64,000 bases of DNA from a virus (Duplodnaviria; Caudoviricetes), in IMG/VR virus record IMGVR_UViG_3300023218_000040, positions 64,001-128,000 of that record; one strand, given 5' to 3'. Under the pieces are notes generated by a model that was not told where the DNA came from, made no database searches, and saw only the letters and a list, made by a program, of their open reading frames with translations. Positions within the stretch are counted from its first letter, which is position 1; every line of letters begins with the position of its first letter. Of the stretch, positions 1 through 64,000 are shown piece by piece. The translations under genes and the position numbers were made by a program.

Positions 1-47
1 TCGTCAACAGTGTAGCCCTCAAAAATCGAATCTAAAATCTCTGTCAT
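1..47 (-). CDS. Possible 5' end of the next head-module gene (runs off the window)
   Basis: ATG at 47 opens MTEILDSIFEGYTVD with no stop to the window edge; lies downstream of the portal; TTAAATA late-like motif at 118-124 (-). Confidence 0.3.
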   Translation of the reverse strand, partial: MTEILDSIFEGYTVD

Positions 48-179
48 GAGATTCTGATATCTGGACATTTCTCTTACCTCTCGTCAGATTGCCTTGTTTC
101 GGAAAAATCCGTGTAGATATTTAACAAGGAGTGATTCTTTTCTGACCAAAACCCCTCATTATAGATAAATTTCATTGAT

Positions 180-506
180 TTATAGTCCACCACCCAGACC
201 ACCGCCCAATCCTCCAAGACCACCTTCCTCAGATGGAGTCTTATAGACCTTCTGAATCATTTTCATTCTCTTGGAGTTTTCAACTCGTCGGGTCAACTGT
301 GATTTGCGGACCTTTTGAAGTAAGCTCAACGTAATCTTGAAACCACCACCGATTGCATCTGGATGATCTTCAACATCAGCACCTACAGGGAATAAGTTAT
401 CATTAGGAGTCTGTGAATGACCAAGGTCATCCACAGACTGTGGGGCAGGTTTTAGGTCACCAGCCGTAACTGGAGCCTCGGTTAGTGTTCTCTTTCCGAT
501 AATCAT
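180..506 (-). CDS. Possible nested in-frame 108-aa product (prohead core-like) from an internal start in the portal gene
   Basis: GGAG at 515-518 (-), 8-nt spacer, ATG at 506; the segment follows a long Gly-rich linker. Confidence 0.4.
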   Translation of the reverse strand: MIIGKRTLTEAPVTAGDLKPAPQSVDDLGHSQTPNDNLFPVGADVEDHPDAIGGGFKITLSLLQKVRKSQLTRRVENSKRMKMIQKVYKTPSEEGGLGGLGGGLGGGL

Positions 507-2258
507 CTCAGTTTCTCCAAATCCTCCAATACCAGCGCCACCAGGGGCACCACCAGTAGCACCAGTCATAACACCACCCGCCATATCAGCACCAAGGTCT
601 CCAAAGCCATCTGCTCCAACACCACCGCCTAGATCACCTACTCCGGGACCAAGACCCATCTGACCACCACCCAGGCCGCCACCCAGGCCGCCACCGAAGC
701 CACCACCAAATCCTCCACCAGCACCAAGCTCAGCGAAGTCAGTAGCATCCTTCGGATCGAATCGCTCCTCCATTACCATCTTTTCGTTCTCTACAATTTC
801 ATCCTCAGTCCAACCCATGTACTTCTTCAGTCCGAAGCGACGGGAGATGTAAGGCTCATCCTTGATGGACTGCCATACACTAATGTTATCCTGATCACGA
901 GCGTTCTGCTTGAACTCATCGTAGTTGGTTGGCTCGTTGAAATGCATATCGTAGTCAGCAGCATTTACATTAACATCACGAACCTTACAGTACAGTTTGA
1001 ATTCGAAATCGAACGTGTCGTCCATGTTCTTCTGGATACGCTCGCAGAATTTGGAGAACTCAATTTCCTCCTGATACGCCACACCAACACGACCATCGTT
1101 GAATACGGAACCACCCTCTTCTGGTCCTAGCAACCAAGAGTGCGGTACACGCAATGAACGCATCATCTTCTTGGTAAAATACTGAAGGTCTGGTAGCTCA
1201 TTCCATGGCTGCCCCTCAAGAGTCTCTACCTTGGAACCACGTTGATCGAAGGACACCGGAATGTAGATGTCTTCCAACTGAGAAATTGGGTTGTACACAG
1301 AGTCTACGCTTCTCTGGCCATCGCTTAGAATTTGGGGCACACGCTTCTGGTTTAGCTCGTTCTTGAAATTGTTGACGACCCAACTAGCACGGTCAGGACG
1401 CATCTTACCGGTGTCGATGTACCACACGGTACGTGACGGAGCACGCTGTGTGCGATGAATAATTGCAGCGTCCTCAAGAAGTTCACGTTGCTTGAATGTC
1501 TTCGAGGCATTCTCCAAGAAAGACTCCCCAAACGGCCAACGATTATTATAGCGATCTGATGGATCATCATCACCAGAAGCACCAGCAAACTTACCCTCGG
1601 AAACCGTTACCTGCATCATGTGAATTGAGGGTATAACCCTAGTATTACGCATACCAGAAGATAAGCTCAAGCTCTTGATAGAATCACTGAGACCACGGTT
1701 ATCCACGGTTAGTTCGATGTTCTCGATGTTGAACTTGAAGTTTCGAACGATCCAGGCAATTACCTGAGTGCTCTCTCGATCAACCAAGGCACCCAAAACG
1801 AAACGTGGGTGAACAGAGAATAACTCAAATGTATCAGGATTCCTGAAGAAAAACCAATCTCCATATTTGACTACGTTTCGGATGGTTCGCCATAGACGAT
1901 TATCCCACTCGTTAATACGAGTCCACTGTGTCATGTTCTCTATGACCAGACCAGACTCTTCCTCGGTTGGATCAAGAGCCCAATCAAAGTACCAGAAGTG
2001 TCCTTCGTCATTTATGGGAGAGCAATGCTCAGAAATCAAATCAAGGGCTCGGGATACATCAGAATCTTGATCCATCCAGTCATATAATTTATATCGTTCT
2101 AGCCTATCATATCTGCCCCTATATACTTGTTGGAGCATATTGAAATTATCAGAGCTACCACCGGACCACGAGTTGTCGCCTCCATAGGAGTGGAGTGTTA
2201 GTTTACGCTTACGGCGGTTACGACCGAGGTCAGGCTTTGCTATAGTGGTCCAGGCCAT
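180..2258 (-). CDS. gp20: Portal vertex protein (T4 gp20-like) with Gly-rich linker and extra C-terminal domain
   Basis: LEDAAIIHRTQRAPSRTVWYIDTG, QLEDIYIP..RGSKVETLEG and EEIEFSKFCERIQ resemble gp20 motifs; late promoter motif upstream. Confidence 0.9.
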   Translation of the reverse strand: MAWTTIAKPDLGRNRRKRKLTLHSYGGDNSWSGGSSDNFNMLQQVYRGRYDRLERYKLYDWMDQDSDVSRALDLISEHCSPINDEGHFWYFDWALDPTEEESGLVIENMTQWTRINEWDNRLWRTIRNVVKYGDWFFFRNPDTFELFSVHPRFVLGALVDRESTQVIAWIVRNFKFNIENIELTVDNRGLSDSIKSLSLSSGMRNTRVIPSIHMMQVTVSEGKFAGASGDDDPSDRYNNRWPFGESFLENASKTFKQRELLEDAAIIHRTQRAPSRTVWYIDTGKMRPDRASWVVNNFKNELNQKRVPQILSDGQRSVDSVYNPISQLEDIYIPVSFDQRGSKVETLEGQPWNELPDLQYFTKKMMRSLRVPHSWLLGPEEGGSVFNDGRVGVAYQEEIEFSKFCERIQKNMDDTFDFEFKLYCKVRDVNVNAADYDMHFNEPTNYDEFKQNARDQDNISVWQSIKDEPYISRRFGLKKYMGWTEDEIVENEKMVMEERFDPKDATDFAELGAGGGFGGGFGGGLGGGLGGGQMGLGPGVGDLGGGVGADGFGDLGADMAGGVMTGATGGAPGGAGIGGFGETEMIIGKRTLTEAPVTAGDLKPAPQSVDDLGHSQTPNDNLFPVGADVEDHPDAIGGGFKITLSLLQKVRKSQLTRRVENSKRMKMIQKVYKTPSEEGGLGGLGGGLGGGL

Positions 2259-2297
2259 TCTCTTGATATCCGGTGGGAATTAGTGATAACATATGTC

Positions 2298-2304
2298 TAT
2301 TTAC
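2298..2304 (-). promoter_or_regulatory. Late promoter motif GTAAATA for the portal gene
   Basis: Similar to the T4 late -10 TATAAATA; recurs upstream of 8 structural genes. Confidence 0.65.
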
Positions 2305-2324
2305 TTCAAGAAACCATAGGTCTA

Positions 2325-3785
2325 ATGGCTAGAAAATTCACCACGAAAGATTTCATCGAGCAAAGCCGTACGGTTCATGGTGAGGTATTCGATTACAGTA
2401 AGGTGACATACACCACGGCTCGTGATCCCGTGGTCATCATCTGTCCGGTTCATGGCGAGTTTGAGCAAATCGCTCACACGCACATGAGGGGTCGTGGATG
2501 TGCTAAGTGTTCTGCCAAAAAGATGGCTGTCAAAAGAAGCATGAAAATAGCCTCTGAATATATTGACAGGGTTAAGAAAGTTCATGGCGAACTCTACGAT
2601 CTATCTCTAGTTCGATATTCATCGGCAAAAGAACCAGTAGTGGTCATTTGTGGAAGGCATGGTAGATTTGAGATACGAGCGGATGTCTTTGAATCTGGGT
2701 CAATCTGTCCAAAGTGTTCGTATGAAAAGCGTGGACAAGATAAAGCAGATTCTTTTGAGGAATTTGTGGACAAAGGACAGCGATTGCATGCTGATCTATA
2801 TCGATATCCGCATCAAGTTTATAAGAATGCTTTTACTCACGTTGATATTGAATGTCGTACACACGGTGTATTTTCTCAAATTCCAAATAGCCACCTATCT
2901 GGTAATGGTTGTCCAAAATGTGTGCATCATGTATCATCCGGAGAGGAAGAGATAGCCAATTTTGTTAGAAATATGGCTCCAGACTTACAAACTAGCGTTA
3001 GAACAATAGTTCCGCCGAAAGAAATTGACATGTACAGTGAACAACACCAAATAGGAATCGAATATTGCGGATTGTATTGGCACACAGAAAATCGTGGTAA
3101 GAACAAAACATACCATATCGAAAAGCTGGATGGCTGTTTGAAGAAGGGAATAAATCTTATAACTATTTTCGAAGATGAATGGATTCACAACACCGATAAA
3201 GTTCAATCTCGTCTAACTCAATTGTTTGGGGCTACACCACAGCGCATTGCAGCACGAAAATGTGAGATAGAGATCGTATCTTCATCAGAATGTAGTTTAT
3301 TCATGAATGCTAATCATATTCAAGGAGCAGACATTTCTAGTGTTAGATTTGGTCTTAGGTATCATGGTGAATTAGTATCAATCATGACATTCGTTAAACC
3401 TAGATTTTCTAAAACCTACCAATGGGAGATGTCCAGGTTTTGCTCTAAAAACGGTATTTCGATAACAGGAGCAGCAGGAAAACTGTTTTCTAATTTCTTA
3501 CGAGAACATAACCCAAGCAGTGTAGTAACATACGCAGATTTGCGGTATGGGCGGGGGTACTTTTATAAACATCTGGGGTTTAAGCATTCCCATGATTCAA
3601 ATCCAAACTATTGGTATGTTGCCCCAGGCTCTACCATAAGAGAATCCCGTATGAAATACCAAAAGCACAAACTCATCAAGGAAGGATTTGATCCTGGCAA
3701 ATCCGAATGGCAAATCATGCAAGAGCGTGGTTATGACCGCATCTGGGATTGTGGTAATGCTGTTTGGGTATGGAACAAGAATTAA
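2325..3785 (+). CDS. Hef-like homing endonuclease: Zn-ribbon repeats, PD-(D/E)XK/Vsr-like nuclease, C-terminal GNAT/Mom-like domain
   Basis: Three HG..YDYS.V.Y...C..HG.F...C..C repeats; EIDMY...GIEYCGLYWH; C-terminal WEMSRFC...VVTYADLRYG...RIWDCG. ORF track starts at 2283; ATG 2325 preferred. Confidence 0.7.
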   Translation: MARKFTTKDFIEQSRTVHGEVFDYSKVTYTTARDPVVIICPVHGEFEQIAHTHMRGRGCAKCSAKKMAVKRSMKIASEYIDRVKKVHGELYDLSLVRYSSAKEPVVVICGRHGRFEIRADVFESGSICPKCSYEKRGQDKADSFEEFVDKGQRLHADLYRYPHQVYKNAFTHVDIECRTHGVFSQIPNSHLSGNGCPKCVHHVSSGEEEIANFVRNMAPDLQTSVRTIVPPKEIDMYSEQHQIGIEYCGLYWHTENRGKNKTYHIEKLDGCLKKGINLITIFEDEWIHNTDKVQSRLTQLFGATPQRIAARKCEIEIVSSSECSLFMNANHIQGADISSVRFGLRYHGELVSIMTFVKPRFSKTYQWEMSRFCSKNGISITGAAGKLFSNFLREHNPSSVVTYADLRYGRGYFYKHLGFKHSHDSNPNYWYVAPGSTIRESRMKYQKHKLIKEGFDPGKSEWQIMQERGYDRIWDCGNAVWVWNKN

Positions 3786-6193
3786 GGCGAAACGTCCACA
3801 GCGGTCTCAAACGCCTGAACTTCGCTATCGAGAGATGGAACCTTACGTTGGACCGGGGACGGACCAGTGACATCTCCCACACGAGACAGAGCACCAGCCT
3901 GTCCGATGATGTCACGAATCTGCGTGCTGATATCATTAGCGGTCGTTAGAATTGCTTCAATTGCCGTTAGCTTTTCTACTTGGGTACTCAAATGTGCCAT
4001 GGCAGGATCATTTGCTGGTGTCGGAGTTCTCCTAGCGGTAGCATCACCCGCTCGCTTTCTTTCCTCTGCTCGGGCTTTGATTTGGGCTACCTCGGCATCA
4101 ATCCTTCTTTGTGTTTCCGGGTCAGTAGTATCAGCACCAAACAGATTAGCCAATGCAGTTCCGATTGTACCTTCTCCTGGTACTACCATATCATTAATGG
4201 CTTTATCTGCTCCTGTTATTCTTGTCAATTCAAATCCAAGTAGACCAGCACCAGCTACACTACCAGCGGCACCCAGTGCTCCACGTCCAGCGATGCCAGC
4301 GGCTCCACGTGTTGCAGCAGATCCAGAACCACGGAAAATGCTACTCACAGCACCAGTGCCACGCCTAGCCAATCCACTGATACCACTAAGGATTCTAGAA
4401 ATTCCGCCGCCACCAACCAAAGCTATGGTGTTGGCTATGATCGCAGCGGTGTTGGCTGTCAGAGCCCTAACCAACCCAACTTCATCTCCAGGAAAGAACT
4501 GATTGAATAGGTCTTTAGCGGTCTCAAATAATGACTTCGCTGTATCATCATCTGGTGGGGGAGTTGGAGTATCATCTAATCTTGTGATTCTTGACAAACC
4601 CCCGATAAGTCTAGAAACATCGGTTTTGAAAAAATCTCGTATTTTTACAATTGGTCCCAATTCATCCGTTCTCTGTTTTGCAACTTCTTGCATAGTCTGA
4701 GTCAGATTTTCAAATCTACGGTTAAACTCTTGTGGACCAAGTTCGTCACGCTGATTTATTAGATTTGATAGCTCCCGAAGTTGAGGTTGCAAACCTAACT
4801 TTAAGATATCTTCAAATTCATTTGGAAAGTTGATAGCAAATGCACTCATGTCATTGCCAGATTGTGCTAACTGGTTAATCAAAAGCTTTAGCTCTGGGCT
4901 TCCTGCTGCTTCTGCCCTGGTCTGCAAGTTTTCAAATGCTCTTTTTTGTTCATTATTAAGAACGCTTATAGCTTCCAAGTTCGCAAGTTGTTTTCTATCT
5001 TCTTCTGTCATCTTGCGTAACTGTTCTAAAGACAATCCACTGTCTCTGGCAATTTTGGATAAGAACGTGTTCTGATCTATGAATCTCTTAGTAAGCTCTG
5101 ACGTTGAAATCTCCCCTTGAATACCGGCACGCTTCTGGACTTCCAGGAGTTCCAAAATAGCAACGTTGGCTTCTTCGTCGCTCATGAAACGACGGAAGTT
5201 GAACTCCTCATTGATCTGGTTACGTGTGTCACGCAGGAATTTCGCAGCATCTTCGATATTCTTACTACCTTCCAAAAGAAACTGAGTACCACGTCCCTCG
5301 GCAGCCTGACCCACAATGAATTGACCTGTACGTCGGATACTGTCACGTAAGCTTTCCATGTCATCGGTTGCAAACGCACCTACAACACGACCAAGTTGCT
5401 TGAAGGAGTCTATAATGATATCAGAGGTATCGGCAATTCCAGTTTGGGCGATGTCAAATGTGTCAGCCACACTTCTACTGATCCGCCCAAAGTTTCTCAT
5501 GATGTCTCTAACGTCGGTAAGTTCTGCACCGAACGATTGAACAGACAACCACACCGAGTTCATTATCTGTTCTCTTTGTGCGGAAAAACCAGATGAAATT
5601 AATTGTGATGCTTTTTCAAAAGCTGGAATGCTTTCATTATTTATGATACTATTGAAATCCCTCAGATTATCAGTTGTTTCCAATACTTCTGATATACTAC
5701 GTCCTTGGGCATCAATTTGGTTTTCACCTTGTGCTGAGCTAATTCGTTGTTGTTCAGCAGCGACGATCATGGCATCTGTTATTTGTTGCAGACCATTATT
5801 GAAGGTTTCTATTATGCCCTTAAGCTCCTCCTCTACGGTTTTCATTTCCTGGATGACATCATTAGTTCCACTACCACCAGTTCTACCGCCGCTACCAGAT
5901 CCACCGGTGCGCTCTATAGCCTTGGTAATAGCAGCCCTATTTTCTTGAAGAGTCTTCTTGAGAACAGCCTTGCTAGCACGAATTTCATCACGCAGTGTCT
6001 TTGCCATATCACCGGATGATGCCTCAATGCAATCACATATTTCACGTAGGAGGTCGGTTTGGAGTTCTTTAATCTCGCCGGTATTGACATCCATGCGAGT
6101 AACCTTGACGTTCGAGACATTAGCCTCGTCCATGTTTAAGGGGCGACGACTTTGCGTCGTGCCTTCGCTCACTGGTGGATTGTCATCAGCCAT
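3782..6193 (-). CDS. Tape-measure-like protein
   Basis: 803 aa, helical and Ala/Gln/Glu-rich with a Gly/Ala-rich C-terminal part; downstream of the frameshifting chaperone candidate; late promoter upstream. Confidence 0.6.
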   Translation of the reverse strand: MADDNPPVSEGTTQSRRPLNMDEANVSNVKVTRMDVNTGEIKELQTDLLREICDCIEASSGDMAKTLRDEIRASKAVLKKTLQENRAAITKAIERTGGSGSGGRTGGSGTNDVIQEMKTVEEELKGIIETFNNGLQQITDAMIVAAEQQRISSAQGENQIDAQGRSISEVLETTDNLRDFNSIINNESIPAFEKASQLISSGFSAQREQIMNSVWLSVQSFGAELTDVRDIMRNFGRISRSVADTFDIAQTGIADTSDIIIDSFKQLGRVVGAFATDDMESLRDSIRRTGQFIVGQAAEGRGTQFLLEGSKNIEDAAKFLRDTRNQINEEFNFRRFMSDEEANVAILELLEVQKRAGIQGEISTSELTKRFIDQNTFLSKIARDSGLSLEQLRKMTEEDRKQLANLEAISVLNNEQKRAFENLQTRAEAAGSPELKLLINQLAQSGNDMSAFAINFPNEFEDILKLGLQPQLRELSNLINQRDELGPQEFNRRFENLTQTMQEVAKQRTDELGPIVKIRDFFKTDVSRLIGGLSRITRLDDTPTPPPDDDTAKSLFETAKDLFNQFFPGDEVGLVRALTANTAAIIANTIALVGGGGISRILSGISGLARRGTGAVSSIFRGSGSAATRGAAGIAGRGALGAAGSVAGAGLLGFELTRITGADKAINDMVVPGEGTIGTALANLFGADTTDPETQRRIDAEVAQIKARAEERKRAGDATARRTPTPANDPAMAHLSTQVEKLTAIEAILTTANDISTQIRDIIGQAGALSRVGDVTGPSPVQRKVPSLDSEVQAFETAVDVSP

Positions 6194-6218
6194 CTACGAT
6201 ACTCCAAGAGAATTGGAG

Positions 6219-6225
6219 TATTTAC
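6219..6225 (-). promoter_or_regulatory. Late promoter motif GTAAATA for the tape-measure-like gene
   Basis: 25 nt upstream of ATG 6193. Confidence 0.65.
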
Positions 6226-6249
6226 AACTACCAAGTGGCTACATCTGTA

Positions 6250-6639
6250 TTAAAGACGGGGCAAATTGGCTATATCTCGGTCGTGATTTAGGTCCAAAGC
6301 CTCCTTAACAGCGAACCACATGCGATCACACTCGCTATTGGACAACCGTTTTATTGCATTCTCTATATTCATACCATAGTCCGATCTCAGATCATAATGT
6401 CTGCACATGTCAATAAATTTTTGTAGAGCCTCTTGGTCCTTTACCTCTTCTTTTACAAGCTCACAACGCTCGACAAGTTTACGTATAGTTATTCTATTAT
6501 AGACACCATGTATCGTAAACAGAAGATGAGCACGTGAAGATTTGATGCCCAGCATTGGTAACGCAACACCCAATACGATGAGAACCACCGCAACAGCGCC
6601 GGAACCAAAAATCAAATAGATTATAGTTGACTCATTCAT
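6250..6639 (-). CDS. Hypothetical N-terminally membrane-anchored protein (moron)
   Basis: 129 aa with hydrophobic residues ~6-29; own sigma70 promoter. Confidence 0.7.
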   Translation of the reverse strand: MNESTIIYLIFGSGAVAVVLIVLGVALPMLGIKSSRAHLLFTIHGVYNRITIRKLVERCELVKEEVKDQEALQKFIDMCRHYDLRSDYGMNIENAIKRLSNSECDRMWFAVKEALDLNHDRDIANLPRL

Positions 6640-6645
6640 GCTGAT

Positions 6646-6674
6646 ATTTTATCAATAAAAATCGGCATTGTCAA
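6646..6674 (-). promoter_or_regulatory. Sigma70-type promoter TTGACA-N17-TAAAAT, probably leaderless
   Basis: Near-consensus hexamers; ATG begins 7 nt after the -10. Confidence 0.75.
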
Positions 6675-6943
6675 CCCCCAATTAGATCACGCCCCGAGCC
6701 CTTCTTAGCGTCTTTATGGGCTCTCTTTATTGCAGCTTCCTGCTCTTTGTTATACTCCTCCAATGCCTCGTATAACAACTCTACTTCCCTTGGGGATGCT
6801 TGCTTGATGTCGTCATATTGGACCGCTCCTTCATACGCTTTACAGATCTTGGCGAGGTTCTTGATGGTCTTCTCCCGGTTTTCTCTTTCATCTTCGATGT
6901 ATCTGATGAAATCATCTCCGGAGTTGAAGCTTCTGGAGAGTAA
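6671..6943 (-). CDS. -1 frame extension (90 aa) of the gp26-like chaperone; gpT/gp51-like segment
   Basis: Open frame LLSRSFNSGDDFIRYIEDE...SPREVELLYEALEEYNKEQ...LIGG* starts exactly at the T9 run; no ATG/GTG/TTG between the upstream stop and the slippery site. Confidence 0.75.
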   Translation of the reverse strand, partial: LLSRSFNSGDDFIRYIEDERENREKTIKNLAKICKAYEGAVQYDDIKQASPREVELLYEALEEYNKEQEAAIKRAHKDAKKGSGRDLIGG

Positions 6944-7872
6944 AAAAAAATCTTCTGTGGGTCTACCTCGAACGAAGCCGTGTTTTCATGACCGCAATTG
7001 ATACATGTGTACTTGATCTTGGTTAGGTCATTCAGCTTTTCGTTGTATGCCTTGGCTTTCCTCTGCATGTGGTCTACGATAGTGGGTGGTACCATCTCCA
7101 GCCACTCGGCTATGAAGGACTCATCGAATACCTTTTCACCCTTAGCATTGGCAACATAGAAGATACTACCTAGCGTCAGCACGAATCGAGTTTCTGAAGT
7201 GTTCTCGATCATTCGCTCATAGGCATCCATCATGCTCTCATCTTCGATGAGCTTGGTAATGCTTTCTTTCTCGATGCTCTCATATACACGATTCATTGAG
7301 ACCGAGTTCTTGAGTATGGTTAATGCGGACTTGTAGCACAGAGGCTTCATATGAACCTGTTGGCCACGAATTTCCGGAAGGATCAATAACAACGATTCCA
7401 TGTCTTCCAGTGGAGCATAACGCTGGATGTGATGGTTCAAGTCTATATCCAGCTTGTTCTTGTGATTGCATACGGCAACCTTCACCTTCTTCCCGTCATC
7501 ACCATCGACTTCCTCGGTATTTGGGTTCTCACACACGTGAGTCAATTCCATGTGACTACCATAGGATGCAAGACGACAAGCAATCATTATTGCCTGAATA
7601 TCAACTTCACACATCTCTTCGGGTTTGAGAATAGAAGGACAGATATTACGTAGAATCTTGGGCACCCCACGACCAGATGCCAGAACGAATGGATCTTTGG
7701 CAACCAGTTCCGCCATGATACCCAAAGGCTTTACTTCTAGATCGGCAGGATCAGCATCCTCTGCAATGATACCGGAACCCTTGGGATAGAAATACCCCAT
7801 GGTTGGCAATGCGATACTGACCGATGTGATATCACCAGAGTTGAGGTCTTCAAGAAGCGGATTGTTGCTCAT
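6781..7872 (-). CDS. gp26: T4 gp26-like baseplate hub / tail assembly chaperone (0-frame product)
   Basis: SIALPTMGYFYP, CPSI..P.EM.EVDI.AIMIACRLASYG, C-terminal CxxC (CINC) followed by IFF. Confidence 0.75.
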   Translation of the reverse strand: MSNNPLLEDLNSGDITSVSIALPTMGYFYPKGSGIIAEDADPADLEVKPLGIMAELVAKDPFVLASGRGVPKILRNICPSILKPEEMCEVDIQAIMIACRLASYGSHMELTHVCENPNTEEVDGDDGKKVKVAVCNHKNKLDIDLNHHIQRYAPLEDMESLLLILPEIRGQQVHMKPLCYKSALTILKNSVSMNRVYESIEKESITKLIEDESMMDAYERMIENTSETRFVLTLGSIFYVANAKGEKVFDESFIAEWLEMVPPTIVDHMQRKAKAYNEKLNDLTKIKYTCINCGHENTASFEVDPQKIFFYSPEASTPEMISSDTSKMKEKTGRRPSRTSPRSVKRMKERSNMTTSSKHPQGK

Positions 7873-7903
7873 TCCTTATCTCCGTTATTAGTCAAGGTGG
7901 GGA

Positions 7904-7910
7904 TATTTAG
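7904..7910 (-). promoter_or_regulatory. Late promoter motif CTAAATA for the gp26-like gene
   Basis: 31 nt upstream of ATG 7872. Confidence 0.55.
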
Positions 7911-8006
7911 TGCTCCTCGAACCTCGTTTCTCAAGATAAAGCTATGGCTATCCGTTAAGAGTTTCAAGCACGAACATTACGATTTTGTAATTTCTTTGAT
8001 TCACCC

Positions 8007-8035
8007 CTTGACTTTCTATTTCGGAGTACCCATAT
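8007..8035 (+). promoter_or_regulatory. RpoH/alpha-RpoD-type promoter CTTGAC-N16-CCCATAT facing the hairpin cluster
   Basis: Same geometry as the motifs upstream of thyX, dNMP kinase and rpoH. Confidence 0.45.
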
Positions 8036-8079
8036 GTAAAATACTTCTTGCTTATGATCGTACAACTTATATCTATTCA

Positions 8080-8127
8080 CTTCATGTATAACATTCTTCG
8101 CTAACGCTCAGAATGTTATACATGAAG
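8080..8127. repeat. Perfect 18-bp inverted repeat with 12-nt loop
   Basis: CTTCATGTATAACATTCT-tcgctaacgctc-AGAATGTTATACATGAAG. Confidence 0.9.
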
Positions 8128-8156
8128 GGAAAAAGACACAAGGTTATGCGGTAGCA

Positions 8157-8176
8157 CGTTTGTCTGGCGACAAACG
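8157..8176. repeat. 8-bp hairpin
   Basis: CGTTTGTC-tggc-GACAAACG. Confidence 0.8.
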
Positions 8177-8191
8177 GTAGCTCCCGTTATT

Positions 8192-8215
8192 CCGTTTCGG
8201 TCTAGACCGAAACGG
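8192..8215. repeat. Perfect 24-bp palindrome (possible terminator or origin element)
   Basis: CCGTTTCGGTCTAGACCGAAACGG, just past the stop of the 8226-8840 gene; followed by a G run. Confidence 0.85.
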
Positions 8216-8225
8216 GGGGGGAGGT

Positions 8226-8840
8226 TTAGATAGATAGGGGATCAGGGATACGGTATTGGCTTTCAGGGCGAGGCTTGTAATCTGAGACTGCTATGATAGC
8301 TTGCTCACGATCACAACCATATTCAGTCTGCTTGGAATCAACCTCGTCCCAGAATTCATCTTCTAGTTGTTTCTGTTTACCAACGAATTCATCAGTTGGT
8401 TGCTCACCAGGAAATACCTTGAATCGAGTTTTGGATTTAATGTCTGGATGGTTATCCCAGGTTTCTTTCCAAGCATTCTTGATGATCCATTCGATGTACT
8501 CAACCTTCTCTGCTACGCTATACTCAATACCATCGTTGTGAATATTGGGTGCAGTAATGTGTTTACCGTTGTTCTTGAGCTTTGGGAAAGACGGTAGGAT
8601 ATCAGTATAGCGTTCGTTGTAGTCACAGAGCTTCGCTGCTTGTTCTAACGTGAAGTCCTTACCACGGCATTTTCTCCAAAATGTCTGCTCAATGAACTTT
8701 TGAAACTCTTCACGAGTATCCAGCCAAGGCAAACAAAGCACGTCCATGTACCATTTGGCCATGGCATATTCTTCATCGGCTGTAAAGCATACGAACGAGA
8801 GCGTGCTCCCGTTCGATAGCTTCGTCTCCACTAGTTTCAT
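8226..8840 (-). CDS. Hypothetical protein
   Basis: 204-aa ORF translationally coupled (ATGA) to thyX. Confidence 0.75.
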   Translation of the reverse strand: MKLVETKLSNGSTLSFVCFTADEEYAMAKWYMDVLCLPWLDTREEFQKFIEQTFWRKCRGKDFTLEQAAKLCDYNERYTDILPSFPKLKNNGKHITAPNIHNDGIEYSVAEKVEYIEWIIKNAWKETWDNHPDIKSKTRFKVFPGEQPTDEFVGKQKQLEDEFWDEVDSKQTEYGCDREQAIIAVSDYKPRPESQYRIPDPLSI

Positions 8841-11800
8841 AGCATGAACTTATTCAAGAACTCCGTGATCTCTCGCTGTGAGCAACCTTTATCCTTCAGT
8901 TCTTTTGAAATCGGATCCTTATCGAGTCCACGAAGCAAATCACGGACTACCTCATATTCCATTCTACTCAATTGAGATCCCTCAAGCAAGTAGTCACGAA
9001 AAGCTTCTGTTGCCCATGGCACATGGGGCTCGATCAGTTCCAGAATAGCATCAGCAAATACTCGGATTTCGTACTGAGCATGTGGATCGCAGCGTAGCTT
9101 CAGGAAGTGGAACAGGTTATGTAGGTTACCCGACCAATACATTTGGCTGTACGTGGCAACAGGCAGTACCATACGAGCTAGCTCCCTGGCAATACCTGGG
9201 AAGTCACCAGCCAATTCTGACACACCGTTCTGCTCTAGATACGCTGTAATCGCCTCAGAGACGCTTTCCTCGGTGGGATAGGGGTCTACATTGCCAGCGT
9301 CCGCAGCACGCTTCCTGGCCTCCCTGACGGCTACTACGGCTGCTTCCTTGCACCACTCGATACGGCGGCGAACACCATCGGGTGGAGGAGTCAGATCTCC
9401 ATTTTCATTTGGACCTAGAAGATGAAGGTAAGTCTGATAGCTAGTATCGAATACCTCGTCAACAGCCGCCATGACCGCATTATATTCTTGTTCAGTCAGA
9501 ACGTCACCAGAACGACCCTGGCGGTTGCTGGTGCTTTGTGGAGCTAGATGCCCCAAGTCTGGGTGGTACATCTCTCCATCGAGAACTGAGTAACGTGCGC
9601 TGTACTCGTTGATCGAGTTATGAACAATCATTCCGTTTGCTACGAAATTGTGGTTTGGTCCCTCGACGCAGATGTCATACGTATCTTCTATTCCAATCAA
9701 CTCTATTTTGATGATTTTAGATGGTCGGGCTACCATCAAGTTGCCTTTCCCCTTACCTGCTCGATGCAACAACCCATCTCCATGCTCTTGACCGTGAGCC
9801 CTTCGGTGACAGGAGACACACAATGTTACTAGGTTATCGAAATCGTATGCGTGTTCAGGGTAATCAACAACCGGCAATACATGATGCACTTGGAGTTGAT
9901 TCTTGCTTGAACACTCGTTACATCTGTAGTCGAATTTTTCATGCACTTTTGGTGCTTGTGCAGTGGTCCATGCACCTATGAGTTGGCGTTCTGGGGTGAT
10001 CCCTCCTTTCCAGAAATTGCTATTTTCACCAGAGCGAGCACGCTTAATTGCCGATATGTGATCATCAGAATGAACCAAATTTGTACTATACCCATATACA
10101 TCTTTGTTCCATGGTTTATGACCTTTTTTGAAACGATTCTCACCGTTAGAAAACTGTAGACCATGAATACGAAGCCATTTTCTGATTGTATGGTAGCTAC
10201 AGCCAGCGTTTGATGCTATTTCTTGAACTGAATAACCAAGATTTCGTTGGTTATTCATCCAATTGAAATCCTGGTGTGCCGGTATCCCATTACACATAAC
10301 ATAGGCATCTTTGGTTATACACGCACGATTGTTTGTTACTGTTAAACCAACCGCATCTTCCAACCTCTGCCAACCATCAAGCGTATAAATCTGATGGTCC
10401 TTGGAACATTTGAGAGTCTTACCGTTTTCTAATGTTATTTCGAAGACCTGTTTTGGTCCACTGTATATTACATCATTGATTGTACCAGTTGTGAATTGTT
10501 CAGCGGATTCGTCATACACTCGAAGTAACATCGAACGAATTCTAGTTCTATTGAAATCTCTCAAAGATCTTTTCTGCTTGTCCTTTCTCTTTATCGGTGG
10601 ATTTTCATTCCATTTTCTATGAAGATCTGAAAGCTTCATGTATTTTGCTGTACGAACACCGAGCTTAATATGATCTGGCAACTCGAATGTGATAACAGAA
10701 TCGCCAGACAAACAGAACGTACGGTGGCGGTGCCACTGACGAAATACGAAGATCGGAGCCTTGACGTGAAACTTGAAGTTGCACATCTCGAATGGAGTCG
10801 AATTAGATGACACAAAACCATATTTAGTATTTGCTCCACGTACCATTAAAAAACCACTAGACGTAGTGGCACAATATACACTACCGGTATATTGAGATGT
10901 TGAATGGTATTGCTTCCTACTTTCAAGACTGGTACGCCCGTTTGGAAAATATATATTGACGGTGTAACCGCTTTGGCGTTCACGACAATAATGACTATCT
11001 AAACCTAAACGTGGTGAGATAGCAGACACTATGTCTGTGAGATTTTTGGATGTAGAACTAAATGATATTTGATGTCTATCACTTTTGTGATTTCCATCGC
11101 TTTCAACCAAACCAGTTAGTAGTCCTCGTAGTTCTTCTCCAGTTAGATTACGAAGATTTTCTAGTTGGAAATGTTTGTTGTTTGTTTGTGTATCTATTTC
11201 TAAACAAACTCGTAATTCATCTGGAGTAGTAATGTAGAACCTTGTTGTATCTTTACTATCCACCGAACTGGTGTATTCCCAACCCAATCTGTGAAGTAAA
11301 GAGGTTAAAAACGAAATCTTACGTTCCTTTTTGAATCCAAAACTAATCCTATTTGGACTTGCCACGTGACCATCACCAAGGAACATACCGACGAACGTAT
11401 AGAAATCATCAATCACACCGTTATACGGATGGGTTGAGTATCCTAACATGGATTCAAACCACCCCCACTTTGGCATGTCCTTTGCCCGATATACCTTGAA
11501 ATCGTTCTGATACTTTTCCTTAAACAACATTTTGTGTTCGTCGGTTACAGAGTATGACATTCTTTCATTGGAGAATTCATACATGATTCCATCGTAATCA
11601 AAGGATTTAACTTCTAACTCCTCGACTGTGTAAGAACGGGTATCGGGGTTAGGAACAAGAAAAGTTTCGACGGAATTACATTCACACCATTTCTTCCATC
11701 CTTCAATCGTTAAAACTTCCATATCTGGATGATAGCAATGTAGGTGACGCATGAGGTATCGGATCAACCCCTTATCGGAGTTAACCTTCTTTGTACCCTT

Positions 11801-11995
11801 GCCATATGAGACACGGGCTGCGTTCACAATGGACGAGTCATCGCCCATGAAGTCCACCAGACCGACAAAGCCGGTATCTAGAACCTTCCTGTACTGTGGC
11901 TGCCAGACACGAAACGTCTCATCGTGTTCTGCGCTACGAATAACGAATTCATCATCGAAGTCGTCCGGGACTTCTACTTTCACAAATCGAGTCAT
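8837..11995 (-). CDS. thyX: FAD-dependent thymidylate synthase ThyX precursor with two inteins (spliced product about 374 aa)
   Basis: IVNAARVSY, RHLH|STPFEM, RQWHRHRTF|SINEYSARYS (ThyX motif), RELARMVLP, NLHNLFHFLKLR...HAQYEIR. Confidence 0.95.
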   Translation of the reverse strand: MTRFVKVEVPDDFDDEFVIRSAEHDETFRVWQPQYRKVLDTGFVGLVDFMGDDSSIVNAARVSYGKGTKKVNSDKGLIRYLMRHLHCYHPDMEVLTIEGWKKWCECNSVETFLVPNPDTRSYTVEELEVKSFDYDGIMYEFSNERMSYSVTDEHKMLFKEKYQNDFKVYRAKDMPKWGWFESMLGYSTHPYNGVIDDFYTFVGMFLGDGHVASPNRISFGFKKERKISFLTSLLHRLGWEYTSSVDSKDTTRFYITTPDELRVCLEIDTQTNNKHFQLENLRNLTGEELRGLLTGLVESDGNHKSDRHQISFSSTSKNLTDIVSAISPRLGLDSHYCRERQSGYTVNIYFPNGRTSLESRKQYHSTSQYTGSVYCATTSSGFLMVRGANTKYGFVSSNSTPFEMCNFKFHVKAPIFVFRQWHRHRTFCLSGDSVITFELPDHIKLGVRTAKYMKLSDLHRKWNENPPIKRKDKQKRSLRDFNRTRIRSMLLRVYDESAEQFTTGTINDVIYSGPKQVFEITLENGKTLKCSKDHQIYTLDGWQRLEDAVGLTVTNNRACITKDAYVMCNGIPAHQDFNWMNNQRNLGYSVQEIASNAGCSYHTIRKWLRIHGLQFSNGENRFKKGHKPWNKDVYGYSTNLVHSDDHISAIKRARSGENSNFWKGGITPERQLIGAWTTAQAPKVHEKFDYRCNECSSKNQLQVHHVLPVVDYPEHAYDFDNLVTLCVSCHRRAHGQEHGDGLLHRAGKGKGNLMVARPSKIIKIELIGIEDTYDICVEGPNHNFVANGMIVHNSINEYSARYSVLDGEMYHPDLGHLAPQSTSNRQGRSGDVLTEQEYNAVMAAVDEVFDTSYQTYLHLLGPNENGDLTPPPDGVRRRIEWCKEAAVVAVREARKRAADAGNVDPYPTEESVSEAITAYLEQNGVSELAGDFPGIARELARMVLPVATYSQMYWSGNLHNLFHFLKLRCDPHAQYEIRVFADAILELIEPHVPWATEAFRDYLLEGSQLSRMEYEVVRDLLRGLDKDPISKELKDKGCSQREITEFLNKFML
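9617..10714 (-). mobile_element. Intein 2 in thyX (366 aa) with HNH endonuclease
   Basis: Starts CLSGDS, block B CSKDHQI, HNH CNEC...VHH...NLVTLCVSCH, ends IVHN|S. Confidence 0.92.
10802..11737 (-). mobile_element. Intein 1 in thyX (312 aa) with LAGLIDADG endonuclease
   Basis: Starts CYHPDMEVLT, block B VTDEH, FVGMFLGDG and LTGLVESDG, ends VSSN|S. Confidence 0.9.
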
Positions 11996-12027
11996 GGGGT
12001 TTCCTCCAGGATGGAATTACCTCATGA

Positions 12028-12056
12028 ATATAGGTTCAGCTAGGCTTCTTTTCTAG
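12028..12056 (-). promoter_or_regulatory. RpoH-type promoter CTAGAA-N16-CCTATAT upstream of thyX
   Basis: One mismatch to the rhizobial RpoH-type consensus CTTGAA-N16-CCTATAT as I recall it. Confidence 0.6.
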
Positions 12057-12729
12057 ACCTTGAGTACCGCTCATCCAGCCATTGGCCCACGGTTTCTCCG
12101 GTAGTCAACACCGCTTCTCGATCTGGAATAGTGAAATACACAATCGAATACTGAGTACGCCCTTCAGGATCGGCTACCACTTCATGCTCAGTGGCCTGGA
12201 ATTTTGGGTTGACTAGCTCCAGGATTTCTCCGAAGTGGATCTGCTTATTCAGTTTTTGTGCATCCATCAGGGGAATACACTCATCTAAATCATCGTTTTG
12301 AGTGTACCTGAAATTTTCAGGGATATTTCTATAGCACATCAGAGTGAACAGATCGAAGTCCACATGTGGGTGTGCGATGGCACCGGGTGGATACTCCAGG
12401 ATACGCATCGCACTCAGGCTACGAACTGGCCAAAATTCTTTAGGGATACCAAGCTCGATTGCTATATCTACAGCACGGTCGTGTGCTTTGTCCAGATATT
12501 CACTTAAAATAGTGGCTCGAACAAACGTGTCACCTTTCTTTGACGATCCGACGTGGATGCTGTTCTTACGCATTTCATTGAGATATTTGGTTGCCACATG
12601 AGCATATCGTTTCTCTGTGTCCCAATTGCCGTTACCGTTTGGAGATTCAATCATTTCGGGACGATATCCTGGGTAGTCATCCCTAAAGACGAGATCGCTC
12701 AGTACTTTATAATCGTGTACTGTAAACAT
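12040..12729 (-). CDS. 2-oxoglutarate/Fe(II) oxygenase, IPNS/DIOX-like
   Basis: HVDFDLFTL (HxD), IHFGEILE, distal TEHEV, RTQYSIVYF; start 12729 coupled by TAATG to the dNMP kinase stop (ORF track starts 12774). Confidence 0.75.
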   Translation of the reverse strand: MFTVHDYKVLSDLVFRDDYPGYRPEMIESPNGNGNWDTEKRYAHVATKYLNEMRKNSIHVGSSKKGDTFVRATILSEYLDKAHDRAVDIAIELGIPKEFWPVRSLSAMRILEYPPGAIAHPHVDFDLFTLMCYRNIPENFRYTQNDDLDECIPLMDAQKLNKQIHFGEILELVNPKFQATEHEVVADPEGRTQYSIVYFTIPDREAVLTTGETVGQWLDERYSRSRKEA

Positions 12730-13463
12730 TATTGGTGCTCCCATGGAGTCAATTCTATAGTCTCTCCATCCCAATAGGTGTCGCTCATATGCTCATTCCA
12801 TTGTTCTTCGAGCGCAGTCATAATCTGGGGAGTCATCTTTGGTTTATACCCGATTGCCTTCAATAGTCGATAACGGAACTTGCTTAGGTTGTGTTCTTCG
12901 CTGTACTCCTCGTTAATTTCGTTTTCTACGATAGAGTCCCACTCATTCCAGGTTTCCCATTCAGTCTCGGACTTGTGTTCAGTGGAGGCTGTAAGGGTGG
13001 ATCGCTCACCAGTTCGCTGTATCAGGATTAGCTTACCATTCAAATCTTTAACGAACTGGAGTTCGTTAATGAATCGACAATCGGTGAGCAACCCATAGTC
13101 AAATTCGTCATACTCTCCACGCTGAATGGCGAGCTTGAGAGCTATGATCCAGGCTTCCTGATGAAGTCCTTCACGGAAGCATTCGGTTCCAACTTTTTGC
13201 ATCACGACACGACGAGTCATCCCTAGCATCTCACATGCTGGATCAGGACTACCATCATCTAGGGTGTCACCTTCTTTGTAATCATAATCGTTCAAAAGAC
13301 GATCATAGTCCCACCCGAACATGAGAGCACATACAGCCTTTAGGGGATCTGCAAACGACAGTTTGATAACACGGTTGCCATATTCCTCCAGGGCTTCGGT
13401 CACGAGTTTGGCAGCGGTGTCTTTTCCAGATCCGGCTTTGCCGGAGAAACCAATGATTTTCAT
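12729..13463 (-). CDS. Deoxynucleoside monophosphate kinase (T4 gp1-like)
   Basis: GFSGKAGSGKDT, KLSFADPLK, RRVVMQKVGTECFR, TDCRFINE, HKSE. Confidence 0.9.
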   Translation of the reverse strand: MKIIGFSGKAGSGKDTAAKLVTEALEEYGNRVIKLSFADPLKAVCALMFGWDYDRLLNDYDYKEGDTLDDGSPDPACEMLGMTRRVVMQKVGTECFREGLHQEAWIIALKLAIQRGEYDEFDYGLLTDCRFINELQFVKDLNGKLILIQRTGERSTLTASTEHKSETEWETWNEWDSIVENEINEEYSEEHNLSKFRYRLLKAIGYKPKMTPQIMTALEEQWNEHMSDTYWDGETIELTPWEHQ

Positions 13464-13491
13464 ATATCACTCTCGGATGTTCTTTATCCAA

Positions 13492-13520
13492 AGATAGGAA
13501 GACCGAAAATATATATCAAG
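13492..13520 (-). promoter_or_regulatory. RpoH-type promoter CTTGAT-N16-CCTATCT upstream of dNMP kinase
   Basis: Direct motif match; 28 nt upstream of the ATG. Confidence 0.6.
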
Positions 13521-13896
13521 CTGACTCTACGTCGATCTTTACCGGATGGGACACCGAGTATACCTGTTCCGGTGCTTGTTGTTTGGAATATTCCTCAAGT
13601 TCTTCAGGGGTCATATCGATTGCATAGGACTGAAATTCGTCATTACCCATGGTCTTTTTCATGTCCGTTGCAACGTCAATGATCAACTGGTAGTAATCAT
13701 CATGTCGATCAACGATGAATGAGTCACCAAGAACTAGTAACTCCTCGAAGTGTAGTGATCCACGAATACCTTTTTCCTTGAGGTATCCCTTCCAGAGATC
13801 AATCATACGATTGTTCAACTCCGGAGTCATTTTCAGCCAAGATGTGATGAGATCGGCGGTTAGCTCGTATACAGTTTCATCAAGCAGAAGTTTCAT
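13516..13896 (-). CDS. Hypothetical protein
   Basis: Acidic ORF; start MKLLLDE preferred over the track start at 13926. Confidence 0.65.
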   Translation of the reverse strand: MKLLLDETVYELTADLITSWLKMTPELNNRMIDLWKGYLKEKGIRGSLHFEELLVLGDSFIVDRHDDYYQLIIDVATDMKKTMGNDEFQSYAIDMTPEELEEYSKQQAPEQVYSVSHPVKIDVESA

Positions 13897-14380
13897 AGCT
13901 AATAATACTCCAGCCATATTTTGCAATCAATGCCGCTTCTGCTTTGCCCTCATCAGCGGTCTTATATTTGAAGTCCGATGCGTTATTAGGGAAGTTCTGT
14001 TTGGCTAGTTCAACAGAATCAACTTTAGCTGCACCAATGAGACCAACTTGTTTCTTCCAGACTTGTGATCGAACTAGAATATACTCCAGGTCTAGTCCGA
14101 TAAGCAATCCTTGCCATTGACCCAGGTTTTGACCGAATCGAAACATACCAGTGACGCCCTGTCCCGGCATAGCTGATACTTGCTCAAGAAAAATCTGACT
14201 CACGGGATGTCGAAGAAGAATGTCCCGGCACTCGCCAAGATCCATGTCATCTCGGGTGGTCTTCTTACCTCGTTTGACGAATGGAACTTTGACCGTTGGC
14301 GTTCGATACGCCAACAGCTTAGTGGGTGAGTAGAAGGCTATTCCGCCTTTTATTCCTGGGTCGATTCCAACTGTATACAT
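13880..14380 (-). CDS. ruvC: RuvC-like Holliday junction resolvase
   Basis: VGIDPGIKGG, FLEQV...QGVTGMFRFG, WKK, DEGKAEAALIA; RBS GGAGG. Confidence 0.85.
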   Translation of the reverse strand: MYTVGIDPGIKGGIAFYSPTKLLAYRTPTVKVPFVKRGKKTTRDDMDLGECRDILLRHPVSQIFLEQVSAMPGQGVTGMFRFGQNLGQWQGLLIGLDLEYILVRSQVWKKQVGLIGAAKVDSVELAKQNFPNNASDFKYKTADEGKAEAALIAKYGWSIISYETSA

Positions 14381-14414
14381 GTTTTCCTCCGAGTATACTT
14401 ATCCCCGTAGGCAT

Positions 14415-14675
14415 TCATCTCGGTAGGTCTGCCAAATCAGCTATTTTTTGAGGTCGATGAACCTTTACTACCTCGAATGTTGGTCTGTCTCCACCTAACA
14501 TTGGGTTCCAGCCATGATTCATGTAGTGTTCAATCATCCTGATGGCAAGATATCCATTCCATCGAGTGGATGCTTTTTTCTCATCACTGACGAGGCATGG
14601 ATTACCTTCGTCATTCTCCCCGATCCACAGAACGGAACCCACTAGTTTTGCAGCGTACTTGTAGTGGATGTCCAT
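14415..14675 (-). CDS. Hypothetical protein
   Basis: 86-aa ORF in the co-directional gene run. Confidence 0.7.
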   Translation of the reverse strand: MDIHYKYAAKLVGSVLWIGENDEGNPCLVSDEKKASTRWNGYLAIRMIEHYMNHGWNPMLGGDRPTFEVVKVHRPQKIADLADLPR

Positions 14676-14676
14676 G

Positions 14677-15081
14677 TTAATCCTGAGTGCATTTGATTGC
14701 TACCAGCCTCCATCCTCCGCTGGTTTTGCCCAGATTCTCGTTGATGAAGTCTAGGCACATCCCATACGGAATCTGACGAGTGTTATCCTGGTGTTTACCT
14801 CCACGGACCATAGTCATCACCATTGTGCCTATATCGGTGTCATACACGATATTATTTCCCCATTCTCTGGTTTCGATACGGGTATAGTTCTTCACGTCTG
14901 GCTGGAGGGACATTTCTCCACGATTGGCGGATCCACTGTATTCTTGGTAGACTTCTTTTTTTCCCTTATAGGAAGCAGGACGGTCTAGATTTATCGGAGA
15001 CGGTTGAACATTGTTTTTGTTGCATCCAGTCAGAACTACTGCCAGCAAAAGGGTTGCTACTATTTTCATCGTTCTGACCAC
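14677..15081 (-). CDS. Putative lipoprotein
   Basis: Signal-like KIVATLLLAVV followed by lipobox LTGC. Confidence 0.7.
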   Translation of the reverse strand: MVRTMKIVATLLLAVVLTGCNKNNVQPSPINLDRPASYKGKKEVYQEYSGSANRGEMSLQPDVKNYTRIETREWGNNIVYDTDIGTMVMTMVRGGKHQDNTRQIPYGMCLDFINENLGKTSGGWRLVAIKCTQD

Positions 15082-15476
15082 ATGTTTGTAATGACCTCTA
15101 ATTCCTCGATGTACCTTTTGTACACAGGATTGTTATCCTGGAATGTCCACTTGTCCGTGTAAAGCTGAAGGGCAATCTTTACCCAATTTGGATGCTTGTT
15201 ATACAACCACAATGCCCATAGCCCACTTGGATTTGGGTTTTCAATGTTATGTCTCGAACAAGATAAACCAACATCATCCGGAGTTGGAATGTGAATAGTA
15301 GCAACCTTCTTACCATTTACTGTCCAGACGATACGGTCCGTTTTTTGTGCTTCACGCACTGGAAGAGTGAAGTCACCTATCTCCTCGAACCACCAGTTGC
15401 CGGTGGAGACTGCTACATGATCAAGCGAAGTTACGAACGAAGTTACGAATTTAGCGTTCATCTTCCTCTTTTCCAA
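15066..15476 (-). CDS. Hypothetical protein
   Basis: 136-aa ORF tiling the operon. Confidence 0.65.
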   Translation of the reverse strand: MEKRKMNAKFVTSFVTSLDHVAVSTGNWWFEEIGDFTLPVREAQKTDRIVWTVNGKKVATIHIPTPDDVGLSCSRHNIENPNPSGLWALWLYNKHPNWVKIALQLYTDKWTFQDNNPVYKRYIEELEVITNMWSER

Positions 15477-15657
15477 AAAATATCTGGTACAAGAAGATAG
15501 GCCAAATTACCGCCAGGAAGATATGCTGGAAGATGGTCATCTCCTGGTGTGGCAAATCATAGTATTTGGCGTAATACCTGATTGCGAACTCGGCAAATCT
15601 CGCAATCAAAAGACCGGCGAGAGCGTAGTACAGGATGTAATCGTAGATGCCACTCAT
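15451..15657 (-). CDS. Small membrane protein
   Basis: 68 aa with two hydrophobic stretches. Confidence 0.65.
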   Translation of the reverse strand: MSGIYDYILYYALAGLLIARFAEFAIRYYAKYYDLPHQEMTIFQHIFLAVIWPIFLYQIFFGKEEDER

Positions 15658-15691
15658 GGTTATGCCTCGGACGACGGGTTCATCATTGTGT

Positions 15692-16684
15692 TTATGCAGC
15701 CTTTTTCTGTTGCATCAACCACTCGCTGAACTGGATGGGCAACTCGTACTTTATACCATATTCCCGAAGATGTCCAGTTAGGCGATTGAGATCCACTTCT
15801 CCGAAGCGAGTCAACAAGTAGACGTAGATCCCTACGAATTCCTTGCCATGACCAGCGTGGAGCTTGCCATTGTCATCTGTATTGCCCCAACGACGATGCA
15901 AAACGTGAGCCAATTCATGCAACAAGATCAACCGGTTACAATGAACGGGAAGCAGACGAATGTCAGTACCGCCAAAAGAATGGCTACCACTCTTGCGGAA
16001 CTTCAGGGCCGGAACCTTCTCACCGAGGTTGATGCAGATATGCTCCAGCATGTTCCGAAGGAACTGCGGCGTGCATCGCTGATGCAGCTTGTCCCGAGAA
16101 ACGACGGTATTGGGCCACACACCGGCATCGGCATCGATCTTGGGACCGATATCGAAAGCCATCTTGTGCTCCCACTTATAGACCTTGGACTTCTGGGAGT
16201 CACGAGATTTGTTGCTATTTTTACGAGTGTAGTGCTCAGGAACTTCGAACGACTCGGCCCAGAACGGAATGGATGCGATGGCATCCTCCATCGAGGAGTA
16301 GGACTCGACCACCTTTCGTTTGGGGTTCTCGGGGTCGGTAACCGTCATGGCGAAGGTGTGGTAGCTGGCCAGAGCGTTCCTGGACGGACGCCATCCGACC
16401 ACATGCTTACCACTAAAGTAGCGCAGGCTGACCACGAAGAAATTACCCTTACCGTTGGGGTTCTTCTCTTCGTGCTCAATGTAGTAACTATCGAGCCGGT
16501 CCAGATCCCATCCGGTGTCCAGTTCGATATAATCCCGCTCGTGATGACCTCGGTAGCTCATTACTGGCTCCTGGGTTCCTTGACTAGATGAGCTTATTAT
16601 ACCACGGTGGTATTTCTTCGTCAAGAATTTTTTTAGGCGGGATAATAACTCGGATGCCGCAGTCCAGTAAGAAATCGCATCCAT
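15692..16684 (-). CDS. SprT-like zinc metallopeptidase domain protein
   Basis: LILLHELAH (HExxH) plus HAGHGKEF. Confidence 0.65.
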   Translation of the reverse strand: MDAISYWTAASELLSRLKKFLTKKYHRGIISSSSQGTQEPVMSYRGHHERDYIELDTGWDLDRLDSYYIEHEEKNPNGKGNFFVVSLRYFSGKHVVGWRPSRNALASYHTFAMTVTDPENPKRKVVESYSSMEDAIASIPFWAESFEVPEHYTRKNSNKSRDSQKSKVYKWEHKMAFDIGPKIDADAGVWPNTVVSRDKLHQRCTPQFLRNMLEHICINLGEKVPALKFRKSGSHSFGGTDIRLLPVHCNRLILLHELAHVLHRRWGNTDDNGKLHAGHGKEFVGIYVYLLTRFGEVDLNRLTGHLREYGIKYELPIQFSEWLMQQKKAA

Positions 16685-16721
16685 ATTTTACTTCCTCAAA
16701 AATACTCATTTCTATGTAGGA

Positions 16722-16883
16722 TTAGTATTCTGAACGGCTGATTTGTTTTCCCCAAACGTTATTCAGGAGTATGGGAATTTCATTTCTTCTGAATCTGACA
16801 CAGCCCAATTCAGCGAGCTTGTTGTCAGTAGGGCGAAACGCACCCAGGGAAATGTCTTCGTTTCCGATTCGTATCCATACCAT
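16722..16883 (-). CDS. Small unannotated ORF (53 aa)
   Basis: MVWIRIGNEDISLGAFRPTDNKLAELGCVRFRRNEIPILLNNVWGKQISRSEY fills the gap after gp46; below the track length cutoff. Confidence 0.45.
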   Translation of the reverse strand: MVWIRIGNEDISLGAFRPTDNKLAELGCVRFRRNEIPILLNNVWGKQISRSEY

Positions 16884-16895
16884 CAAAATTCTAGT

Positions 16896-19808
16896 TTATG
16901 CTCCATACTCGATTTTGGACATTCTGTTCTCTTTGATGATTTTCATCACATCTTCAACACGAGCGGCAATGTCATCACGGTGAGTAATCAGGAAGGCACG
17001 CTTGCCTTTCTTGGTGCATGTCTCTTTGAGAGCACGTACAGCGTTTTCGGCACCACGAGGACAGATGCCAGAATCGATAAGCTCATCGACCGCCAACAGA
17101 TTGATGCTGTAGTTCATGAACTCGAATACGTCCTGGAATGCGAAGTTCAAAGCGATACGAACCCGGTTACGCTCACCTTTGGAGAGATTACCAAAGTCAA
17201 ACTCTTCGTGATAATCAGTAATGCTCACTGTCAGGTCTGGCTGGAAAGCTACGATGTGTGGTAGCTCCAGGATCTCCAGCCAATACGCAATTCTCTTGTT
17301 CAAGATTGGCATCCATCGGTCGATGATTAGCTTCCTCAAGAACGAATCTTTTTTTGTCAACAAATCTATGAGGTAGTTATAATGTGCGATCAGCAAACGT
17401 AAGTCCTTGATTTCACTCTCATCGACTTTCTTTATTGCTTCTTCACGAAATTTCGTTACACTTTCAACGTGCGGATTTTCGTCTACTTCTACTTTTTCTA
17501 GTTGCTCACGTAGAGCCTTGAGCGTGGCACCGGCACTAGCTGCTTCCTCTACCGATCCGTAAGTGAGGTTTAGGCGGTCGATGTCACGCAGAGCTTCATT
17601 GAGGTTGGAAATCTCTGTCTTGAGTTCGAGTTCTCTTTTCTCCAGGGTTTTCATTTCAGTAGTAACGTGAAGTTCTTTGTCCTTGCTTTCGGCGTACCGC
17701 AAGACAGCTTCTTCTAGACTTTCGGCCAAGGTCTTTTTGTACTCCGGATCAGCTACCCAATGTTGATTGCAGGTAGGACAGGTCTCTTCTTCTAGTTTAG
17801 CTAGTGACGCTTGGGTTTCGGTTACATACTGGTCATCACGTTTCTGTTGACGTTCATGTTCTTTCAATTCGTTCTGGCAGCGACGAACCTCAGATTTGAT
17901 CTCACGCAGGCCCGCTTCCAGTTCTTTCACCTGGGCGTAGGCGTCGGTTGCCAGATTGAGCATTTCGATTTCTTTCTTGACATCAACTGCCTCCAGGGTC
18001 TTGATTGTCTCCTGGAGTTCTGCTATAGTATCAGCTTTTTTCTTTTCCCACGCCTTGGATTTGGCTTCAAGCTCCTTAACCTGGGCTTCGATACGAGAAT
18101 TGGCTTGTTTGGTTGCTTCGATAGAGGATTCTGCGGTCAACAGATCTTTGTTCTTCTCCTTTCGTTCATCCTTGAGAAGCTTTGCCTTTTCGGTCATGAT
18201 GGTGAAACCGAACAGATGCTCGATCACATCACGGCGTTTGTCTTCTGGTAAACGGAAGAACTCCAGGGACTCGGAAGTATTGGCGACAAGATACTCGAAT
18301 AGGGTGATATCGAAACCGAGGATGCCAACGATCTGGTCAGTGGTTTCGTTCTTACCACGAGCTATATCGTGCTTGAGTTTTCGACCATCCTTGGCCTTGA
18401 AGTCAGAGTCATCATCTAGCTTTTTTCGGAACAAGAAGAGCTTGGATGGTCGTTCTGTTCGTTCAACGAGATAGCGGTACTCATCCTTGGTAAATTCGAC
18501 GCTGACTATCATTGAGCCCTTGGGCGATAGTTTATTGATGAGTTTCTGATTTGAGATGCCTCGAACCACCTTGCCAAACAAGGCGTAACATAAGGCGTCG
18601 ATGATTGCGGAATTATGTGTAACGACATAATTATCAGTTACGTATAGATGGTCAGGGTCAGAAACCGTTATACATTGTACCTCTTCCGAACATATTGGTT
18701 TGATGTCAATAATCTCTAAACGTAGAGAATTTTGGTACTGATAAGGTATCGGAAGTTTCTCAATCTTTCGTTGAAGTCGAAATAGGGTTTCTCTCTGAGG
18801 GTGACGTATACCAACACGATATGATGGCTGTCCCTGTCTTTTCTTCCCGTTATGAGTGTATAACTTGTTTAGTTCTGTTATTTTGGCGATGCCACCGATT
18901 TTCCATACCAAGTTTTGAACTTGTGAAGCAAGTACGGGGCTAGTAGTAGTGAATGAAACGGAACCATTAGCATCCACGGTACCATCTGAATCGAGTAGTC
19001 CTTGAAGAAGGTGTTTGGTTTGGGTAATAGACATTTCCATGTATGCATCAGGAATTGTCTTTTCCCAAGCCCGACTATCCCACATGCCCAAGGAACGTAG
19101 ATGAATAGAAACGGGATTGAACCCTTTAGATCCATCAGTAATAGTGTAAGTAAGCTTGTTTGGTCCTCGGACCTCTACCCCATCGGGAAGTATTGAGCGA
19201 ACAGTCTCTACAATTGCCTCATCTTTGGTGGTGAATCGAACACCAGAAGTGAAATTACCGTCACCGATGAGTATACCTAATAGATATGGATCTATTGGTA
19301 CATTTGTATCTGTGCGTTTCATTTCGCCTGGGAATAGGGGGACGTAAGTGCGCCCAGATGCACCTGGGAACTTTTCTCGATGCTTAATTATATCGAACGT
19401 AGATTGAACGGACCATCCCCAATTAGAACCATTCCGATTCCAAATCTTCCACAGATGATCTCCACAGCATTTAACCACCCGTCCGTCTGAAAAGGTAACT
19501 GCAAATACATCTCGAATTCCACGGGGATGCACTCCTGTTACAATTGTAGGTTTTCCGGTCCCAGAGATGATGCAGGAGCCAATTTCCATCTCTCCCATAG
19601 TTGACCAACCATAAGGAGTTAGGATTTTAGAATCTAAAGGTTGAGCTTTTCCACAACCATTTCTGGAATCTTCTCCCCCGGTATCTCGGTTCTCACCCAG
19701 CACAACAGTGATATGATCGCCCCCAAGGGGAACAACCACTTCCTTCGCTCCAAAGGAGAGGAAGTTTCTCAGTCGTAACTCATTAAACTCTAAAGCTTGA
19801 TTCGCCAT
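16896..19808 (-). CDS. gp46: Recombination ATPase gp46/SbcC/Rad50 precursor with an intein in Walker A
   Basis: LRLRNFLSFG, NGCGK|S, Zn-hook CPTC, signature LSKGE, Walker B LLAVDE; start MANQAL (track start 19832). Confidence 0.92.
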   Translation of the reverse strand: MANQALEFNELRLRNFLSFGAKEVVVPLGGDHITVVLGENRDTGGEDSRNGCGKAQPLDSKILTPYGWSTMGEMEIGSCIISGTGKPTIVTGVHPRGIRDVFAVTFSDGRVVKCCGDHLWKIWNRNGSNWGWSVQSTFDIIKHREKFPGASGRTYVPLFPGEMKRTDTNVPIDPYLLGILIGDGNFTSGVRFTTKDEAIVETVRSILPDGVEVRGPNKLTYTITDGSKGFNPVSIHLRSLGMWDSRAWEKTIPDAYMEMSITQTKHLLQGLLDSDGTVDANGSVSFTTTSPVLASQVQNLVWKIGGIAKITELNKLYTHNGKKRQGQPSYRVGIRHPQRETLFRLQRKIEKLPIPYQYQNSLRLEIIDIKPICSEEVQCITVSDPDHLYVTDNYVVTHNSAIIDALCYALFGKVVRGISNQKLINKLSPKGSMIVSVEFTKDEYRYLVERTERPSKLFLFRKKLDDDSDFKAKDGRKLKHDIARGKNETTDQIVGILGFDITLFEYLVANTSESLEFFRLPEDKRRDVIEHLFGFTIMTEKAKLLKDERKEKNKDLLTAESSIEATKQANSRIEAQVKELEAKSKAWEKKKADTIAELQETIKTLEAVDVKKEIEMLNLATDAYAQVKELEAGLREIKSEVRRCQNELKEHERQQKRDDQYVTETQASLAKLEEETCPTCNQHWVADPEYKKTLAESLEEAVLRYAESKDKELHVTTEMKTLEKRELELKTEISNLNEALRDIDRLNLTYGSVEEAASAGATLKALREQLEKVEVDENPHVESVTKFREEAIKKVDESEIKDLRLLIAHYNYLIDLLTKKDSFLRKLIIDRWMPILNKRIAYWLEILELPHIVAFQPDLTVSITDYHEEFDFGNLSKGERNRVRIALNFAFQDVFEFMNYSINLLAVDELIDSGICPRGAENAVRALKETCTKKGKRAFLITHRDDIAARVEDVMKIIKENRMSKIEYGA
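18612..19646 (-). mobile_element. Intein in gp46 (345 aa), Ala-start, class-3 signature, LAGLIDADG endonuclease
   Basis: Starts AQPLDSKILTP; block B GDHLW; block F VQCITV; ends VTHN|S; LLGILIGDG and LLQGLLDSDG. Confidence 0.9.
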
Positions 19809-20034
19809 CGTAATCCTGCTTAGATAACACATCCGGGTGAATGGACCACTTAAAGACTAGCGTTTCGCCGTCTTTTCCGCTTGTCCTAAAAACGATATGG
19901 TTTTTTTCACACTCAGTCAAGAATGCGTAGACTTCGGCTTTGTCTAGATCCATGAATTCACTAATCCCTTGTGATGAAATAGAACCGTTTTCTAGGATGT
20001 ATTCCAAAATCTCATGTTGTAGCTCAGTATTCAT
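19783..20034 (-). CDS. Small winged-helix DNA-binding protein
   Basis: QHEILEYILENGSISSQGISEFMDLDKAEVYAFLTECEKNHIV fits a wHTH pattern. Confidence 0.55.
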   Translation of the reverse strand: MNTELQHEILEYILENGSISSQGISEFMDLDKAEVYAFLTECEKNHIVFRTSGKDGETLVFKWSIHPDVLSKQDYDGESSFRV

Positions 20035-20212
20035 TATATTCCTCGTCGGATTCCTCGTGAGAGTAAATTGCATCTGTAGGTTCTAAGTAATGTTTGTTGG
20101 AACATGAGCACGTCGCCTCAAAGTATAGTTCCTCATCATTCCACGCCCATGCTAGTGGCTCGCCGCAGCACGCAGCAAGCTCTTCCCACGCTTCGTGAAA
20201 TAGGTCATGCAT
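20024..20212 (-). CDS. Small acidic Cys-rich protein
   Basis: CC...CSC in 62 aa; overlaps the next gene. Confidence 0.6.
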   Translation of the reverse strand: MHDLFHEAWEELAACCGEPLAWAWNDEELYFEATCSCSNKHYLEPTDAIYSHEESDEEYNEY

Positions 20213-20286
20213 TGAAGTTTTTCCTGGATGGAAGTTTGAGTTCTTGTGTTATGTTTATAGTTTCTCAAGAAAATCATGCAAAGTTA

Positions 20287-21333
20287 CTAATTTCCTACAC
20301 TCTGATATAGTTGTACCAGTAATTCAGAGTCGTATTTCGATCCCTCGGTGTCGATTTCTCGTAGATGCTGAATCACGAGTTGATCGACACTTAATCCATC
20401 CTCTGGAATGTCTGTTCCCTCATCCACACCCAAAGCGTCTCGCTTTGGTCGAAGCCTGATATCTCTTACGTGCTCGGACAGGATGTTAGAGATTTCGGTT
20501 GCTTCCTCAATTTCGATACCCATGTCGTCCTGGCACTCGACAACACTTCTGTCGTTGTAGGTGTTTTCGTATGCCCCATTCTCGATTTCACCAAGTAACT
20601 TGGAGAGCTTGATACGATGGAAATTGGGTGCTTCCTCCCAATTAACGAACTCTGGGTCTTTACCCCATTCTAGAATCATGCATCCACGTTTGTTGTCACC
20701 AACATCGTTGAAGTCATGAGGAAAGCAGTTACCAATGTACCAGATTGGTACTCCGTTCTCGTTGACCTTCAACTGTCTCTTGTGGAAGTGACCACTGAAC
20801 ACGGCATCGCACTGGTAAAAATGGTCACCGTGCAAACCACCACGGTCGGGCATTTCGACCATTTCATTTAATAGGAACAAAGGTAATTCAAAGTGTCCGA
20901 ATACATACTTTACTTCGTATGAAGGTGGATCGGTGAATTCATTTCCTACCAACCACGGGCAGAACAGAACATCATCGATTTCGGTGATGGAGTTGATGAC
21001 CGTGATACTGTCTTGAGTTAGGTAGGGAAGAGAGTGGACATTCCGGTTGGTTTTGAAAAACAGGTCGTGGTTGCCCATCAGCCAGTAGATTGGAAGTCCA
21101 GTAGCAACCAATCTTTCGATGGCTTGCCAAGAGTAGTTGACGGTATCCACACGCAGACGTGAGCGATTGTCATACCAATCACCCATGAATATGATGGTAT
21201 CGCAATCGTGTTCATTCACCTGACTGATGAACCAATCCACGAAATCCAGGCAGTCTTGATTGTGCTGCTCGGAGTCAGATTTTTTACCGAAATGGATATC
21301 AGTGAATACTGCGGCTTTTTCGAACAGTGTCAT
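20287..21333 (-). CDS. gp47: Recombination nuclease gp47/SbcD/Mre11
   Basis: TDIHFG, FMGDWYD, MGNHD, FGHFE, SGHFH metallophosphoesterase motifs. Confidence 0.92.
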   Translation of the reverse strand: MTLFEKAAVFTDIHFGKKSDSEQHNQDCLDFVDWFISQVNEHDCDTIIFMGDWYDNRSRLRVDTVNYSWQAIERLVATGLPIYWLMGNHDLFFKTNRNVHSLPYLTQDSITVINSITEIDDVLFCPWLVGNEFTDPPSYEVKYVFGHFELPLFLLNEMVEMPDRGGLHGDHFYQCDAVFSGHFHKRQLKVNENGVPIWYIGNCFPHDFNDVGDNKRGCMILEWGKDPEFVNWEEAPNFHRIKLSKLLGEIENGAYENTYNDRSVVECQDDMGIEIEEATEISNILSEHVRDIRLRPKRDALGVDEGTDIPEDGLSVDQLVIQHLREIDTEGSKYDSELLVQLYQSVGN

Positions 21334-21653
21334 TATTGCTTGGGATCGTTGACTTCTAGCTTTCGTAGGTTCTTCAGTTGAACGTATATGTTGTTTTCGC
21401 CATTGGCGGGATATCCCTCAAAGTATCCCTGCTCGTGCCAGAATTCAAGAGTTGCAGCATAGAATCCTGGCTCATTAGGAAAACCATCCATAAAATCCGA
21501 GTTGTCCTCGATGCACAAACCATCCAACCAGTCCTCGGTAATGAGTTGATGCAGATCACGTGGATTTGGTGTACTCACCAAATAGGTAAGAATAGACTCA
21601 CGCAGTCCAATCGCCGCAAAATGGGCATTCTCAATAGCCTTAATCTTCTTCAT
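21333..21653 (-). CDS. Hypothetical protein
   Basis: Start MKKIKAIE preferred (track start 21707 overlaps gp55); TAATG coupling to gp47. Confidence 0.65.
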   Translation of the reverse strand: MKKIKAIENAHFAAIGLRESILTYLVSTPNPRDLHQLITEDWLDGLCIEDNSDFMDGFPNEPGFYAATLEFWHEQGYFEGYPANGENNIYVQLKNLRKLEVNDPKQ

Positions 21654-23124
21654 CTTCTTGAGCCTCGTAGAATTCACGCTCGATACGATCCATCCTAACA
21701 GAGTCATTCTCTAGCTGTCTAGTGTTTGATGGATTGAAACCGTTTTGCTCCAATAAGTCGTCACGAATTTTACGGGCCTTTTTCTCCTTCTCCAAAGTCG
21801 TCAAGAAACTATGATGAACGATCTGGGTGTAGTAGCCGAATGGATTTTGACCTACTTCTGGATCGAACTTTAGTGCTCCGTTCAGTAGAGACACCAGAGC
21901 TTCGCTTCGCATGTCTTCGATGTAGGTATTTCCGGTAAGGAATACAGTACCATTACGACGAGCCATAAAACAGCCGTATTCGGTTTCCGGACACCAAACC
22001 CGTCCCTTGTAATATTCCGTAGGAATGTTTGGATTAAATACTTTGGACTTCCCCGAACGTCCGCTTTTTCCTCCATGGAAGTCGATATTTTCAACCTTGG
22101 AATATTCACCCTTGGCGAATACCCTAACGGTATACGTATCCTTTTTGCCGTGTCCAATAGGAGGTCTGATACGAACTGTTGTTCTTTTACCACTGAGCGT
22201 ACATAACGCCACAAAAAAGTCAATTTGCTCTTCCGATGTTTGTGTGTAATTGGTATACCCATTGGTTTTCCAACCGTCGCCATCAACCATAGTATCAATC
22301 AGTAAACGGCGCTGATTAGTAGATAGGTTCATCAAAAATTTATAGGTTGGAACTTTATTTGGTGCAACCGATTCTATCAACTGGCAGAGTTCTTTGGTCA
22401 AGTAGAATGATACTTGTTCTGGTACATTCTCGCCCACAACACGAGTACGCTTATACTCTGCAATTTGATAACCGAGGTCAGCAACACATGCCCGAATTCT
22501 ATCGGAAAACTCGCCCTCATTCTGATAAATCGTGATGCGGGTGTAGTTGCGGTTTTCGGATAGGTAGTAATTTCCTTCGGTAATAACCCAACCGACCAAT
22601 TCCACGAACGCATCGGAATATACACCACCTGGAGATTCCAAGGCTGTCCCAATCATTACAAGATTGTCCTGTTCACGAAGGTAATCTACTCGGCGCAGTC
22701 CATTTGTTGTCATGAACTTATGTCCTGGAGTAACCAAGGAGTCCATTCCTTGGACAGTCATGCGGAACATATGACCATCATAGTCGTCTTTGAATATGGA
22801 ACGAATTCTTGACCACACAAGTTTACTATCGTCATAAGATAGGATTTGGTCATCGGTAGTTACATCATCGATCCCTAGCCACCCACGTTGTGTCATACAC
22901 TCTGTGTGTTCATCAACGCAATATCCACGCCAGTTGGCTTTCTTGGAGTAGCGGTCCACCAACATCATTAGCATCTTGACTAATTCTTGGGTCATACATT
23001 GGGCGGGGGTCACATCGGGATTTTTCTTTTGCTTCTCAGCTAGCATAGTCTTGGATAGTCGAATTTGCTCCATAAGGCTTGCATTGTTTAGGTAATTGGT
23101 GGTTCTTTTCTTTCTGGTAACCAT
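21640..23124 (-). CDS. gp55: Late-transcription sigma factor gp55 precursor with an intein (spliced product 163 aa)
   Basis: NYLNN, NWRGY|TYIEDMRSEAL, KFDPEVGQNPFGYYTQI..HSFL...EKEKK; upstream of gp47-gp46 as in T4. Confidence 0.88.
   Translation of the reverse strand: MVTRKKRTTNYLNNASLMEQIRLSKTMLAEKQKKNPDVTPAQCMTQELVKMLMMLVDRYSKKANWRGYCVDEHTECMTQRGWLGIDDVTTDDQILSYDDSKLVWSRIRSIFKDDYDGHMFRMTVQGMDSLVTPGHKFMTTNGLRRVDYLREQDNLVMIGTALESPGGVYSDAFVELVGWVITEGNYYLSENRNYTRITIYQNEGEFSDRIRACVADLGYQIAEYKRTRVVGENVPEQVSFYLTKELCQLIESVAPNKVPTYKFLMNLSTNQRRLLIDTMVDGDGWKTNGYTNYTQTSEEQIDFFVALCTLSGKRTTVRIRPPIGHGKKDTYTVRVFAKGEYSKVENIDFHGGKSGRSGKSKVFNPNIPTEYYKGRVWCPETEYGCFMARRNGTVFLTGNTYIEDMRSEALVSLLNGALKFDPEVGQNPFGYYTQIVHHSFLTTLEKEKKARKIRDDLLEQNGFNPSNTRQLENDSVRMDRIEREFYEAQEDEED
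21928..22920 (-). mobile_element. Intein in gp55 (331 aa) with LAGLIDADG endonuclease
   Basis: Starts CVDEHTECMTQRGW; block B VTPGHKF; LVGWVITEG and DTMVDGDG; ends VWCPET..CFMARRNGTVFLTGN|T. Confidence 0.9.
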
Positions 23125-23220
23125 TAAAGCATTCCTCTTTTCCCCTCTTGAGTGTTTCTCAAGAAATTAATATGTTAGGAACATGAACACTTTCCTCATA
23201 AAAGTCAATAGATTTTCCTT

Positions 23221-23227
23221 GTAAATA
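23221..23227 (+). promoter_or_regulatory. Late promoter motif GTAAATA for the baseplate operon
   Basis: 19 nt upstream of ATG 23247. Confidence 0.65.
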
Positions 23228-23246
23228 TCCGAAGAGGAAACTACCT

Positions 23247-24113
23247 ATGGCCCAACTAGATAATCGACCTACTTTCGCCTTTGAACATGTGGCTGCAAAG
23301 CTAGAACCATTTGATCTCATGCGTCTAGCGTTTGTGACTGGTTCTGAAGATACAAGGCAGCAAACAAGCGAGAAGCTTCAGTTGGCTCTTAGCGGACCTC
23401 TCGGCGGTGCTGGCGCTGATGTTGCGGCTGTCCAATCTGTTCGCTCGCAGTTGGATGGAATTCGCACTCCACGAGGACGCTCCAGTGATGAGCATGCCTT
23501 GGCACCAATCTTCGCCACGGGTGGACTAGTCTTTCCTTATAATCCCACTGTGTCAGAAAAGATGTCTGTTAAGTATGATGCTGTTGAATTAACGCACTCA
23601 AACGAGTCGTACCACGTATATCGTTCTACGGATAACGTTCGCATCAGCATTTCAGAAGCAGTATGGACATGCGACACATTTGCAAATGCTGTCTATGCAC
23701 TATCCGTTATTCACTTTTTGAGAACCTATAGTCAGATGGATTTCGGTCGAAATCGAACCGGTCGTCCACCTTCTCCTATGTGGTTTTCTGCTTTTGGAAA
23801 TTACGCATTCCATCGAGTTCCGGTCTTATTGGAGTCGGCTGATTGGAGCTTTCCTAGCGATGTGGACTACGTGGGCATACCAGAGTTTGGAACACCTGAG
23901 CATGCGAGTGGACAGCTACGATTTGAAAGAACTCCTGATGGAAACTACACATGGTTGCCAATGGTGTTCAAGATTCCTTCCATCCAGTTGATTGTTCAAC
24001 ACTCCCCAAGGTACTGGATCAACTATAGCCTGGATGACTTTCGTTCAGGGAAGATGCTACGAGATCGAAAGAGTTTTCACGTTCTCCCAGGCAACACGAA
24101 CAGGAGAAAGTAA
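23247..24113 (+). CDS. Tail tube initiator / baseplate tube-cap-like protein
   Basis: LVFPYNP...THSN..., GRPPSP, VPVLLES..WSFP.DVDY, WLP pattern; first gene of the baseplate operon. Confidence 0.65.
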   Translation: MAQLDNRPTFAFEHVAAKLEPFDLMRLAFVTGSEDTRQQTSEKLQLALSGPLGGAGADVAAVQSVRSQLDGIRTPRGRSSDEHALAPIFATGGLVFPYNPTVSEKMSVKYDAVELTHSNESYHVYRSTDNVRISISEAVWTCDTFANAVYALSVIHFLRTYSQMDFGRNRTGRPPSPMWFSAFGNYAFHRVPVLLESADWSFPSDVDYVGIPEFGTPEHASGQLRFERTPDGNYTWLPMVFKIPSIQLIVQHSPRYWINYSLDDFRSGKMLRDRKSFHVLPGNTNRRK

Positions 24114-24114
24114 G

Positions 24115-24411
24115 ATGCCATTCAGACCAAGGTACACATCGGATTCCCCCTATGGGTTCACACCGATTATTGGACGGTTCATGGTTTACTACGTGCATCG
24201 TGCGGTTCCGGTTCACCAACTTGATCAAACGATCACCCTCGATCATCGATATGAGAATCGTCCAGATTTGCTGGCTAACGATTTGTACGGAGACCCAGAC
24301 ATGTTCTGGATCATTGCAGTCCGCAATGGATTGCAAGACCCTGTGTTTGATTTCAAGGCTGGTGAGAGATACACCATTCCACACCCTTCATTTGCTAGGA
24401 CACTGGTTTAA
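24115..24411 (+). CDS. gp53: gp53-like LysM baseplate wedge protein
   Basis: YENRPDLLANDLYGDPDMFWIIAVRN...G..YTIP; ATG 24115 (track start 23992). Confidence 0.8.
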   Translation: MPFRPRYTSDSPYGFTPIIGRFMVYYVHRAVPVHQLDQTITLDHRYENRPDLLANDLYGDPDMFWIIAVRNGLQDPVFDFKAGERYTIPHPSFARTLV

Positions 24412-27185
24412 TGGTAAACATTCAATTTAAGTTGGAATCTCGACTTAACTCCGTTCAGGATATAGATCGACAGCTTGATACACTTGTAAAGCAAGGATCT
24501 GTAGCCGAAGCCAGAGCGTTGCTAGCTCAACTTGGTCCGGATGTCGTTCGTCAGTTCAACAGCGGAACTCAGGGGGCACTATCGGTACTAAATGGACCGT
24601 TGTCGAATGTGTCCTCGGAGATACGAGGCGTACTAGCTAGGCAAGCAAACACATTGTTGTCTAATACTACTGTATCGGCACTGAATGCCATTCGGCAGAA
24701 GACCAATCTCGGGAATTTTAACCTAGCGTCACCGAACGATCTTGCCACTCGGATTCTGGGTAAGGAAGACAACCGATTGACTACTTCTCAGCCGCAGCGT
24801 GAACAGCAGTCAGGAACTGCCAATCGTTCATCTGCTGACAACATTCCCATTCGGGATAATGCACCATTGGATGTAGAACCTCTTGAGAATACGGGTATTT
24901 CAGAAAACGTATTGAACGACTATATTAATCTTCAGTATCATATCACATTGTCTTTAGTTCCATATGGAAAGCTATCCGGTATCCAAACTGAGATACCTAT
25001 TGCTCCTAGCGAACGAGGACAGCCTGGGGCAGATACTCTTCGTCGTTTGATTGAAAACGATGGATCTGTAGTATTTGCTTCTACTGGTGAAATTAGCCAA
25101 ACTGCTGCGGTCATCCTTACTGCCGAAGAGCAATTCAGTCGTGAGGAATTAGCAGAAATCGAAACATCGTCTTTTGGGGATGAAGAAGAAATCGGGGACC
25201 GTTTGGTTGATACGACCGGTAAGAATTACTACAACATTAAAAGCGTTAAGTTCGACACGGTGATGTCACCAAGCAAAGAGAACCCATACATGAATCAGAT
25301 GTTGGGTATCAAAATGATTTTGATTGAGCCTCATGGCTTTAAGTTGTATGAAGATATTCGTCGTTTGGCTGATGAGCTTGGATATCGTGGAATGACAGCA
25401 GCACGAGTAGTGTGGCGGGTGGACATCGGTTTTTCTGGCTACAACCAAGATACCGGAGAGTGGGTAGAAAGAATTGACCTTGATACTCGTTCACCAAGGC
25501 AAACACAAACGCTAACGTATTACCAGAACATTTCCAAGATGCAAGCTAAGGTTGACCACACTGGGACAACATACGATATTGATATGGTTCCTTCAGGGCA
25601 CATTGCATATCGACCAGAGGAAATGACCCTAAAAGCCAAGTCTATTTTCGCTGGAGCAGAAGGTAGTAATGTCGCCAAGGTTGGAACGTTCGGCGGTTTT
25701 CTAAAGAAGCTTGAGACTGCTATGAAGGAGGCTAAGGATCAAAGAACGCATAAGCAGATCAAACGTGAATACAAGTTTTTCGCTCCTACGGCATTGCTAG
25801 AGGCTAAGTTTTTCGAGGACAACTTCGCTAGTAGGCACGGTTTCATTGGCAACAATCCTGATAAGGGTCAGGTTATTAGCGGTGGTCGTGATATCAACGT
25901 AATCAATTTGGTGGAGACTGCATTGAATGATTTGGAATTGGTGTGGGATAGGTTCTTGGCAGACCAAGATCCATCGTTTGAAAAGCCACGCATTCATTGG
26001 GGCATTCGATTCAACACACGTTATGTGAATAGTGCTAACTCCAGAATTTACGATGTAGACACGATTGTGTTGGAATACATTATCGAGCCATATGCAACAT
26101 ACAAGAAAGCAAGCATAGAAAACATTATCGATGCTCGTGCTCTAGTAGATCCGGCTGCACAGCTACGCAGACTAGAAGAAATGCTACGCTTGGGAATGGT
26201 TAACCGTGTGTATGACTATATTCACACTTCGGAAAATACCGAAGTGATTGATTTTGATGTTACGTTGAAGAACTTCTACTACCATTCGCTATTCACTTAC
26301 CCGGATAACCCGACTCGTGCTGGTAGTCAAACTACTACTGATGCTAGTAGTACAGGTGGTAAAAGAAAGCAAGAGGCTTTCACTGGAGATAGAACAGGTA
26401 TCGAGGACACCATTTCTGTAACTAACCGACGACAGGAAATCAATACCGAGTCTGCGTTACAAAGACTGTTTGGTTCTGGAATTGACAATGCTCCAGCCAG
26501 TTGCTTTATTAATCAGAATTCCAATCCATACGATATTCTAGCGGGTGGTTTTAACGAATTTCCACAGGACGATTACTATGGTGCTATTGCTTCATCTGCC
26601 AATCAGAAGAAGAACAAGTACCATTTGCAATTGAATGATCATCTTAGAAACGACTTGCTTCGAATCGACAATCTACAGGTTCGTGGAGATCCTATCTGGC
26701 TATTGACTCCGTATGGAGTTGAGAGTGGAAACACATTGGCCACACAGAAAGCAGCAAAGGATGGAACGAATCGAATCGGTATTGTCCAGACTCAAGCAAG
26801 CAGGCTGATCTACCTGCGTTTGTTTGCTCCTGATCAAGTGGATTACATGAACCCCGACCGAGAGTTTGCCTCGTCTTCATGTAACGTTATTGGTGGTTTC
26901 TACGAAGTTTTCCGAGTAACTAGTACGTTTGAGGGTGGTAAGTTCACGCAAACGATTACTGGTGCCAAAATCAACCACTTGAACTTTATCGAAAATTTCA
27001 TTTCAGTAGCACGTGATGAGGTTAGAAACGGAAACGGTCGAGTCCCCCCAGTTTCTAACGAAAGGGTAACACAGAATCCTCCTAATGCTCAGCCACCGAA
27101 GCCGGTTGATTTGACTGGAAACGAACTAACTACTAACCAACAAAATACACTTTCAACACAGCAATTCTTTGTTGGCGGGAATTAA
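24411..27185 (+). CDS. Baseplate hub protein (gp27-like) with N-terminal extension
   Basis: Lies between gp53-like and gp5-like genes; C-terminal VRGDP.WL and GFYEVFRVTSTFEGGKFTQTI. Confidence 0.65.
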   Translation: MVNIQFKLESRLNSVQDIDRQLDTLVKQGSVAEARALLAQLGPDVVRQFNSGTQGALSVLNGPLSNVSSEIRGVLARQANTLLSNTTVSALNAIRQKTNLGNFNLASPNDLATRILGKEDNRLTTSQPQREQQSGTANRSSADNIPIRDNAPLDVEPLENTGISENVLNDYINLQYHITLSLVPYGKLSGIQTEIPIAPSERGQPGADTLRRLIENDGSVVFASTGEISQTAAVILTAEEQFSREELAEIETSSFGDEEEIGDRLVDTTGKNYYNIKSVKFDTVMSPSKENPYMNQMLGIKMILIEPHGFKLYEDIRRLADELGYRGMTAARVVWRVDIGFSGYNQDTGEWVERIDLDTRSPRQTQTLTYYQNISKMQAKVDHTGTTYDIDMVPSGHIAYRPEEMTLKAKSIFAGAEGSNVAKVGTFGGFLKKLETAMKEAKDQRTHKQIKREYKFFAPTALLEAKFFEDNFASRHGFIGNNPDKGQVISGGRDINVINLVETALNDLELVWDRFLADQDPSFEKPRIHWGIRFNTRYVNSANSRIYDVDTIVLEYIIEPYATYKKASIENIIDARALVDPAAQLRRLEEMLRLGMVNRVYDYIHTSENTEVIDFDVTLKNFYYHSLFTYPDNPTRAGSQTTTDASSTGGKRKQEAFTGDRTGIEDTISVTNRRQEINTESALQRLFGSGIDNAPASCFINQNSNPYDILAGGFNEFPQDDYYGAIASSANQKKNKYHLQLNDHLRNDLLRIDNLQVRGDPIWLLTPYGVESGNTLATQKAAKDGTNRIGIVQTQASRLIYLRLFAPDQVDYMNPDREFASSSCNVIGGFYEVFRVTSTFEGGKFTQTITGAKINHLNFIENFISVARDEVRNGNGRVPPVSNERVTQNPPNAQPPKPVDLTGNELTTNQQNTLSTQQFFVGGN

Positions 27186-27186
27186 C

Positions 27187-29868
27187 ATGACAGCTAGACC
27201 ATATATTAACGGAATAGTGAATGCGGCTAATGCTGAGCAGGCATCTGGACGGGGCGTACCCAACATCCAGCATCAGCTTGGACTGTTTCATATCGGCCTT
27301 GTAATGGATGATTTTGATGAACAACGATTGGGGCAGGTATGGGTGTATCTCCCTGGTATCTCTGCACGTCGATTCTCCGAGGATGATCGTAGTTTGCCGC
27401 TATACGGTGGAACGGTTCCAGACAGAGACCGGGAAGGTGCTGTTCTTCGGTGGGACCAAAAGCTAAGACTAGGATGGCTTCGATGCGCTCCAATGTTTCC
27501 GTTCTTTGGTGGTGACGATTTTCGTGTCCAGAGAAGTTCAGATGGTGACATTCGAAATGCCACAAAGGGTGACGTGCAAAGCTATGGTTTCTGGGCACAA
27601 CCACGTATCGGAGACTATGTTGGTGTGCTATTTGCCAATGGTGATCCGCAGAGCGGATATTGGATTGGTATGCCACCCAAATACAATCGTAATTTCATGG
27701 TTCCAGGAAATCCGGGAAGGTTACCAGAAGAACTTGATGGCAAGACCGACACCGATGGTGGTGCCGTTCACAAACTTACCCGACAAATCAAGGAAGAAGC
27801 TTTACAAGTAGAGGGAGATGCTTTAGTACCATCTTTGGACAAGGCACGGCGCATCAATGTCAGTGTGCCACGTCCAGCAGGTTCTCCTGTTACTCAGACA
27901 CAGGACGACACTAGAGCGCCACCAGTTGAAGTAGAGCTTACCAATGTTCTTGCATCAACGGAGTTTGCATTTAACACCCAAAGTGCAGGACTTTTGTGTG
28001 ACCCGCTTCGTGGTGCTGGAAACTCCTCCGCTCGCAGAGAAAGCCCGTCATATATTGTGGGCTTCAAATCCCCAGGCTGGAATTTCGATAGCGAGAAGAA
28101 GAACCTCAACACTGGTAATGGATCTACCACTCGATTTCAAGACGAAGCTTCGGTATCTCGGTATCAGGCTGTGGCTACTGCTGGACATCAGTTTGTCATG
28201 GATGATCATCCCGATTTTCAGGGCGTCCGTATGCGTACGTCTAAAGGACATCAGATATATCTGAATGATAGCTGTGATGATCCCTTCATCTACATTTCCA
28301 CATCGCAGGGTAAGGTGTGGATTGAGCTAGGAGACAGTGGCAAGGTCAACATTTTCGCTGAGAACTCGGTGTCTGTTCACTCCCGAAAGGATATCAATCT
28401 GACTGCTGATCGAGATTTGAACATTGACGTTCAGCAAGACTTCAAGCTGATGGTTCGTGGTGACACTGAAATGGCACTGAAGGGCCGTGTTGACATTGAG
28501 ACAGGTCGTAATAACAGAACACAAGATGGATTAAACTTTGAGTCTCGTGGTGACATTGGAACGGGTGCTAGAAAGGATTTGTTCATTCACAACTATGGGA
28601 ATGTGGACTGGACAGTCGATGATCACTTGGATATGACTATTGGTAATGTCGCCGGTTTGACTGGCGGTATGGATGTGTTGGTAAAGAAAGGTGACCTTGA
28701 TGTTCAAGCCGAAACTGATGTGGATGTATTGGCTGGAAACACGATGACGCTGGAAACTACCAGCGGTCGCCTTGATGTGCGATCTGGTAGCACGATGCAC
28801 CACACGTCTGCAAGCCAGATGAATCTTCGTACAGAGGGCGGTAACATTCATCAGACTGCTGCTAGCCAAATTCATCTTAACAGCCCTGGAAATCAAGCAG
28901 TTTCGGCAGACACTGCTACTCCTGCTGATGAAGCGACGAAGCCAACCATTCGCCAGTTGATTCAAGTTCCAATTGCTCCAACCGAAGAAGAGATTAAGTT
29001 TTGTCGTCGAACCAGTGACACTCACAACACATTGGATGAAGCCATTGTTCCTCAGCACCAGCCATGGCCAGAAGCATGTACCACCATACTCGGGTTTAAT
29101 GCCTCTGGCGACGAGGGAGAAGTGGTATCACGTTCCGGTGCCGCAAGACCAGAGGCTAGCCATCCGCTACCAAAGGTGCAGAAGGATGGCGTGTTTAATG
29201 CTCAGCAGTACAACTCCAACAACCAGGAAGAGGCTCCAGTATACGAGAAGATATTCGATCCGGACCCTGGTACATTTAACGTATGTTCGTCGTATACCAC
29301 ATCACAACGAATGATCGACTTCTTGAAGAAGGAAGAGGGTTCAAGGAGCAAGGCATACCGAGATGCTGGTAAGTGGGCTATTGGATTTGGTCATCAGATC
29401 AATGTAGGAGATACAATCTTTGGTGACACTATCAATGGTAGAGTAACACAGGAAGACATCGCTCGATTGAACAGAACCAACGGTTCTTTGACTATTAGTG
29501 AGGAAGAGAAGGAACGACTTCTTAGGGAAGATTTGGCCGAGTTCGAAGAGGCTGTTTGCCGAATCGTTACAACCGAGATTACTCAGTCTCAATTTGATGC
29601 CCTGGTGTCTTTTACTTACAACACAGGACCAGGAAACCTATCCAGGCTTGTCAAAACAAGTAATTTAAACAGTGGTGATTTCACTAATGTTCCACAGGCG
29701 TGGATGAGATATCATCTTTGTACCAGATGCCCACCAAACAGGCGTGCGATTATAGAGGGGGTTCTACGAGGTCGCCGCCAGCGAGAGCTTGAACAGTTCT
29801 TCGCTTACAGCGGCGACCCCGTTGAACCGAGGACTGGACAGAAGTCCATTGTGGATGCACTCGTTTAA
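27187..29868 (+). CDS. gp5: gp5-like central spike: OB-fold, beta-helix repeats, C-terminal phage lysozyme
   Basis: QPRIGDYVGVLFANGDP; GHQFVMDD, RMRTSKGHQIYLND; KEEG...AYRD.G.WAIGFGH, ITQSQFDALVSFTYN. Confidence 0.85.
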   Translation: MTARPYINGIVNAANAEQASGRGVPNIQHQLGLFHIGLVMDDFDEQRLGQVWVYLPGISARRFSEDDRSLPLYGGTVPDRDREGAVLRWDQKLRLGWLRCAPMFPFFGGDDFRVQRSSDGDIRNATKGDVQSYGFWAQPRIGDYVGVLFANGDPQSGYWIGMPPKYNRNFMVPGNPGRLPEELDGKTDTDGGAVHKLTRQIKEEALQVEGDALVPSLDKARRINVSVPRPAGSPVTQTQDDTRAPPVEVELTNVLASTEFAFNTQSAGLLCDPLRGAGNSSARRESPSYIVGFKSPGWNFDSEKKNLNTGNGSTTRFQDEASVSRYQAVATAGHQFVMDDHPDFQGVRMRTSKGHQIYLNDSCDDPFIYISTSQGKVWIELGDSGKVNIFAENSVSVHSRKDINLTADRDLNIDVQQDFKLMVRGDTEMALKGRVDIETGRNNRTQDGLNFESRGDIGTGARKDLFIHNYGNVDWTVDDHLDMTIGNVAGLTGGMDVLVKKGDLDVQAETDVDVLAGNTMTLETTSGRLDVRSGSTMHHTSASQMNLRTEGGNIHQTAASQIHLNSPGNQAVSADTATPADEATKPTIRQLIQVPIAPTEEEIKFCRRTSDTHNTLDEAIVPQHQPWPEACTTILGFNASGDEGEVVSRSGAARPEASHPLPKVQKDGVFNAQQYNSNNQEEAPVYEKIFDPDPGTFNVCSSYTTSQRMIDFLKKEEGSRSKAYRDAGKWAIGFGHQINVGDTIFGDTINGRVTQEDIARLNRTNGSLTISEEEKERLLREDLAEFEEAVCRIVTTEITQSQFDALVSFTYNTGPGNLSRLVKTSNLNSGDFTNVPQAWMRYHLCTRCPPNRRAIIEGVLRGRRQRELEQFFAYSGDPVEPRTGQKSIVDALV

Positions 29869-30770
29869 GAAACGAAGAGATCCGTAGGATCGATACCCAT
29901 TTCATCGGCAATGCGGTGTACCTCTTTGTACACTTTGTCGCTTGCCTTGTTGCGTAGCTGACGAACACGTTCCTTCGAGATCTCCAGTTCATTACCCAGA
30001 GTTTCAAGGGTTTGCTGACCATCTTCTTTCTCGGTTAGAACCTGCGAGATAAAGATACGGCGTTCACGATCTGTGAGCACGTTCTTCATTGCCTCGTTGA
30101 CAATCGTTTTCTGGAACGTTACAACGTCGTCATCGATTACCACTGCCATAGAACCACTATCAGTATTCAACTCAGCGATGGTGTCCTCACGGGTTAAGCT
30201 GTCATCATCAGGGTTTGTGATAGGATCGTTCAGGGACTCGTGGGGACGCTGGAACATATCGTACATTTGCTGTACTTCCGTGATGGACACCTTGTGCTCC
30301 TCAGCGAGTTCCTGAGCTACCTTCGTGGTCAGCTTGAACTGACCAGTACGCATCATCTCGATGGCAATCCTCTTTCGTAATGCGTAGAATAGTCGCTTCT
30401 TGGTGTGGTTGGTACAAACATGCATCAGGAAATAGTTTTTGGTGATGTACCCCTGCATCATACCTTTGACGCACACCTTGGCATAGGTTGCGAAACGAAC
30501 CCCCGCTCCCAGGTCGAACCTTTCAGCGGCCTCAATGAGCGCAACCATACCCTCGGACAGCATTTCATCGGTTGGCATCTGGTAGCCCGAAAGCTCCTTG
30601 ATAGCTCGCCAAATGATTGGCCCGTAGTGGATGACGATTTTCGTCAGGTAAGTTTCGTTGTCTCCGGTCTCTCGCCACTTTTCGAATAGCTCTCGCTCTT
30701 CGTCAGCGGACAAGAGGGTTCGATATTGCTTGACAAAAATCTTTGCATCGTTTGATATTACTTCTTTCAT
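29865..30770 (-). CDS. rpoH: RpoH (sigma32)-like sigma70-family factor
   Basis: LLSADEEREL, EGMVALIEAAERFD....VRFATYA, RpoH-box-like TNHTKKRLFYALRK, region 4 TLETLGNELEISKERVRQL. Confidence 0.88.
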   Translation of the reverse strand: MKEVISNDAKIFVKQYRTLLSADEERELFEKWRETGDNETYLTKIVIHYGPIIWRAIKELSGYQMPTDEMLSEGMVALIEAAERFDLGAGVRFATYAKVCVKGMMQGYITKNYFLMHVCTNHTKKRLFYALRKRIAIEMMRTGQFKLTTKVAQELAEEHKVSITEVQQMYDMFQRPHESLNDPITNPDDDSLTREDTIAELNTDSGSMAVVIDDDVVTFQKTIVNEAMKNVLTDRERRIFISQVLTEKEDGQQTLETLGNELEISKERVRQLRNKASDKVYKEVHRIADEMGIDPTDLFVS

Positions 30771-30813
30771 ACTAACCCCCAGACTCGTTTGTCTTTTGGC
30801 GGATAAATGGATG

Positions 30814-30820
30814 GTAAATA
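30814..30820 (+). promoter_or_regulatory. Late promoter motif GTAAATA for the gp25-gp6 genes
   Basis: 66 nt upstream of ATG 30887. Confidence 0.55.
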
Positions 30821-30848
30821 GTCTCTATGCCGTGAGGGCACAGAGACT
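30820..30848. repeat. Hairpin between the face-to-face promoters
   Basis: AGTCTCT-a-TGCC-gtgag-GGCA-c-AGAGACT. Confidence 0.7.
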
Positions 30849-30857
30849 GGCTGGTAT

Positions 30858-30886
30858 ATATAAGTCCACAGTAACAGGAAATCAAG
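30858..30886 (-). promoter_or_regulatory. RpoH-type promoter CTTGAT-N16-CTTATAT upstream of rpoH
   Basis: Direct motif match; the -35 abuts the gp25 ATG. Confidence 0.6.
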
Positions 30887-31303
30887 ATGGTTCAACCACT
30901 TTATAGAGGATTCTCGACCGTAGCTAATGGCACAGCCGCCCAGTTAATTGATGGAGAATTCACTAGCACGGAAGATGTTATTAACACTCGCCTCTTTGAT
31001 ATAGAACTAGTGAAGCAAGACCTATTGAACCACTTCTCGACCCGCTTGGGAGAAAGAGTGGCTAGGCCCACATTTGGTTCGATTATTCATGACCTCCTTT
31101 TTGATCTCATGGATGAACGTACAGAGGGTCTGGTTATTGCTGACGCAAATCGCATCTTCTCTGAAGATCCACGTGTTGTCCCACTGGATGTTTCAGTTGA
31201 CATTGAACCCGACCAGCACAAAATTACCCTAATGGCTACCTTGAGAGTAATCGAATTCGATATGACCACCAATCTTGAAGCAGTCTTTGAGGCCCGCAAC
31301 TAA
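30887..31303 (+). CDS. gp25: gp25-like baseplate wedge protein
   Basis: DIELVKQDLLNHFSTRLGERVARPTFGS.I.DLLFD...EDPRV. Confidence 0.88.
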   Translation: MVQPLYRGFSTVANGTAAQLIDGEFTSTEDVINTRLFDIELVKQDLLNHFSTRLGERVARPTFGSIIHDLLFDLMDERTEGLVIADANRIFSEDPRVVPLDVSVDIEPDQHKITLMATLRVIEFDMTTNLEAVFEARN

Positions 31304-34300
31304 TGGCAAATCTACAACGACAAAATACACTATTCGTCTCTGAAGACTGGATCCGTATCTACGAGGCTATTCAAAACGTAGAATTCCGAGCCTACGATTT
31401 CGATAACCTCACTGATGCTATTCTCAACCATCTTCGGGATGTTTTTCCTGAAGAATTCAACGACTGGATTGCGTCCTCAGAATTCATTATGAAAGTTGAG
31501 GTTCTAGCTTGGTTAAGCCAGAACATCAGCTTTAGAATTGACCTTAACACACGTGAGAACTTCTTGGCAACAGCCGAGCGCCGTGATTCTCTTATCCGCC
31601 TAGCCCAGAACGTTTCCTATAAAGTCTCCCGTGTACGTGGGGCCGCAGGACGTGTTCGCCTGGAAAGCGTTCGCACCAACCAGATTTTATTCGACAGTAA
31701 CAACATTGCTCTTCAGGATCGTGAGATAAACTGGAATGACCCTCGAAATGAAGATTGGTTTGAGCAGTTTATTACAGTGATGAATGCAGCTTTCTCGACC
31801 AGGACTCAGTTTGGTCGTCCTCTGATCAGGGTTCAGGATGGCAACAGTCGAACCGAGCAGTACGTATTCAACGGACAGGCTCCATCAAGTGGCGTATTTT
31901 CATTCAGCACTGCCGTCAATGGCATTGAGCTTCCGTTTGATATCATCAACTCTCGGGTGAACAAAACCACCGGGGAGTTCGAAGAGCTTAGCCCATCCGC
32001 CGATAATGCATTCAACGTGTTCTATCAGACCGATGGCCGAGGTCTAAGTTCAACAGGAACCGGCTTCTTCTTCCAGTTGAGGGAAGGTTCGCTTCAGTTC
32101 CAGGAAAGAGAGTTTGTAGACTCGGAGGCTGTGCGTATTGTAGATCTTGAGGTTCCTAATACTAACAACGATGATTTCTTTGTCCAAGAGCTTGACGCTC
32201 AGGGCAATATCGAAGATACGTGGCAGAAGGTAGACACTGTGTTCGGTGAGAGCGTGTCATTCCTTCCCACTGACAGAACAGACCTGATTGGTCGAAGCGG
32301 AAACCAGTCTGAAGGTGACGCTAGGAAGGTCTATGAGCTAGACACGCTGGAAAATGACAGAGTGCGTGTGCGATTTGGTGATGGTACATTCGGTGAAATT
32401 CCACTAGGCCGCTTACGCTTCTGGTTCCGTACCTCGAATCCAGAGCCCCAGGTTGTCACTCCAAGTGATGTAGGCCGTCAAAGCTTTACGCTCCCGTATG
32501 TGGTGAATGGAGTGGTCTTCTTCCTGACCATGACAGTTCAGTTGAGGGAAACAATCACAAACGCCGCATCATCCGAAACGAACTTCAGCATTCGAACTCG
32601 TGCTAATCAGGTCTACTTTGCACAAAACCGTATGATCACGGGTAGAGACTACAACGGTTTCTTCCTCCGTGACAACGCTATTCGTAAGGTCAAGACAGTC
32701 AATCGAACATTCTCCGGTCAATCACGATACGCCAAACTACATGATCCGACCGGCCTTTATGAAAACCTGAAGGTGACAGCCGAAGACGGTCGTCTGTACC
32801 AGGAGAGAACTAGGGGAGAACGGTTAGTTTCTGCTGACACGGATATCCTTCGTAACTCTTTGCTCATTCAGAATACACTTCAGCCGATTTTGAATGGTGC
32901 TGACAAAGAGCAATTGTATTTCAACGATTACCCAGAGACCTTCTTCACTCAAAATGTATTCTGGAATGAAACTTCTATTATATTGGAGCAATCCCGTGGT
33001 AACTTGGATGTAGCTAGTATACCGGTGAAGGTAGGCGAAGCTGGAACTGTTCCATTCGATTTTGTTCTTCAGGATTCGGTCTTGAGAATGAACAGCCCTC
33101 GTGGTTCAGTAGTGCGTGTAGAACGAATCATCGATGATGGTGACATCACCGATGGCATAATCCTTGAGAGGGTGATCCCGGATGGTGTCAAGGTAGTATC
33201 GGTATTTCCACCATTCCGAACCAGACTCACGGAAAGCGAAATAGTAGAGATCGAGCAACAGCTTGATCTTAACCTGGACTTCGGTTTGTCCTGGCACCAG
33301 GATACTCAGACCTGGGAAGTCATCACGTTTGACAATCTAGACAAGCAGGAAGACGGGGCGATGTTTTGTCTTGATTTCCAGGGTGACACGAGCGGTACAA
33401 ACAAGGACGCCTCGTGGATGGTACAATTCGAATTCGTTCCTGGTGGGGATGAAGAAGACCAGTGGTTGATTGTGGACCGTGGTTTGGGTCTATTCTTTGA
33501 GTCTGCTCGTGAAAATGATTTCTACTTTGCCAACACTGAGCCTGTTGTTGACCCGGAAACCGGCCGTGTAGAGAACGACCGAATTGTATTGATGGAGTGT
33601 AACGAGTCTCGTGACAGCTTGCGCCGACGTTGTATCTTCAACGTTGATTTATCTCGTCTTTTGGAATGCGATGTGTTCTGTTATGAGTTTGCCGGTGATG
33701 GAACAACAAGAATGTTTACCACTTCTGAGACCCCGCTAAGCCCAAGTTCGATTGTGATCGTGGATGGTGCTCTTCAGATCTTGGGAGCAGACTACATGAT
33801 TTCATTCAAAGTATCTGGTGACTCTATTGTGTTCACTAATCCACCAGCGGATGGAGCCAAAATCTTGGTTTGTATTTCAAGGAATGAAGCTTTGAAGAGC
33901 ACGGCAACGCAAGTCATTCAGTCTAGTACATTGACCGACACATTCGATCTTGGATATGACACGGTTCGTGACAGAAACGTTTTGCTATGGCAGGATGGTG
34001 TCATGCAGCGTTTGGGTTCCGACTATACAGTTGGTCCACATCCGATTACCGGTAACGCCTCTGTAATTCTGAACACTCCATTGGCCGGAAGCACTATCAC
34101 TGCTTATTTCTTGCCTGAAATTGGAAACAACGCATTGGACTCGTTTAATTACCTGGGTGATGGTGTTAGGACTGAGTACAATATCCCGGTTGGAGATCAG
34201 ACAACTGATAGCGTACTGATTAGCATTGACGGTGTAACTCAAGCCCCAAGCACATATTCCTTGAGTCCTCTTGATACTTCTACTACAACGATCACTTTCA

Positions 34301-35841
34301 TTACGCCACCAGCAGCCGACACTTTCATTCATGTTGTTGCCGGTAATCCAGCAGAGTTTGTTAAGACAAACACGTATGACTTTGGTATTATGGATGGCAT
34401 TGTTAGGTCATTTGATTTGTCCAACCAAACTTCTGCACGAGCAGCAGGACTAATCGTATTTCTTGATGGTGTGTGTCAGAGTGGTCCCACCCCGCAGTTC
34501 ACTAGTGGACCAGCAGTATGGAACTTAAGTGGACCAACAACCCTGTCCTTCTCTGTGCCACCACCGGCTGGCACAAACCTAGTGGTGTTCTCTATTCAGG
34601 GTGCAGCAGGCAACGATTCAAACGTATCACAGACATTATCGGGGCTGGGTCTTAACGATGTTCCTGGTGATGCCTGTTTTGATATTGCTAATCCGGATGA
34701 TCCAGGCAATATTGGAAACGTATCGACTAGCTCGATTCTGGTTTCTTACCTGGGTCGTGACATTCCGTTCTTCGTGACGGACACGTTGAAGCATCCTGAT
34801 GGTTACGTTAACCCAAACGGACTGGAGATTCGTCCTGCTGATCAGGATAACTCCGGTTTTGCCGACAATCCGTTCATCTTTAAGGATCTGGTAATTCAGG
34901 ATGGTTTTACAGACTTAGTGTTATGGAGAAAGATCGAACAGTTCGGATTCACCGTTTTCGATCCCATCAATGTTCAGACATCCCCACGTGGAACATATGG
35001 CCGTTCTGATCAGGGTGACGTTAGTGTTGGTACGGTTGCCGACGACAGTGATGCAGCCAAGCCAAAGCGTGCCAAGAATCTTGGACCTGTTTTAGATGGA
35101 GATATCCACTATGATATCGCTACGGACACATGGTTGGTTGCCAATGTCAATACGACCGAAACTTGGGATGCAGCACCAGATCAAACTTTGTTCCGATACG
35201 AGGTAGGACGTGACAATCTAAAGTTCATGTGGTTGCATTTTGCTCCAGATGCTTTCCGTATTGACCCATCGGTATCGAACATCATGGATGCATATTTATT
35301 GACCACTGCGTTTGATGATACGTTCCGAACGGCATTGAATAACAACACTCCAGCAGAAGATCTACCTTTGGCTCCAACTCCAGAAGAACTACGTTTGCAG
35401 TTTGCTGGCTTTGATGACTTTAAGGCCATGTCTGATGCCATTATCTATCATCCATCACGATATAAGGTTTTATTCGGTGAGCAAGCTATCATTGAGTTAC
35501 AGGCGACTTTCAAGGTTGTTCAGGCCGATGGATCTCTACTGAGCGACAACGATTTGCGTCTTCGTATCCTTGAGACTATCAACATTTTCTTCGAGGTAGA
35601 CAATTGGGACTTCGGTGAAACTTTCTACTTGACCGAATTGCTTTCGTTCATTCACCAGGAGTTGGCACCTAACATTCAAACAATCGTGGCTGTACCAAAG
35701 GACTCTACGGAGACCTTTGGTCGATTGTTCCAGATCCGTGCTGAGCCAGATGAGCTATTTATCTCTTCTGCCAGTGCCACGGATATCGAAATCGTGAATT
35801 CTCTAACCGATGAAGAACTGAGAATCGGGGTAGTAGCGTGA
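31303..35841 (+). CDS. gp6: gp6-like baseplate wedge protein with inserted beta-repeat array
   Basis: RENFLATAERRDSLIRLA..VSY, VRFGDGTFG, QNRMITGRDY; C-terminal NWDFGETFY. Confidence 0.85.
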   Translation: MANLQRQNTLFVSEDWIRIYEAIQNVEFRAYDFDNLTDAILNHLRDVFPEEFNDWIASSEFIMKVEVLAWLSQNISFRIDLNTRENFLATAERRDSLIRLAQNVSYKVSRVRGAAGRVRLESVRTNQILFDSNNIALQDREINWNDPRNEDWFEQFITVMNAAFSTRTQFGRPLIRVQDGNSRTEQYVFNGQAPSSGVFSFSTAVNGIELPFDIINSRVNKTTGEFEELSPSADNAFNVFYQTDGRGLSSTGTGFFFQLREGSLQFQEREFVDSEAVRIVDLEVPNTNNDDFFVQELDAQGNIEDTWQKVDTVFGESVSFLPTDRTDLIGRSGNQSEGDARKVYELDTLENDRVRVRFGDGTFGEIPLGRLRFWFRTSNPEPQVVTPSDVGRQSFTLPYVVNGVVFFLTMTVQLRETITNAASSETNFSIRTRANQVYFAQNRMITGRDYNGFFLRDNAIRKVKTVNRTFSGQSRYAKLHDPTGLYENLKVTAEDGRLYQERTRGERLVSADTDILRNSLLIQNTLQPILNGADKEQLYFNDYPETFFTQNVFWNETSIILEQSRGNLDVASIPVKVGEAGTVPFDFVLQDSVLRMNSPRGSVVRVERIIDDGDITDGIILERVIPDGVKVVSVFPPFRTRLTESEIVEIEQQLDLNLDFGLSWHQDTQTWEVITFDNLDKQEDGAMFCLDFQGDTSGTNKDASWMVQFEFVPGGDEEDQWLIVDRGLGLFFESARENDFYFANTEPVVDPETGRVENDRIVLMECNESRDSLRRRCIFNVDLSRLLECDVFCYEFAGDGTTRMFTTSETPLSPSSIVIVDGALQILGADYMISFKVSGDSIVFTNPPADGAKILVCISRNEALKSTATQVIQSSTLTDTFDLGYDTVRDRNVLLWQDGVMQRLGSDYTVGPHPITGNASVILNTPLAGSTITAYFLPEIGNNALDSFNYLGDGVRTEYNIPVGDQTTDSVLISIDGVTQAPSTYSLSPLDTSTTTITFITPPAADTFIHVVAGNPAEFVKTNTYDFGIMDGIVRSFDLSNQTSARAAGLIVFLDGVCQSGPTPQFTSGPAVWNLSGPTTLSFSVPPPAGTNLVVFSIQGAAGNDSNVSQTLSGLGLNDVPGDACFDIANPDDPGNIGNVSTSSILVSYLGRDIPFFVTDTLKHPDGYVNPNGLEIRPADQDNSGFADNPFIFKDLVIQDGFTDLVLWRKIEQFGFTVFDPINVQTSPRGTYGRSDQGDVSVGTVADDSDAAKPKRAKNLGPVLDGDIHYDIATDTWLVANVNTTETWDAAPDQTLFRYEVGRDNLKFMWLHFAPDAFRIDPSVSNIMDAYLLTTAFDDTFRTALNNNTPAEDLPLAPTPEELRLQFAGFDDFKAMSDAIIYHPSRYKVLFGEQAIIELQATFKVVQADGSLLSDNDLRLRILETINIFFEVDNWDFGETFYLTELLSFIHQELAPNIQTIVAVPKDSTETFGRLFQIRAEPDELFISSASATDIEIVNSLTDEELRIGVVA

Positions 35842-36050
35842 TAGAATCTCCTTGTATTCGGGTGTGTCAAATACACCCGGAGCGTAAGCAATGCATGGGC
35901 TGTTATCGAACTCTAGAAGAAATCGCAGAGTGGGAAACCTTAACTGAAGAACAGCAGTCCAAGATCATCGAGGCTACGGAAGAGCGTCGGGTGGCTAGGA
36001 AGAAAGAGCTTCATCAGTTTGTGAAGGCCAGGAGGAACCGAAAGTCTTGA
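35838..36050 (+). CDS. DUF1289-family small Cys-rich protein
   Basis: SPCIRVCQI....QCMGCYRTLEEIAEW. Confidence 0.8.
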   Translation: MIESPCIRVCQIHPERKQCMGCYRTLEEIAEWETLTEEQQSKIIEATEERRVARKKELHQFVKARRNRKS

Positions 36051-36075
36051 CTTATGTTAACAATTGTGGTATCAT
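36047..36075 (+). promoter_or_regulatory. Sigma70-type promoter TTGACT-N17-TATCAT, probably leaderless
   Basis: ATG 36082 begins 7 nt after the -10. Confidence 0.7.
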
Positions 36076-36081
36076 CTTCGG

Positions 36082-36882
36082 ATGACTATTACTCCTAAAA
36101 TTGGATTTGAGGCCGAATATATTCATGTCGGTCTCAACACGGATGACTTAACAGCACCGCAAACCTTGCTTGAGTGTTCTATCCCCAATTGCTGGGTTGA
36201 ATCCTTAACGATGTTCGACCATCCGGACTTCGAGAAAGACGCATGGTATCTATGCCATGACTCCAGTATCAACGAGGAGTTCGGTGCAGGAGTTGAAATT
36301 GTATCGCCGCCCATGCACCCAGACGAGTTGAGGCTTCGAATTCCTCAAATCTGTAAACACATACGAGACTATGGCATTACCGATGAATCCTGTGGTTTCC
36401 ATTTCACTGTATCGTGCTTGGGTCTTGATAAGATTGATCCTTTGAAGCTCTTGTTCCTGATGGATGAAGAGGCTCTGGTGGATGTGTGGGGTCGTGGCAA
36501 TAATTCTTATGCTGTGCCTCATCTTGAGGTACTGGAGTCGGTTCTTCGGACCAATCTGTTGTACACGGACTTCAATCGTTTTCTGGAGCACGGTGAGAAG
36601 GAACTAATCTTTAACAAGCGCTCCACGGTGAACCTGGAGAAGTGGATAAAAAAGGGTTTGCTTGAGTTTCGGGTTGCTGGTGGTCCGCATTACGAACATC
36701 GTGAACTTGAGCTTATGAAGACGGTGTACGTGTGCCTGGATTCCATCCGCATGTGCATCGATGGGGCAGGCGAAGAATTGTTTCTTGAGCGTGTCAGAGC
36801 CTTTTACGATAAACATACAGCAGTAAGGCATCCAGCGGCACGCTTTCGTGAACCACGCAATCATACGTCGAAACAGCGATAA
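36082..36882 (+). CDS. Putative amidoligase (COOH-NH2 ligase type 2)
   Basis: IGFEAEY, WYLCHDSSI, GVEIVSPP, TDESCGFHFTV, GLLEFR; ATG 36082 (track start 36064). Confidence 0.8.
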   Translation: MTITPKIGFEAEYIHVGLNTDDLTAPQTLLECSIPNCWVESLTMFDHPDFEKDAWYLCHDSSINEEFGAGVEIVSPPMHPDELRLRIPQICKHIRDYGITDESCGFHFTVSCLGLDKIDPLKLLFLMDEEALVDVWGRGNNSYAVPHLEVLESVLRTNLLYTDFNRFLEHGEKELIFNKRSTVNLEKWIKKGLLEFRVAGGPHYEHRELELMKTVYVCLDSIRMCIDGAGEELFLERVRAFYDKHTAVRHPAARFREPRNHTSKQR

Positions 36883-37135
36883 CCACACAATCGCCCTAGT
36901 TCGTTTGCACAAGCCTCTCATCGGCAAGTTCGGTGTTGGTTTCTCTATGCGTGGTCAATTCGTACTCCTGGGGATTATTCACAATCGCCCTAGAATAGCA
37001 ACCATCCCCAAACCGTTCTTCCGTAGATTGTTCGGTCATATTCCTGATGCTTCTGGGTATCACATCGAGACCATAGAGGAGATGGAATTCGATATGTCTC
37101 AGGCAATGTTGGGTCTGCCTATCATTCGCATGTAA
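36848..37135 (+). CDS. Hypothetical protein
   Basis: Fills the gap before the giant gene; start uncertain. Confidence 0.45.
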   Translation: MNHAIIRRNSDNHTIALVRLHKPLIGKFGVGFSMRGQFVLLGIIHNRPRIATIPKPFFRRLFGHIPDASGYHIETIEEMEFDMSQAMLGLPIIRM

Positions 37136-37197
37136 GCGTGGATTTTTTCCTGGTGAAGACCTACATTGCTCTTGTCGTTTTGTTAGCTCTCGTAAGG

Positions 37198-37204
37198 GTA
37201 AATA
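37198..37204 (+). promoter_or_regulatory. Late promoter motif GTAAATA for the giant baseplate gene
   Basis: 27 nt upstream of ATG 37232. Confidence 0.65.
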
Positions 37205-37231
37205 ACACGACGCATCGGGGTCCGGACATAT

Positions 37232-40200
37232 ATGGCCAAACAACGCAGAGTTTTTAACAATTATCCAGAAAGCCTTCGCACTAGGCAGAACAATCGTGAG
37301 ACGTTCATTGCGGACGATCCCCTGTTCGAGCCAGAGCAAGCTAATTTCCTGAATGGATTTATCGGTGATGTCAGCGTCCTGACGGACGAGGATTTGGCAC
37401 GCAAGCCCGTTGTTCTAGAAATGACTCCCGAGCGTCAGAAGTATCAGCTTTCTGTGGGCGCTAACTTCATCGATCCTGATAGTCAAGAGCGAGTCTCTGC
37501 GGCTTTCTACACGGACATGATAAACCAAATTGAGGCCAATGGTGGATTCGTTGATGATCCGAATCGAGTTTTTGCCACCAATTTTTATGCTTGGACCCCA
37601 CCGATTGACTACGACAAGCATATTAATTTCAGTCGATATCGTTGGGTTGGTGTTGGTTCCGCAGATGTGCAAGGTGAGTTCATAACCATTGAACCGTCTC
37701 ATTCGAAGACAGTTATCTACGAATGGGATGGCTCCAATATGCAGCAGAGGAACGTTAGCATTGTTAACGGACTTCCACCAATTGAACCCGACGGAACATT
37801 CGTTGAAGATGCTAGCGTGGCTGAGAGGTTTATCTATCGTTCTAACGGCGTTATTTGGGTTCTATTGAATCTGGACATGGTACCCGTTATTCCGACTCAG
37901 ACTGCAACACTAGATATCCCCTCATACTTCTATGTGACTCGAACTGGTCCTGAATTTAACCGACCATTGGTATGGAAGTACAGCGGTGATGCCGGTCGTT
38001 GGATTCCGCAGCCAGTCATTGTTTCTAGTGAAGAACCAGAAACCATTCGTGATGGTATGGTTTGGGAAGATGTTCGAGTAGGATCTGAGAGAGTTCTGAA
38101 GGTTGCGGCTAATGGAGCATTCTCCGATTTGATATACACGGCTTCTGATGGCCCCCCAGGAGCCCCTGGTACAGATGGTGAGTACATTTATGACACCCGA
38201 AATTTCTCCGATCTAGACCCAAACAGTTGGGAAGCAAACAACTGGTGGAGGCACCACGAGGACTTGTCTCCAGAAGATGCCGCACGAGCAGGAGAAGATC
38301 AAGCCACACGACCAATCATCGAGTTCTGGAACGGACTAGAACAGGTTGTTGGTGATGTTCGTGATGGGAGGAATGACTCTCCTGTTTTCAAGAAGTTCGC
38401 TTATGATGTGGGAATCGATACTATCATTGATACTGGAGAGGGGACAACCATCTTCGAGTACCAACGTGGTTCTGGACGAGATGATTTCGTTCTTGGTTTT
38501 CCGTTGGTGTTCAATGACACCGGAGAGTTCATATTCGAGCTTACTCTGGAAACCGATACGTCTTCATTTATTGGATACAAGTATTTCTTGGATACCAATA
38601 CCAATGTAACACACGGCATTTGGTTCAAGTCGGATGTGTTGACCAACCAAGAACAGGATGTCAATGGCATCTACGAAATACCTGTTGGTATTTCATCGAA
38701 TCCAGATCATGACATTTTGACTGCTCCATCGAGAAGCAGAATGCTTGGTCACATGACCAGCATTATGAAGGCTCAGTCAACTTTCAGTGGAAGCGAGTTC
38801 GGACTGAATTCATATCGTTGGACCAATAGAAATCCTACGATTGGTTCTACTATCATTGATGCTGAGCAGACTCACTTGAGAACTCTTGCTACTCTCCAGC
38901 GAACTTCTCTGGATGTCCCCAATTCCATTCGAACTATGGCAAAGGAATACAACAAGGTTCTGTTTCGCTTCACTAATCGACTGAATCAGTATTGGAATGA
39001 ACTGCGTTTTAACACAGGTTCCGGAACACTAACAGTTACTGCCGCAGAAGCAGTTGACGGGATTCTTACATCCATGTTCATTGGTAGAAACGAGGACTTC
39101 CCATTCTATCTGTCTGATATGGGAACATACCTGGAGACAACGATTGAGGCTGGTGTTCCTACTGTTATCAACCCAGACCCAAGACCAATCTTCATCGCAC
39201 CGTCTGCGGCACGTGTAGGAGCATCCCCGTGTTTCGTACCAGATACCTTCGAGGATCGAGATGGCGTAACCAGACTTCGTGGTCACGAGGGAATGATTGT
39301 TCCATCATTTGGCGACGAAAGAGATTTGGTATGGCTGGAGCTACAAAATCGATTCTTTGCTTCTGTTCCTACCCGGAAGTGTTCCGAGACTAGTTCTTTC
39401 TCTTCTAGGTTCTCACGATCCAACTTCTTCCTACAGGACTTCTATGGAAACTTTGTTCCAAACACTAGTACCGATCCGGTTGATGACGTAGTGACTGATT
39501 ACAATGCTATTGTGGGACCGGCTGATGGTCTACGAGTATTCTCAGCCATTCAGGCTGTGATCGCAGTATTCAGCGGTGGTCAGTGGCTTCTCAGAGAGGC
39601 ACTGACAGATGAAGTGTTTCTTAATCTGAATGATAACGAATACTACATCTTCAACGGTCAAAGTGTCAATTTGATTGACCGTTGGAATAATCCGTTTGAT
39701 TTTGACTACACAACGAACGAGTTCAGAGAGATCGTTCGACGGGACTTCGAACGATTCATTCTATTCCGTGAGCAAGATTTCTCTGAGAACATTACATTTG
39801 ACGAGCCAGATCGATTCACATGGAACTATCGTTCGGCTGGAGTAGAAGGTCACTATCTCGGCATTTATCGACGCATCTACAATACGGTGCGTCCACACTC
39901 GCACCCATGGGAGGTCATGGGATACTTCATCGAGCCAGATTGGTGGAGGACACAGTATGTACCAGACTCGACGGCGGCTGATGGAACTCCTCGGTACGGT
40001 AGTGCTCATTCTATGTGGGCAGATTTTGCTGCTGGTGTGGTCGATCATCCAAGTGGTCCTATTCAGCGTGATAAGTTTGTTATTACTGCTCCTGTACCCG
40101 TGGATGCAAGTGGCAATCTTCTTGATCCTATAGCTGCTGGCGTAGTAGATGAGTCCAAGGTAGACAAAGAACGCATTGATGATATCTGGGTGTATGGTGA

Positions 40201-43200
40201 TGGTGCTCCAGAAGAACAGAAGTTTTTAGATTCTCCATTTAACTCATTTTCAGTGTCGCTAGCTGGATACCTGATGAAGAACGGTATTTGGATGGATACG
40301 CTTTGGTCCGAAATCTACATTGGTATAGGAGAAGGACAGGTGTTTCGTGCTCCACATGTTATCAACCAAACAACGCTTACCAGACCAGCCATTTCTATCC
40401 TTCCGGTCCACTTGGAGACAGACAGTGATGGAAATCGAGTTCAGAGCATTGGTGTGAATGCCTGGATTTCAGAATTTGTGAACATCAACGGTGGAAGTCC
40501 TAACACTGACTTCAGTAGGGTGGTTCGTAATACTTCCCCGGCATTGAGTTGGAAGACCTCTGGTTTCATCAATAAAAATCGAACTGTGATCTCTACTCTT
40601 TCACGTAACGAGATCCCATTCACTGACGTGCATGTATTGCTTCACAAGTCACAACCAATCAAGAGTACATTCTGTTCTGGTGTGCTGATTACCAGGGAAT
40701 CACCAAACGGATTCCGTGTGTTTGGATTTGATCAGTTCGATCCATTCTTCACGGTAGAAAGACCAGCGGTACCCATTGTGGGTGGGCAGGTAATTCTGAC
40801 CGAGGAATTCACAGTAGACTTCATCGATAACAGTGACCCAACAATTACTGGAGGATCTGTATACCCTAATCAGACTCTTCAGAGAACTTTTGAAGTTACG
40901 GAATTCAGTCTTCCAAGAAGTGGCACCGCATTAGATACCGCTCGACTATCGGTGATCATAAACGGACTGCGCATCAAGCCTCAGTTCCTTGAAGTAGATC
41001 CGGATGCGAACACGGTTACTGTTGATGAGATAATAGAATTGCAAGAAGGCGATGAAGTATCCGTGCAGGTAGTCACTACGCAGTCTAATCCAAGCACACA
41101 AACCCGTCAATTCATCGTGAATGACGTTGCTTTTCCATACTTTGTTACCGGAACTGGAGAGTTTGAGCGTATTGAATATGGACGTTTCTTCGAGACGGCA
41201 ACCGAAGTCATTAACTTCATGATTGGATATGGCCGTTTCTTAGTGAGCGAGGGGTGGGTATTTGACGACATCTCAGAAGCGGGTTCCACTCGTGACTGGC
41301 TGTTGGGCGCACAGCGATTTGCTCGTTGGGTACTAGAAGTACAGACTCCGTGGAATCCGAACCCACAGCTTGATGTGCTTGACGAAGATCTTTTCTTCTA
41401 CAGCCCAATTCAGAACAACGCCAAGTTCGTTTCCGAGTTTGGACAAGGGCAAAACATTGAAAGCATAATGAACGGAGCGTTTGGTATCGTTAACAGACGT
41501 TCGGAGCCAATTGAGACCGATCAGACCTTCGTATCCAGAATTGATGATGAAGTCACCGTAGCCCGAGTGGACACATCGAATACCGATTCAGAAATTTATG
41601 GACTGCGTGTCAACTTGAACGAGGTTGAGCATGTCGTGCTATTTTCCAACATCACCCGTTTCAACGATATAGTTTATGATCCAGTGAGTGGGCTTGCACA
41701 GAGTACATTGATTGTTGATAGCTATCGCACGTTGAATTGGGAAGGTCGTGCCGAGGCTAATGGTTACATCATTGATGGTGGTACTTTGTTGCCTAATTTC
41801 GAGAAGCAAGCATTTGATATCACTCGTCTGTATGATCGATTCAGAACGGTTGATAATGTGACGAAGAGAGAGCAAGCTAGAAACTTGTATGGTTTCGTTC
41901 CGGCTAATCAGTCCCGTTTCAACGATCCAACTAAAAGCTTGAGAGAACGTGTAACTTCTGATAGTTCACAGTATATGATTCCTATTGGTGCTGCTGATCG
42001 ATCTCGTTTCGATTTCTCTCGTGGTATGATTCAGGCTAATGGCACAGTTCGTCCTATCTTTGCGTTCGCACGTGGGTCCACTATTGGTCGTGACAACTTT
42101 TTCATCTCAGAGGATTGGGCATGGAAGCTACAGGAGTACGGTGACACCAGACGACAGACAGTTCAAATTAAGGTAGACAAGTCCGACTTCCGTGACGAAG
42201 TGCAAACCATTCAGTTTGGTGGACCTGTGGTTGTGACAAACAACACAATCGAGGTTCCCGACTTCAATCGTAATGATTTGGAAGCTGATGGTGACCGTTG
42301 GATTCTACCACCAGAAGCGTGTGAATTTGGAAGCCCTTGTAATCTAAAGTTCCCAATAGACAGAAATACAGGTTTAATTGATGTTAATCACTATGCGTAC
42401 TACGCAACGCTGTATGATACGGAAAGTGACATCTCCATCATTGACCACTTCCATTATGATCCTGAGATTGATCGATTTGAACCTTCGGCACGCTCGTTGA
42501 TTGATTACGAGACGCCTCTTGATCCAGCACGATACAATACCATCCCTGCTCGTCCAGAGACTACGTTTATTGACATGACAATGGTCAATGGCTCTACACT
42601 AACTATCAACCAGGATGGTGATTACTTCGATATTAGTTCCACAACTGCGAGATATCGATTCTGGTTCAGTGTGTCAAACGTAGAAACCACAAATGTGATC
42701 ACCCCGGCTGGTTCTACGTTTGCCGTTGATACTACTCCTGGTGGTGGAACGGTTGCTGGACAGGTATGGACACTGAATGAAGCACCAACCGATGATCCAC
42801 ACCATGTGTGGTACAGTGTCGAAGATAGCGAAGTATCATCTGTTACTTTCACGGGCGTGAGCGGTAGTGACTTCACAGTACCTCATTTGATCGAGACCCA
42901 GACTGAAGCTGACTACAATGGCGTGGGTCAGAATGGAATATTCGAAGGCGGAAGCGGATACGCAGTAGCAGACACCATCACTCTATCCGATGGTTCTGTT
43001 TTAACTGTGGACTCCGAGACTGCTGGTGTGATTGATGGGTTCACTGTAACCACCACTGGAAGCATTTCTATTCCATTGTCTGGTTCTCAGTTGACTCAGA
43101 CTTCTACCTCCGGTTCAGGCACAGGATTCACTCTTACGCCACGTGGAAACAACATCCTAATCGTTGGTGATTTCTTCACAGTGGGCGTACCTGGTGGTTT

Positions 43201-46200
43201 CTACCACGTATGGTTCGACATCTTGGATTCAAACATCGATCCGCTTCCTTCGGGCTCGCTTGCGAGCGCACGTGTGGCTCTGAATGGGAGTGAAGACGAT
43301 CTTGAGATTGCTACGATTGTGGCGGATGTCATTAATAACTTCCAGGATGGAAATGTGTTTTCAACAAACATACCACAGCCTGGATTTGAAGTAGTAGAGA
43401 TTACTAACTTGGAGGTTGGAGCATCTAGTGACATTGCTACTGATGTGGCAGCAACTACACCAGCGGGTGTAACGTTTGCCACGATCACGCAAGGAAACGG
43501 ACCTAACGCTGATCCGGCCACTACTGCCAATGGTCACAAGGTGGCTATTAATGCTACTGACAGCGGGATCGATATTGCTACCAAGACGGCTGCGGTGCTA
43601 GCGGCTGTTGATGCATTTGCTGAAACCCTTTCGGTTAACTCAACAGTTACAGTAGTGAACTCCGAGTCTGGAAACGTAACTGATGCTGTAGACATTGATG
43701 CTGGTGTTATGATCAGTATTACTCAAAATGGTTCTGGTTCCCTAAACACAGCACCACCATCGGGTGGAAACACTCTGGTAGAAGTAGCTGTGATTTCGTC
43801 GGATACCAATGTTAATGTTGCAACCAAGTTGGTTACAGCACTCCAGAGTGCAGACACGGACTTTGCTGACTCGTCGAACACCGAGGGAGTGTCTCCGATT
43901 GTTCGTGTGACGTTGGTAACTGCCGGTAGAGTCATGAATGCGAACGTTGGATTGTTCCTTACGCCTCCGATCATCACAGTACGATCTGGGAATGATGCCA
44001 CCCCAAGCGCTAATCCTTGGGGAGCGGAACAGATCGGATGTTTGTGGTGGAGACCAGCGAGGAAGTTGTTCATCGATTATCGGAGGATTTCTCCAGACTA
44101 TGAAAGCATGTCTGCTGTATGGGGTAAGCCACTGTTCTACAAGTCTACCATTACTAGGACCAATGATGTTGCAGAAGTTGAGCTATTCCAGTTTGATGAC
44201 CATGATAGAAACGGAATACCAGCAGATTTGAATGCAGAGCTTGGGCTTAAAGATGGTGATGAATTCGTGATTAGTATTCGTGGTGCAGATCAGCCCGAAT
44301 ACAACCTAACGAACGTTACTGCCACAGTGGCCAGCGCTACAACAGGTCTATTACAGTTTGAAATCGCAACTAATCCAGTCAGTCCTGGTACTGGAGACAT
44401 TGAAGTTGTGTTTGGACACATGGACATTTACGAGTGGGTGGAGTCCATGGTTCCTCCACAAGAGTGGGTTGATTTTGTTAGCGATTTGGATGATCCCACG
44501 CACCCTAATGGTACACCATTGAATGTAGATGAACCATCGTTCGTGGAGATCGAAGAAGAACTGGCTGATGGTCGAACCAGGAATTTGTATTACTTTTGGG
44601 TGCTGAATAGCACTGGTGATAACACCAAAAATGCACTACCAGTAGAAGGTGATCCTGGTAAGGAGTTCACATCGTTTGAGATTTCTCAGCGCTTAACTAA
44701 CCCAACGGCTCGTGGTCTTGCATGGTTCGCTCCAATTAATGAAAGTCACATGTACATTCATACCGATGGAGAAAAGGTGTTGGATGACTATGGTATTCAG
44801 ATTAACATTGACTCTCGTTGCATGCAGACTCACCATGAATTTGTTTTAGTATCGGAAAACAACCAGTTCTTCCCAATTCCAGAACAGATCGTAGAGAAGA
44901 TGATTGATTCTTTGAGTGGGCAGGATGCCAAAGGTAATACTGTGCCTTCCCCGTTGCTCGAAGTTACCGAGCGCTTTGGTTCCTGCTTCTTCCCTATACA
45001 AACGGTTTTCCCGGGCAGGGAAGCCGCTGTGGATGTGTATGTTACTGCCATCAACCGAATTCTGAGCAGGAGAGATTTGACTGGAACAGATGGATTGCTG
45101 AGTATCTTCCAATTGGATGAAGAATACGATGAGACTACCAACCCAACAGGTTTCTGGCAACGTGCTCCGTTTGAAGATCCATCAATTGATGATTTGACAC
45201 CGCTTGAAACGGTAGCGACGATTGCTGAGCGTGATCGTAGGCTGAGTTTTGGGTTCTACGTAGAGGGTGATTTGGTGCGAGTTGTGGACTCTGGATTTAT
45301 TGATGCCTGGGATGGCTCCAGCGTGGCTGCTACTTTCCAGCTTCGTGATACTGAATTCTTCCAGGTCTCCATCGATAACAAGACTGCCGCATTGAATGAC
45401 AACGTGGACAACAACGTTACTCGCTTCCGTAGTCTGTTTGGTCAGATCTATGATTTGTTGCTGGAGCGCATAGAGCAAAACGAGTTGATCTTCTCACTAT
45501 TGAATGAGATGCTTATTCAGAACCCAGATCCAACATGCGATTGGTTCTTCAAGACTTCGTATGTGACGACTCAAACCTTCACATCGATTGACACATCACC
45601 ATTCGTCCGACCAGATGAAGTGGCGGCTATTCGTGATGCGCTACTGTCTACTAAGCCATTCCGAACTAAGATACGTGGTGATATCAACACCATTGGTGGA
45701 ATCAACGACGACACTCCGGTTGAAATCCTGGAGTTCCCAGACCAGAAGATTACGTTGGTCGCTGACCGCTTGTCCTGCAATCTGCTGGACGACTGTGGAT
45801 GGGATACATTTGCCTGGGATACCAGAGACCTGCCTTGCGACCGTTGGGATCTTGCTACCTGGGACTTGCAGAACCTTGGTCGAGAAGAGTTCTACTTGGT
45901 CGAGCAAATCGTTGGTAGTAATGTTCAGACCGTATTCGAAATTGATGCTCTGTTTGATCCTACATTGTACGAGGTCAAGGTTGAGGTACGACAAAATGGT
46001 GTTTTGCAGCCAAATCTGGCGAACCAAATTACTATAGACAAAAGGCACGATAAGATCATCATCGACACGCAGTTTGCGTTGGGTCCAACCTTTACTGTGG
46101 ACGTACTACAGGCTCAGGGCTTCTACGGGGACAACGATCCAACCTTCATTGGCACGACCATAGAGGATACCCTGTTTCAGCCCGCTCCAAGCGATTACAA

Positions 46201-47512
46201 GCACGCTGTGGCCCGTAGCCTGCGTACTCTAAACAGCCCCGGCGGTCCATTCGACCCACGCTCTCAGATGATTGGGTGCACAGACCCGAATGACCCACTA
46301 GGAGGTCGCCCGGAGGAGCGTATCGTCACCGATGTGTGTGACAGTGTAAACATTTGCGTCATCAATGATCCATCTGATGCTTTGGCTGGATGGGATGCTA
46401 CTCCATGGGATGTTATTCCATGGGATATCGCTCCTGGTGACGTTGGTAGAAGGGTGTTTATTGTCAGTGTTGGTAAGCAGATTGAAGTTCCTGCTGGTAC
46501 TGAGATGTTCGCAACCAGCGAAGACATCACGGTAGTCGATCCGTTCGCTATCATTGGAACTGAACCTCAGTCCTTTAATCTCGCTCAGGTCGAACAGCAG
46601 AAGGGTGGCATAGGACCATTTAATGTTCTTACCGAGGGAGTCGAGTACGAGTCTTTGGGTATCTTCATGAATGGTATCCGAACTAAGATTCCATCAGATC
46701 AAGAATTCGTAACCGATGGTGCAACGCAGCAGTTCCAGACTACAATGGACACTGAAATTGCCGCCGTGTACCTGGATGGTTTCTTACAGGTGGAAGGCGT
46801 AGATTATACCCTTGATGTGCAACGAATGGAGATTACATTCACCGTTGTACCAACGCCAAATCGTTTGGTTAAGGCTGCATTCCTACCGTACATCGAGGCA
46901 GGAGACGTAATCAGATATCGATTCAATGGTTGGCCACTTGGTCCAGAAGGACGATTCACTGTTGGAACGTTGGTTGGTGGATTGACCGGTTTGCCGTACG
47001 ACATATTTCGTGGACAATTCACGTTCGATTCTCTACCACCGGCAAACGAGTTCTTTACCATTCAGTTTACCGAACCTAGATTGAATGGTCTACCGGAGTC
47101 TATTTTGGTCCGTATGCCAGAGATCGTTGCCGATATTTTGGATAACCATGAATCGTATGATGAACCGAATGGGTTCAATCAGTTCCGTCCAGTCGGAACC
47201 CGTATCATCAACAGTACAACGAATGAGATTTACATATGGAATGGCACCATGTGGAACCTGGATGCTGCATTGGCAATTGGTACACAAGTTTTCGTGACGA
47301 GAACTCAAGAGATTTGGCAGTTCAATGGTGTTGCCTTCTTTAAGGTGTTTGATGTTGGTGACACCTTCACCAAACCACCGGTTCTAGATTATCCACTATT
47401 TGGCCGTGGAATCACCTTCGGAACCTATGCTTTTGGTCAATCTGTTAATGCAAATGTGGAATATCCGGATGCTTACCAAGTCATTCAGCATTCTGGGGAT
47501 TGCCCACCGTAA
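37232..47512 (+). CDS. Giant virion baseplate protein (3426 aa; gp7-like position)
   Basis: Follows the gp6-like gene under a late promoter; YAWTPPIDYDK.INFSRYRW, HPWE..GY..EP.WW, W..W...L.Y and TKPFRTKIR motifs; beta-rich inserts. Confidence 0.75.
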   Translation: MAKQRRVFNNYPESLRTRQNNRETFIADDPLFEPEQANFLNGFIGDVSVLTDEDLARKPVVLEMTPERQKYQLSVGANFIDPDSQERVSAAFYTDMINQIEANGGFVDDPNRVFATNFYAWTPPIDYDKHINFSRYRWVGVGSADVQGEFITIEPSHSKTVIYEWDGSNMQQRNVSIVNGLPPIEPDGTFVEDASVAERFIYRSNGVIWVLLNLDMVPVIPTQTATLDIPSYFYVTRTGPEFNRPLVWKYSGDAGRWIPQPVIVSSEEPETIRDGMVWEDVRVGSERVLKVAANGAFSDLIYTASDGPPGAPGTDGEYIYDTRNFSDLDPNSWEANNWWRHHEDLSPEDAARAGEDQATRPIIEFWNGLEQVVGDVRDGRNDSPVFKKFAYDVGIDTIIDTGEGTTIFEYQRGSGRDDFVLGFPLVFNDTGEFIFELTLETDTSSFIGYKYFLDTNTNVTHGIWFKSDVLTNQEQDVNGIYEIPVGISSNPDHDILTAPSRSRMLGHMTSIMKAQSTFSGSEFGLNSYRWTNRNPTIGSTIIDAEQTHLRTLATLQRTSLDVPNSIRTMAKEYNKVLFRFTNRLNQYWNELRFNTGSGTLTVTAAEAVDGILTSMFIGRNEDFPFYLSDMGTYLETTIEAGVPTVINPDPRPIFIAPSAARVGASPCFVPDTFEDRDGVTRLRGHEGMIVPSFGDERDLVWLELQNRFFASVPTRKCSETSSFSSRFSRSNFFLQDFYGNFVPNTSTDPVDDVVTDYNAIVGPADGLRVFSAIQAVIAVFSGGQWLLREALTDEVFLNLNDNEYYIFNGQSVNLIDRWNNPFDFDYTTNEFREIVRRDFERFILFREQDFSENITFDEPDRFTWNYRSAGVEGHYLGIYRRIYNTVRPHSHPWEVMGYFIEPDWWRTQYVPDSTAADGTPRYGSAHSMWADFAAGVVDHPSGPIQRDKFVITAPVPVDASGNLLDPIAAGVVDESKVDKERIDDIWVYGDGAPEEQKFLDSPFNSFSVSLAGYLMKNGIWMDTLWSEIYIGIGEGQVFRAPHVINQTTLTRPAISILPVHLETDSDGNRVQSIGVNAWISEFVNINGGSPNTDFSRVVRNTSPALSWKTSGFINKNRTVISTLSRNEIPFTDVHVLLHKSQPIKSTFCSGVLITRESPNGFRVFGFDQFDPFFTVERPAVPIVGGQVILTEEFTVDFIDNSDPTITGGSVYPNQTLQRTFEVTEFSLPRSGTALDTARLSVIINGLRIKPQFLEVDPDANTVTVDEIIELQEGDEVSVQVVTTQSNPSTQTRQFIVNDVAFPYFVTGTGEFERIEYGRFFETATEVINFMIGYGRFLVSEGWVFDDISEAGSTRDWLLGAQRFARWVLEVQTPWNPNPQLDVLDEDLFFYSPIQNNAKFVSEFGQGQNIESIMNGAFGIVNRRSEPIETDQTFVSRIDDEVTVARVDTSNTDSEIYGLRVNLNEVEHVVLFSNITRFNDIVYDPVSGLAQSTLIVDSYRTLNWEGRAEANGYIIDGGTLLPNFEKQAFDITRLYDRFRTVDNVTKREQARNLYGFVPANQSRFNDPTKSLRERVTSDSSQYMIPIGAADRSRFDFSRGMIQANGTVRPIFAFARGSTIGRDNFFISEDWAWKLQEYGDTRRQTVQIKVDKSDFRDEVQTIQFGGPVVVTNNTIEVPDFNRNDLEADGDRWILPPEACEFGSPCNLKFPIDRNTGLIDVNHYAYYATLYDTESDISIIDHFHYDPEIDRFEPSARSLIDYETPLDPARYNTIPARPETTFIDMTMVNGSTLTINQDGDYFDISSTTARYRFWFSVSNVETTNVITPAGSTFAVDTTPGGGTVAGQVWTLNEAPTDDPHHVWYSVEDSEVSSVTFTGVSGSDFTVPHLIETQTEADYNGVGQNGIFEGGSGYAVADTITLSDGSVLTVDSETAGVIDGFTVTTTGSISIPLSGSQLTQTSTSGSGTGFTLTPRGNNILIVGDFFTVGVPGGFYHVWFDILDSNIDPLPSGSLASARVALNGSEDDLEIATIVADVINNFQDGNVFSTNIPQPGFEVVEITNLEVGASSDIATDVAATTPAGVTFATITQGNGPNADPATTANGHKVAINATDSGIDIATKTAAVLAAVDAFAETLSVNSTVTVVNSESGNVTDAVDIDAGVMISITQNGSGSLNTAPPSGGNTLVEVAVISSDTNVNVATKLVTALQSADTDFADSSNTEGVSPIVRVTLVTAGRVMNANVGLFLTPPIITVRSGNDATPSANPWGAEQIGCLWWRPARKLFIDYRRISPDYESMSAVWGKPLFYKSTITRTNDVAEVELFQFDDHDRNGIPADLNAELGLKDGDEFVISIRGADQPEYNLTNVTATVASATTGLLQFEIATNPVSPGTGDIEVVFGHMDIYEWVESMVPPQEWVDFVSDLDDPTHPNGTPLNVDEPSFVEIEEELADGRTRNLYYFWVLNSTGDNTKNALPVEGDPGKEFTSFEISQRLTNPTARGLAWFAPINESHMYIHTDGEKVLDDYGIQINIDSRCMQTHHEFVLVSENNQFFPIPEQIVEKMIDSLSGQDAKGNTVPSPLLEVTERFGSCFFPIQTVFPGREAAVDVYVTAINRILSRRDLTGTDGLLSIFQLDEEYDETTNPTGFWQRAPFEDPSIDDLTPLETVATIAERDRRLSFGFYVEGDLVRVVDSGFIDAWDGSSVAATFQLRDTEFFQVSIDNKTAALNDNVDNNVTRFRSLFGQIYDLLLERIEQNELIFSLLNEMLIQNPDPTCDWFFKTSYVTTQTFTSIDTSPFVRPDEVAAIRDALLSTKPFRTKIRGDINTIGGINDDTPVEILEFPDQKITLVADRLSCNLLDDCGWDTFAWDTRDLPCDRWDLATWDLQNLGREEFYLVEQIVGSNVQTVFEIDALFDPTLYEVKVEVRQNGVLQPNLANQITIDKRHDKIIIDTQFALGPTFTVDVLQAQGFYGDNDPTFIGTTIEDTLFQPAPSDYKHAVARSLRTLNSPGGPFDPRSQMIGCTDPNDPLGGRPEERIVTDVCDSVNICVINDPSDALAGWDATPWDVIPWDIAPGDVGRRVFIVSVGKQIEVPAGTEMFATSEDITVVDPFAIIGTEPQSFNLAQVEQQKGGIGPFNVLTEGVEYESLGIFMNGIRTKIPSDQEFVTDGATQQFQTTMDTEIAAVYLDGFLQVEGVDYTLDVQRMEITFTVVPTPNRLVKAAFLPYIEAGDVIRYRFNGWPLGPEGRFTVGTLVGGLTGLPYDIFRGQFTFDSLPPANEFFTIQFTEPRLNGLPESILVRMPEIVADILDNHESYDEPNGFNQFRPVGTRIINSTTNEIYIWNGTMWNLDAALAIGTQVFVTRTQEIWQFNGVAFFKVFDVGDTFTKPPVLDYPLFGRGITFGTYAFGQSVNANVEYPDAYQVIQHSGDCPP

Positions 47513-47515
47513 ATA
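47509..47515 (+). promoter_or_regulatory. Late promoter motif GTAAATA
   Basis: Overlaps the stop of the giant gene; 21 nt upstream of ATG 47537. Confidence 0.6.
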
Positions 47516-47536
47516 TGAGTAACTTGGGGATTGAAT

Positions 47537-48145
47537 ATGGCTAAGCTGTCAGAAGAAATCAAAATCCGAATCGAAGGTCACGTCAAGATCGTGGAGTATT
47601 TGTCACGAGACGACATCGGTGCTGAGGATAAGGGAAAGGTACTGCTGAACAAGCGCAACGCTATCCACAATGAAAATGCATCGATTGTCATTGCTCGTGG
47701 TCTTGCAAACCGTGAAAACGGCTCGGTGTACACCATGCACTTTGGAACTGGCGGTGCAACCATCGATCCCCTTGGAAATATCAGCTTTGCAACTCCGAAT
47801 ACTGTTGGTGCGGCTGACCTGAATGTACCAGTGTACTTCGAAGTAGTAGACGACACTCTGGATGCCCCCGATGGTAATCAGATGGCTGTCAGGCACATCA
47901 ATGGCACACTATTCTCTGATGTAGAGATTCGCTGTGTTATTGACAAGGATGAGCCATTTGGACAACAGGCATTCGATAATGTGGGATTCAACATTAATGA
48001 TGACTCACAATTCGTGTTTGACGAGATTGGACTGAAGAGTGAGGACGGATTACTGATTACACACATTACGTTTTCACCAATTCAGAAGTCAGCAAATCGC
48101 ATAATCGAAGTAGTTTATTCCTTACGTGTGAGAATTTGTGAATAA
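47537..48145 (+). CDS. Virion structural / baseplate protein
   Basis: IEGHVKI..NKRNAIH.EN, FVFDEIGL...LITHITFSPIQKSANR.IEVVY.LRV. Confidence 0.7.
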   Translation: MAKLSEEIKIRIEGHVKIVEYLSRDDIGAEDKGKVLLNKRNAIHNENASIVIARGLANRENGSVYTMHFGTGGATIDPLGNISFATPNTVGAADLNVPVYFEVVDDTLDAPDGNQMAVRHINGTLFSDVEIRCVIDKDEPFGQQAFDNVGFNINDDSQFVFDEIGLKSEDGLLITHITFSPIQKSANRIIEVVYSLRVRICE

Positions 48146-49633
48146 GTGTTGGCTGAAAGGTTCGGAATACCTGTGGGTAATATGAAGAAAGGAACATTAC
48201 AACGCAAGGAATGGGAATTCATTACACGGTCTACTGATGTTCACGGCGGTAAGTACGATTATTCTCTCGTTCGGTATGTCGATAATAAGACACCAGTGAC
48301 GATCATTTGTTCGCAGCATGGTCCTTTTGAGCAAACGCCACAAAAGCACAAAATAGGACAGGGATGTGTTCAATGCAGTAAAGGGAAACTTGACACTGCG
48401 TCATTTATTGAGAGGTCTATGGAGGTTCACGGTAAACGATATGATTATAGCAACGTAGTATATCGAAACAGCAAAACAAAAGTTAGAATTGGATGTCCTA
48501 AACATGGTGAATTCGAACAACGTGCTAGTTCACATCTGTATGGAAATGGTTGCAATGATTGTGCTAATGAATTGGTATCCAACAAGTTCAAGTTAGGGAA
48601 AGACGAGTTCATTCGTCGTAGTCGGAGTATTCATGGTGATCGTTATTATTATGATGATGTTGAATATACGGGAATTTTTGACAACGTAGCGATCTTATGT
48701 TCGGAACATGGAGTCTTTTATCAGACGCCAGATTGTCACTTGAAGGGGTACAATTGCCCTAAATGTTCAGGTCGAATATCTCAGCATGAAACTAAAATCG
48801 GGAATTTTATAGAAGATTTAGGCTTTGATGTGGTCCGTAATTCTCGTTCATTGATTCCTCCGTATGAGATAGACATTTATATTCCTGAGAGAGATCTAGG
48901 GATAGAGTTTTGCGGACTGCACTGGCACCGTGAGGATGCAAAAGGAAAAACATACCATTCTGACAAGAAAAGAATATTCGATGGTAGATTAATAACCATA
49001 TTTGAAGATGAGTGGCTTACGAAACGTGATGCGGTGGAATCTATTATAAGAAATGCTCTTGGTGTATCCAGACGTGGAGTGCCCGGGCGGAAAACAATAG
49101 TAGAAGAAGTATCGTATTCAGATGTATCTTGGTTTTTTGATCGTTATCATATTCAAGGTGCATCTAGAGGTTCTGTTCATCTTGCAGCGGTTGATGGAAG
49201 TGGTGGAATGGTTGCTGCTATGACATTCTCTAAACCACAACGACAATCTAGATATCAATGGGAACTTAGTCGATACGTGACTGACGGTGATATTCATGCG
49301 GGGTTGGCCACGAAGATGTTTTCTCAATTTCAAAAACTATATGCCCCGGTATCCGTAGTCACTTTTGCTGACCGACGATGGTTCGATGGTGGAGTTTATG
49401 AACGAATGGGGTTCGTTCTGGATGGATTAGTACCTGTGGATTATCACTATGTCAAGCATGACAGACGTTACCACAAATCGGCATTCAGAAAGGCAAACAT
49501 AGCCAAAAAGTTTGGTATTCCTATTGATGGTTTTACAGAAAAGGAGTTAATGGAATCCCAGGGATACAGCAGGATTTGGGATTGCGGAAAAGTTAGATAT
49601 GTGTTCACTACAAGAAACCTATTATCCGAGTAA
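48146..49633 (+). CDS. Second Hef-like homing endonuclease / Mom-like GNAT fusion
   Basis: Same architecture as 2325-3785 (HG..YDYS repeats, EIDIY...GIEFCGLHWH, WELSRY...VVTFADRRW...RIWDCG); start uncertain (GTG 48146 or ATG 48182). Confidence 0.7.
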   Translation: MLAERFGIPVGNMKKGTLQRKEWEFITRSTDVHGGKYDYSLVRYVDNKTPVTIICSQHGPFEQTPQKHKIGQGCVQCSKGKLDTASFIERSMEVHGKRYDYSNVVYRNSKTKVRIGCPKHGEFEQRASSHLYGNGCNDCANELVSNKFKLGKDEFIRRSRSIHGDRYYYDDVEYTGIFDNVAILCSEHGVFYQTPDCHLKGYNCPKCSGRISQHETKIGNFIEDLGFDVVRNSRSLIPPYEIDIYIPERDLGIEFCGLHWHREDAKGKTYHSDKKRIFDGRLITIFEDEWLTKRDAVESIIRNALGVSRRGVPGRKTIVEEVSYSDVSWFFDRYHIQGASRGSVHLAAVDGSGGMVAAMTFSKPQRQSRYQWELSRYVTDGDIHAGLATKMFSQFQKLYAPVSVVTFADRRWFDGGVYERMGFVLDGLVPVDYHYVKHDRRYHKSAFRKANIAKKFGIPIDGFTEKELMESQGYSRIWDCGKVRYVFTTRNLLSE

Positions 49634-49636
49634 ATA
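49630..49636 (+). promoter_or_regulatory. Late promoter motif GTAAATA for the tail fibre genes
   Basis: 24 nt upstream of ATG 49661. Confidence 0.65.
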
Positions 49637-49660
49637 TGAATAACAGAGGTCGAAAACAAT

Positions 49661-50323
49661 ATGCCAGCCATTAACATCACGAATAGCCGAGGAGTAGTTG
49701 TAGCAACCATCAACGTGGGTACCACGTCTGGTACTGCTTTCCCTGTAGAGATTCAAGGGCAAGGAATTAGCCCGTACGGACCCATCTACGGCGATACGAT
49801 CTACCATCTACTGGAGAACTTCGCACGGGATACTGAGCCAACTAACCCGGTCGAAGGTATGGATTGGTATAAGGAAGACATTCAGATTCCACATTTCTAT
49901 AATGGAACCAAGTTCGTCCCGTACATCACAGGAGCGACAGGAGCTACTGGTCTATTCAATATGCTTCCTACTGCTGAAAATGTAGATTTCACCACCACCG
50001 GGCTAACAGATATCTTCACTGCGCCATCAGATGGAACCACGTGGCATCCAACGATGGTCATTCTGTATCCACGTGCGGTAGTTGATGTCACCGATCCAGC
50101 GCAATTCAACCTACGAATTGCTTCGGACGAGGATGTCATGGAAAATGCAATCGTTAACAACCCCACGACTGAAACTCACTTTTCATATCAGATTATGGGT
50201 AGAACTCGCTTTGTAAGCGATGCAGAAACAATCCAGCTTAATGTTCAACAAGCCGCAATGGGTGGCGGATCTCTTGATTTGAGATTCGATGTATTTCTAT
50301 TCGGTTGGAACAAGCAGGTGTAA
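49661..50323 (+). CDS. Tail/baseplate fibre-associated structural protein
   Basis: IYHLLENFA...P.NPVEG.DWY motif followed by a beta-rich C-terminus. Confidence 0.65.
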   Translation: MPAINITNSRGVVVATINVGTTSGTAFPVEIQGQGISPYGPIYGDTIYHLLENFARDTEPTNPVEGMDWYKEDIQIPHFYNGTKFVPYITGATGATGLFNMLPTAENVDFTTTGLTDIFTAPSDGTTWHPTMVILYPRAVVDVTDPAQFNLRIASDEDVMENAIVNNPTTETHFSYQIMGRTRFVSDAETIQLNVQQAAMGGGSLDLRFDVFLFGWNKQV

Positions 50324-50335
50324 GGGCAAAGGATA

Positions 50336-51937
50336 ATGGCAATCGTACTCATTCCATATGGACAACTACAAAGTGGTAGACTAGGCATCGCAGTTGATGA
50401 CGTTAGTGGTCAGCCGATTGCCAGTGCTATCGAAGTTCAAGCTACTTTGCCGTTGATCGGTGATGCAGATAACTTTGATGGTCGAATGGTGTTTGCCATT
50501 GATACTCAGATCTTGTATGTATTCAAAGCTGGCGGTCCAGAATGGTTTCCGTTGGAGGGTATTCCAGTTGTGGTTGGTGTGTGTAGTGGTTCCCCTGCAC
50601 CAAATGGCCAGCCTAGACCTCCAGTTACTGGTAGCGAAGTCACCGGTACCATGTTTTATTGCACGGACACCGATGTAACGTTTGTATGGGATGGTGGAGT
50701 TTGGCAGCCAATTGGTGGTCGATTTGCTGGTCGTTGGATTGAGCAAAAGAACATTTCAACTGGTGTTGCTGGACCAAACGGAGACACCTTCGCTCTTGGT
50801 GGAACACCAGTCGCAGGAGAGTTTGTAGAGGTCTTCTTGGATGGTGTACGTCAAGTAAGAAACCCTGGTGGTGACTACAATGTAGTTGGTGCTAATGTTA
50901 TCTTTTCTGCACCAATTCCGGTTGATGTTGAGGTATTCACCCGCACATTCATTTCAACTGTTTTGGAGGGTCCAGCGATTCTTCCTAACACCCAGGTTAC
51001 CAATGTAAAGCACACTGCTGTCGTGGGTCAAACAGATTTTGATATTGGAATTCCGGCGGTAGAACCTAGTGGAGTATTTGTATTCGTTAATGGTCTGGTC
51101 CAGTGCGGTGGTGGAGTTGACTATTTGGTTAGCACTTCTGACACCACGATCACTAGTATTACTCGTTCCGGAACCACTGCTACGGCAACCACGTTGAACC
51201 CTCATGGAGCTAGCATTGGCTCAGATGTAGAAATCTCTGGTGCTACCGAATCCGATTATAATGGTACATTCACGATTACTGCTATTCCGACTGGCTCTAG
51301 TTTCCAGTTCACAATTCCAGTCACTGCCCCACTATCGGCTACCGGAAATCCGGTTATCTTCTACACTCCTCCATTTATCAATGATGAGATCATCTTCACT
51401 TCTCCGCTTTCTGGTGGAGAGCTTGTAGACATCCGGGTGTTCAAAAGCCTTGTGACAGCACCATCAGACGGAGAAGACAACACGGCATCTAATATCGGTA
51501 CTGGTGAAGGTATATTCTCGGCCAAGAGTGGCGTGGATCTGAGGTTCAAAACTCTTGAGGCTGGACCAAACATCAACATCGTTGATCTTGGAAATGAGCT
51601 TCAGATCTCGACTTCTGTTGGTGCGACCTTCGAGGGTCGTAACGGCATCAACACAAACTTGCATTTGCTTGCAGACACAGAGAGCTACATTGGCGTAAGA
51701 AATACGTCTTTTATTGTAACTATTGATGTGTCAACTGTGCCAGCAGGAACTGCTGGTTCTGGTCGTCGTGTAGTGATTACCGATGAATCGGGCGGTGCAG
51801 GAATAAACAACATTCTGATCTCACACGTAGGTGCCACGTTCAGCGGAGGAGCATCGCCGCTTATCATCAACACGAACCATGGTTCCAAGACCATCGTGTT
51901 TGATGGATCGAACTGGCACATCGTGGCAGAGACATAA
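50336..51937 (+). CDS. Tail fibre / baseplate structural protein with beta-sandwich repeats
   Basis: VFLDGVRQ..DY and VFVNGLVQ..DY repeats; ITSITRSGTTATATT..PHG..DYNGTFTIT insert. Confidence 0.7.
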   Translation: MAIVLIPYGQLQSGRLGIAVDDVSGQPIASAIEVQATLPLIGDADNFDGRMVFAIDTQILYVFKAGGPEWFPLEGIPVVVGVCSGSPAPNGQPRPPVTGSEVTGTMFYCTDTDVTFVWDGGVWQPIGGRFAGRWIEQKNISTGVAGPNGDTFALGGTPVAGEFVEVFLDGVRQVRNPGGDYNVVGANVIFSAPIPVDVEVFTRTFISTVLEGPAILPNTQVTNVKHTAVVGQTDFDIGIPAVEPSGVFVFVNGLVQCGGGVDYLVSTSDTTITSITRSGTTATATTLNPHGASIGSDVEISGATESDYNGTFTITAIPTGSSFQFTIPVTAPLSATGNPVIFYTPPFINDEIIFTSPLSGGELVDIRVFKSLVTAPSDGEDNTASNIGTGEGIFSAKSGVDLRFKTLEAGPNINIVDLGNELQISTSVGATFEGRNGINTNLHLLADTESYIGVRNTSFIVTIDVSTVPAGTAGSGRRVVITDESGGAGINNILISHVGATFSGGASPLIINTNHGSKTIVFDGSNWHIVAET

Positions 51938-51952
51938 TTGGAGATATAGAAC

Positions 51953-52585
51953 ATGGTAACCAGGACAACAAGAGATGTCATGGACTTGGGAGGACCGGGT
52001 GGAGTCAACCGTCCTATCACACTTGGTATTGATGTTGACGGAGACTGCGGTGCGAACTTTACCATCGATGGTGTAACCATTGGTGATACGGTCCCGTGTG
52101 ACGGAACATTCGTTAATTTGACTGCTACAAACTTAGTAGTCACTGGCACCATTGACGGGACTGGTGCTACTCTAATTGGTTCATGGCAAGCTACATACTC
52201 TGACATCGCTGAGAGATACCTTGCGGACAAGGAGTACGCTCCTGGAACTGTAGTGAAAATTGGTGGAGAAAAAGAAATCACCGCCACGACCCGTTCGGCA
52301 GATCCGGATGTGTTTGGTGTTATTTCCACTCAACCAGCGTACGTCTTGAATTCTGGCGAAGAGGGGCTATATTTGTCAGTGGTGCTGGTTGGTCGTATTC
52401 CAGTTCGAGTAGTCGGACCAGTAACAAAGGGTTCACGCATGATTGCTTCGAATGTTCCTGGTGTAGCACGGGCAGCCAAGGGTTCAGAGAAGGGATGCAA
52501 CGTACCAATCTTCGGTCGTTCATTGGAAGATGACGACCGTGAAGAAGAGCGTCTGGTAGAAGTAGCATTCGTAACCGTACGATAA
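51953..52585 (+). CDS. Tail fibre protein with peptidase G2/IMC-like autoproteolytic domain
   Basis: DIAERY....YAPGTVV.IGG...FGVIST.PAY.LN...VVLVGRIPVRV.G.V.KG..MI.S..PG.A. Confidence 0.65.
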   Translation: MVTRTTRDVMDLGGPGGVNRPITLGIDVDGDCGANFTIDGVTIGDTVPCDGTFVNLTATNLVVTGTIDGTGATLIGSWQATYSDIAERYLADKEYAPGTVVKIGGEKEITATTRSADPDVFGVISTQPAYVLNSGEEGLYLSVVLVGRIPVRVVGPVTKGSRMIASNVPGVARAAKGSEKGCNVPIFGRSLEDDDREEERLVEVAFVTVR

Positions 52586-52595
52586 GAGGTTCAAG

Positions 52596-53546
52596 ATGGC
52601 GTACGTATTAGACGGTCTCATCGAGGCGATTGACTATAACACATTCAGTGACGATACTGATTTCACCTATGGTGTTGGTAACGGAGATTCTGGTTACGGA
52701 CAGACCGATTTTCCATTAATCAACGTTCCTGTAGGCAAGTTGGTTGAAGCCCAGGAATGGGAAGATTTGGTCAATGCTATCTCTACCTGCGCCGTTCACC
52801 AGGGCACTATCACCACACCCAATCCATTTACTGGTCTACTTCCGGAAGTTGCTGCGGGTGAGGTTGTTGAAGCCCACGAGTCTGATCCTCCAACTAGTGA
52901 CCCTGTTGATTTGGATAGCACAATTGCTCTCATTCAGACCAATCGCTTGAACTTTGATACTGGATCGGTAACGGTATTCACAGATCAACTTGTTAGCATT
53001 CGTGCTGCTGCATGGTCAAGTTCCATTCAACATCGTTTCACTGTCACTTTCGCAAACGCTGATCAAGCCCGTTATTACTTTAATTCTGGTGGTCAGGTTC
53101 GTATTCGTGGTTCTCGTAGCGGTGGTGCAGCCACCCCGCAGAATACAAGTTGGACCACACTGCTATCCAGCATGGGAACAGTCATCATGGGCGTACATGG
53201 TACGACCAGCACCGGTTCCGCAGACTTCATTGCATCCGGTGTCGGATACTTTGAGTTGACGACTGGCTTTCAGACCATCTTCAGTCTTGCCAGCACTGGC
53301 GCATATGCTGCCAACATGGTGACCATCGAGGCTCGCACTATGGACCCAACTCCGGTTGGAGCCAATAATGACAACGGTCGTCGTTTGGAGTTCCGTGTGA
53401 CTTACACTGATGCACATACCAACTCATTCTTTGATAGCGTGTCTGGAACTATTACGTCAAACGTAGACCTACAGCGAGCAACTTTCCCGTTGACAATTGC
53501 TGCTCCATCATTAGCAACTGTTGTTCCTCTGACCTCTGGCGGATAA
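52596..53546 (+). CDS. Virion structural protein
   Basis: GYGQT...VEAQEWEDL, FTVTFANADQARYYFNSGG; Thr/Ser/Gly-rich. Confidence 0.7.
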   Translation: MAYVLDGLIEAIDYNTFSDDTDFTYGVGNGDSGYGQTDFPLINVPVGKLVEAQEWEDLVNAISTCAVHQGTITTPNPFTGLLPEVAAGEVVEAHESDPPTSDPVDLDSTIALIQTNRLNFDTGSVTVFTDQLVSIRAAAWSSSIQHRFTVTFANADQARYYFNSGGQVRIRGSRSGGAATPQNTSWTTLLSSMGTVIMGVHGTTSTGSADFIASGVGYFELTTGFQTIFSLASTGAYAANMVTIEARTMDPTPVGANNDNGRRLEFRVTYTDAHTNSFFDSVSGTITSNVDLQRATFPLTIAAPSLATVVPLTSGG

Positions 53547-53547
53547 G

Positions 53548-53576
53548 GTTGAAACTCCACTAGTTTTGGAATATAT
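53548..53576 (+). promoter_or_regulatory. Possible RpoH-type promoter GTTGAA-N16-AATATAT at the head of the glycan cluster
   Basis: Weaker match; ATG 53582 follows 5 nt later. Confidence 0.35.
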
Positions 53577-53581
53577 TCTGG

Positions 53582-53953
53582 ATGCTTTATACCTCCGGAA
53601 TAGCCATGGACGAACTCAGAGAATTGCTTCGGGCTACTGATAAGCGAATGGCTTATCACAATCAGTTGGAATTTCTCAAGGAAGAATTCCGTCAGCGCTC
53701 TATCTTTAGTTTCAATGGACACCAGTTCGTTGCTGATCTCCCTCTTGTCTGGCTAGCTGAACGTTCGATTGAGTCCGGACAACTCATAGCTCTTGATCAA
53801 AACCAAGACCCCGTGATGATTCTGGACGATGACATTGACAACTTTCTTGACGAAGTTCAAGGCACCTACTATGAGGCCATGAACTCTTACTATGAAAAGT
53901 ATACCAAGCTCAGGAATGCTAAGAGCCTGGAGGAAATAGTAGGTGTGTTTTGA
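53582..53953 (+). CDS. Hypothetical protein
   Basis: 123 aa; first gene of a tightly coupled operon. Confidence 0.75.
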   Translation: MLYTSGIAMDELRELLRATDKRMAYHNQLEFLKEEFRQRSIFSFNGHQFVADLPLVWLAERSIESGQLIALDQNQDPVMILDDDIDNFLDEVQGTYYEAMNSYYEKYTKLRNAKSLEEIVGVF

Positions 53954-54792
53954 TGAACAGGGGAATCCTTCTGTGTGCTCATGATAGCGATGTGTTCTGG
54001 TATGGGCGTATGGCGTATTCCTGTTCGCTCATGATACGAGAGCACATGGGAGATTACAACATCGCTTTGGTTACAGACCCGGAAACCTGGGAACGTCTAC
54101 TCGAAGCGTATCCCCGCTCGAAACAATTGATGCGACCGGTTCTGATCGAACGCCCCAACGATGGTAATCGCAGACCATTCACAATGGCTGGTGTCTATCA
54201 TAACTCTACTCGCTCTGCTTCGTACTCTTTGTCTCCATTCGATGAGACCTTAGTCATTGATGCTGATATGCTGATATTGGATGACAGATTGAACTTGGTT
54301 TGGGGATCTAATAACGATTTCATGATGAACACTCAGATCGGTAGAATGGTTTTTCCGCATTCTACTGAAATGATAGAAAGGCGATTCAAAGAGACTGGAG
54401 TACCTTTGTATTGGGCTACCGTGTTTTACTTTCGAAAGACTCCCGCTGTTCAGGATTTCTTTCAAGTAGTCAACTACGTGAAAATCAATTACAACTACTT
54501 TGGATTGCTCCACGGGTATAATACTGCAATGTATAGAAATGACTATGCCTTCTCAGTGGCAGCGCACTTCATGGGCGGGCGCACGGAGGGAGGATTTGTT
54601 AAGCCCTTACCTATCCCGTATTTGACATTCGCATGGGACAGGGACAAGATGATTCACATCGAGCGTGGTAGGGCCGTGTTTAAGGTGGATGGGTCTACTG
54701 TTCCGGTAACATCTATTGAGAGCAACGTGCACTTCATGAACAAGTACAGCTATGAAGAGTTTGCTGAAAGGATCATCGAAGCGTATGCGTAA
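53950..54792 (+). CDS. GT8-like glycosyltransferase
   Basis: SPFDETLVIDADML (DxD), YWATVFYF, YRNDYAFSVA. Confidence 0.75.
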   Translation: MMNRGILLCAHDSDVFWYGRMAYSCSLMIREHMGDYNIALVTDPETWERLLEAYPRSKQLMRPVLIERPNDGNRRPFTMAGVYHNSTRSASYSLSPFDETLVIDADMLILDDRLNLVWGSNNDFMMNTQIGRMVFPHSTEMIERRFKETGVPLYWATVFYFRKTPAVQDFFQVVNYVKINYNYFGLLHGYNTAMYRNDYAFSVAAHFMGGRTEGGFVKPLPIPYLTFAWDRDKMIHIERGRAVFKVDGSTVPVTSIESNVHFMNKYSYEEFAERIIEAYA

Positions 54793-55708
54793 ATTCAAGA
54801 GACAGCGTGGATACATCACTATCGTTCAACAAAGTGAAGGCATCGACTATCTCAGGATGGCTTATGCCTTGGCTCTTAGTTTGCGTGCCACACAATCTTC
54901 GGTGTCTCACCTTGCCGTGGCGGTACTGCCCGGAACAAAGGTACCAAAGAAGTACGCAAATGTATTCGATGAGGTTGTAGAGATTCCCTGGGGAGATGAT
55001 GCCGCTCGTGAGAAGTGGAAGATACAAAACAAGTGGAAAGTCTATCACATCACTCCATATGAAGAGACTGTCTTGTTAGATTGCGACATGTTGTTTCCTA
55101 TGGATGTGAGTCACTGGTGGAACGTGATGGCGCATAGAAAGATGTGGACTACTACAACCCCAAGAGATTTCCGTGGTAACCCGATCTTGAACTCCAAGTA
55201 TCGGGCGGTGTTTGAGAAGAATCAACTACCAAACGTGTATTCTGCATTCATGTACTTTAAGCAAGATGAGGAAGTTCACGAGGTATTCGATTACGCAAGG
55301 CGTCAGGTATACTTTTGGTCAGAGATGAGGGATTACTATCAGTATAGGCAGCTATCGGATGAAGACATTATTGCCTATTCTAAAAACCCTCGGTTTCGAT
55401 ATCATTGGAATCATCACTACAAGACTATTCCCCATAAGGTCAGTGGTGATCTCATGTTTGCGTATGCAATGAAAGCATTGGGAAGAGAAGAATGGGCACC
55501 ATCGGTTAGTCTGCCTACCTTCACACATATGAAGGCTGGGGACCAAAAGGTCAACTCTGACGACGATTGGAAGGCTGTTTTGTCATTGACAATGAAGAGG
55601 GATTTGACTCTTGTGATAGACAATTACGTACAGCGGTATCCGGTTCATTACCACTTGAAGGATTTCTTGAATGACGGAATCATTATCCGAAAGCTCGAAG
55701 AAGCTTGA
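54785..55708 (+). CDS. GT8-like glycosyltransferase (paralog)
   Basis: NKWKVYHITPYEETVLLDCDML, PNVYSAFMYF, TFTHMK; ATG 54785. Confidence 0.75.
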   Translation: MRKFKRQRGYITIVQQSEGIDYLRMAYALALSLRATQSSVSHLAVAVLPGTKVPKKYANVFDEVVEIPWGDDAAREKWKIQNKWKVYHITPYEETVLLDCDMLFPMDVSHWWNVMAHRKMWTTTTPRDFRGNPILNSKYRAVFEKNQLPNVYSAFMYFKQDEEVHEVFDYARRQVYFWSEMRDYYQYRQLSDEDIIAYSKNPRFRYHWNHHYKTIPHKVSGDLMFAYAMKALGREEWAPSVSLPTFTHMKAGDQKVNSDDDWKAVLSLTMKRDLTLVIDNYVQRYPVHYHLKDFLNDGIIIRKLEEA

Positions 55709-56234
55709 GGACTACTACCTCTACTACGAGGTACCAGAGAATTCTCGCACTGGAGCAATCAGGGCTATCAGTCCGCATAAGCTAAATGATTGGGAGAATA
55801 TGTCGTTTTTGAAAATCCCCGCCACGTTGGGTGCAAACCTCGTGAGTGGCAAGGAATCACTATTCAATTGGTCGGTAGTTTTCAATGAGCGAACACTGAA
55901 GATGGTGCTGGTGGAAACCAAACAGGCTCTTCCAAAAGCATGTCCGGTAAACAGCATACCACAAGATCAGGAAGATGCGGAAATCATTGTAAGCTGGGAT
56001 GGGACAAACTTCAAGGTGACTGCTCCCAAAGTTGAGTATGCTCTTGACGGTGTGAATCTAGACTTTTTTGTCACCGATGAAGATGAGCCTTATATTCTAC
56101 ATCAGCACTTTGGATGTCAGTTGATAGATGCGATAGATGGAAATGTGACAGTAGCGGGCATTAATGTTCCAGATGAATTCAGCGTATACACACGATGGTT
56201 GTACGAACGATATCAGTTGGTGATTGAAAGATGA
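55671..56234 (+). CDS. Hypothetical protein
   Basis: 187-aa ORF in the operon. Confidence 0.7.
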   Translation: MTESLSESSKKLEDYYLYYEVPENSRTGAIRAISPHKLNDWENMSFLKIPATLGANLVSGKESLFNWSVVFNERTLKMVLVETKQALPKACPVNSIPQDQEDAEIIVSWDGTNFKVTAPKVEYALDGVNLDFFVTDEDEPYILHQHFGCQLIDAIDGNVTVAGINVPDEFSVYTRWLYERYQLVIER

Positions 56235-57118
56235 AGATTAAGATTGAAGACACCGATGTAGTGTTCTTGTCCTACGACGAGCCGAAAGCAGATGAGTTCT
56301 TTGCTGATTTGAGAAGAAAGTGCCCATGGGCCAAGCGTGTTCACGGAGTCAAAGGATTCGACAAGGCGCACAAGGAATGCGCTCTGGCATCTGAGACAGA
56401 CCGGTTCATCACCGTAGATGGAGACAACATTGTGAATGAGGACTTCTTTTCCAAGGAGTTCGAGGTTCCGGACTCCCAGCAAGATTGTGTGTTTTCCTGG
56501 GCTGGCTTGAACATGATCAACGGGTTGATGTATGGAAACGGCGGTCTGAAATGTTGGCCCACAGCATTCGTCAAGAATATGAGAAGCCATGAGAATGCTG
56601 ACGATGGCGAGGGTTCGGTTGACTTTTGCTGGGATGAGCGGTACGTTCAGATGGAAGAGTCGTATTCTCAGACCTATCCGAATGGTAGTCCATTCCAGGC
56701 GTTTCGTGCTGGGTTCAGGGAAGGCGTCAAGATGACTTTGGACCGTGGAAGCCGAGTGAACCTGGATGAGATAGAGCTAGGCAGGCTTTGGCATGGTAAT
56801 ATCAAGAGGCTGGAAATCTGGTGCTCGGTTGGAGCCGATGTTGAGAATGGATTGTGGAGCATCTATGGAACCAGGGCTGGAGTATACTGGACCAATTTAC
56901 GTGATTGGGACCATAATCTGATTGCAGACTACGATTGGTTTCAGATGTTCTGGGAAATAGAGATTGAACCAAAGGGCGAAAGCCTCCAGGAAGAAACAAA
57001 GAAACTTGGTGATCGCCTTCGAGTTACTATGGGTTTGCAGATAGCCGAACTGGATGCCGACGCATCCCGGTTCTTCAAACACGTATACGTAGCACCAAGT
57101 AGAACAGGATATTCTTAA
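56231..57118 (+). CDS. GT-A fold glycosyltransferase-like protein
   Basis: VVFLSYDEP, RVHGVKGFDKAH, FITVDGDN, YGNGGLK. Confidence 0.65.
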   Translation: MKIKIEDTDVVFLSYDEPKADEFFADLRRKCPWAKRVHGVKGFDKAHKECALASETDRFITVDGDNIVNEDFFSKEFEVPDSQQDCVFSWAGLNMINGLMYGNGGLKCWPTAFVKNMRSHENADDGEGSVDFCWDERYVQMEESYSQTYPNGSPFQAFRAGFREGVKMTLDRGSRVNLDEIELGRLWHGNIKRLEIWCSVGADVENGLWSIYGTRAGVYWTNLRDWDHNLIADYDWFQMFWEIEIEPKGESLQEETKKLGDRLRVTMGLQIAELDADASRFFKHVYVAPSRTGYS

Positions 57119-58488
57119 TGCCGAGGAAACGTGGAGAAAAGCCGGAACAATACAAGGAGAGGATGATTGATCCAATCTCCTCGTCGTTCTGTGCGGCCAA
57201 ATGGCTGATGGCCACGATCAACCTGGGAGCAGGAAAGAGCCGTTCCTGTCATCACCCATCCGAGCATTCTATCCCCGTTGAAGAGGTTCAGCTCTCTCCA
57301 TCCGCTATTCATAACACGGAATTTAAGAAGCGTCAGCGAAGGCTAATGCTACAAGGTGAACGACCGATTGAGTGCAGTTATTGCTGGCGTATCGAGGATA
57401 TGGAGGAAAAGGGAACTGTAGCTGATAGAGTATTCTACACCTGTTCGTTCCAAGACCGTGATGTGATGAAAGCGACACGTATGTCCTGGAATGAAAACGT
57501 CATACCTAAAAACCTGGAAATCTCATTCGACCGCATTTGCAACTTCGCTTGTTCGTACTGTAGTTCGAACTACTCTACAACCTGGGCAAAGGATATCAAG
57601 ACGGCAGGTCCGTATCGAATTCATCCGGACAATCCAGCATCGAACTACTTCTCTAGAGATGGTTCGGATCATGAACCATACGGAAAGTACAATGATGGCA
57701 ATCCGTTTGTGCAAGCGTTTTGGGATTGGTGGCCAGAGCTTCGTGAGCATCTTGAGATCCTTCGGGTAACCGGTGGAGAGCCATTGATGAGCCCGCATTT
57801 CTGGAAGCTGACAGACCTGATCGAAAGGGAGGGTGTTAATCCGAACATGCAATTTGCTGTGAATTCAAACTTTGGTGGTAAGTTTGATCTCATTCAGCGG
57901 ATCACCGAGTTCAGCACCAAGATTCCCAAGTTCTCGTTGTACACATCGTGCGAAGCACACGGTAAGCAAGCCGAATATCTACGTGATGGACTGGACTATA
58001 ACTATTGGAAGGACAACGTTTGGTACTTTATCCGAAACGGTAAGTCCGAGTTCGTCACGTTGATGATGACGGTGAATGCCCTCTGCTTATGGTCAATCAC
58101 CGACCTGTATGACGATTTGCTTGAGATGAAAGCAGAGTATGACAACAATCATCCGCTGATTTCTTCCAACATGCTGCGATATCCTACGTTCATGTCTCCG
58201 CTGGTGCTTCCTGCTTACCTGAGAGAAGAGCGGGCTGATCACATCGAGTCTTGGTTGGACAGGAATGAGCGTGCTTCTGGAGTAACCGACTTCGACCGAT
58301 ACGGCATTCGTAAGCTGATTGCATATTTGAGAAAGGGGCAAGCCGAAAGCCAAAACCAGGAGTCAGATGAGTATTCTTTCTATCACTTTTATAAACAGTA
58401 TGATCAACGACGAGGCAAGAGCTTTCGTGACACTTTCCCAGATCCATTGATTGCTTGGTATGATGAGCTAGGGGAGAAGTATGAATGA
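57118..58488 (+). CDS. Radical SAM protein with N-terminal Cys-rich (twitch/SPASM-like) region
   Basis: CNFACSYC (CxxxCxxC), VTGGEPL; N-terminal C...CHH...CSYC. Confidence 0.88.
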   Translation: MPRKRGEKPEQYKERMIDPISSSFCAAKWLMATINLGAGKSRSCHHPSEHSIPVEEVQLSPSAIHNTEFKKRQRRLMLQGERPIECSYCWRIEDMEEKGTVADRVFYTCSFQDRDVMKATRMSWNENVIPKNLEISFDRICNFACSYCSSNYSTTWAKDIKTAGPYRIHPDNPASNYFSRDGSDHEPYGKYNDGNPFVQAFWDWWPELREHLEILRVTGGEPLMSPHFWKLTDLIEREGVNPNMQFAVNSNFGGKFDLIQRITEFSTKIPKFSLYTSCEAHGKQAEYLRDGLDYNYWKDNVWYFIRNGKSEFVTLMMTVNALCLWSITDLYDDLLEMKAEYDNNHPLISSNMLRYPTFMSPLVLPAYLREERADHIESWLDRNERASGVTDFDRYGIRKLIAYLRKGQAESQNQESDEYSFYHFYKQYDQRRGKSFRDTFPDPLIAWYDELGEKYE

Positions 58489-59282
58489 AGCACCTGTATG
58501 CTAATGGAGACTCAAGCACACACGGTGATGAGCTAGGAGTCATTGATGAAAATGGCACATACGACAAAGAATACCGTAACACGCACTGCTATGTTGGTCA
58601 GCTAGCAAAGTTGTACAATCTGGATGAATACTTCAACGATAGTGTGGGTGGTGGATCGAACGACCGCATCTACCGACGTACTTTGAAGTTTGTATCCGAA
58701 TGGATTGCTAGTGGGAGAAGCCCAGAAGATTTGTTTGTTGTCATTGGTTGGTCCAACGCCAGTAGAACCGAGTTCTACTATGAACCTCGGCTTGAAGAAG
58801 GTGACGAGTTCAACAAGACTGAAATGAGCAAGTATCCAGAAGAGGAGAGAAGGTACTATCCTATCTATGTTGGTATTCACAAGAGCAAGCTGTGGAACTT
58901 ACACGAAGATGATGTCTTGAAGGACTTTGCTGTCGCTTATAATCGTTGGTTTTCTTCCTTGCCAGCATCAATGACCAGAACCCTCAGCCACATCGTCGGT
59001 CTACAGGGAATATTGAAGTCATTTAGAATACCGTACGTGTTTACTAACGCTGGATGGATTCTGGAGATAGAGAAAACACAGAGCCAAGCATTGGCGTCCA
59101 TGGTAGACGAGAAGCGGTTCATTGGTATGTATGACCGTATGGAGACCTTCAGCGGATGGACATGGAAGAGCGGATTTCAAGGAAGGATGCCGATGGGGCA
59201 TCCCGATGAGAAAGCTCATGCAGCTTGGGCGAGGCGTTTGAAGTCTTACATAGAAGAACACAATCTAAGAGAAGCACCATGA
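58485..59282 (+). CDS. SGNH/GDSL-fold protein 1
   Basis: NGDSSTHG, GGSNDRI, IGWS, GHPDEKAH. Confidence 0.75.
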   Translation: MKHLYANGDSSTHGDELGVIDENGTYDKEYRNTHCYVGQLAKLYNLDEYFNDSVGGGSNDRIYRRTLKFVSEWIASGRSPEDLFVVIGWSNASRTEFYYEPRLEEGDEFNKTEMSKYPEEERRYYPIYVGIHKSKLWNLHEDDVLKDFAVAYNRWFSSLPASMTRTLSHIVGLQGILKSFRIPYVFTNAGWILEIEKTQSQALASMVDEKRFIGMYDRMETFSGWTWKSGFQGRMPMGHPDEKAHAAWARRLKSYIEEHNLREAP

Positions 59283-59386
59283 AGAAGTTTTTCAAGAAGC
59301 TATTCCGACCCATCACACATTGGTGGAAAATGCGTAAGATGAGGAAAGCCATAGAGCGGGGTGAAGACCCATTCATTTATGACTGA
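59279..59386 (+). CDS. Unannotated 35-aa basic amphipathic peptide ending DPFIYD
   Basis: MKKFFKKLFRPITHWWKMRKMRKAIERGEDPFIYD; ATGA overlap with the SGNH1 stop and 8-nt overlap with the SGNH2 start. Confidence 0.75.
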   Translation: MKKFFKKLFRPITHWWKMRKMRKAIERGEDPFIYD

Positions 59387-60080
59387 TATCATCTACACCA
59401 ACGGCGACTCCTTCACGCATGGCGTCGGCCTTAAGGACCACTCACGTTCGTACACACAACTCATGGCGACGGAACGTAATTGTGCTCTTTTCAACGATGC
59501 TTATCCCGGATCATCACACGACCGTATCCTAAGAACGACGATGAAGTTCGTAGGCAATACTCTCAATCGTAATATTTTTGTAATCATCGGTTGGGGATTT
59601 GCTCGACGTATGGAATTCTATTATGACCCGAATGTGGATGCAGAGGAAGATGAACTAAAGTACATCCGGTATTCTTCTGATCCGATAGATGAGCGAACAA
59701 AACACCGTTACCCTGATGAAACTTGCAGGGATTTTATCCTCCAGTATCATGAAGGTTTCACCAATCGGAATGCGGCTGGTACCAGGGCACTGACACGCAT
59801 CATCGCTCTACAGTCGTTTCTTGAAACGATGGAGATCCCATACCTATTCTTCAATTCTGCATGGATCATCCCTGGTGCTGATAGTGCATTAACTAATATG
59901 GTTAACATCAGGCGTTATTATGGTTTCCAGAATCCGGAACAGACGTTTCATAAGTGGACCTGGAATGCTGGGGCCAAGGACAGAACGGAGTTAGGGCATC
60001 CGGACGAGCAGGCGCACCAGATTTGGTTTAAGAATTTGAAGCACTACATTACACAGAAAGATCTGTGGGAAATGCACTGA
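59379..60080 (+). CDS. SGNH/GDSL-fold protein 2
   Basis: NGDSFTHG, GSSHDRI, IGWG, GHPDEQAH; ATG 59379. Confidence 0.75.
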   Translation: MTDIIYTNGDSFTHGVGLKDHSRSYTQLMATERNCALFNDAYPGSSHDRILRTTMKFVGNTLNRNIFVIIGWGFARRMEFYYDPNVDAEEDELKYIRYSSDPIDERTKHRYPDETCRDFILQYHEGFTNRNAAGTRALTRIIALQSFLETMEIPYLFFNSAWIIPGADSALTNMVNIRRYYGFQNPEQTFHKWTWNAGAKDRTELGHPDEQAHQIWFKNLKHYITQKDLWEMH

Positions 60081-61531
60081 TGGCAATCTTCGGTGTTAGC
60101 TGTGGCTTTCATGATGCTGCTGTTTCGGTAGTAAGTGGCAAGAAGATTTTGTTTGCTGGGCATTCAGAGAGATACAGCAAAAACAAGAACGACAAACATT
60201 TATGCGATGGTTTGATTCGTGAAGCACTAGAATGGGGCGATGTCGATACTTTAGTGTACTACGAGAAGCCATTCTGGAAGAAATTAAGAAAATGGTACGC
60301 TGGCCAGAAAAACGACTTCGATTACAAGTCGCATTTGAGACAATTCTTCGGAAATGTCCCAATTGAGACAGTTAGCCATCATGAGTCGCATGCTGCTGCT
60401 GGGTTCTATACCAGCGGGTTTAACGAGGCAGCCATCATCGTGGCTGACGCAATTGGTGAATGGGATACCCTGAGCGTCTGGGTTGGCTCAGGAGCGTCCC
60501 TGGAAAAGATATGGTCCACCCGCTACCCTGACAGTCTCGGACTGCTTTACAGCGCTTTCACGCAGCGCTGTGGATTCAAACCAAATGAGGAGGAGTACAT
60601 CCTTATGGGTGCCTCGGCGTTTGGCAGGCCGAGCTTAACTGAAGAGATACGTGATGAATTCATAGAGATCGGGGATGCTCATGAATTTTTGCTAAAGAAA
60701 AATGTCCACATGGGAATCGACGATTGGATGCCTAGAGCTTCAATCGAAGATCTAGCAGCAAGTATACAGAGAGTTCTTGAGGAATATTTGGTTGATTTGT
60801 TCGAATGGGTTGCAAGAGAGACTGGAAAAAGATATATTGTGTTCATGGGTGGAGTAGCCCTTAACTGTGTAGCCAATGCCAAACTTGCCGCAAGACGCAT
60901 TTTCGAAGATATCTGGATCATGCCCAATCCGGGTGATGCGGGTTCTGCCTTGGGTGCAGCACTCGCTTATAAGCGGGAACAAGTCCAGTGGACTGGTCCG
61001 TATTTGGGAACAGACATCGAGCGGGAAGTGGATATTGACGAAGCGATTCGTTCTCTCGAACGAGAGTATGTCATCGCCGTGGCTAATGGGCGTGCTGAGT
61101 ACGGGCCTCGTGCTCTCGGTAACCGTTCCATTCTCGCAGATCCAAGGTATCGCAACACTAAGAGCCGAGTGAACGATATCAAGAAGAGGCAACAGTTTAG
61201 GCCATTTGCTGCTAGTGTATTGGAGGAGAAGGCTGCTGATCACTTCGTGATGCCTCAGCATGTTGAAAAGTCTCCGTACATGCAATACACTTGGAGAGTG
61301 AAATACCCGAGATATGTACCAGCTATATGTCACGTGAATAGTACATCCAGGATTCAAACAGTCAACAAACAACAGAATTCGGTTTTTTACGCTTTGCTAA
61401 AACGATGGTACGAAAAAACTGAATGCCCGATGCTATTAAACACCAGCCTGAATATCAGAGGAATGCCGCTGGTAAACACTTGGGAAGATGCGAATAATTT
61501 CAGATGGGTTCACGATATTCCCATCTACTAA
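60080..61531 (+). CDS. Carbamoyltransferase (NodU/CmcH/TobZ family)
   Basis: GFHDAA, HHESHAAA, DAIGEW, SLGLLYSAFT, PNEEEYILMG, GGVALNC, PGDAGSALG, EYGPRALGNRSIL, RPFAAS, LLNTSLN. Confidence 0.93.
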   Translation: MAIFGVSCGFHDAAVSVVSGKKILFAGHSERYSKNKNDKHLCDGLIREALEWGDVDTLVYYEKPFWKKLRKWYAGQKNDFDYKSHLRQFFGNVPIETVSHHESHAAAGFYTSGFNEAAIIVADAIGEWDTLSVWVGSGASLEKIWSTRYPDSLGLLYSAFTQRCGFKPNEEEYILMGASAFGRPSLTEEIRDEFIEIGDAHEFLLKKNVHMGIDDWMPRASIEDLAASIQRVLEEYLVDLFEWVARETGKRYIVFMGGVALNCVANAKLAARRIFEDIWIMPNPGDAGSALGAALAYKREQVQWTGPYLGTDIEREVDIDEAIRSLEREYVIAVANGRAEYGPRALGNRSILADPRYRNTKSRVNDIKKRQQFRPFAASVLEEKAADHFVMPQHVEKSPYMQYTWRVKYPRYVPAICHVNSTSRIQTVNKQQNSVFYALLKRWYEKTECPMLLNTSLNIRGMPLVNTWEDANNFRWVHDIPIY

Positions 61532-61543
61532 CAGGAGAGGCAC

Positions 61544-62635
61544 ATGCCACACGGTAGATCATACGCAAGCTCACTTTCTAACGAAGTACGTCCAATAGAT
61601 GATTCGGAGGTAGAGTCTATGACCATAGGTCGTGATGCTCATGATGAGGATACAGTGACCGAGAGTATTCAGAAAGCACAGCGCCACTGGTCTTCTACAC
61701 CAGATGGAGCAGTGTTCTGGGGAACGTCCAACATTGTGGATGATCTTCCTCCTGGCCTTTACAAGTGCGCCCATCGTGATGACATCGGTGCGTGCCTTTC
61801 CAAGCTGATCATCGAGACTGACGATCTCATTGTTCTGCCAGACATGGTGTGCAATGAAGTCATTGACCAAATCAAAACGTTTTGGTCCAAATCCGTCCGG
61901 GATGCCATGGTATTACGTGGATTTCTCCACAAGCGTGGAATTCTGATGTATGGAGAGCCGGGTTCCGGTAAGACGTGCACCATCCAGGTTCTCGTTCAGA
62001 TGCTCATCAAGAACGGAGGCATCGCCATCTACGCAGAAGATCCATCCCTGTTGTCTGCATGCCTTCAGATGATTCGCCGTATCGAACCAAAGCGTCCGAT
62101 GATCGTGGTACTGGAGGACTTCGACACCTTGACCGACCGTGATCGTCGTGAAAACACGTGGCTGTCAGTGCTGGATGGCGAGGCCCAGATCGAGAACGTC
62201 GTATTCTTGGCTACCACTAACTATATCGATCAGCTTGATAAGCGATTCGTTGACCGTCCGTCCCGCTTCGACCTGATTGTTCCGGTGCCAATGCCAACTG
62301 CCAAGGCTCGTGCAGCGTACCTGTACAAGAAGGAGCCAAGCCTGTCCAGGGATGAGTTGTACGAATGGACAATGGCCTCGGAGGGTTTCTCCATCGCTCA
62401 CCTGAAAGAACTTATATTGTCAGTTAAGTGCTACGGCAAGAGCCTGGAGGATACGGTAGATCGCCTTCGCAGCCAGAAGAAGCGTGAATACAGACAAGAT
62501 GATTTGGAACGCCAAGCCAAGGGCTCGAAGGGCATCGGCTTCACTGGAGAAGGAATTGATATCGAGTCGTTCGATAACCGTGAATACTTTGATCAGTTTG
62601 TGACCGACCTGAAGGATCACGTGTGGAATGTATGA
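61544..62635 (+). CDS. AAA+ ATPase
   Basis: GEPGSGKT, VVLEDFD, ATTNY...LDKRF.DRPSRFD. Confidence 0.88.
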   Translation: MPHGRSYASSLSNEVRPIDDSEVESMTIGRDAHDEDTVTESIQKAQRHWSSTPDGAVFWGTSNIVDDLPPGLYKCAHRDDIGACLSKLIIETDDLIVLPDMVCNEVIDQIKTFWSKSVRDAMVLRGFLHKRGILMYGEPGSGKTCTIQVLVQMLIKNGGIAIYAEDPSLLSACLQMIRRIEPKRPMIVVLEDFDTLTDRDRRENTWLSVLDGEAQIENVVFLATTNYIDQLDKRFVDRPSRFDLIVPVPMPTAKARAAYLYKKEPSLSRDELYEWTMASEGFSIAHLKELILSVKCYGKSLEDTVDRLRSQKKREYRQDDLERQAKGSKGIGFTGEGIDIESFDNREYFDQFVTDLKDHVWNV

Positions 62636-63311
62636 CATCATCTTTCTTTCTCATCAGGAGCCATTGGCTGAAAACAACTGGCTGCAATTGAAGAAGAGGT
62701 TCCCAAGAGCAATGCGTGTCGATGGGGTAAGCCCCATAGTCGCTGCTCATAAGGCTGCTGCCCGGAAGTGTCGAACTCGGTATTTCTGGGTGGTTGATGC
62801 TGACAACGAAATTTGCTCTGGTTTCGACTTCAGCTTTCAATGGCCGAAGGATGATAATGTTCGTGATCGAGTGGCTGTCTGGAGAGCATACAATCCCATT
62901 ATTGGTTTGTCGTATGGGTATGGAGGAATAAAGCTTCTTCCCCGACTATCTGTCCTTGCTGTACCGGATAATGTGGTGGATTTCACCACGAGTATCAGTG
63001 AGCATTTCCATGTCATGGAGGAAGTAGCTTCTGTTACAAACATTGATACCTCTCCATTCGATGCCTGGAGGGCTGGCTTTCGAGAAGCAGCCAAACTGGC
63101 ATCACATACGATAGCCCGTGGGAACAATAAGGAGAATGAAGAGCGTTTGTCTGCGTGGTGCGCCGCTAAGCTCGGGAGGTATGGAAACTATTGTGCTCTC
63201 GGGGCTCGCTCTGGACGAAATCATGCATTGGATGGAGAGGATCTATCCAAAATAAACGATTGGAATTGGCTGCGGAGTAGATTTGATGAAGAATCAAAAC
63301 CTTCAATTTGA
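62628..63311 (+). CDS. GT-A fold glycosyltransferase-like protein (paralog of 56231-57118)
   Basis: IIFLSHQEP, RVDGV, FWVVDADN, YGYGGIKL, SPFDAWRAGFREAAKL. Confidence 0.65.
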   Translation: MYDIIFLSHQEPLAENNWLQLKKRFPRAMRVDGVSPIVAAHKAAARKCRTRYFWVVDADNEICSGFDFSFQWPKDDNVRDRVAVWRAYNPIIGLSYGYGGIKLLPRLSVLAVPDNVVDFTTSISEHFHVMEEVASVTNIDTSPFDAWRAGFREAAKLASHTIARGNNKENEERLSAWCAAKLGRYGNYCALGARSGRNHALDGEDLSKINDWNWLRSRFDEESKPSI

Positions 63312-63897
63312 TTCCGAACAGTTACAGACAGCGACACATACTGCCATTCAGATGTTTGGCTGGAGCCATAACAATCAAATCGGTCTTTCCCATCGTCCTG
63401 GTAGCTCCGAAGTCTATTCATCAGAACGAGTACATGGGGAGTGCATTCGAGCCGGTTTCAAAGATGGTAAGAAAGTTTTGGAAGACCGAGAGATTTCCGA
63501 GTTCAATAGTGAGTTCCGCAACACTTACTTTTTTGACGTATGGGAAGGAATGTTTACTTGGAGTCAAATGACCTACGGATACGGTATCTGTAGGATGCGA
63601 TTGATGATGCTTCCTCCAATGTCCACAATCAGCTTTCACCGTGATTTCGAGGACCGCTTCCACGTCGCAATTCTTACCAATCCGTACGCTTTCATCCTGG
63701 AGGGAGGACAGGACTACAATATCGATGACGATGGTCGCCTTGAACCTCAGCTAGAAAGTTACCATATTCCTGATGACGGATATGTATACAAACTTGATGG
63801 GTACAAGAGGCATTGCGCCATGAATGGCCACGGGAATATGGAAAGAATCCACCTTGTGGCGTCCTTGGCTAGACCAGTCGATGAGAGCAGACGTTGA
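63283..63897 (+). CDS. Aspartyl/asparaginyl beta-hydroxylase-like 2OG-Fe(II) oxygenase
   Basis: RMRLMML.P...ISFHRD, RFHVAILTNP, HIPDDG.VY, HCAMNG..RIHLV. Confidence 0.75.
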   Translation: MMKNQNLQFDSEQLQTATHTAIQMFGWSHNNQIGLSHRPGSSEVYSSERVHGECIRAGFKDGKKVLEDREISEFNSEFRNTYFFDVWEGMFTWSQMTYGYGICRMRLMMLPPMSTISFHRDFEDRFHVAILTNPYAFILEGGQDYNIDDDGRLEPQLESYHIPDDGYVYKLDGYKRHCAMNGHGNMERIHLVASLARPVDESRR

Positions 63898-64000
63898 TCT
63901 TACAGCATGGTCCCATGGCCAAATAATGGCCAAGCTTTGGCTCGTCCGAAATCTGGAGCGTCTGTATCAAACTAAAGAACCTCTCAAAATTGCCATCTAC

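What the first reader, a model, noticed from the sequence alone, without database searches (positions are those of the whole stretch)
21640..23124. Late sigma factor gp55 is split by an endonuclease-bearing intein
Seen: a 331-aa intein (C...TGN|T, Thr +1, LAGLIDADG) inserted at NWRGY|TYIEDM; removing it restores a contiguous 163-aa gp55. Known: inteins mostly occupy replication, recombination and nucleotide enzymes. A sigma factor is an unusual host, and I cannot check whether this site is catalogued. Inference: all late transcription depends on splicing, so this Cys-rich intein could act as a redox-, metal- or temperature-sensitive gate or timer on virion assembly.
Basis: partly seen in the sequence, partly recalled or inferred. 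Interest (0 to 1): 0.85.

Follow-up and report, generated by a model that had tools for sequence, protein, structure and literature searches.

The report
Homing intein inside phage late sigma factor
The late-gene sigma factor (T4 gp55 type) of an uncultured jumbo phage really is interrupted by a self-splicing, endonuclease-carrying intein; this looks like an undescribed host site for a known phage intein family, and it behaves like an ordinary selfish element, not a demonstrated regulatory switch.

Summary
ORF 21640-23124 (-) encodes 494 aa: a 68-aa N-extein, a 331-aa intein and a 95-aa C-extein. Its nearest extein relatives are intein-free and read NWRGY|TYI(D/E)DM without a break, which fixes the splice junctions.

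- **Fold:** the AlphaFold2 model (pLDDT 90.5) matches solved intein-endonucleases and I-DmoI.
- **Host protein:** it is a gp55 homologue. A profile of intein-free alleles hits T4 gp55 (PDB 7D7C) at E=3e-21.
- **Insertion site:** it equals T4 Y63|T64, in the H2-H3 loop beside the residues that bind the RNA polymerase clamp helices.
- **Spread:** the same intein sits at the same site in at least 130 metagenomic protein clusters and in Synechococcus phages B3 and B23, where it is not annotated. Intein-free alleles and shortened forms are interspersed among them, as in a homing cycle.
- **Relatives:** the closest known inteins are actinophage class 1 inteins with the same C1...VWC...TGN|S/T signature. 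One of that type (Bethlehem gp51) splices fast and completely.
- **Genome context:** the 204-kb record carries at least seven inteins.

The "Cys-rich" claim fails (7 Cys in 331 aa), and nothing supports a timer or gate. I found no paper describing a sigma-factor or gp55 intein. The scan noted no gp55 intein on other DNA, only this same stretch again in an overlapping window.

The parts
21640..23124 (-). gp55-type late sigma factor precursor ORF (494 aa plus stop), P0001
   Evidence: Open frame. PHROG 12791 and 234 late sigma factor, E=4e-30 and 9e-24.
22921..23124 (-). N-extein, residues 1-68 (helices H1-H2 of gp55, ending NWRGY)
   Evidence: Aligns with T4 gp55 residues 1-63 through the profile of intein-free homologues.
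21928..22920 (-). Intein, residues 69-399 (331 aa), Cys1 to Asn399
   Evidence: AF2 pLDDT 90.5. Foldseek matches to TliVMA, PhoVMA, PI-SceI and PI-PfuI.
22630..22920 (-). N-terminal splicing (HINT) lobe, about residues 69-165. Holds block A Cys1 (22918-22920) and block B T132-P-G-H135.
   Evidence: C69, T132 and H135 are invariant in 86 homologues. All-beta segment in the AF2 model.
22090..22629 (-). LAGLIDADG homing endonuclease domain, about residues 166-345. Motif 1 is LVGWVITEGN (E183); motif 2 is LLIDTMVDGDGW (D283).
   Evidence: Pfam LAGLIDADG_3. Foldseek to I-DmoI, TM 0.6-0.68 by target. E183 is kept in 73 of 79 and D283 in 78 of 81 homologues that have the domain.
21928..22089 (-). C-terminal splicing lobe, about residues 346-399. 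Holds block F VWC378PETEYGCF (Cys at F:4, codon 21991-21993) and block G FLT397-G398-N399 (Asn codon 21928-21930).
   Evidence: W377 and C378 are invariant. T397, G398 and N399 are nearly invariant.
21640..21927 (-). C-extein, residues 400-494 plus stop. Thr+1 is at 21925-21927. Covers gp55 helices H3-H5, including D404 and E408, which correspond to T4 E70 and D74.
   Evidence: T4 residue roles from PMC7892883.

Best explanation
This is a mobile, splicing-competent intein with a LAGLIDADG homing endonuclease. It sits in the most conserved stretch of a T4 gp55-type late sigma factor: the H2-H3 loop, at the sigma region 2.1/2.2 boundary, equivalent to T4 Y63|T64.

The gene is translated as a 494-aa precursor. 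The intein most likely removes itself by the class 1 pathway:
1. Cys69 makes the N-S acyl shift.
2. Thr400 takes over the N-extein.
3. Asn399 cyclises.

This releases a 163-aa gp55 (...NWRGY-TYIEDM...) and a free 331-aa endonuclease. That endonuclease can cut intein-free gp55 alleles of co-infecting relatives and copy the intein in (homing).

By analogy with its closest tested relatives, splicing is probably fast and constitutive, so the intein is a tolerated parasite and not a regulator.

**Shown here:** the anatomy, the conserved catalytic residues, the fold, the exact restoration of the host sequence, the recurrence at one site, and the patchy distribution.

**Inferred:** actual splicing, endonuclease activity, kinetics, and that the precursor is inactive.
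For: - **Junctions and arithmetic:**
- **Intein-free alleles:** the nearest extein relatives and a syntenic locus read NWRGY|TYI(D/E)DM without a break.
- **Same site in 130 homologous alleles:** Y(-1) 130/130, Cys1 130/130, terminal Asn 127/130, +1 Thr or Ser 127/130, penultimate Gly 122/130.
- **Invariant catalytic residues:** C69, T132, H135, W377 and C378 are invariant in 86 sequences.
- **Fold:** AF2 pLDDT 90.5. Top Foldseek hits are endonuclease-bearing inteins and I-DmoI.
- **Host protein:** the intein-free profile matches T4 gp55 (PDB 7D7C) at E=3e-21. gp47 and gp46 lie next to it.
- **Patchy distribution:** the extein tree needs at least 27 changes of intein state, with at least 9 forced by well-supported branches. 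Nine alleles are shortened to 148-297 aa.
- **Endonuclease acidic residues:** kept in more than 90% of alleles.
- **Known relatives:** actinophage inteins share C1...VWC...TGN|S. The Bethlehem gp51 intein with penultimate Gly splices completely, and its endonuclease is toxic in E. coli (PMC5050341).
- **Intein load:** at least seven inteins in the 204-kb record.
- **Composition:** intein GC equals extein GC (0.434 against 0.436-0.438), so it is a long-term resident.
Against: - No experiment here shows splicing or DNA cleavage.
- The penultimate His is missing (Gly398), and Cys replaces the usual Asp at block F:4, so the chemistry may differ from textbook class 1.
- Identity to the tested actinophage inteins is only 22-30%, and I checked the sequence of the U2 orthologue, not Bethlehem gp51 itself. 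Fast constitutive splicing is therefore an analogy.
- The splicing lobes are as conserved as the exteins (60-74% against 58-62% mean pairwise identity), and one large extein clade is almost fixed for the intein (84 of 88 rows). This is also compatible with some benefit to the phage. That count is biased, though, because the intein-bearing rows came from a search with the intein-bearing query.
Confidence: 0.8

Rival explanations
1. Conditional protein splicing. Splicing of the gp55 precursor is held back by oxidation, metal or temperature, for example through a reversible disulfide between the two active-site cysteines Cys69 (A:1) and Cys378 (F:4). The intein would then gate or time late transcription.
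For: - Two invariant cysteines lie in the splicing active site.
- A block F:4 catalytic Cys forms a reversible intramolecular disulfide in the M. smegmatis DnaBi1 intein, which makes splicing sensitive to H2O2 (PMC6195587).
- The insertion lies 4-8 residues before the acidic helix H3 residues that bind the beta-prime clamp helices in T4 gp55 (PMC7892883; mapping). An unspliced precursor is therefore probably inactive.
- Only one gp55 gene is found in the record.
Against: - The intein is not Cys-rich (7 of 331).
- The nearest relatives do without the intein.
- A tested relative with the same C-terminal signature splices completely without any trigger.
- The same genome has inteins in TerL, ThyX (two), gp46, an IMPDH-like gene and a B12-domain gene. 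This fits indiscriminate invasion.
Confidence: 0.1
2. The intein uses a class 3-type pathway. Cys378 at block F:4, not Cys69, attacks the N-terminal junction first, giving a block F branched thioester. The N-extein then passes to Thr400.
For: - Cys at F:4 is invariant, Thr at G:5 is nearly invariant, and +1 is Thr or Ser. These are all class 3 hallmarks (definitions in PMC2807308).
- A related Gordonia phage portal intein has the full W-C-T triplet together with Cys1.
- Class 3 inteins with a non-Trp residue at B:12 and no penultimate His exist (PMC7891396).
Against: - Cys1 is invariant in 130 of 130 alleles, which argues that it is needed.
- B:12 is Phe, Leu or Met in 77 of 86 sequences and Trp in only 3.
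- Kelley et al. treat the related penultimate-Gly RDF intein as class 1.
Confidence: 0.12
3. The intein is dead. The gene is then a disrupted gp55, and the late sigma function comes from elsewhere or from cleavage products.
For: The penultimate His is missing. The record is only about 55% complete, so a second sigma gene cannot be excluded.
Against: - The frame is open over 494 codons.
- All nucleophiles and block B Thr and His are invariant across homologues at about 48% identity.
- The splicing lobes are under constraint as strong as the exteins.
- Penultimate Gly is the family norm, and it works in a tested relative.
Confidence: 0.03

Closest known systems
Actinobacteriophage class 1 inteins with penultimate Gly: the cluster A metallophosphoesterase/RDF intein (Bethlehem gp51, U2 gp51), the Bobi-type DNA methylase intein and the Gordonia Woes-type portal intein (Kelley et al. 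2016, PMC5050341)
   Same: - They have the same architecture: HINT domain plus LAGLIDADG domain.
- They share the signature Cys1, block B TxxH, VWC at block F (Cys at F:4), and (L/I/F)-T-G-N followed by Ser or Thr at +1 (alignment).
- tblastn finds them as the only non-gp55 relatives, at 25-27% identity.
- The Bethlehem gp51 intein splices completely, and its endonuclease is toxic in E. coli.
   Different: - The host proteins differ (portal, TerL, methylase and phosphoesterase against a sigma factor).
- The host phages differ (siphoviruses of Actinobacteria against an uncultured jumbo T4-superfamily myovirus).
- Identity is only 22-30%.
- +1 is mostly Thr here.
Unannotated gp55 inteins of Synechococcus phages B3 and B23 (MN695334, MN695335; B23 gp289, "hypothetical protein; phage T4-like gp55", 504 aa)
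   Same: The same intein family sits at the same site (YKPNFANY|CVDSST...VYLTGN|SYKEDL). Identity is 38.8% over residues 2-441 by tblastn and 45% against the query's intein-centred segment (residues 60-410) in the multiple alignment. gp47 and gp46 lie downstream.
   Different: They are a different phage lineage (Kyanoviridae, 244 kb). The record does not annotate the intein. +1 is Ser.
Class 3 inteins (WCT motif; MP-Be DnaB, Msm DnaBi1)
   Same: Cys at block F:4, Thr at G:5 and Thr or Ser at +1, with a proposed phage origin. A canonical class 3 intein sits in the gp46 gene 2 kb away in this same window.
   Different: Here Cys1 is present and invariant, and B:12 is Phe or Leu, not Trp. The defining absence of the N-terminal nucleophile is not met.
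Bacteriophage T4 gp55 late sigma factor (PDB 7D7C/7D7D; Shi et al. 2021, PMC7892883)
   Same: - The exteins align over T4 residues 1-116 (profile E=3e-21).
- The model has the same helix layout H1-H5.
- The gene neighbours gp47 and gp46.
   Different: T4 gp55 has no intein. T4 has a two-residue insertion after the site (GYT-QS-WKQEM).
Endonuclease-bearing inteins with solved structures (PI-SceI, PI-PfuI, TliVMA, PhoVMA)
   Same: The overall two-domain fold matches (Foldseek E=2.8e-15 to 1e-8).
   Different: Sequence identity is only 9-16%, and no PDB hit is found by sequence. Those inteins carry the usual penultimate His and block F Asp; I state that from general knowledge and did not check it here.

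Membership tests
Intein (HINT protein-splicing domain) | Nucleophile at intein position 1 (Cys or Ser) | tested here: met
   Cys69. It is Cys in 130 of 130 alleles.
Intein (HINT protein-splicing domain) | Block B Thr (B:7) and His (B:10) | tested here: met
   T132-P-G-H135, invariant in 86 sequences. Numbering follows PMC2807308.
Intein (HINT protein-splicing domain) | C-terminal Asn (or Gln/Asp) followed by Cys, Ser or Thr at +1 | tested here: met
   N399|T400. Asn in 127 of 130, Gln in 2. +1 is Thr in 104 and Ser in 23.
Intein (HINT protein-splicing domain) | Penultimate His (common, not obligatory) | tested here: not met
   Gly398, which is Gly in 122 of 130. Functional inteins with penultimate Gly are documented (PMC5050341).
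Intein (HINT protein-splicing domain) | Removal restores a contiguous, conserved host protein | tested here: met
   Intein-free homologues read NWRGY|TYI(D/E)DM.
Intein (HINT protein-splicing domain) | HINT fold | tested here: met
   AF2 model with pLDDT 90.5. Foldseek probability 1.00 to TliVMA, PhoVMA, PI-SceI and PI-PfuI.
Intein (HINT protein-splicing domain) | Protein splicing actually occurs | not testable with these tools
   This needs expression and detection of the ligated product.
LAGLIDADG homing endonuclease | Two LAGLIDADG helices, each ending in an acidic residue followed by Gly | tested here: met
   ...VITE183-G184 and ...MVD283-G284. E is kept in 73 of 79 and D in 78 of 81 homologues that have the domain.
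LAGLIDADG homing endonuclease | Alpha-beta-beta-alpha-beta-beta-alpha fold like I-DmoI or PI-SceI | tested here: met
   Foldseek to I-DmoI: TM 0.6-0.68 normalised by target, rmsd about 3.8 A over 173 columns.
LAGLIDADG homing endonuclease | Site-specific cleavage of the intein-free allele | not testable with these tools
   A candidate target from the syntenic intein-free locus L013 is given.
Class 3 intein | No Cys, Ser or Thr nucleophile at position 1 | tested here: not met
   Cys69 is invariant.
Class 3 intein | Trp at block B position 12 | tested here: not met
   Phe137. Across 86 sequences: F 55, L 17, M 5, W 3.
Class 3 intein | Cys at block F position 4 | tested here: met
   Cys378 is invariant.
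Class 3 intein | Thr at block G position 5 | tested here: met
   Thr397, present in 78 of 86.
T4 gp55-type late sigma factor | Sequence homology to gp55 (sigma region 2-like domain) | tested here: met
   PHROG 12791 and 234 at E=4e-30 and 9e-24. The profile of intein-free homologues matches PDB 7D7C_F at E=3e-21. Weak Pfam Sigma70_r2 hit.
T4 gp55-type late sigma factor | Acidic H3 residues that bind the beta-prime clamp helices (T4 E70, D74, E77) | tested here: inconclusive
   D404 and E408 align with E70 and D74, but V411 aligns with E77.
T4 gp55-type late sigma factor | Directs transcription from late promoters together with gp33 and gp45 | not tested
   I did not look for promoters or for gp33 and gp45 homologues.

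The most novel reading that the evidence does not exclude
The invariant active-site pair Cys69 (A:1) and Cys378 (F:4) forms a reversible disulfide under oxidising conditions. That stalls splicing, so gp55 maturation, and with it all late transcription, becomes redox-gated in a widespread clade of jumbo phages and some cyanophages. This would be a natural protein-splicing switch on a sigma factor.
Probability: 0.08. Interest if true: 0.75.

Novelty: new member of a known kind. Interest (0 to 1): 0.4.

Why it matters
- **New host class:** it adds a transcription initiation factor to the proteins that natural inteins invade. The site is functionally critical, at the region 2.1/2.2 boundary next to the RNA polymerase-binding helix.
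- **Breadth:** the allele is common in uncultured jumbo phages and occurs unannotated in deposited cyanophage genomes.
- **Annotation:** gp55 genes of about 500-620 aa should be read as precursors.
- **Intein biology:** it provides a large natural series (full-length, mini and double-intein alleles, next to intein-free alleles) of a class 1 family that carries the class 3-type F:4 Cys and G:5 Thr. This is useful for studying how the splicing classes relate.
- **Testability:** if splicing proved conditional, it would be a simple post-translational switch on the whole late programme. Nothing here shows that.

Tried and rejected
- **Megablast of 21000-24000 against phage records:** no match, so there is no close cultured relative. 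The portal is only about 37% identical to PA5oct and Atu_ph07 jumbo phages.
- **phmmer of the intein against PDB sequences:** no hit at E<=0.01. The fold search was needed instead.
- **Tori & Perler 2011** (class 3 definition paper): not held. Its content was taken second-hand from PMC3196547.
- **Literature searches** for intein plus gp55, late sigma factor, or cyanophage sigma factor, and a wider search on insertion sites: nothing on a natural sigma-factor intein.
- **"Cys-rich" claim:** rejected on counting.
- **Recent foreign origin:** rejected. Intein and extein GC are equal (GC3 is somewhat lower in the intein, 0.41 against 0.51).
- **Pattern scan of IMG/VR with the intein:** only 7 loci, because it needs near-exact peptide words. 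It is not a measure of abundance.
- **Intein-state counts on the extein tree:** these come from two differently biased searches and a short alignment (122 columns). I rely only on the qualitative result, which is that the two states are interleaved.
- **Cys69-Cys378 distance:** could not be measured, because model coordinates are not returned.
Full report
**1. Observation**

The minus-strand ORF 21640..23124 is open for 494 codons. It splits into three parts:
- residues 1-68, ending NWRGY;
- residues 69-399, a 331-aa intein running CVDEHTEC...VFLTGN;
- residues 400-494, starting TYIEDM.

The two exteins together make 163 aa. In window coordinates the intein is 21928-22920.

Family searches support the parts:
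- PHROG late-sigma families match the exteins (E=4e-30 and 9e-24).
- Pfam gives sub-threshold hits to Intein_splicing, LAGLIDADG_3 and Sigma70_r2.

There are 7 Cys in 331 residues.

**2. The junctions are exact**

I searched the 95-aa C-extein against 1.84 billion cluster representatives. It gave 1058 hits at E<=1e-3.
- The best hits (P0124-P0131, 56-72% identity) are short proteins that read ...NWRGY|TYIDDM... with nothing in between.
- Of the 148 newly listed representatives among the 150 shown, 123 are intein-free, 14 carry the intein, and 11 are N-terminally truncated. Three of the truncated ones begin inside the intein's C-terminus (...TGN).

One intein-free allele (P0125) lies on a 24-kb contig in the same gene order as the window: baseplate-like genes, gp55, a small ORF, gp47, gp46. 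There both gp55 (215 aa) and gp46 (625 aa) lack inteins. At the DNA level its site reads AACTGGCGCGGGTAC|ACTTACATCGATGAT, against AACTGGCGTGGATAT|ACCTACATCGAAGAC for the joined window exteins.

**3. It is a conserved intein allele, not a one-off**

A word-indexed search with the whole precursor found 424 proteins. Most are about 600 aa and 45-54% identical over about 87% of the query, on contigs up to 638 kb. Alignments and junction parsing show the same intein at the same site in 130 proteins:

| Position | Residue counts (of 130) |
|---|---|
| -1 | Tyr 130 |
| 1 | Cys 130 |
| penultimate | Gly 122 |
| last | Asn 127, Gln 2 |
| +1 | Thr 104, Ser 23 |

- Lengths cluster at 322-351 aa. Nine alleles are shortened to 148-297 aa, so the endonuclease is lost or decaying.
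- One protein (P0006) carries a second, mini-intein at NPFAYY|C...GN|T, in sigma region 2.3.
- Among cultured phages only Synechococcus phages B3 and B23 share it. It is not annotated there (B23 gp289, "hypothetical protein; T4-like gp55").

On a tree of the extein core, the intein state needs at least 27 changes, and at least 9 are forced by well-supported branches. The window's gene sits in a small clade with one intein-bearing and several intein-free alleles. The sampling is biased and the alignment is short, but the interleaving is clear. This is the pattern of invasion, decay and loss expected of a homing element.

**4. Fold and catalytic residues**

AlphaFold2 with 86 homologues gives mean pLDDT 90.5. 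The model shows:
- extein helices 14-34 and 46-60;
- a beta-rich lobe at 75-156;
- an alpha/beta domain at 171-343;
- a second beta lobe at 370-398;
- extein helices 402-419, 428-460 and 467-493.

Foldseek's best PDB matches are endonuclease-bearing inteins (TliVMA, PhoVMA, PI-SceI, PI-PfuI, PI-TkoII) and the monomeric LAGLIDADG enzyme I-DmoI.

Residue conservation:
- Invariant: C69, T132, H135, W377 and C378.
- Nearly invariant: T397, G398 and N399.
- The two LAGLIDADG acidic residues (E183, D283) are kept in more than 90% of alleles that have the domain.

Mean pairwise identity by region:

| Region | Mean pairwise identity |
|---|---|
| Splicing lobes | 60-74% |
| Endonuclease domain | 47% |
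| Extein cores | 58-62% |

The splicing function is therefore under constraint at least as strong as the sigma factor itself.

**5. Where it sits in the sigma factor**

A profile of 33 intein-free homologues matches T4 gp55 (PDB 7D7C chain F) at E=3e-21, and more weakly matches region 2 of a SigA.
- The site corresponds to T4 Y63|T64, in the loop between helices H2 and H3.
- In sigma-70 terms this is the region 2.1/2.2 boundary, three residues before the DLIQEG-type helix.
- In T4, H3 residues E70, D74 and E77 bind the beta-prime clamp helices (PMC7892883). Here D404 and E408 align with the first two.

A 331-aa insertion at this point should block RNA polymerase binding until it is spliced out. 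That is an inference.

**6. Which kind of intein**

Block numbering follows PMC2807308. The intein has Cys at A:1, Thr and His at B:7 and B:10, Phe at B:12, Cys at F:4, Thr at G:5, Gly at G:6 and Asn at G:7, followed by Thr at +1.
- Cys F:4, Thr G:5 and a hydroxyl +1 residue are class 3 hallmarks.
- The defining loss of the position-1 nucleophile is not met, and B:12 is not Trp.

The only other relatives found by tblastn are actinophage inteins in portal, TerL, DNA methylase and metallophosphoesterase/RDF genes. Alignment shows they share C1...VWC...(L/I/F)TGN|S. The Gordonia portal intein even has Trp at B:12.

Kelley et al. tested the Bethlehem gp51 RDF intein, which has penultimate Gly (PMC5050341):
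- It splices essentially completely.
- Changing Gly to His slows it.
- Its endonuclease is toxic in E. coli.

I checked the sequence of the orthologous U2 gp51 intein, not Bethlehem's. The best reading is a class 1 intein of this phage family that splices quickly. A class 3-type first step by Cys378 cannot be excluded without mutants.

**7. Context**

The window is part of a 204-kb IMG/VR record that CheckV rates about 55% complete. The identical protein lies on a 360-kb contig. Its portal is about 37% identical to those of jumbo phages PA5oct and Atu_ph07.

Only one gp55 gene is found in the record. The record is very rich in inteins:
- a canonical class 3 (WCT, Ala1) LAGLIDADG intein in the Walker A motif of gp46;
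- two inteins in ThyX, one LAGLIDADG and one HNH;
- inteins in TerL, in an IMPDH/GMP-reductase-like gene and in a B12-binding-domain protein.

The intein's GC content equals that of the exteins.

**8. Interpretation**

Everything fits an ordinary mobile intein in an unusual host gene. The gate or timer idea has one mechanistic hook: two invariant active-site cysteines, with a precedent for an F:4 Cys disulfide switch in Msm DnaBi1 (PMC6195587). Against it stand four points:
- the nearest relatives have intein-free alleles;
- a tested relative splices constitutively;
- the genome is generally loaded with inteins;
- there is no cysteine enrichment.

I put the gate at about 10%.

**9. Novelty**

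I found no paper that describes an intein in gp55 or in any natural sigma factor. InBase and subscription literature could not be checked.

Earlier notes of this scan describe a ~110-130-aa domain inserted between H1 and H2 of jumbo-phage gp55 proteins (e1-272605, e1-133548). The long (~600 aa) intein-bearing homologues carry such an extra stretch, but the window's protein does not. No gp55 intein was noted on other DNA; the only other note is the same stretch read again (e1-5362856).

Verdict: a real feature, a new host site for a known intein family, and of moderate interest.

Noticed in passing
window 16896-19832 (-): The gp46 (Rad50/SbcC-like) gene is 978 aa because a canonical class 3 intein sits inside its Walker A motif (NGCGK|AQPLDSKILTPYGW...VQCITV...YVVTHN|SAIIDAL). 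It has Ala1, Trp at B:12, Cys at F:4, Thr at G:5 and two LAGLIDADG motifs. The syntenic relative L013 has an intein-free 625-aa gp46.
   Followed up: partly
window 8837-11995 (-): The ThyX gene (1052 aa) carries two inteins. One is a LAGLIDADG intein at RHLH|C...GFVSSN|STPFEM. The other is an HNH-endonuclease intein at HRHRTF|C...GMIVHN|SINEYSARY.
   Followed up: partly
same genome outside the window: L011/L012 (G000:C1 about 18.8-20.0 kb), L008 (about 136.2-137.2 kb), L010 (about 152.3-152.7 kb): There are further LAGLIDADG inteins in the large terminase, in a 998-aa B12-binding-domain protein and in an IMPDH/GMP-reductase-like protein. That makes at least seven inteins in 204 kb.
   Followed up: partly
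P0006 (metagenomic gp55 homologue, 772 aa): This protein has a second, endonuclease-less intein of the same family at a second gp55 site (NPFAYY|C...LTGN|T, sigma region 2.3), in addition to the one at NWRGY|C.
   Followed up: no
P0011, P0014, P0045, P0077 and most ~600-aa homologues: The long-form gp55 proteins from contigs up to 638 kb carry about 110-130 extra residues between helix H1 (YLTNKDLLEEIHRSK) and H2. The scan noted this inserted domain earlier in jumbo coliphages. The window's gp55 lacks it.
   Followed up: no
window 21333-21707 (-): A 124-aa ORF with no PHROG match overlaps the 3' end of gp55 by 68 nt as listed. A homologous 115-aa ORF overlaps gp55 in the relative L013, so the small gene is conserved and its true start may lie further downstream.
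   Followed up: no
L001 (Synechococcus phage B23, MN695335, 174984-176498): The deposited annotation calls the 504-aa intein-bearing gp55 a "hypothetical protein" and does not mark the intein. Phage B3 (MN695334) gives an identical tblastn match.
   Followed up: partly

Follow-up and report, generated by a model that had tools for sequence, protein, structure and literature searches.

A tyrosine acyl shuttle to SGNH transferases, with the motif FXYXXF, has been described for DltX/DltB/DltD and PatA/PatB (PMC12148441), in line with the original prediction for the present locus. In the synthesis of the cyanide ligand of NiFe hydrogenases, HypF is paired with HypE, which carries a C-terminal PRIC motif (PMC12130793). 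MalD, the carbamoyltransferase (CT) of the malayamycin A cluster, was published as acting directly (PMC8724604). In GdmN crystallography, the oxyanion-hole residues G157 and R158 adjoin the Fe ligand D156, and the acceptor pocket is built from loop 1, this pair of residues, helix 1, helix 2, and loop 3 (PMC9633730). According to published accounts, the genes sxtI/J/K/L are adjacent, and sxtK comprises 165 nt.

The micro-ORF and its neighbours

The window (the whole stretch of phage DNA analysed, 64 000 nucleotides) contains a micro-ORF on the plus strand at 59279–59386, running from ATG 59279 to TGA 59384–59386 and encoding 35 amino acids (MKKFFKKLFRPITHWWKMRKMRKAIERGEDPFIYD). The product (11 K/R versus 4 D/E) consists of a basic N-terminal part and a C-terminal D-P-F-I-Y-D, has neither a TM helix nor a hydrophobic span, and belongs to an unnamed family of Tyr-tailed microproteins. 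Its start codon and the stop of the preceding gene (58485–59282) have ATGA in common, and its final 8 bases overlap ATG 59379 of the downstream gene (ATGACTGA). When the 2372 six-frame segments of the window were searched with a leave-one-out family profile (window sequence omitted), the micro-ORF was the sole significant match (E=1.1e-4; runner-up E=2). Ralstonia jumbo phage RsoM2USA has an unannotated counterpart at this position, an ORF encoding 36 residues with a C-terminal DPFIYK. The exact peptide is absent from a collection of 15 billion proteins and had therefore never been called before. The unannotated ORF, coupled at both ends and ending in DPFIYD as predicted, is a genuine, conserved gene. 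The putative amphipathic helix of its N-terminal part has low model confidence.

Both flanking genes match DUF6071 (Pfam PF19547), and SGNH-fold models agree with their predicted assignment as SGNH genes. Copy 1 (58485–59282, plus strand, 265 aa, E=2e-19) carries N-G-D-S at residues 7–10 and G-H-P-D-E-K-A-H near the C terminus; copy 2 (59379–60080, plus strand, start taken as ATG 59379, 233 aa, E=6.7e-13) carries NGDSFTHG and GHPDEQAH and aligns throughout with copy 1 (39% identity). Structure searches (Foldseek, VIA) with the predicted model of copy 1 (pLDDT 85, pTM 0.86) returned only SGNH/GDSL proteins as top matches, and comparison with TesA (1jrl) gave Z 15.1 and an rmsd of 3.5 Å over 168 aligned residues. 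Residues S10 and H239 of copy 1 are invariant in 32 homologues; the D-x-x-H block lacks its Asp, and no clear Asn of block III can be recognised. Modelling thus identifies DUF6071 as an SGNH-fold Ser/His protein, and it has no signal peptide, because it begins directly at the catalytic motif.

The following gene (60080–61531, plus strand) encodes a short class III CT of 483 aa with a Kae1-like N-domain and a YrdC-like C-domain (Carbam_trans_N 2.1e-47, Carbam_trans_C 1.1e-51) and no dimerisation domain. Its start is most likely ATG 60080, with one base common to the preceding stop. The protein matches PHROG 1601 (Nol-like CT) and has NovN, GdmN, and TobZ as PDB relatives; H11, H100, H104, D123, and D286, invariant in 49 homologues, align with His27 and the Fe ligands of GdmN.

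All other neighbours considered also lie on the plus strand. A Twitch-domain radical SAM (rSAM) protein (57118–58488; NCBIfam NF033640 N_Twi_rSAM, 1.4e-88), the stop of which overlaps the DUF6071 copy 1 start, is found with the module only in phage-like loci (homologues beside it in L001, L014, and L019; weaker ones in L055, L056, L059, L061, and L073). An AAA+ ATPase (61544–62635; Pfam AAA, 3e-14) follows directly downstream of the CT. Two paralogues, 56231–57118 (family unassigned, no Pfam or NCBIfam match, tblastn matches in L007, L055, L059, and L061) and 62628–63311 (a phage-specific family, tblastn), are each also found alongside the CT in other phage-like loci. The protein at 54752–55708 offers a weak GT-A glycosyltransferase lead: it has no Pfam match, a minority of its atlas neighbours carry Glyco_transf_8, Nucleotid_trans, or Mannosyl_trans3, and homologues lie near the CT in L032, L043, and L048 (tblastn).

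Distribution of the Tyr-tailed family

The tail motif, a basic stretch followed by D-P-[FY]-[IL]-Y and 0–3 residues, is present in 69 of 80 related loci, either as a separate micro-ORF, mostly abutting the CT start (46 loci), or in frame at the C terminus of DUF6071 (23 loci). In about 30 loci the end of the stand-alone ORF ranges from 8 bases inside the CT start to 49 bases before it. Across the 80 loci the motif was matched by 61 of 8680 tails on the same strand versus 3 of 11 213 on the opposite strand, one of these three being a real fused tail. Tyr is the sole invariant column in the family alignment (A3, 46 sequences), and the residues after it vary (none, K, D, P, H, ED, and others). 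The family comprises 175 clusters in a library of 1.84 billion proteins.

When the search was reversed and 401 Pseudomonadota genomes were queried with the peptide, four credible matches emerged, all in the order DUF6071–tail–CT; the proposed co-occurrence of PFIY micro-ORFs with NodU/TobZ-class CT and SGNH-fold genes was thus found in both search directions. DUF6071 was not found within 6 kb of the CT in 26 of the 80 loci, and pairs of peptide and CT without DUF6071 occur; the SGNH step is therefore not universal.

The idea of a phage-specific module had to be given up, because the same tail occurs beside close CT homologues (40–55% identity) across many bacterial phyla, frequently as a fusion with DUF6071. 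It is present inside amino-sugar loci and malayamycin-type nucleoside clusters, the latter with rSAM, aminotransferase, phosphatase, O-methyltransferase, and TruD-like or EPSP-synthase-like genes; in one locus a DegT aminotransferase adjoins. The pathways are varied, with a single CT in each stretch examined. The CTs of Streptomyces loci, S. malaysiensis included, share about 52% identity with the window CT. The gene complement of these loci corresponds to the published mal set (rSAM, phosphatase, aminotransferase, CT, and O-methyltransferase; PMC8724604), and a TruD-like gene lies no further than 5 kb away. Gene content, rather than accessions KJ493330 and MH537786, suggests that these CTs are orthologous to MalD. 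The malayamycin review makes no mention of the DUF6071-tail gene that is located between the phosphatase and rSAM genes (PMC8724604). The phage record differs from the mal cluster in having no TruD or aminotransferase gene. A glycan as carbamoyl target, as first proposed, is unsupported: in bacteria the genomic surroundings point towards nucleoside or amino-sugar amines, and the final acceptor in the malayamycin-type and amino-sugar loci is probably an amine.

Complex model and proposed carbamoyl relay

Complex modelling placed the tail in the CT acceptor pocket, in line with the original prediction, with a score of 0.63 (runs 0.63, 0.59, and 0.65) versus 0.00 for the best control; in calibration, 58 of 80 solved complexes attained the complex-score mark, as did 2 of 110 mismatched pairs. 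For the modelled complex, the pLDDT of the partners was 51 or higher, and contacts agreed between runs to at least 45%. In the confident interface only residues 31–35 (PFIYD) of the peptide sit in the pocket, facing CT residues 10–11, 39, 74, 76, 124–125, 155, 158–159, 162, 168–169, and 209–212. By alignment to GdmN, these correspond to loop 1 with the catalytic His27, G157/R158, helix 1, helix 2, and loop 3. Tyr34 is modelled against the oxyanion-hole residues 124–125, the expected place of the acceptor hydroxyl. The model thus supports entry of the Tyr tail into the acceptor pocket of the Kae1-like domain.

The reading preferred here, tentatively and with a rough probability of 0.42, is that the microprotein acts as a swinging arm, on which the CT carbamoylates Tyr and from which DUF6071 passes the group on; as part of this reading, the micro-ORF product may be a soluble, 35-residue dedicated partner of a short TobZ/NodU-class CT and DUF6071. 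The YrdC-like domain would form carbamoyl-AMP from carbamoyl phosphate and ATP, as established for the CT family, and the tail would enter the acceptor pocket as modelled. The Tyr hydroxyl would then be carbamoylated, as HypF does with the C-terminal Cys of HypE, and O-carbamoyl-Tyr would move to the DUF6071 active site, from which the group would be handed to the final acceptor. O-Carbamoyl-Tyr, an aryl carbamate, would chemically be a good carbamoyl donor for serine enzymes, and the relay would run through putative covalent carbamoyl-Tyr and carbamoyl-Ser intermediates.

The relay is favoured by the frequency of the tail (69 of 80 loci, both forms together), the closeness of stand-alone ORFs to the CT start, the uniform gene order in the reverse search, the invariant Tyr, the modelled seating of the tail, the SGNH fold with invariant Ser and His, the recurrence of the module in varied pathways with a single CT each, and the two precedents. 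As in DltX/PatA, the invariant Tyr is part of a short motif at the C terminus that starts F-I-Y (NgPatA: FIYANF; PMC12148441), the motif either stands alone as a microprotein or is joined to a partner enzyme, and the genetic partner is an SGNH-fold Ser/His protein. The proposed loader, however, is a soluble ATP-dependent CT rather than an MBOAT, and the group is carbamoyl rather than acyl; there is no TM helix, everything being cytoplasmic, the motif stops 0–3 residues past Tyr without xxF, and the fusion is to the SGNH protein rather than to the loader. The predicted independence from MBOAT agrees with a search of the 204-kb phage record, in which neither an MBOAT nor an AT3 gene was found. 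As in HypF/HypE, a CT with YrdC-like and Kae1-like domains would act on a residue at the end of its partner's flexible C-terminal tail (P-F-I-Y versus P-R-I-C), but the acceptor would be a Tyr oxygen rather than a Cys sulphur, no dehydration to cyanide is implied, and the partner is a microprotein or SGNH protein rather than the PurM-like HypE.

Several results count against the relay. Peptide confidence within the complex model is low (51–61), and the metal ligands H100, H104, and D286 are not among the listed contacts. The D-x-x-H Asp and an evident block III Asn are missing from DUF6071, and a model of the fused DUF6071-tail protein shows no in-cis docking (residues 262–285, pLDDT <50). To our knowledge, protein O-carbamoyl-tyrosine has no precedent. 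Carbamoyl-serine enzymes are usually long-lived, which would make the relay slower. The published direct action of MalD also argues against it.

Alternative roles of the tail

That last point would suit a non-covalent adaptor or pocket lid, in which the tail fills the acceptor pocket without being carbamoylated and Tyr only positions the true acceptor; variants have the tail complete the substrate site of a short, monomer-type CT or tether DUF6071 to the CT for product or substrate channelling. The co-occurrence, fusion, and docking data fit this explanation equally, as do the peptide and CT pairs without DUF6071, and the dimeric GdmN pocket needs loop 4' of the partner monomer (PMC9633730), whereas the window CT (483 aa versus 682) has no dimerisation domain. 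It is nevertheless considered rather unlikely, since the modelled position of Tyr34 leaves little space for a second acceptor, the absolute Tyr (not Tyr/Phe) in 46 aligned tails suggests that the hydroxyl matters, and the conserved Ser/His site of DUF6071 is given no role. Docking and translational coupling to the CT would also suit an autoinhibitory plug, which would prevent waste of carbamoyl-AMP and give way to the proper substrate or partner, but neither the DUF6071 fusion nor the invariant Tyr is then explained, and constitutive co-expression of inhibitor and enzyme across phyla would be unusual; this role is highly improbable.

The microprotein could also be the precursor of a crocagin-like RiPP, with a basic leader followed by F-I-Y as C-terminal core. 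After modification by rSAM or other enzymes and carbamoylation by the CT, the esterase-fold DUF6071 would cut it to release a small peptide-derived product. In the CT model the tail is handled like a substrate, precursors fused to their own enzyme occur among the borosins, and rSAM genes flank the module in phage-like loci. The crocagin cluster likewise combines a short basic peptide bearing a C-terminal aromatic tripeptide (21 aa, basic leader, I-Y-W core) with the esterase-like peptidase CgnD and the carbamoyltransferase CgnI, and related clusters contain a glycosyltransferase (PMC10070186). There, however, the peptide is consumed into the product. Counterparts of CgnB/C/E are missing from the present system, and neither binding proteins of the CgnB/E type nor transporters or peptidases were observed. 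At the sequence level no relationship between DUF6071 and CgnD can be detected: the DUF6071 profile, run against PDB sequences, misses CgnD even at E up to 10. Window-type rSAM genes are missing from most bacterial loci, the lone CT of the stretch examined in nucleoside-antibiotic-type clusters should serve the nucleoside, and the residues after Tyr vary, all of which makes a RiPP distinctly improbable.

The predicted parallel with DltX and the sxt peptide held for the PFIY element, as DUF5989 proteins end in APFIYTLF, but not for a DUF5989 match, a TM helix, or an xxF end. In both families a PFIY-tailed microprotein with a basic, W-rich N-terminal part adjoins a class III CT, and in sxt the GDSL gene sxtL follows. 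DUF5989/SxtK, which goes with SxtI and SxtJ in sxt clusters and in widespread bacterial triads, differs in its TM helix, full FXYXXF motif, and association with long CTs and SxtJ, and no profile-level similarity extends beyond PFIY. That the peptide is a soluble true homologue of DUF5989/SxtK or DltX, acting at the outer membrane face with an unseen membrane partner, is scarcely credible: PF19451 gives no match even at E=10, hhalign aligns four residues only (probability 11.5%), and the hydrophobic span, MBOAT/AT3 gene, and DUF6071 signal peptide are all lacking. Membership of the DUF5989/SxtK family is largely refuted.

The carbamoyl relay interpretation is partly supported. Tyr-tailed microproteins are a widespread family of phages and bacterial antibiotic gene clusters, and the trio is best explained as a portable carbamoylation module, with three separate genes in phages and in many bacteria and a DUF6071-tail fusion in others.

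The micro-ORF and its family

On the plus strand, a tightly coupled gene run starts with a twitch-type radical SAM gene (57118-58488), which is followed by a DUF6071 gene (copy 1, 58485-59282), a micro-ORF of 35 codons (59279-59386) encoding MKKFF...GEDPFIYD, a second DUF6071 gene (copy 2, from an ATG at 59379 to 60080) and the gene of a class III carbamoyltransferase (CT, from an ATG at 60080 to 61531). At its 5' end the micro-ORF has ATGA in common with the stop of copy 1, and at its 3' end 8 bases lie within the start of copy 2. Among isolates, the closest relative for the module genes is the Ralstonia jumbo phage RsoM2USA, which has the same gene order; the 108-base "gap" between its gp201 and gp200 holds an unannotated 36-aa ORF (8983-9093 of locus L001, i.e. 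MG752970.1 125891-126001, minus strand) that overlaps the upstream stop and ends in KQDPFIYK. The three DUF6071 copies of this phage (gp203, gp201 and gp200) are each annotated as hypothetical.

Related loci (80) were collected in three fetches: with the CT against viral contigs, with the peptide alignment, and with a CT alignment against prokaryotes (one genome per species, 67 loci, CT identity 40-55%). In 69 of them, a basic stretch leads into D-P-[FY]-[IL]-Y, after which 0-3 more residues complete the tail. The Tyr is the single invariant column in a MAFFT alignment of 46 tails (A3), and in 69 unique tails the chain ends 0-3 residues after it (P in 23 tails, no residue in 19, K in 15 and D in 7, among others). 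On the same strand, 61 of 8,680 reading-frame tails matched the tail motif; the opposite strand gave 3 matches among 11,213 tails, one of these three being a genuine fused tail. A profile from which the window sequence had been left out was searched against 2,372 six-frame segments, and the window ORF was the sole significant match (E=1.1e-4; next match E=2). A chance ORF was ruled out by the strand-biased motif counts and the leave-one-out profile match. A frameshifted remnant of a fused tail was rejected as well, since micro-ORFs that stand alone start with an ATG of their own, and their N-terminal part is conserved across many lineages. The hidden ORF coupled at both ends that the original prediction had placed here was thus confirmed by its overlap with both neighbours, the profile match and its conservation in relatives.

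Searched against 1.84 billion representative proteins, the peptide profile retrieved 175 clusters with an E-value of 0.001 or below. Almost all are 29-79 aa long and match at the C-terminus; members named by their sources are called "hypothetical protein". With the peptide itself, a word-based protein search gave no candidate, Pfam and PHROGs searches gave no meaningful match, and the ESM Atlas returned weak unnamed neighbours only (0.84). One predicted protein of 75 aa (P0001) contains two tandem microprotein copies with DPFIYK at the end of each, and may be a read-through of two neighbouring micro-ORFs or a real duplication.

The source of the window is a 204-kb IMG/VR virus record with an estimated completeness of 55%. 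The CT gene is flanked by an AAA ATPase, tail-fibre-like genes stand upstream of the module, and the other phage neighbours encode proteins specific to phages, for which a weak lead to glycosyltransferases was the most that was obtained; PDB sequence searches with two glycosyltransferase-like neighbour proteins gave no match. The DNA of the region had no match in 50,697 phage records, and the sequencing runs listed as containing the sequence were three DNA metagenomes, all from one study, and no RNA run. Paralogous phage proteins of unknown family are encoded on either side of the module (56231-57118 and 62628-63311); further phage-like loci (L007, L055, L059 and L061) have homologues of both close to their CT. 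A giant ORF of 3,426 aa with zero Pfam matches (37232-47512, plus strand) is located immediately upstream of the tail-fibre-like genes, one of which (51953-52585) has a weak match to the Peptidase_G2 intramolecular chaperone. The same record contains a third DUF6071-like gene, more divergent than the other two (E=4e-12, open frame of 272 aa), about 5.5 kb past the window end (G000:C1:133477-133872, minus strand, locus L118). One Tyr-tailed peptide only was found in the record overall.

Architectures of the module and comparison with known shuttles

The tail was found as a separate micro-ORF in 46 loci, its end usually lying between 8 bases inside and 49 bases before the CT start, and fused in frame to the DUF6071 C-terminus in 23 loci. 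Fused tails occur in a Streptomyces group (ending in ...RSANRDFLYP), in Sorangium, Magnetococcales and others; those of a second Streptomyces group end in ...SDRSDPYIYP and immediately follow the CT. A DUF6071 copy was detected by HMM in 54 of the 80 loci, and in a few loci the peptide and the CT are present with DUF6071 undetectable. In the reverse search with the peptide profile, 401 Pseudomonadota genomes gave four credible matches, all with the DUF6071-tail-CT arrangement. The expected co-occurrence of the Tyr tail, as a micro-ORF or fused, with CT and SGNH-fold genes was found in both directions (tail in 69/80 loci and DUF6071 in 54/80; 4/4 matches in the reverse search). The in-frame fusion links the tail to DUF6071 (Rosetta stone), and adjacency links it to the CT. 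Tyr-tailed microprotein, DUF6071 and short CT together are an undescribed, widespread module.

Variant forms were also recorded. In one related locus (L016, 6001-6997), a peptide ending in ...KNDPFIYED is immediately followed by a 295-aa GDS-type DUF6071-like protein, with the CT absent within 6 kb on either side. Four viral contigs (L008-L011, 5903-6870) carry a peptide ending in ...RKRDPFIYK just 5' of a shortened CT of 289 aa that consists of the Kae1-like N-domain only, without the YrdC-like domain; the SGNH gene is absent nearby, and the surrounding genes are bacterial in appearance, encoding secreted repeat proteins and an adenylate-cyclase-like membrane protein. A second type of micro-ORF, ending in ...KKSNGHIY, follows an SGNH-like gene in two other loci (L062, 5518-5607; L066, 2387-2473), each of which thus has two Tyr-ended peptides, the upstream one ending in ...KFIY or ...DFIY.

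The Tyr acyl-shuttle motif of DltX and of bacterial MBOATs is the C-terminal hexapeptide F-x-Y-x-x-F (PMC12148441). The window peptide ends in F-I-Y-D-stop and departs from this hexapeptide, whereas the invariant motif Tyr is common to these shuttles and the window family (46 sequences in A3). The known shuttles are membrane microproteins or MBOAT C-termini; in the window peptide, by contrast, 11 of the 35 residues are K or R and a hydrophobic span is absent. In the known shuttles a covalent acyl-Tyr intermediate is passed to the Ser of an SGNH partner; a corresponding step would be required here, where the tail is linked genetically, and in some loci fused, to a protein of SGNH fold. MBOAT (PF03062) and AT3 (PF01757) had no match in the 204-kb phage record, a fragment about 55% complete, in agreement with the MBOAT-independent setting that had been proposed.

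DUF5989 members, found in 115 of 301 sampled Bacteroidota genomes, have a TM helix (LAPVIIVLLLLGFLIVIGG-type) followed by an APFIYTLF end, a perfect FXYXXF; the small PFIY peptide of the original prediction is borne out for the DUF5989 family, SxtK itself lying outside the retrieved set. The window peptide gave no match to the DUF5989/SxtK model PF19451 at E up to 10, and PFIY alone was aligned when A3 was compared with the DUF5989 alignment (A4) by hhalign (probability 11.5%). Nor does it have the single TM helix by which DUF5989 members connect a basic N-terminus to their FIY tail. Kinship of the peptide with DUF5989/SxtK or DltX was not upheld: its genetic setting is similar to that of DUF5989/SxtK, but by sequence it is not demonstrably a member. 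One Bdellovibrionales MAG contig (L037; 1049-1228, minus strand, and 5847-5993, plus strand) holds both systems, a long CT with a DUF5989-like TM microprotein (...PLVYSLF) and a short CT with a soluble peptide (...QDPYIYK). Within the enzyme superfamily of the CT, the closest precedent for the proposed carbamoylation of the Tyr tail is HypF/HypE; HypF acts on the C-terminal Cys of the HypE PRIC tail (PMC12130793).

Models of the carbamoyltransferase and of DUF6071

The window CT is a short class III enzyme (483 aa) with both Pfam domains, Kae1-like and YrdC-like, and its PDB profile relatives are NovN (1e-99), GdmN and TobZ. The catalytic His of GdmN (H27) and its Fe ligands (H133, H137, D156 and D333) have aligned, invariant counterparts in H11, H100, H104, D123 and D286 of the window CT. 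The complex of CT and peptide was predicted from custom alignments, with a score of 0.63 (three runs: 0.63, 0.59 and 0.65) versus 0.00 for the best of three controls; in calibration, this mark was reached by 58 of 80 solved complexes, and 2 of 110 mismatched pairs also came up to it. The runs had at least 45% of contacts in common, with a partner pLDDT of 51 or more, and confident contacts were limited to peptide residues 31-35 (PFIYD), with Tyr34 contacting CT residues 124, 125, 155, 158, 168, 169 and 210. The contacts were mapped by the CT-GdmN alignment onto the GdmN crystallography (PMC9633730). CT 10-11 correspond to loop 1, which carries the catalytic His27, CT 74 and 76 to the end of helix 1, CT 124-125 to the oxyanion-hole pair G157/R158 beside the Fe ligand D156, CT 155-162 to helix 2, and CT 168-169 to loop 3. 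The contacted region of the model is the acceptor pocket, and the complex modelling suggested as a check thus places the PFIYD tail there.

The genes flanking the micro-ORF had been taken for SGNH genes, and this fold was recovered in the model of DUF6071 copy 1 (pLDDT 85, pTM 0.86). Its best structural matches were all SGNH/GDSL hydrolases (Foldseek probability 1.0), and TesA (1jrl) was superposed with a Z of 15.1 and an rmsd of 3.5 Å over 168 aligned residues. The block I nucleophile Ser10 and the block V catalytic His239 are invariant in 32 DUF6071 homologues; the window copies read NGDS, and most bacterial copies NGCS. The block III Asn is not evident in the alignment, where strand 3 is followed by a conserved G-W-S...R..E and no G-x-N-D. 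The Asp of the canonical D-x-x-H is not evident either, there being no Asp three residues before H239, and a conserved H-P-x-E-x-x-H is found instead. DUF6071 proteins are cytoplasmic, because the catalytic motif lies right at the protein start. The model of a fused DUF6071-tail protein placed the tail without confidence. A literature search gave no mention of DUF6071.

Bacterial contexts and a proposed carbamoyl relay

In Streptomyces loci, that of S. malaysiensis among them, the DUF6071-tail gene and the CT are accompanied by genes for a phosphatase, a radical SAM protein, a class I/II aminotransferase and an O-methyltransferase, and a TruD-like gene is present within about 5 kb. In gene content, these loci match the published malayamycin set of MalL, MalJ, MalK, MalD, MalF and a TruD-like enzyme (PMC8724604). 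Beyond actinomycetes, malayamycin/nikkomycin-type sets (radical SAM, aminotransferase, 2OG oxygenases, phosphatase, TruD-like or EPSP-synthase-like, CT, methyltransferases) were found in a Bacteroidota MAG (L065, with two 2OG oxygenases) and a Cystobacter MAG (L034, with an EPSP-synthase-like gene of NikO/MalO type), which points to high-carbon nucleoside antibiotics, as yet uncharacterised, in these phyla. In another Streptomyces group, the module stands beside a DegT aminotransferase. Because of the malayamycin-type and DegT contexts, the bacterial loci point to amines as acceptors and not to the glycan named in the original prediction. The phage record (204 kb, about 55% complete) contains no aminotransferase and no TruD gene.

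A carbamoyl relay is the best-supported reading of the module, with a probability of about 0.4. Carbamoyl-AMP would be formed by the CT, as known for the family, and the tail Tyr would then be carbamoylated by the same enzyme, with HypF/HypE as precedent. The aryl carbamate would next give up its carbamoyl group to DUF6071 for delivery to the acceptor, the analogues of this step being the DltX-to-DltD and PatA-to-PatB transfers (PMC12148441). We tentatively describe the relay as soluble and MBOAT-independent, an invariant Tyr on a microprotein or on a DUF6071 tail being loaded as an O-aryl carbamate and DUF6071 delivering the carbamoyl to poor acceptors; these would include amines, turned into ureido groups. 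As a class, aryl carbamates are well known for carbamoylating serine hydrolases. The relay module would serve both jumbo phages and nucleoside-antibiotic clusters, for example that of malayamycin. The original interpretation is supported in part, by the conserved module and the modelled position of the tail in the CT pocket; DltX/DUF5989 membership and the glycan target are unsupported. A literature search found no report of such a carbamoyl relay and no paper joining carbamoyltransferases with an acyl shuttle.

Docking in the CT pocket and fusion to DUF6071 are also compatible with a tail that acts non-covalently, as an adaptor or lid; such a role would also suit the CT, which is without the dimerisation domain that in GdmN provides a pocket loop. 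We consider this role less likely than the relay, and still less probable is a crocagin-like RiPP with the microprotein as its precursor, which would be consumed to give a released product. The crocagin parallels are real, comprising a precursor of 21 aa that is basic and carries an IYW core at its C-terminus, the esterase-like CgnD and the carbamoyltransferase CgnI (PMC10070186). The RiPP reading is weakened, however, because gene contexts differ widely (nucleoside-antibiotic, amino-sugar and phage genes), the nucleoside clusters have one CT only in the stretch examined, and the DUF6071 profile does not pick up CgnD among PDB sequences, no sequence relation being detectable. A constant set of tailoring or leader-removal enzymes is likewise missing, the CT being the only constant partner and DUF6071 a frequent one.

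If the carbamoyl relay is true, the Tyr-shuttle logic of cell-envelope acylation, itself a recent discovery, would be extended to carbamoylation, with an ATP-dependent Kae1/YrdC enzyme as the loader and the cytoplasm as the site. It would provide the first function for DUF6071 and for a microprotein family, so far without a name, that comprises at least 175 sequence clusters and is often overlooked by gene callers. An unrecognised gene of the malayamycin cluster would be essential to carbamoylation, and both the annotation and the engineering of carbamoyltransferase steps in natural-product clusters would change; malayamycin producers are a tractable system for this question. In phages, the relay would mark out a conserved three-part modification module beside the tail-fibre genes.
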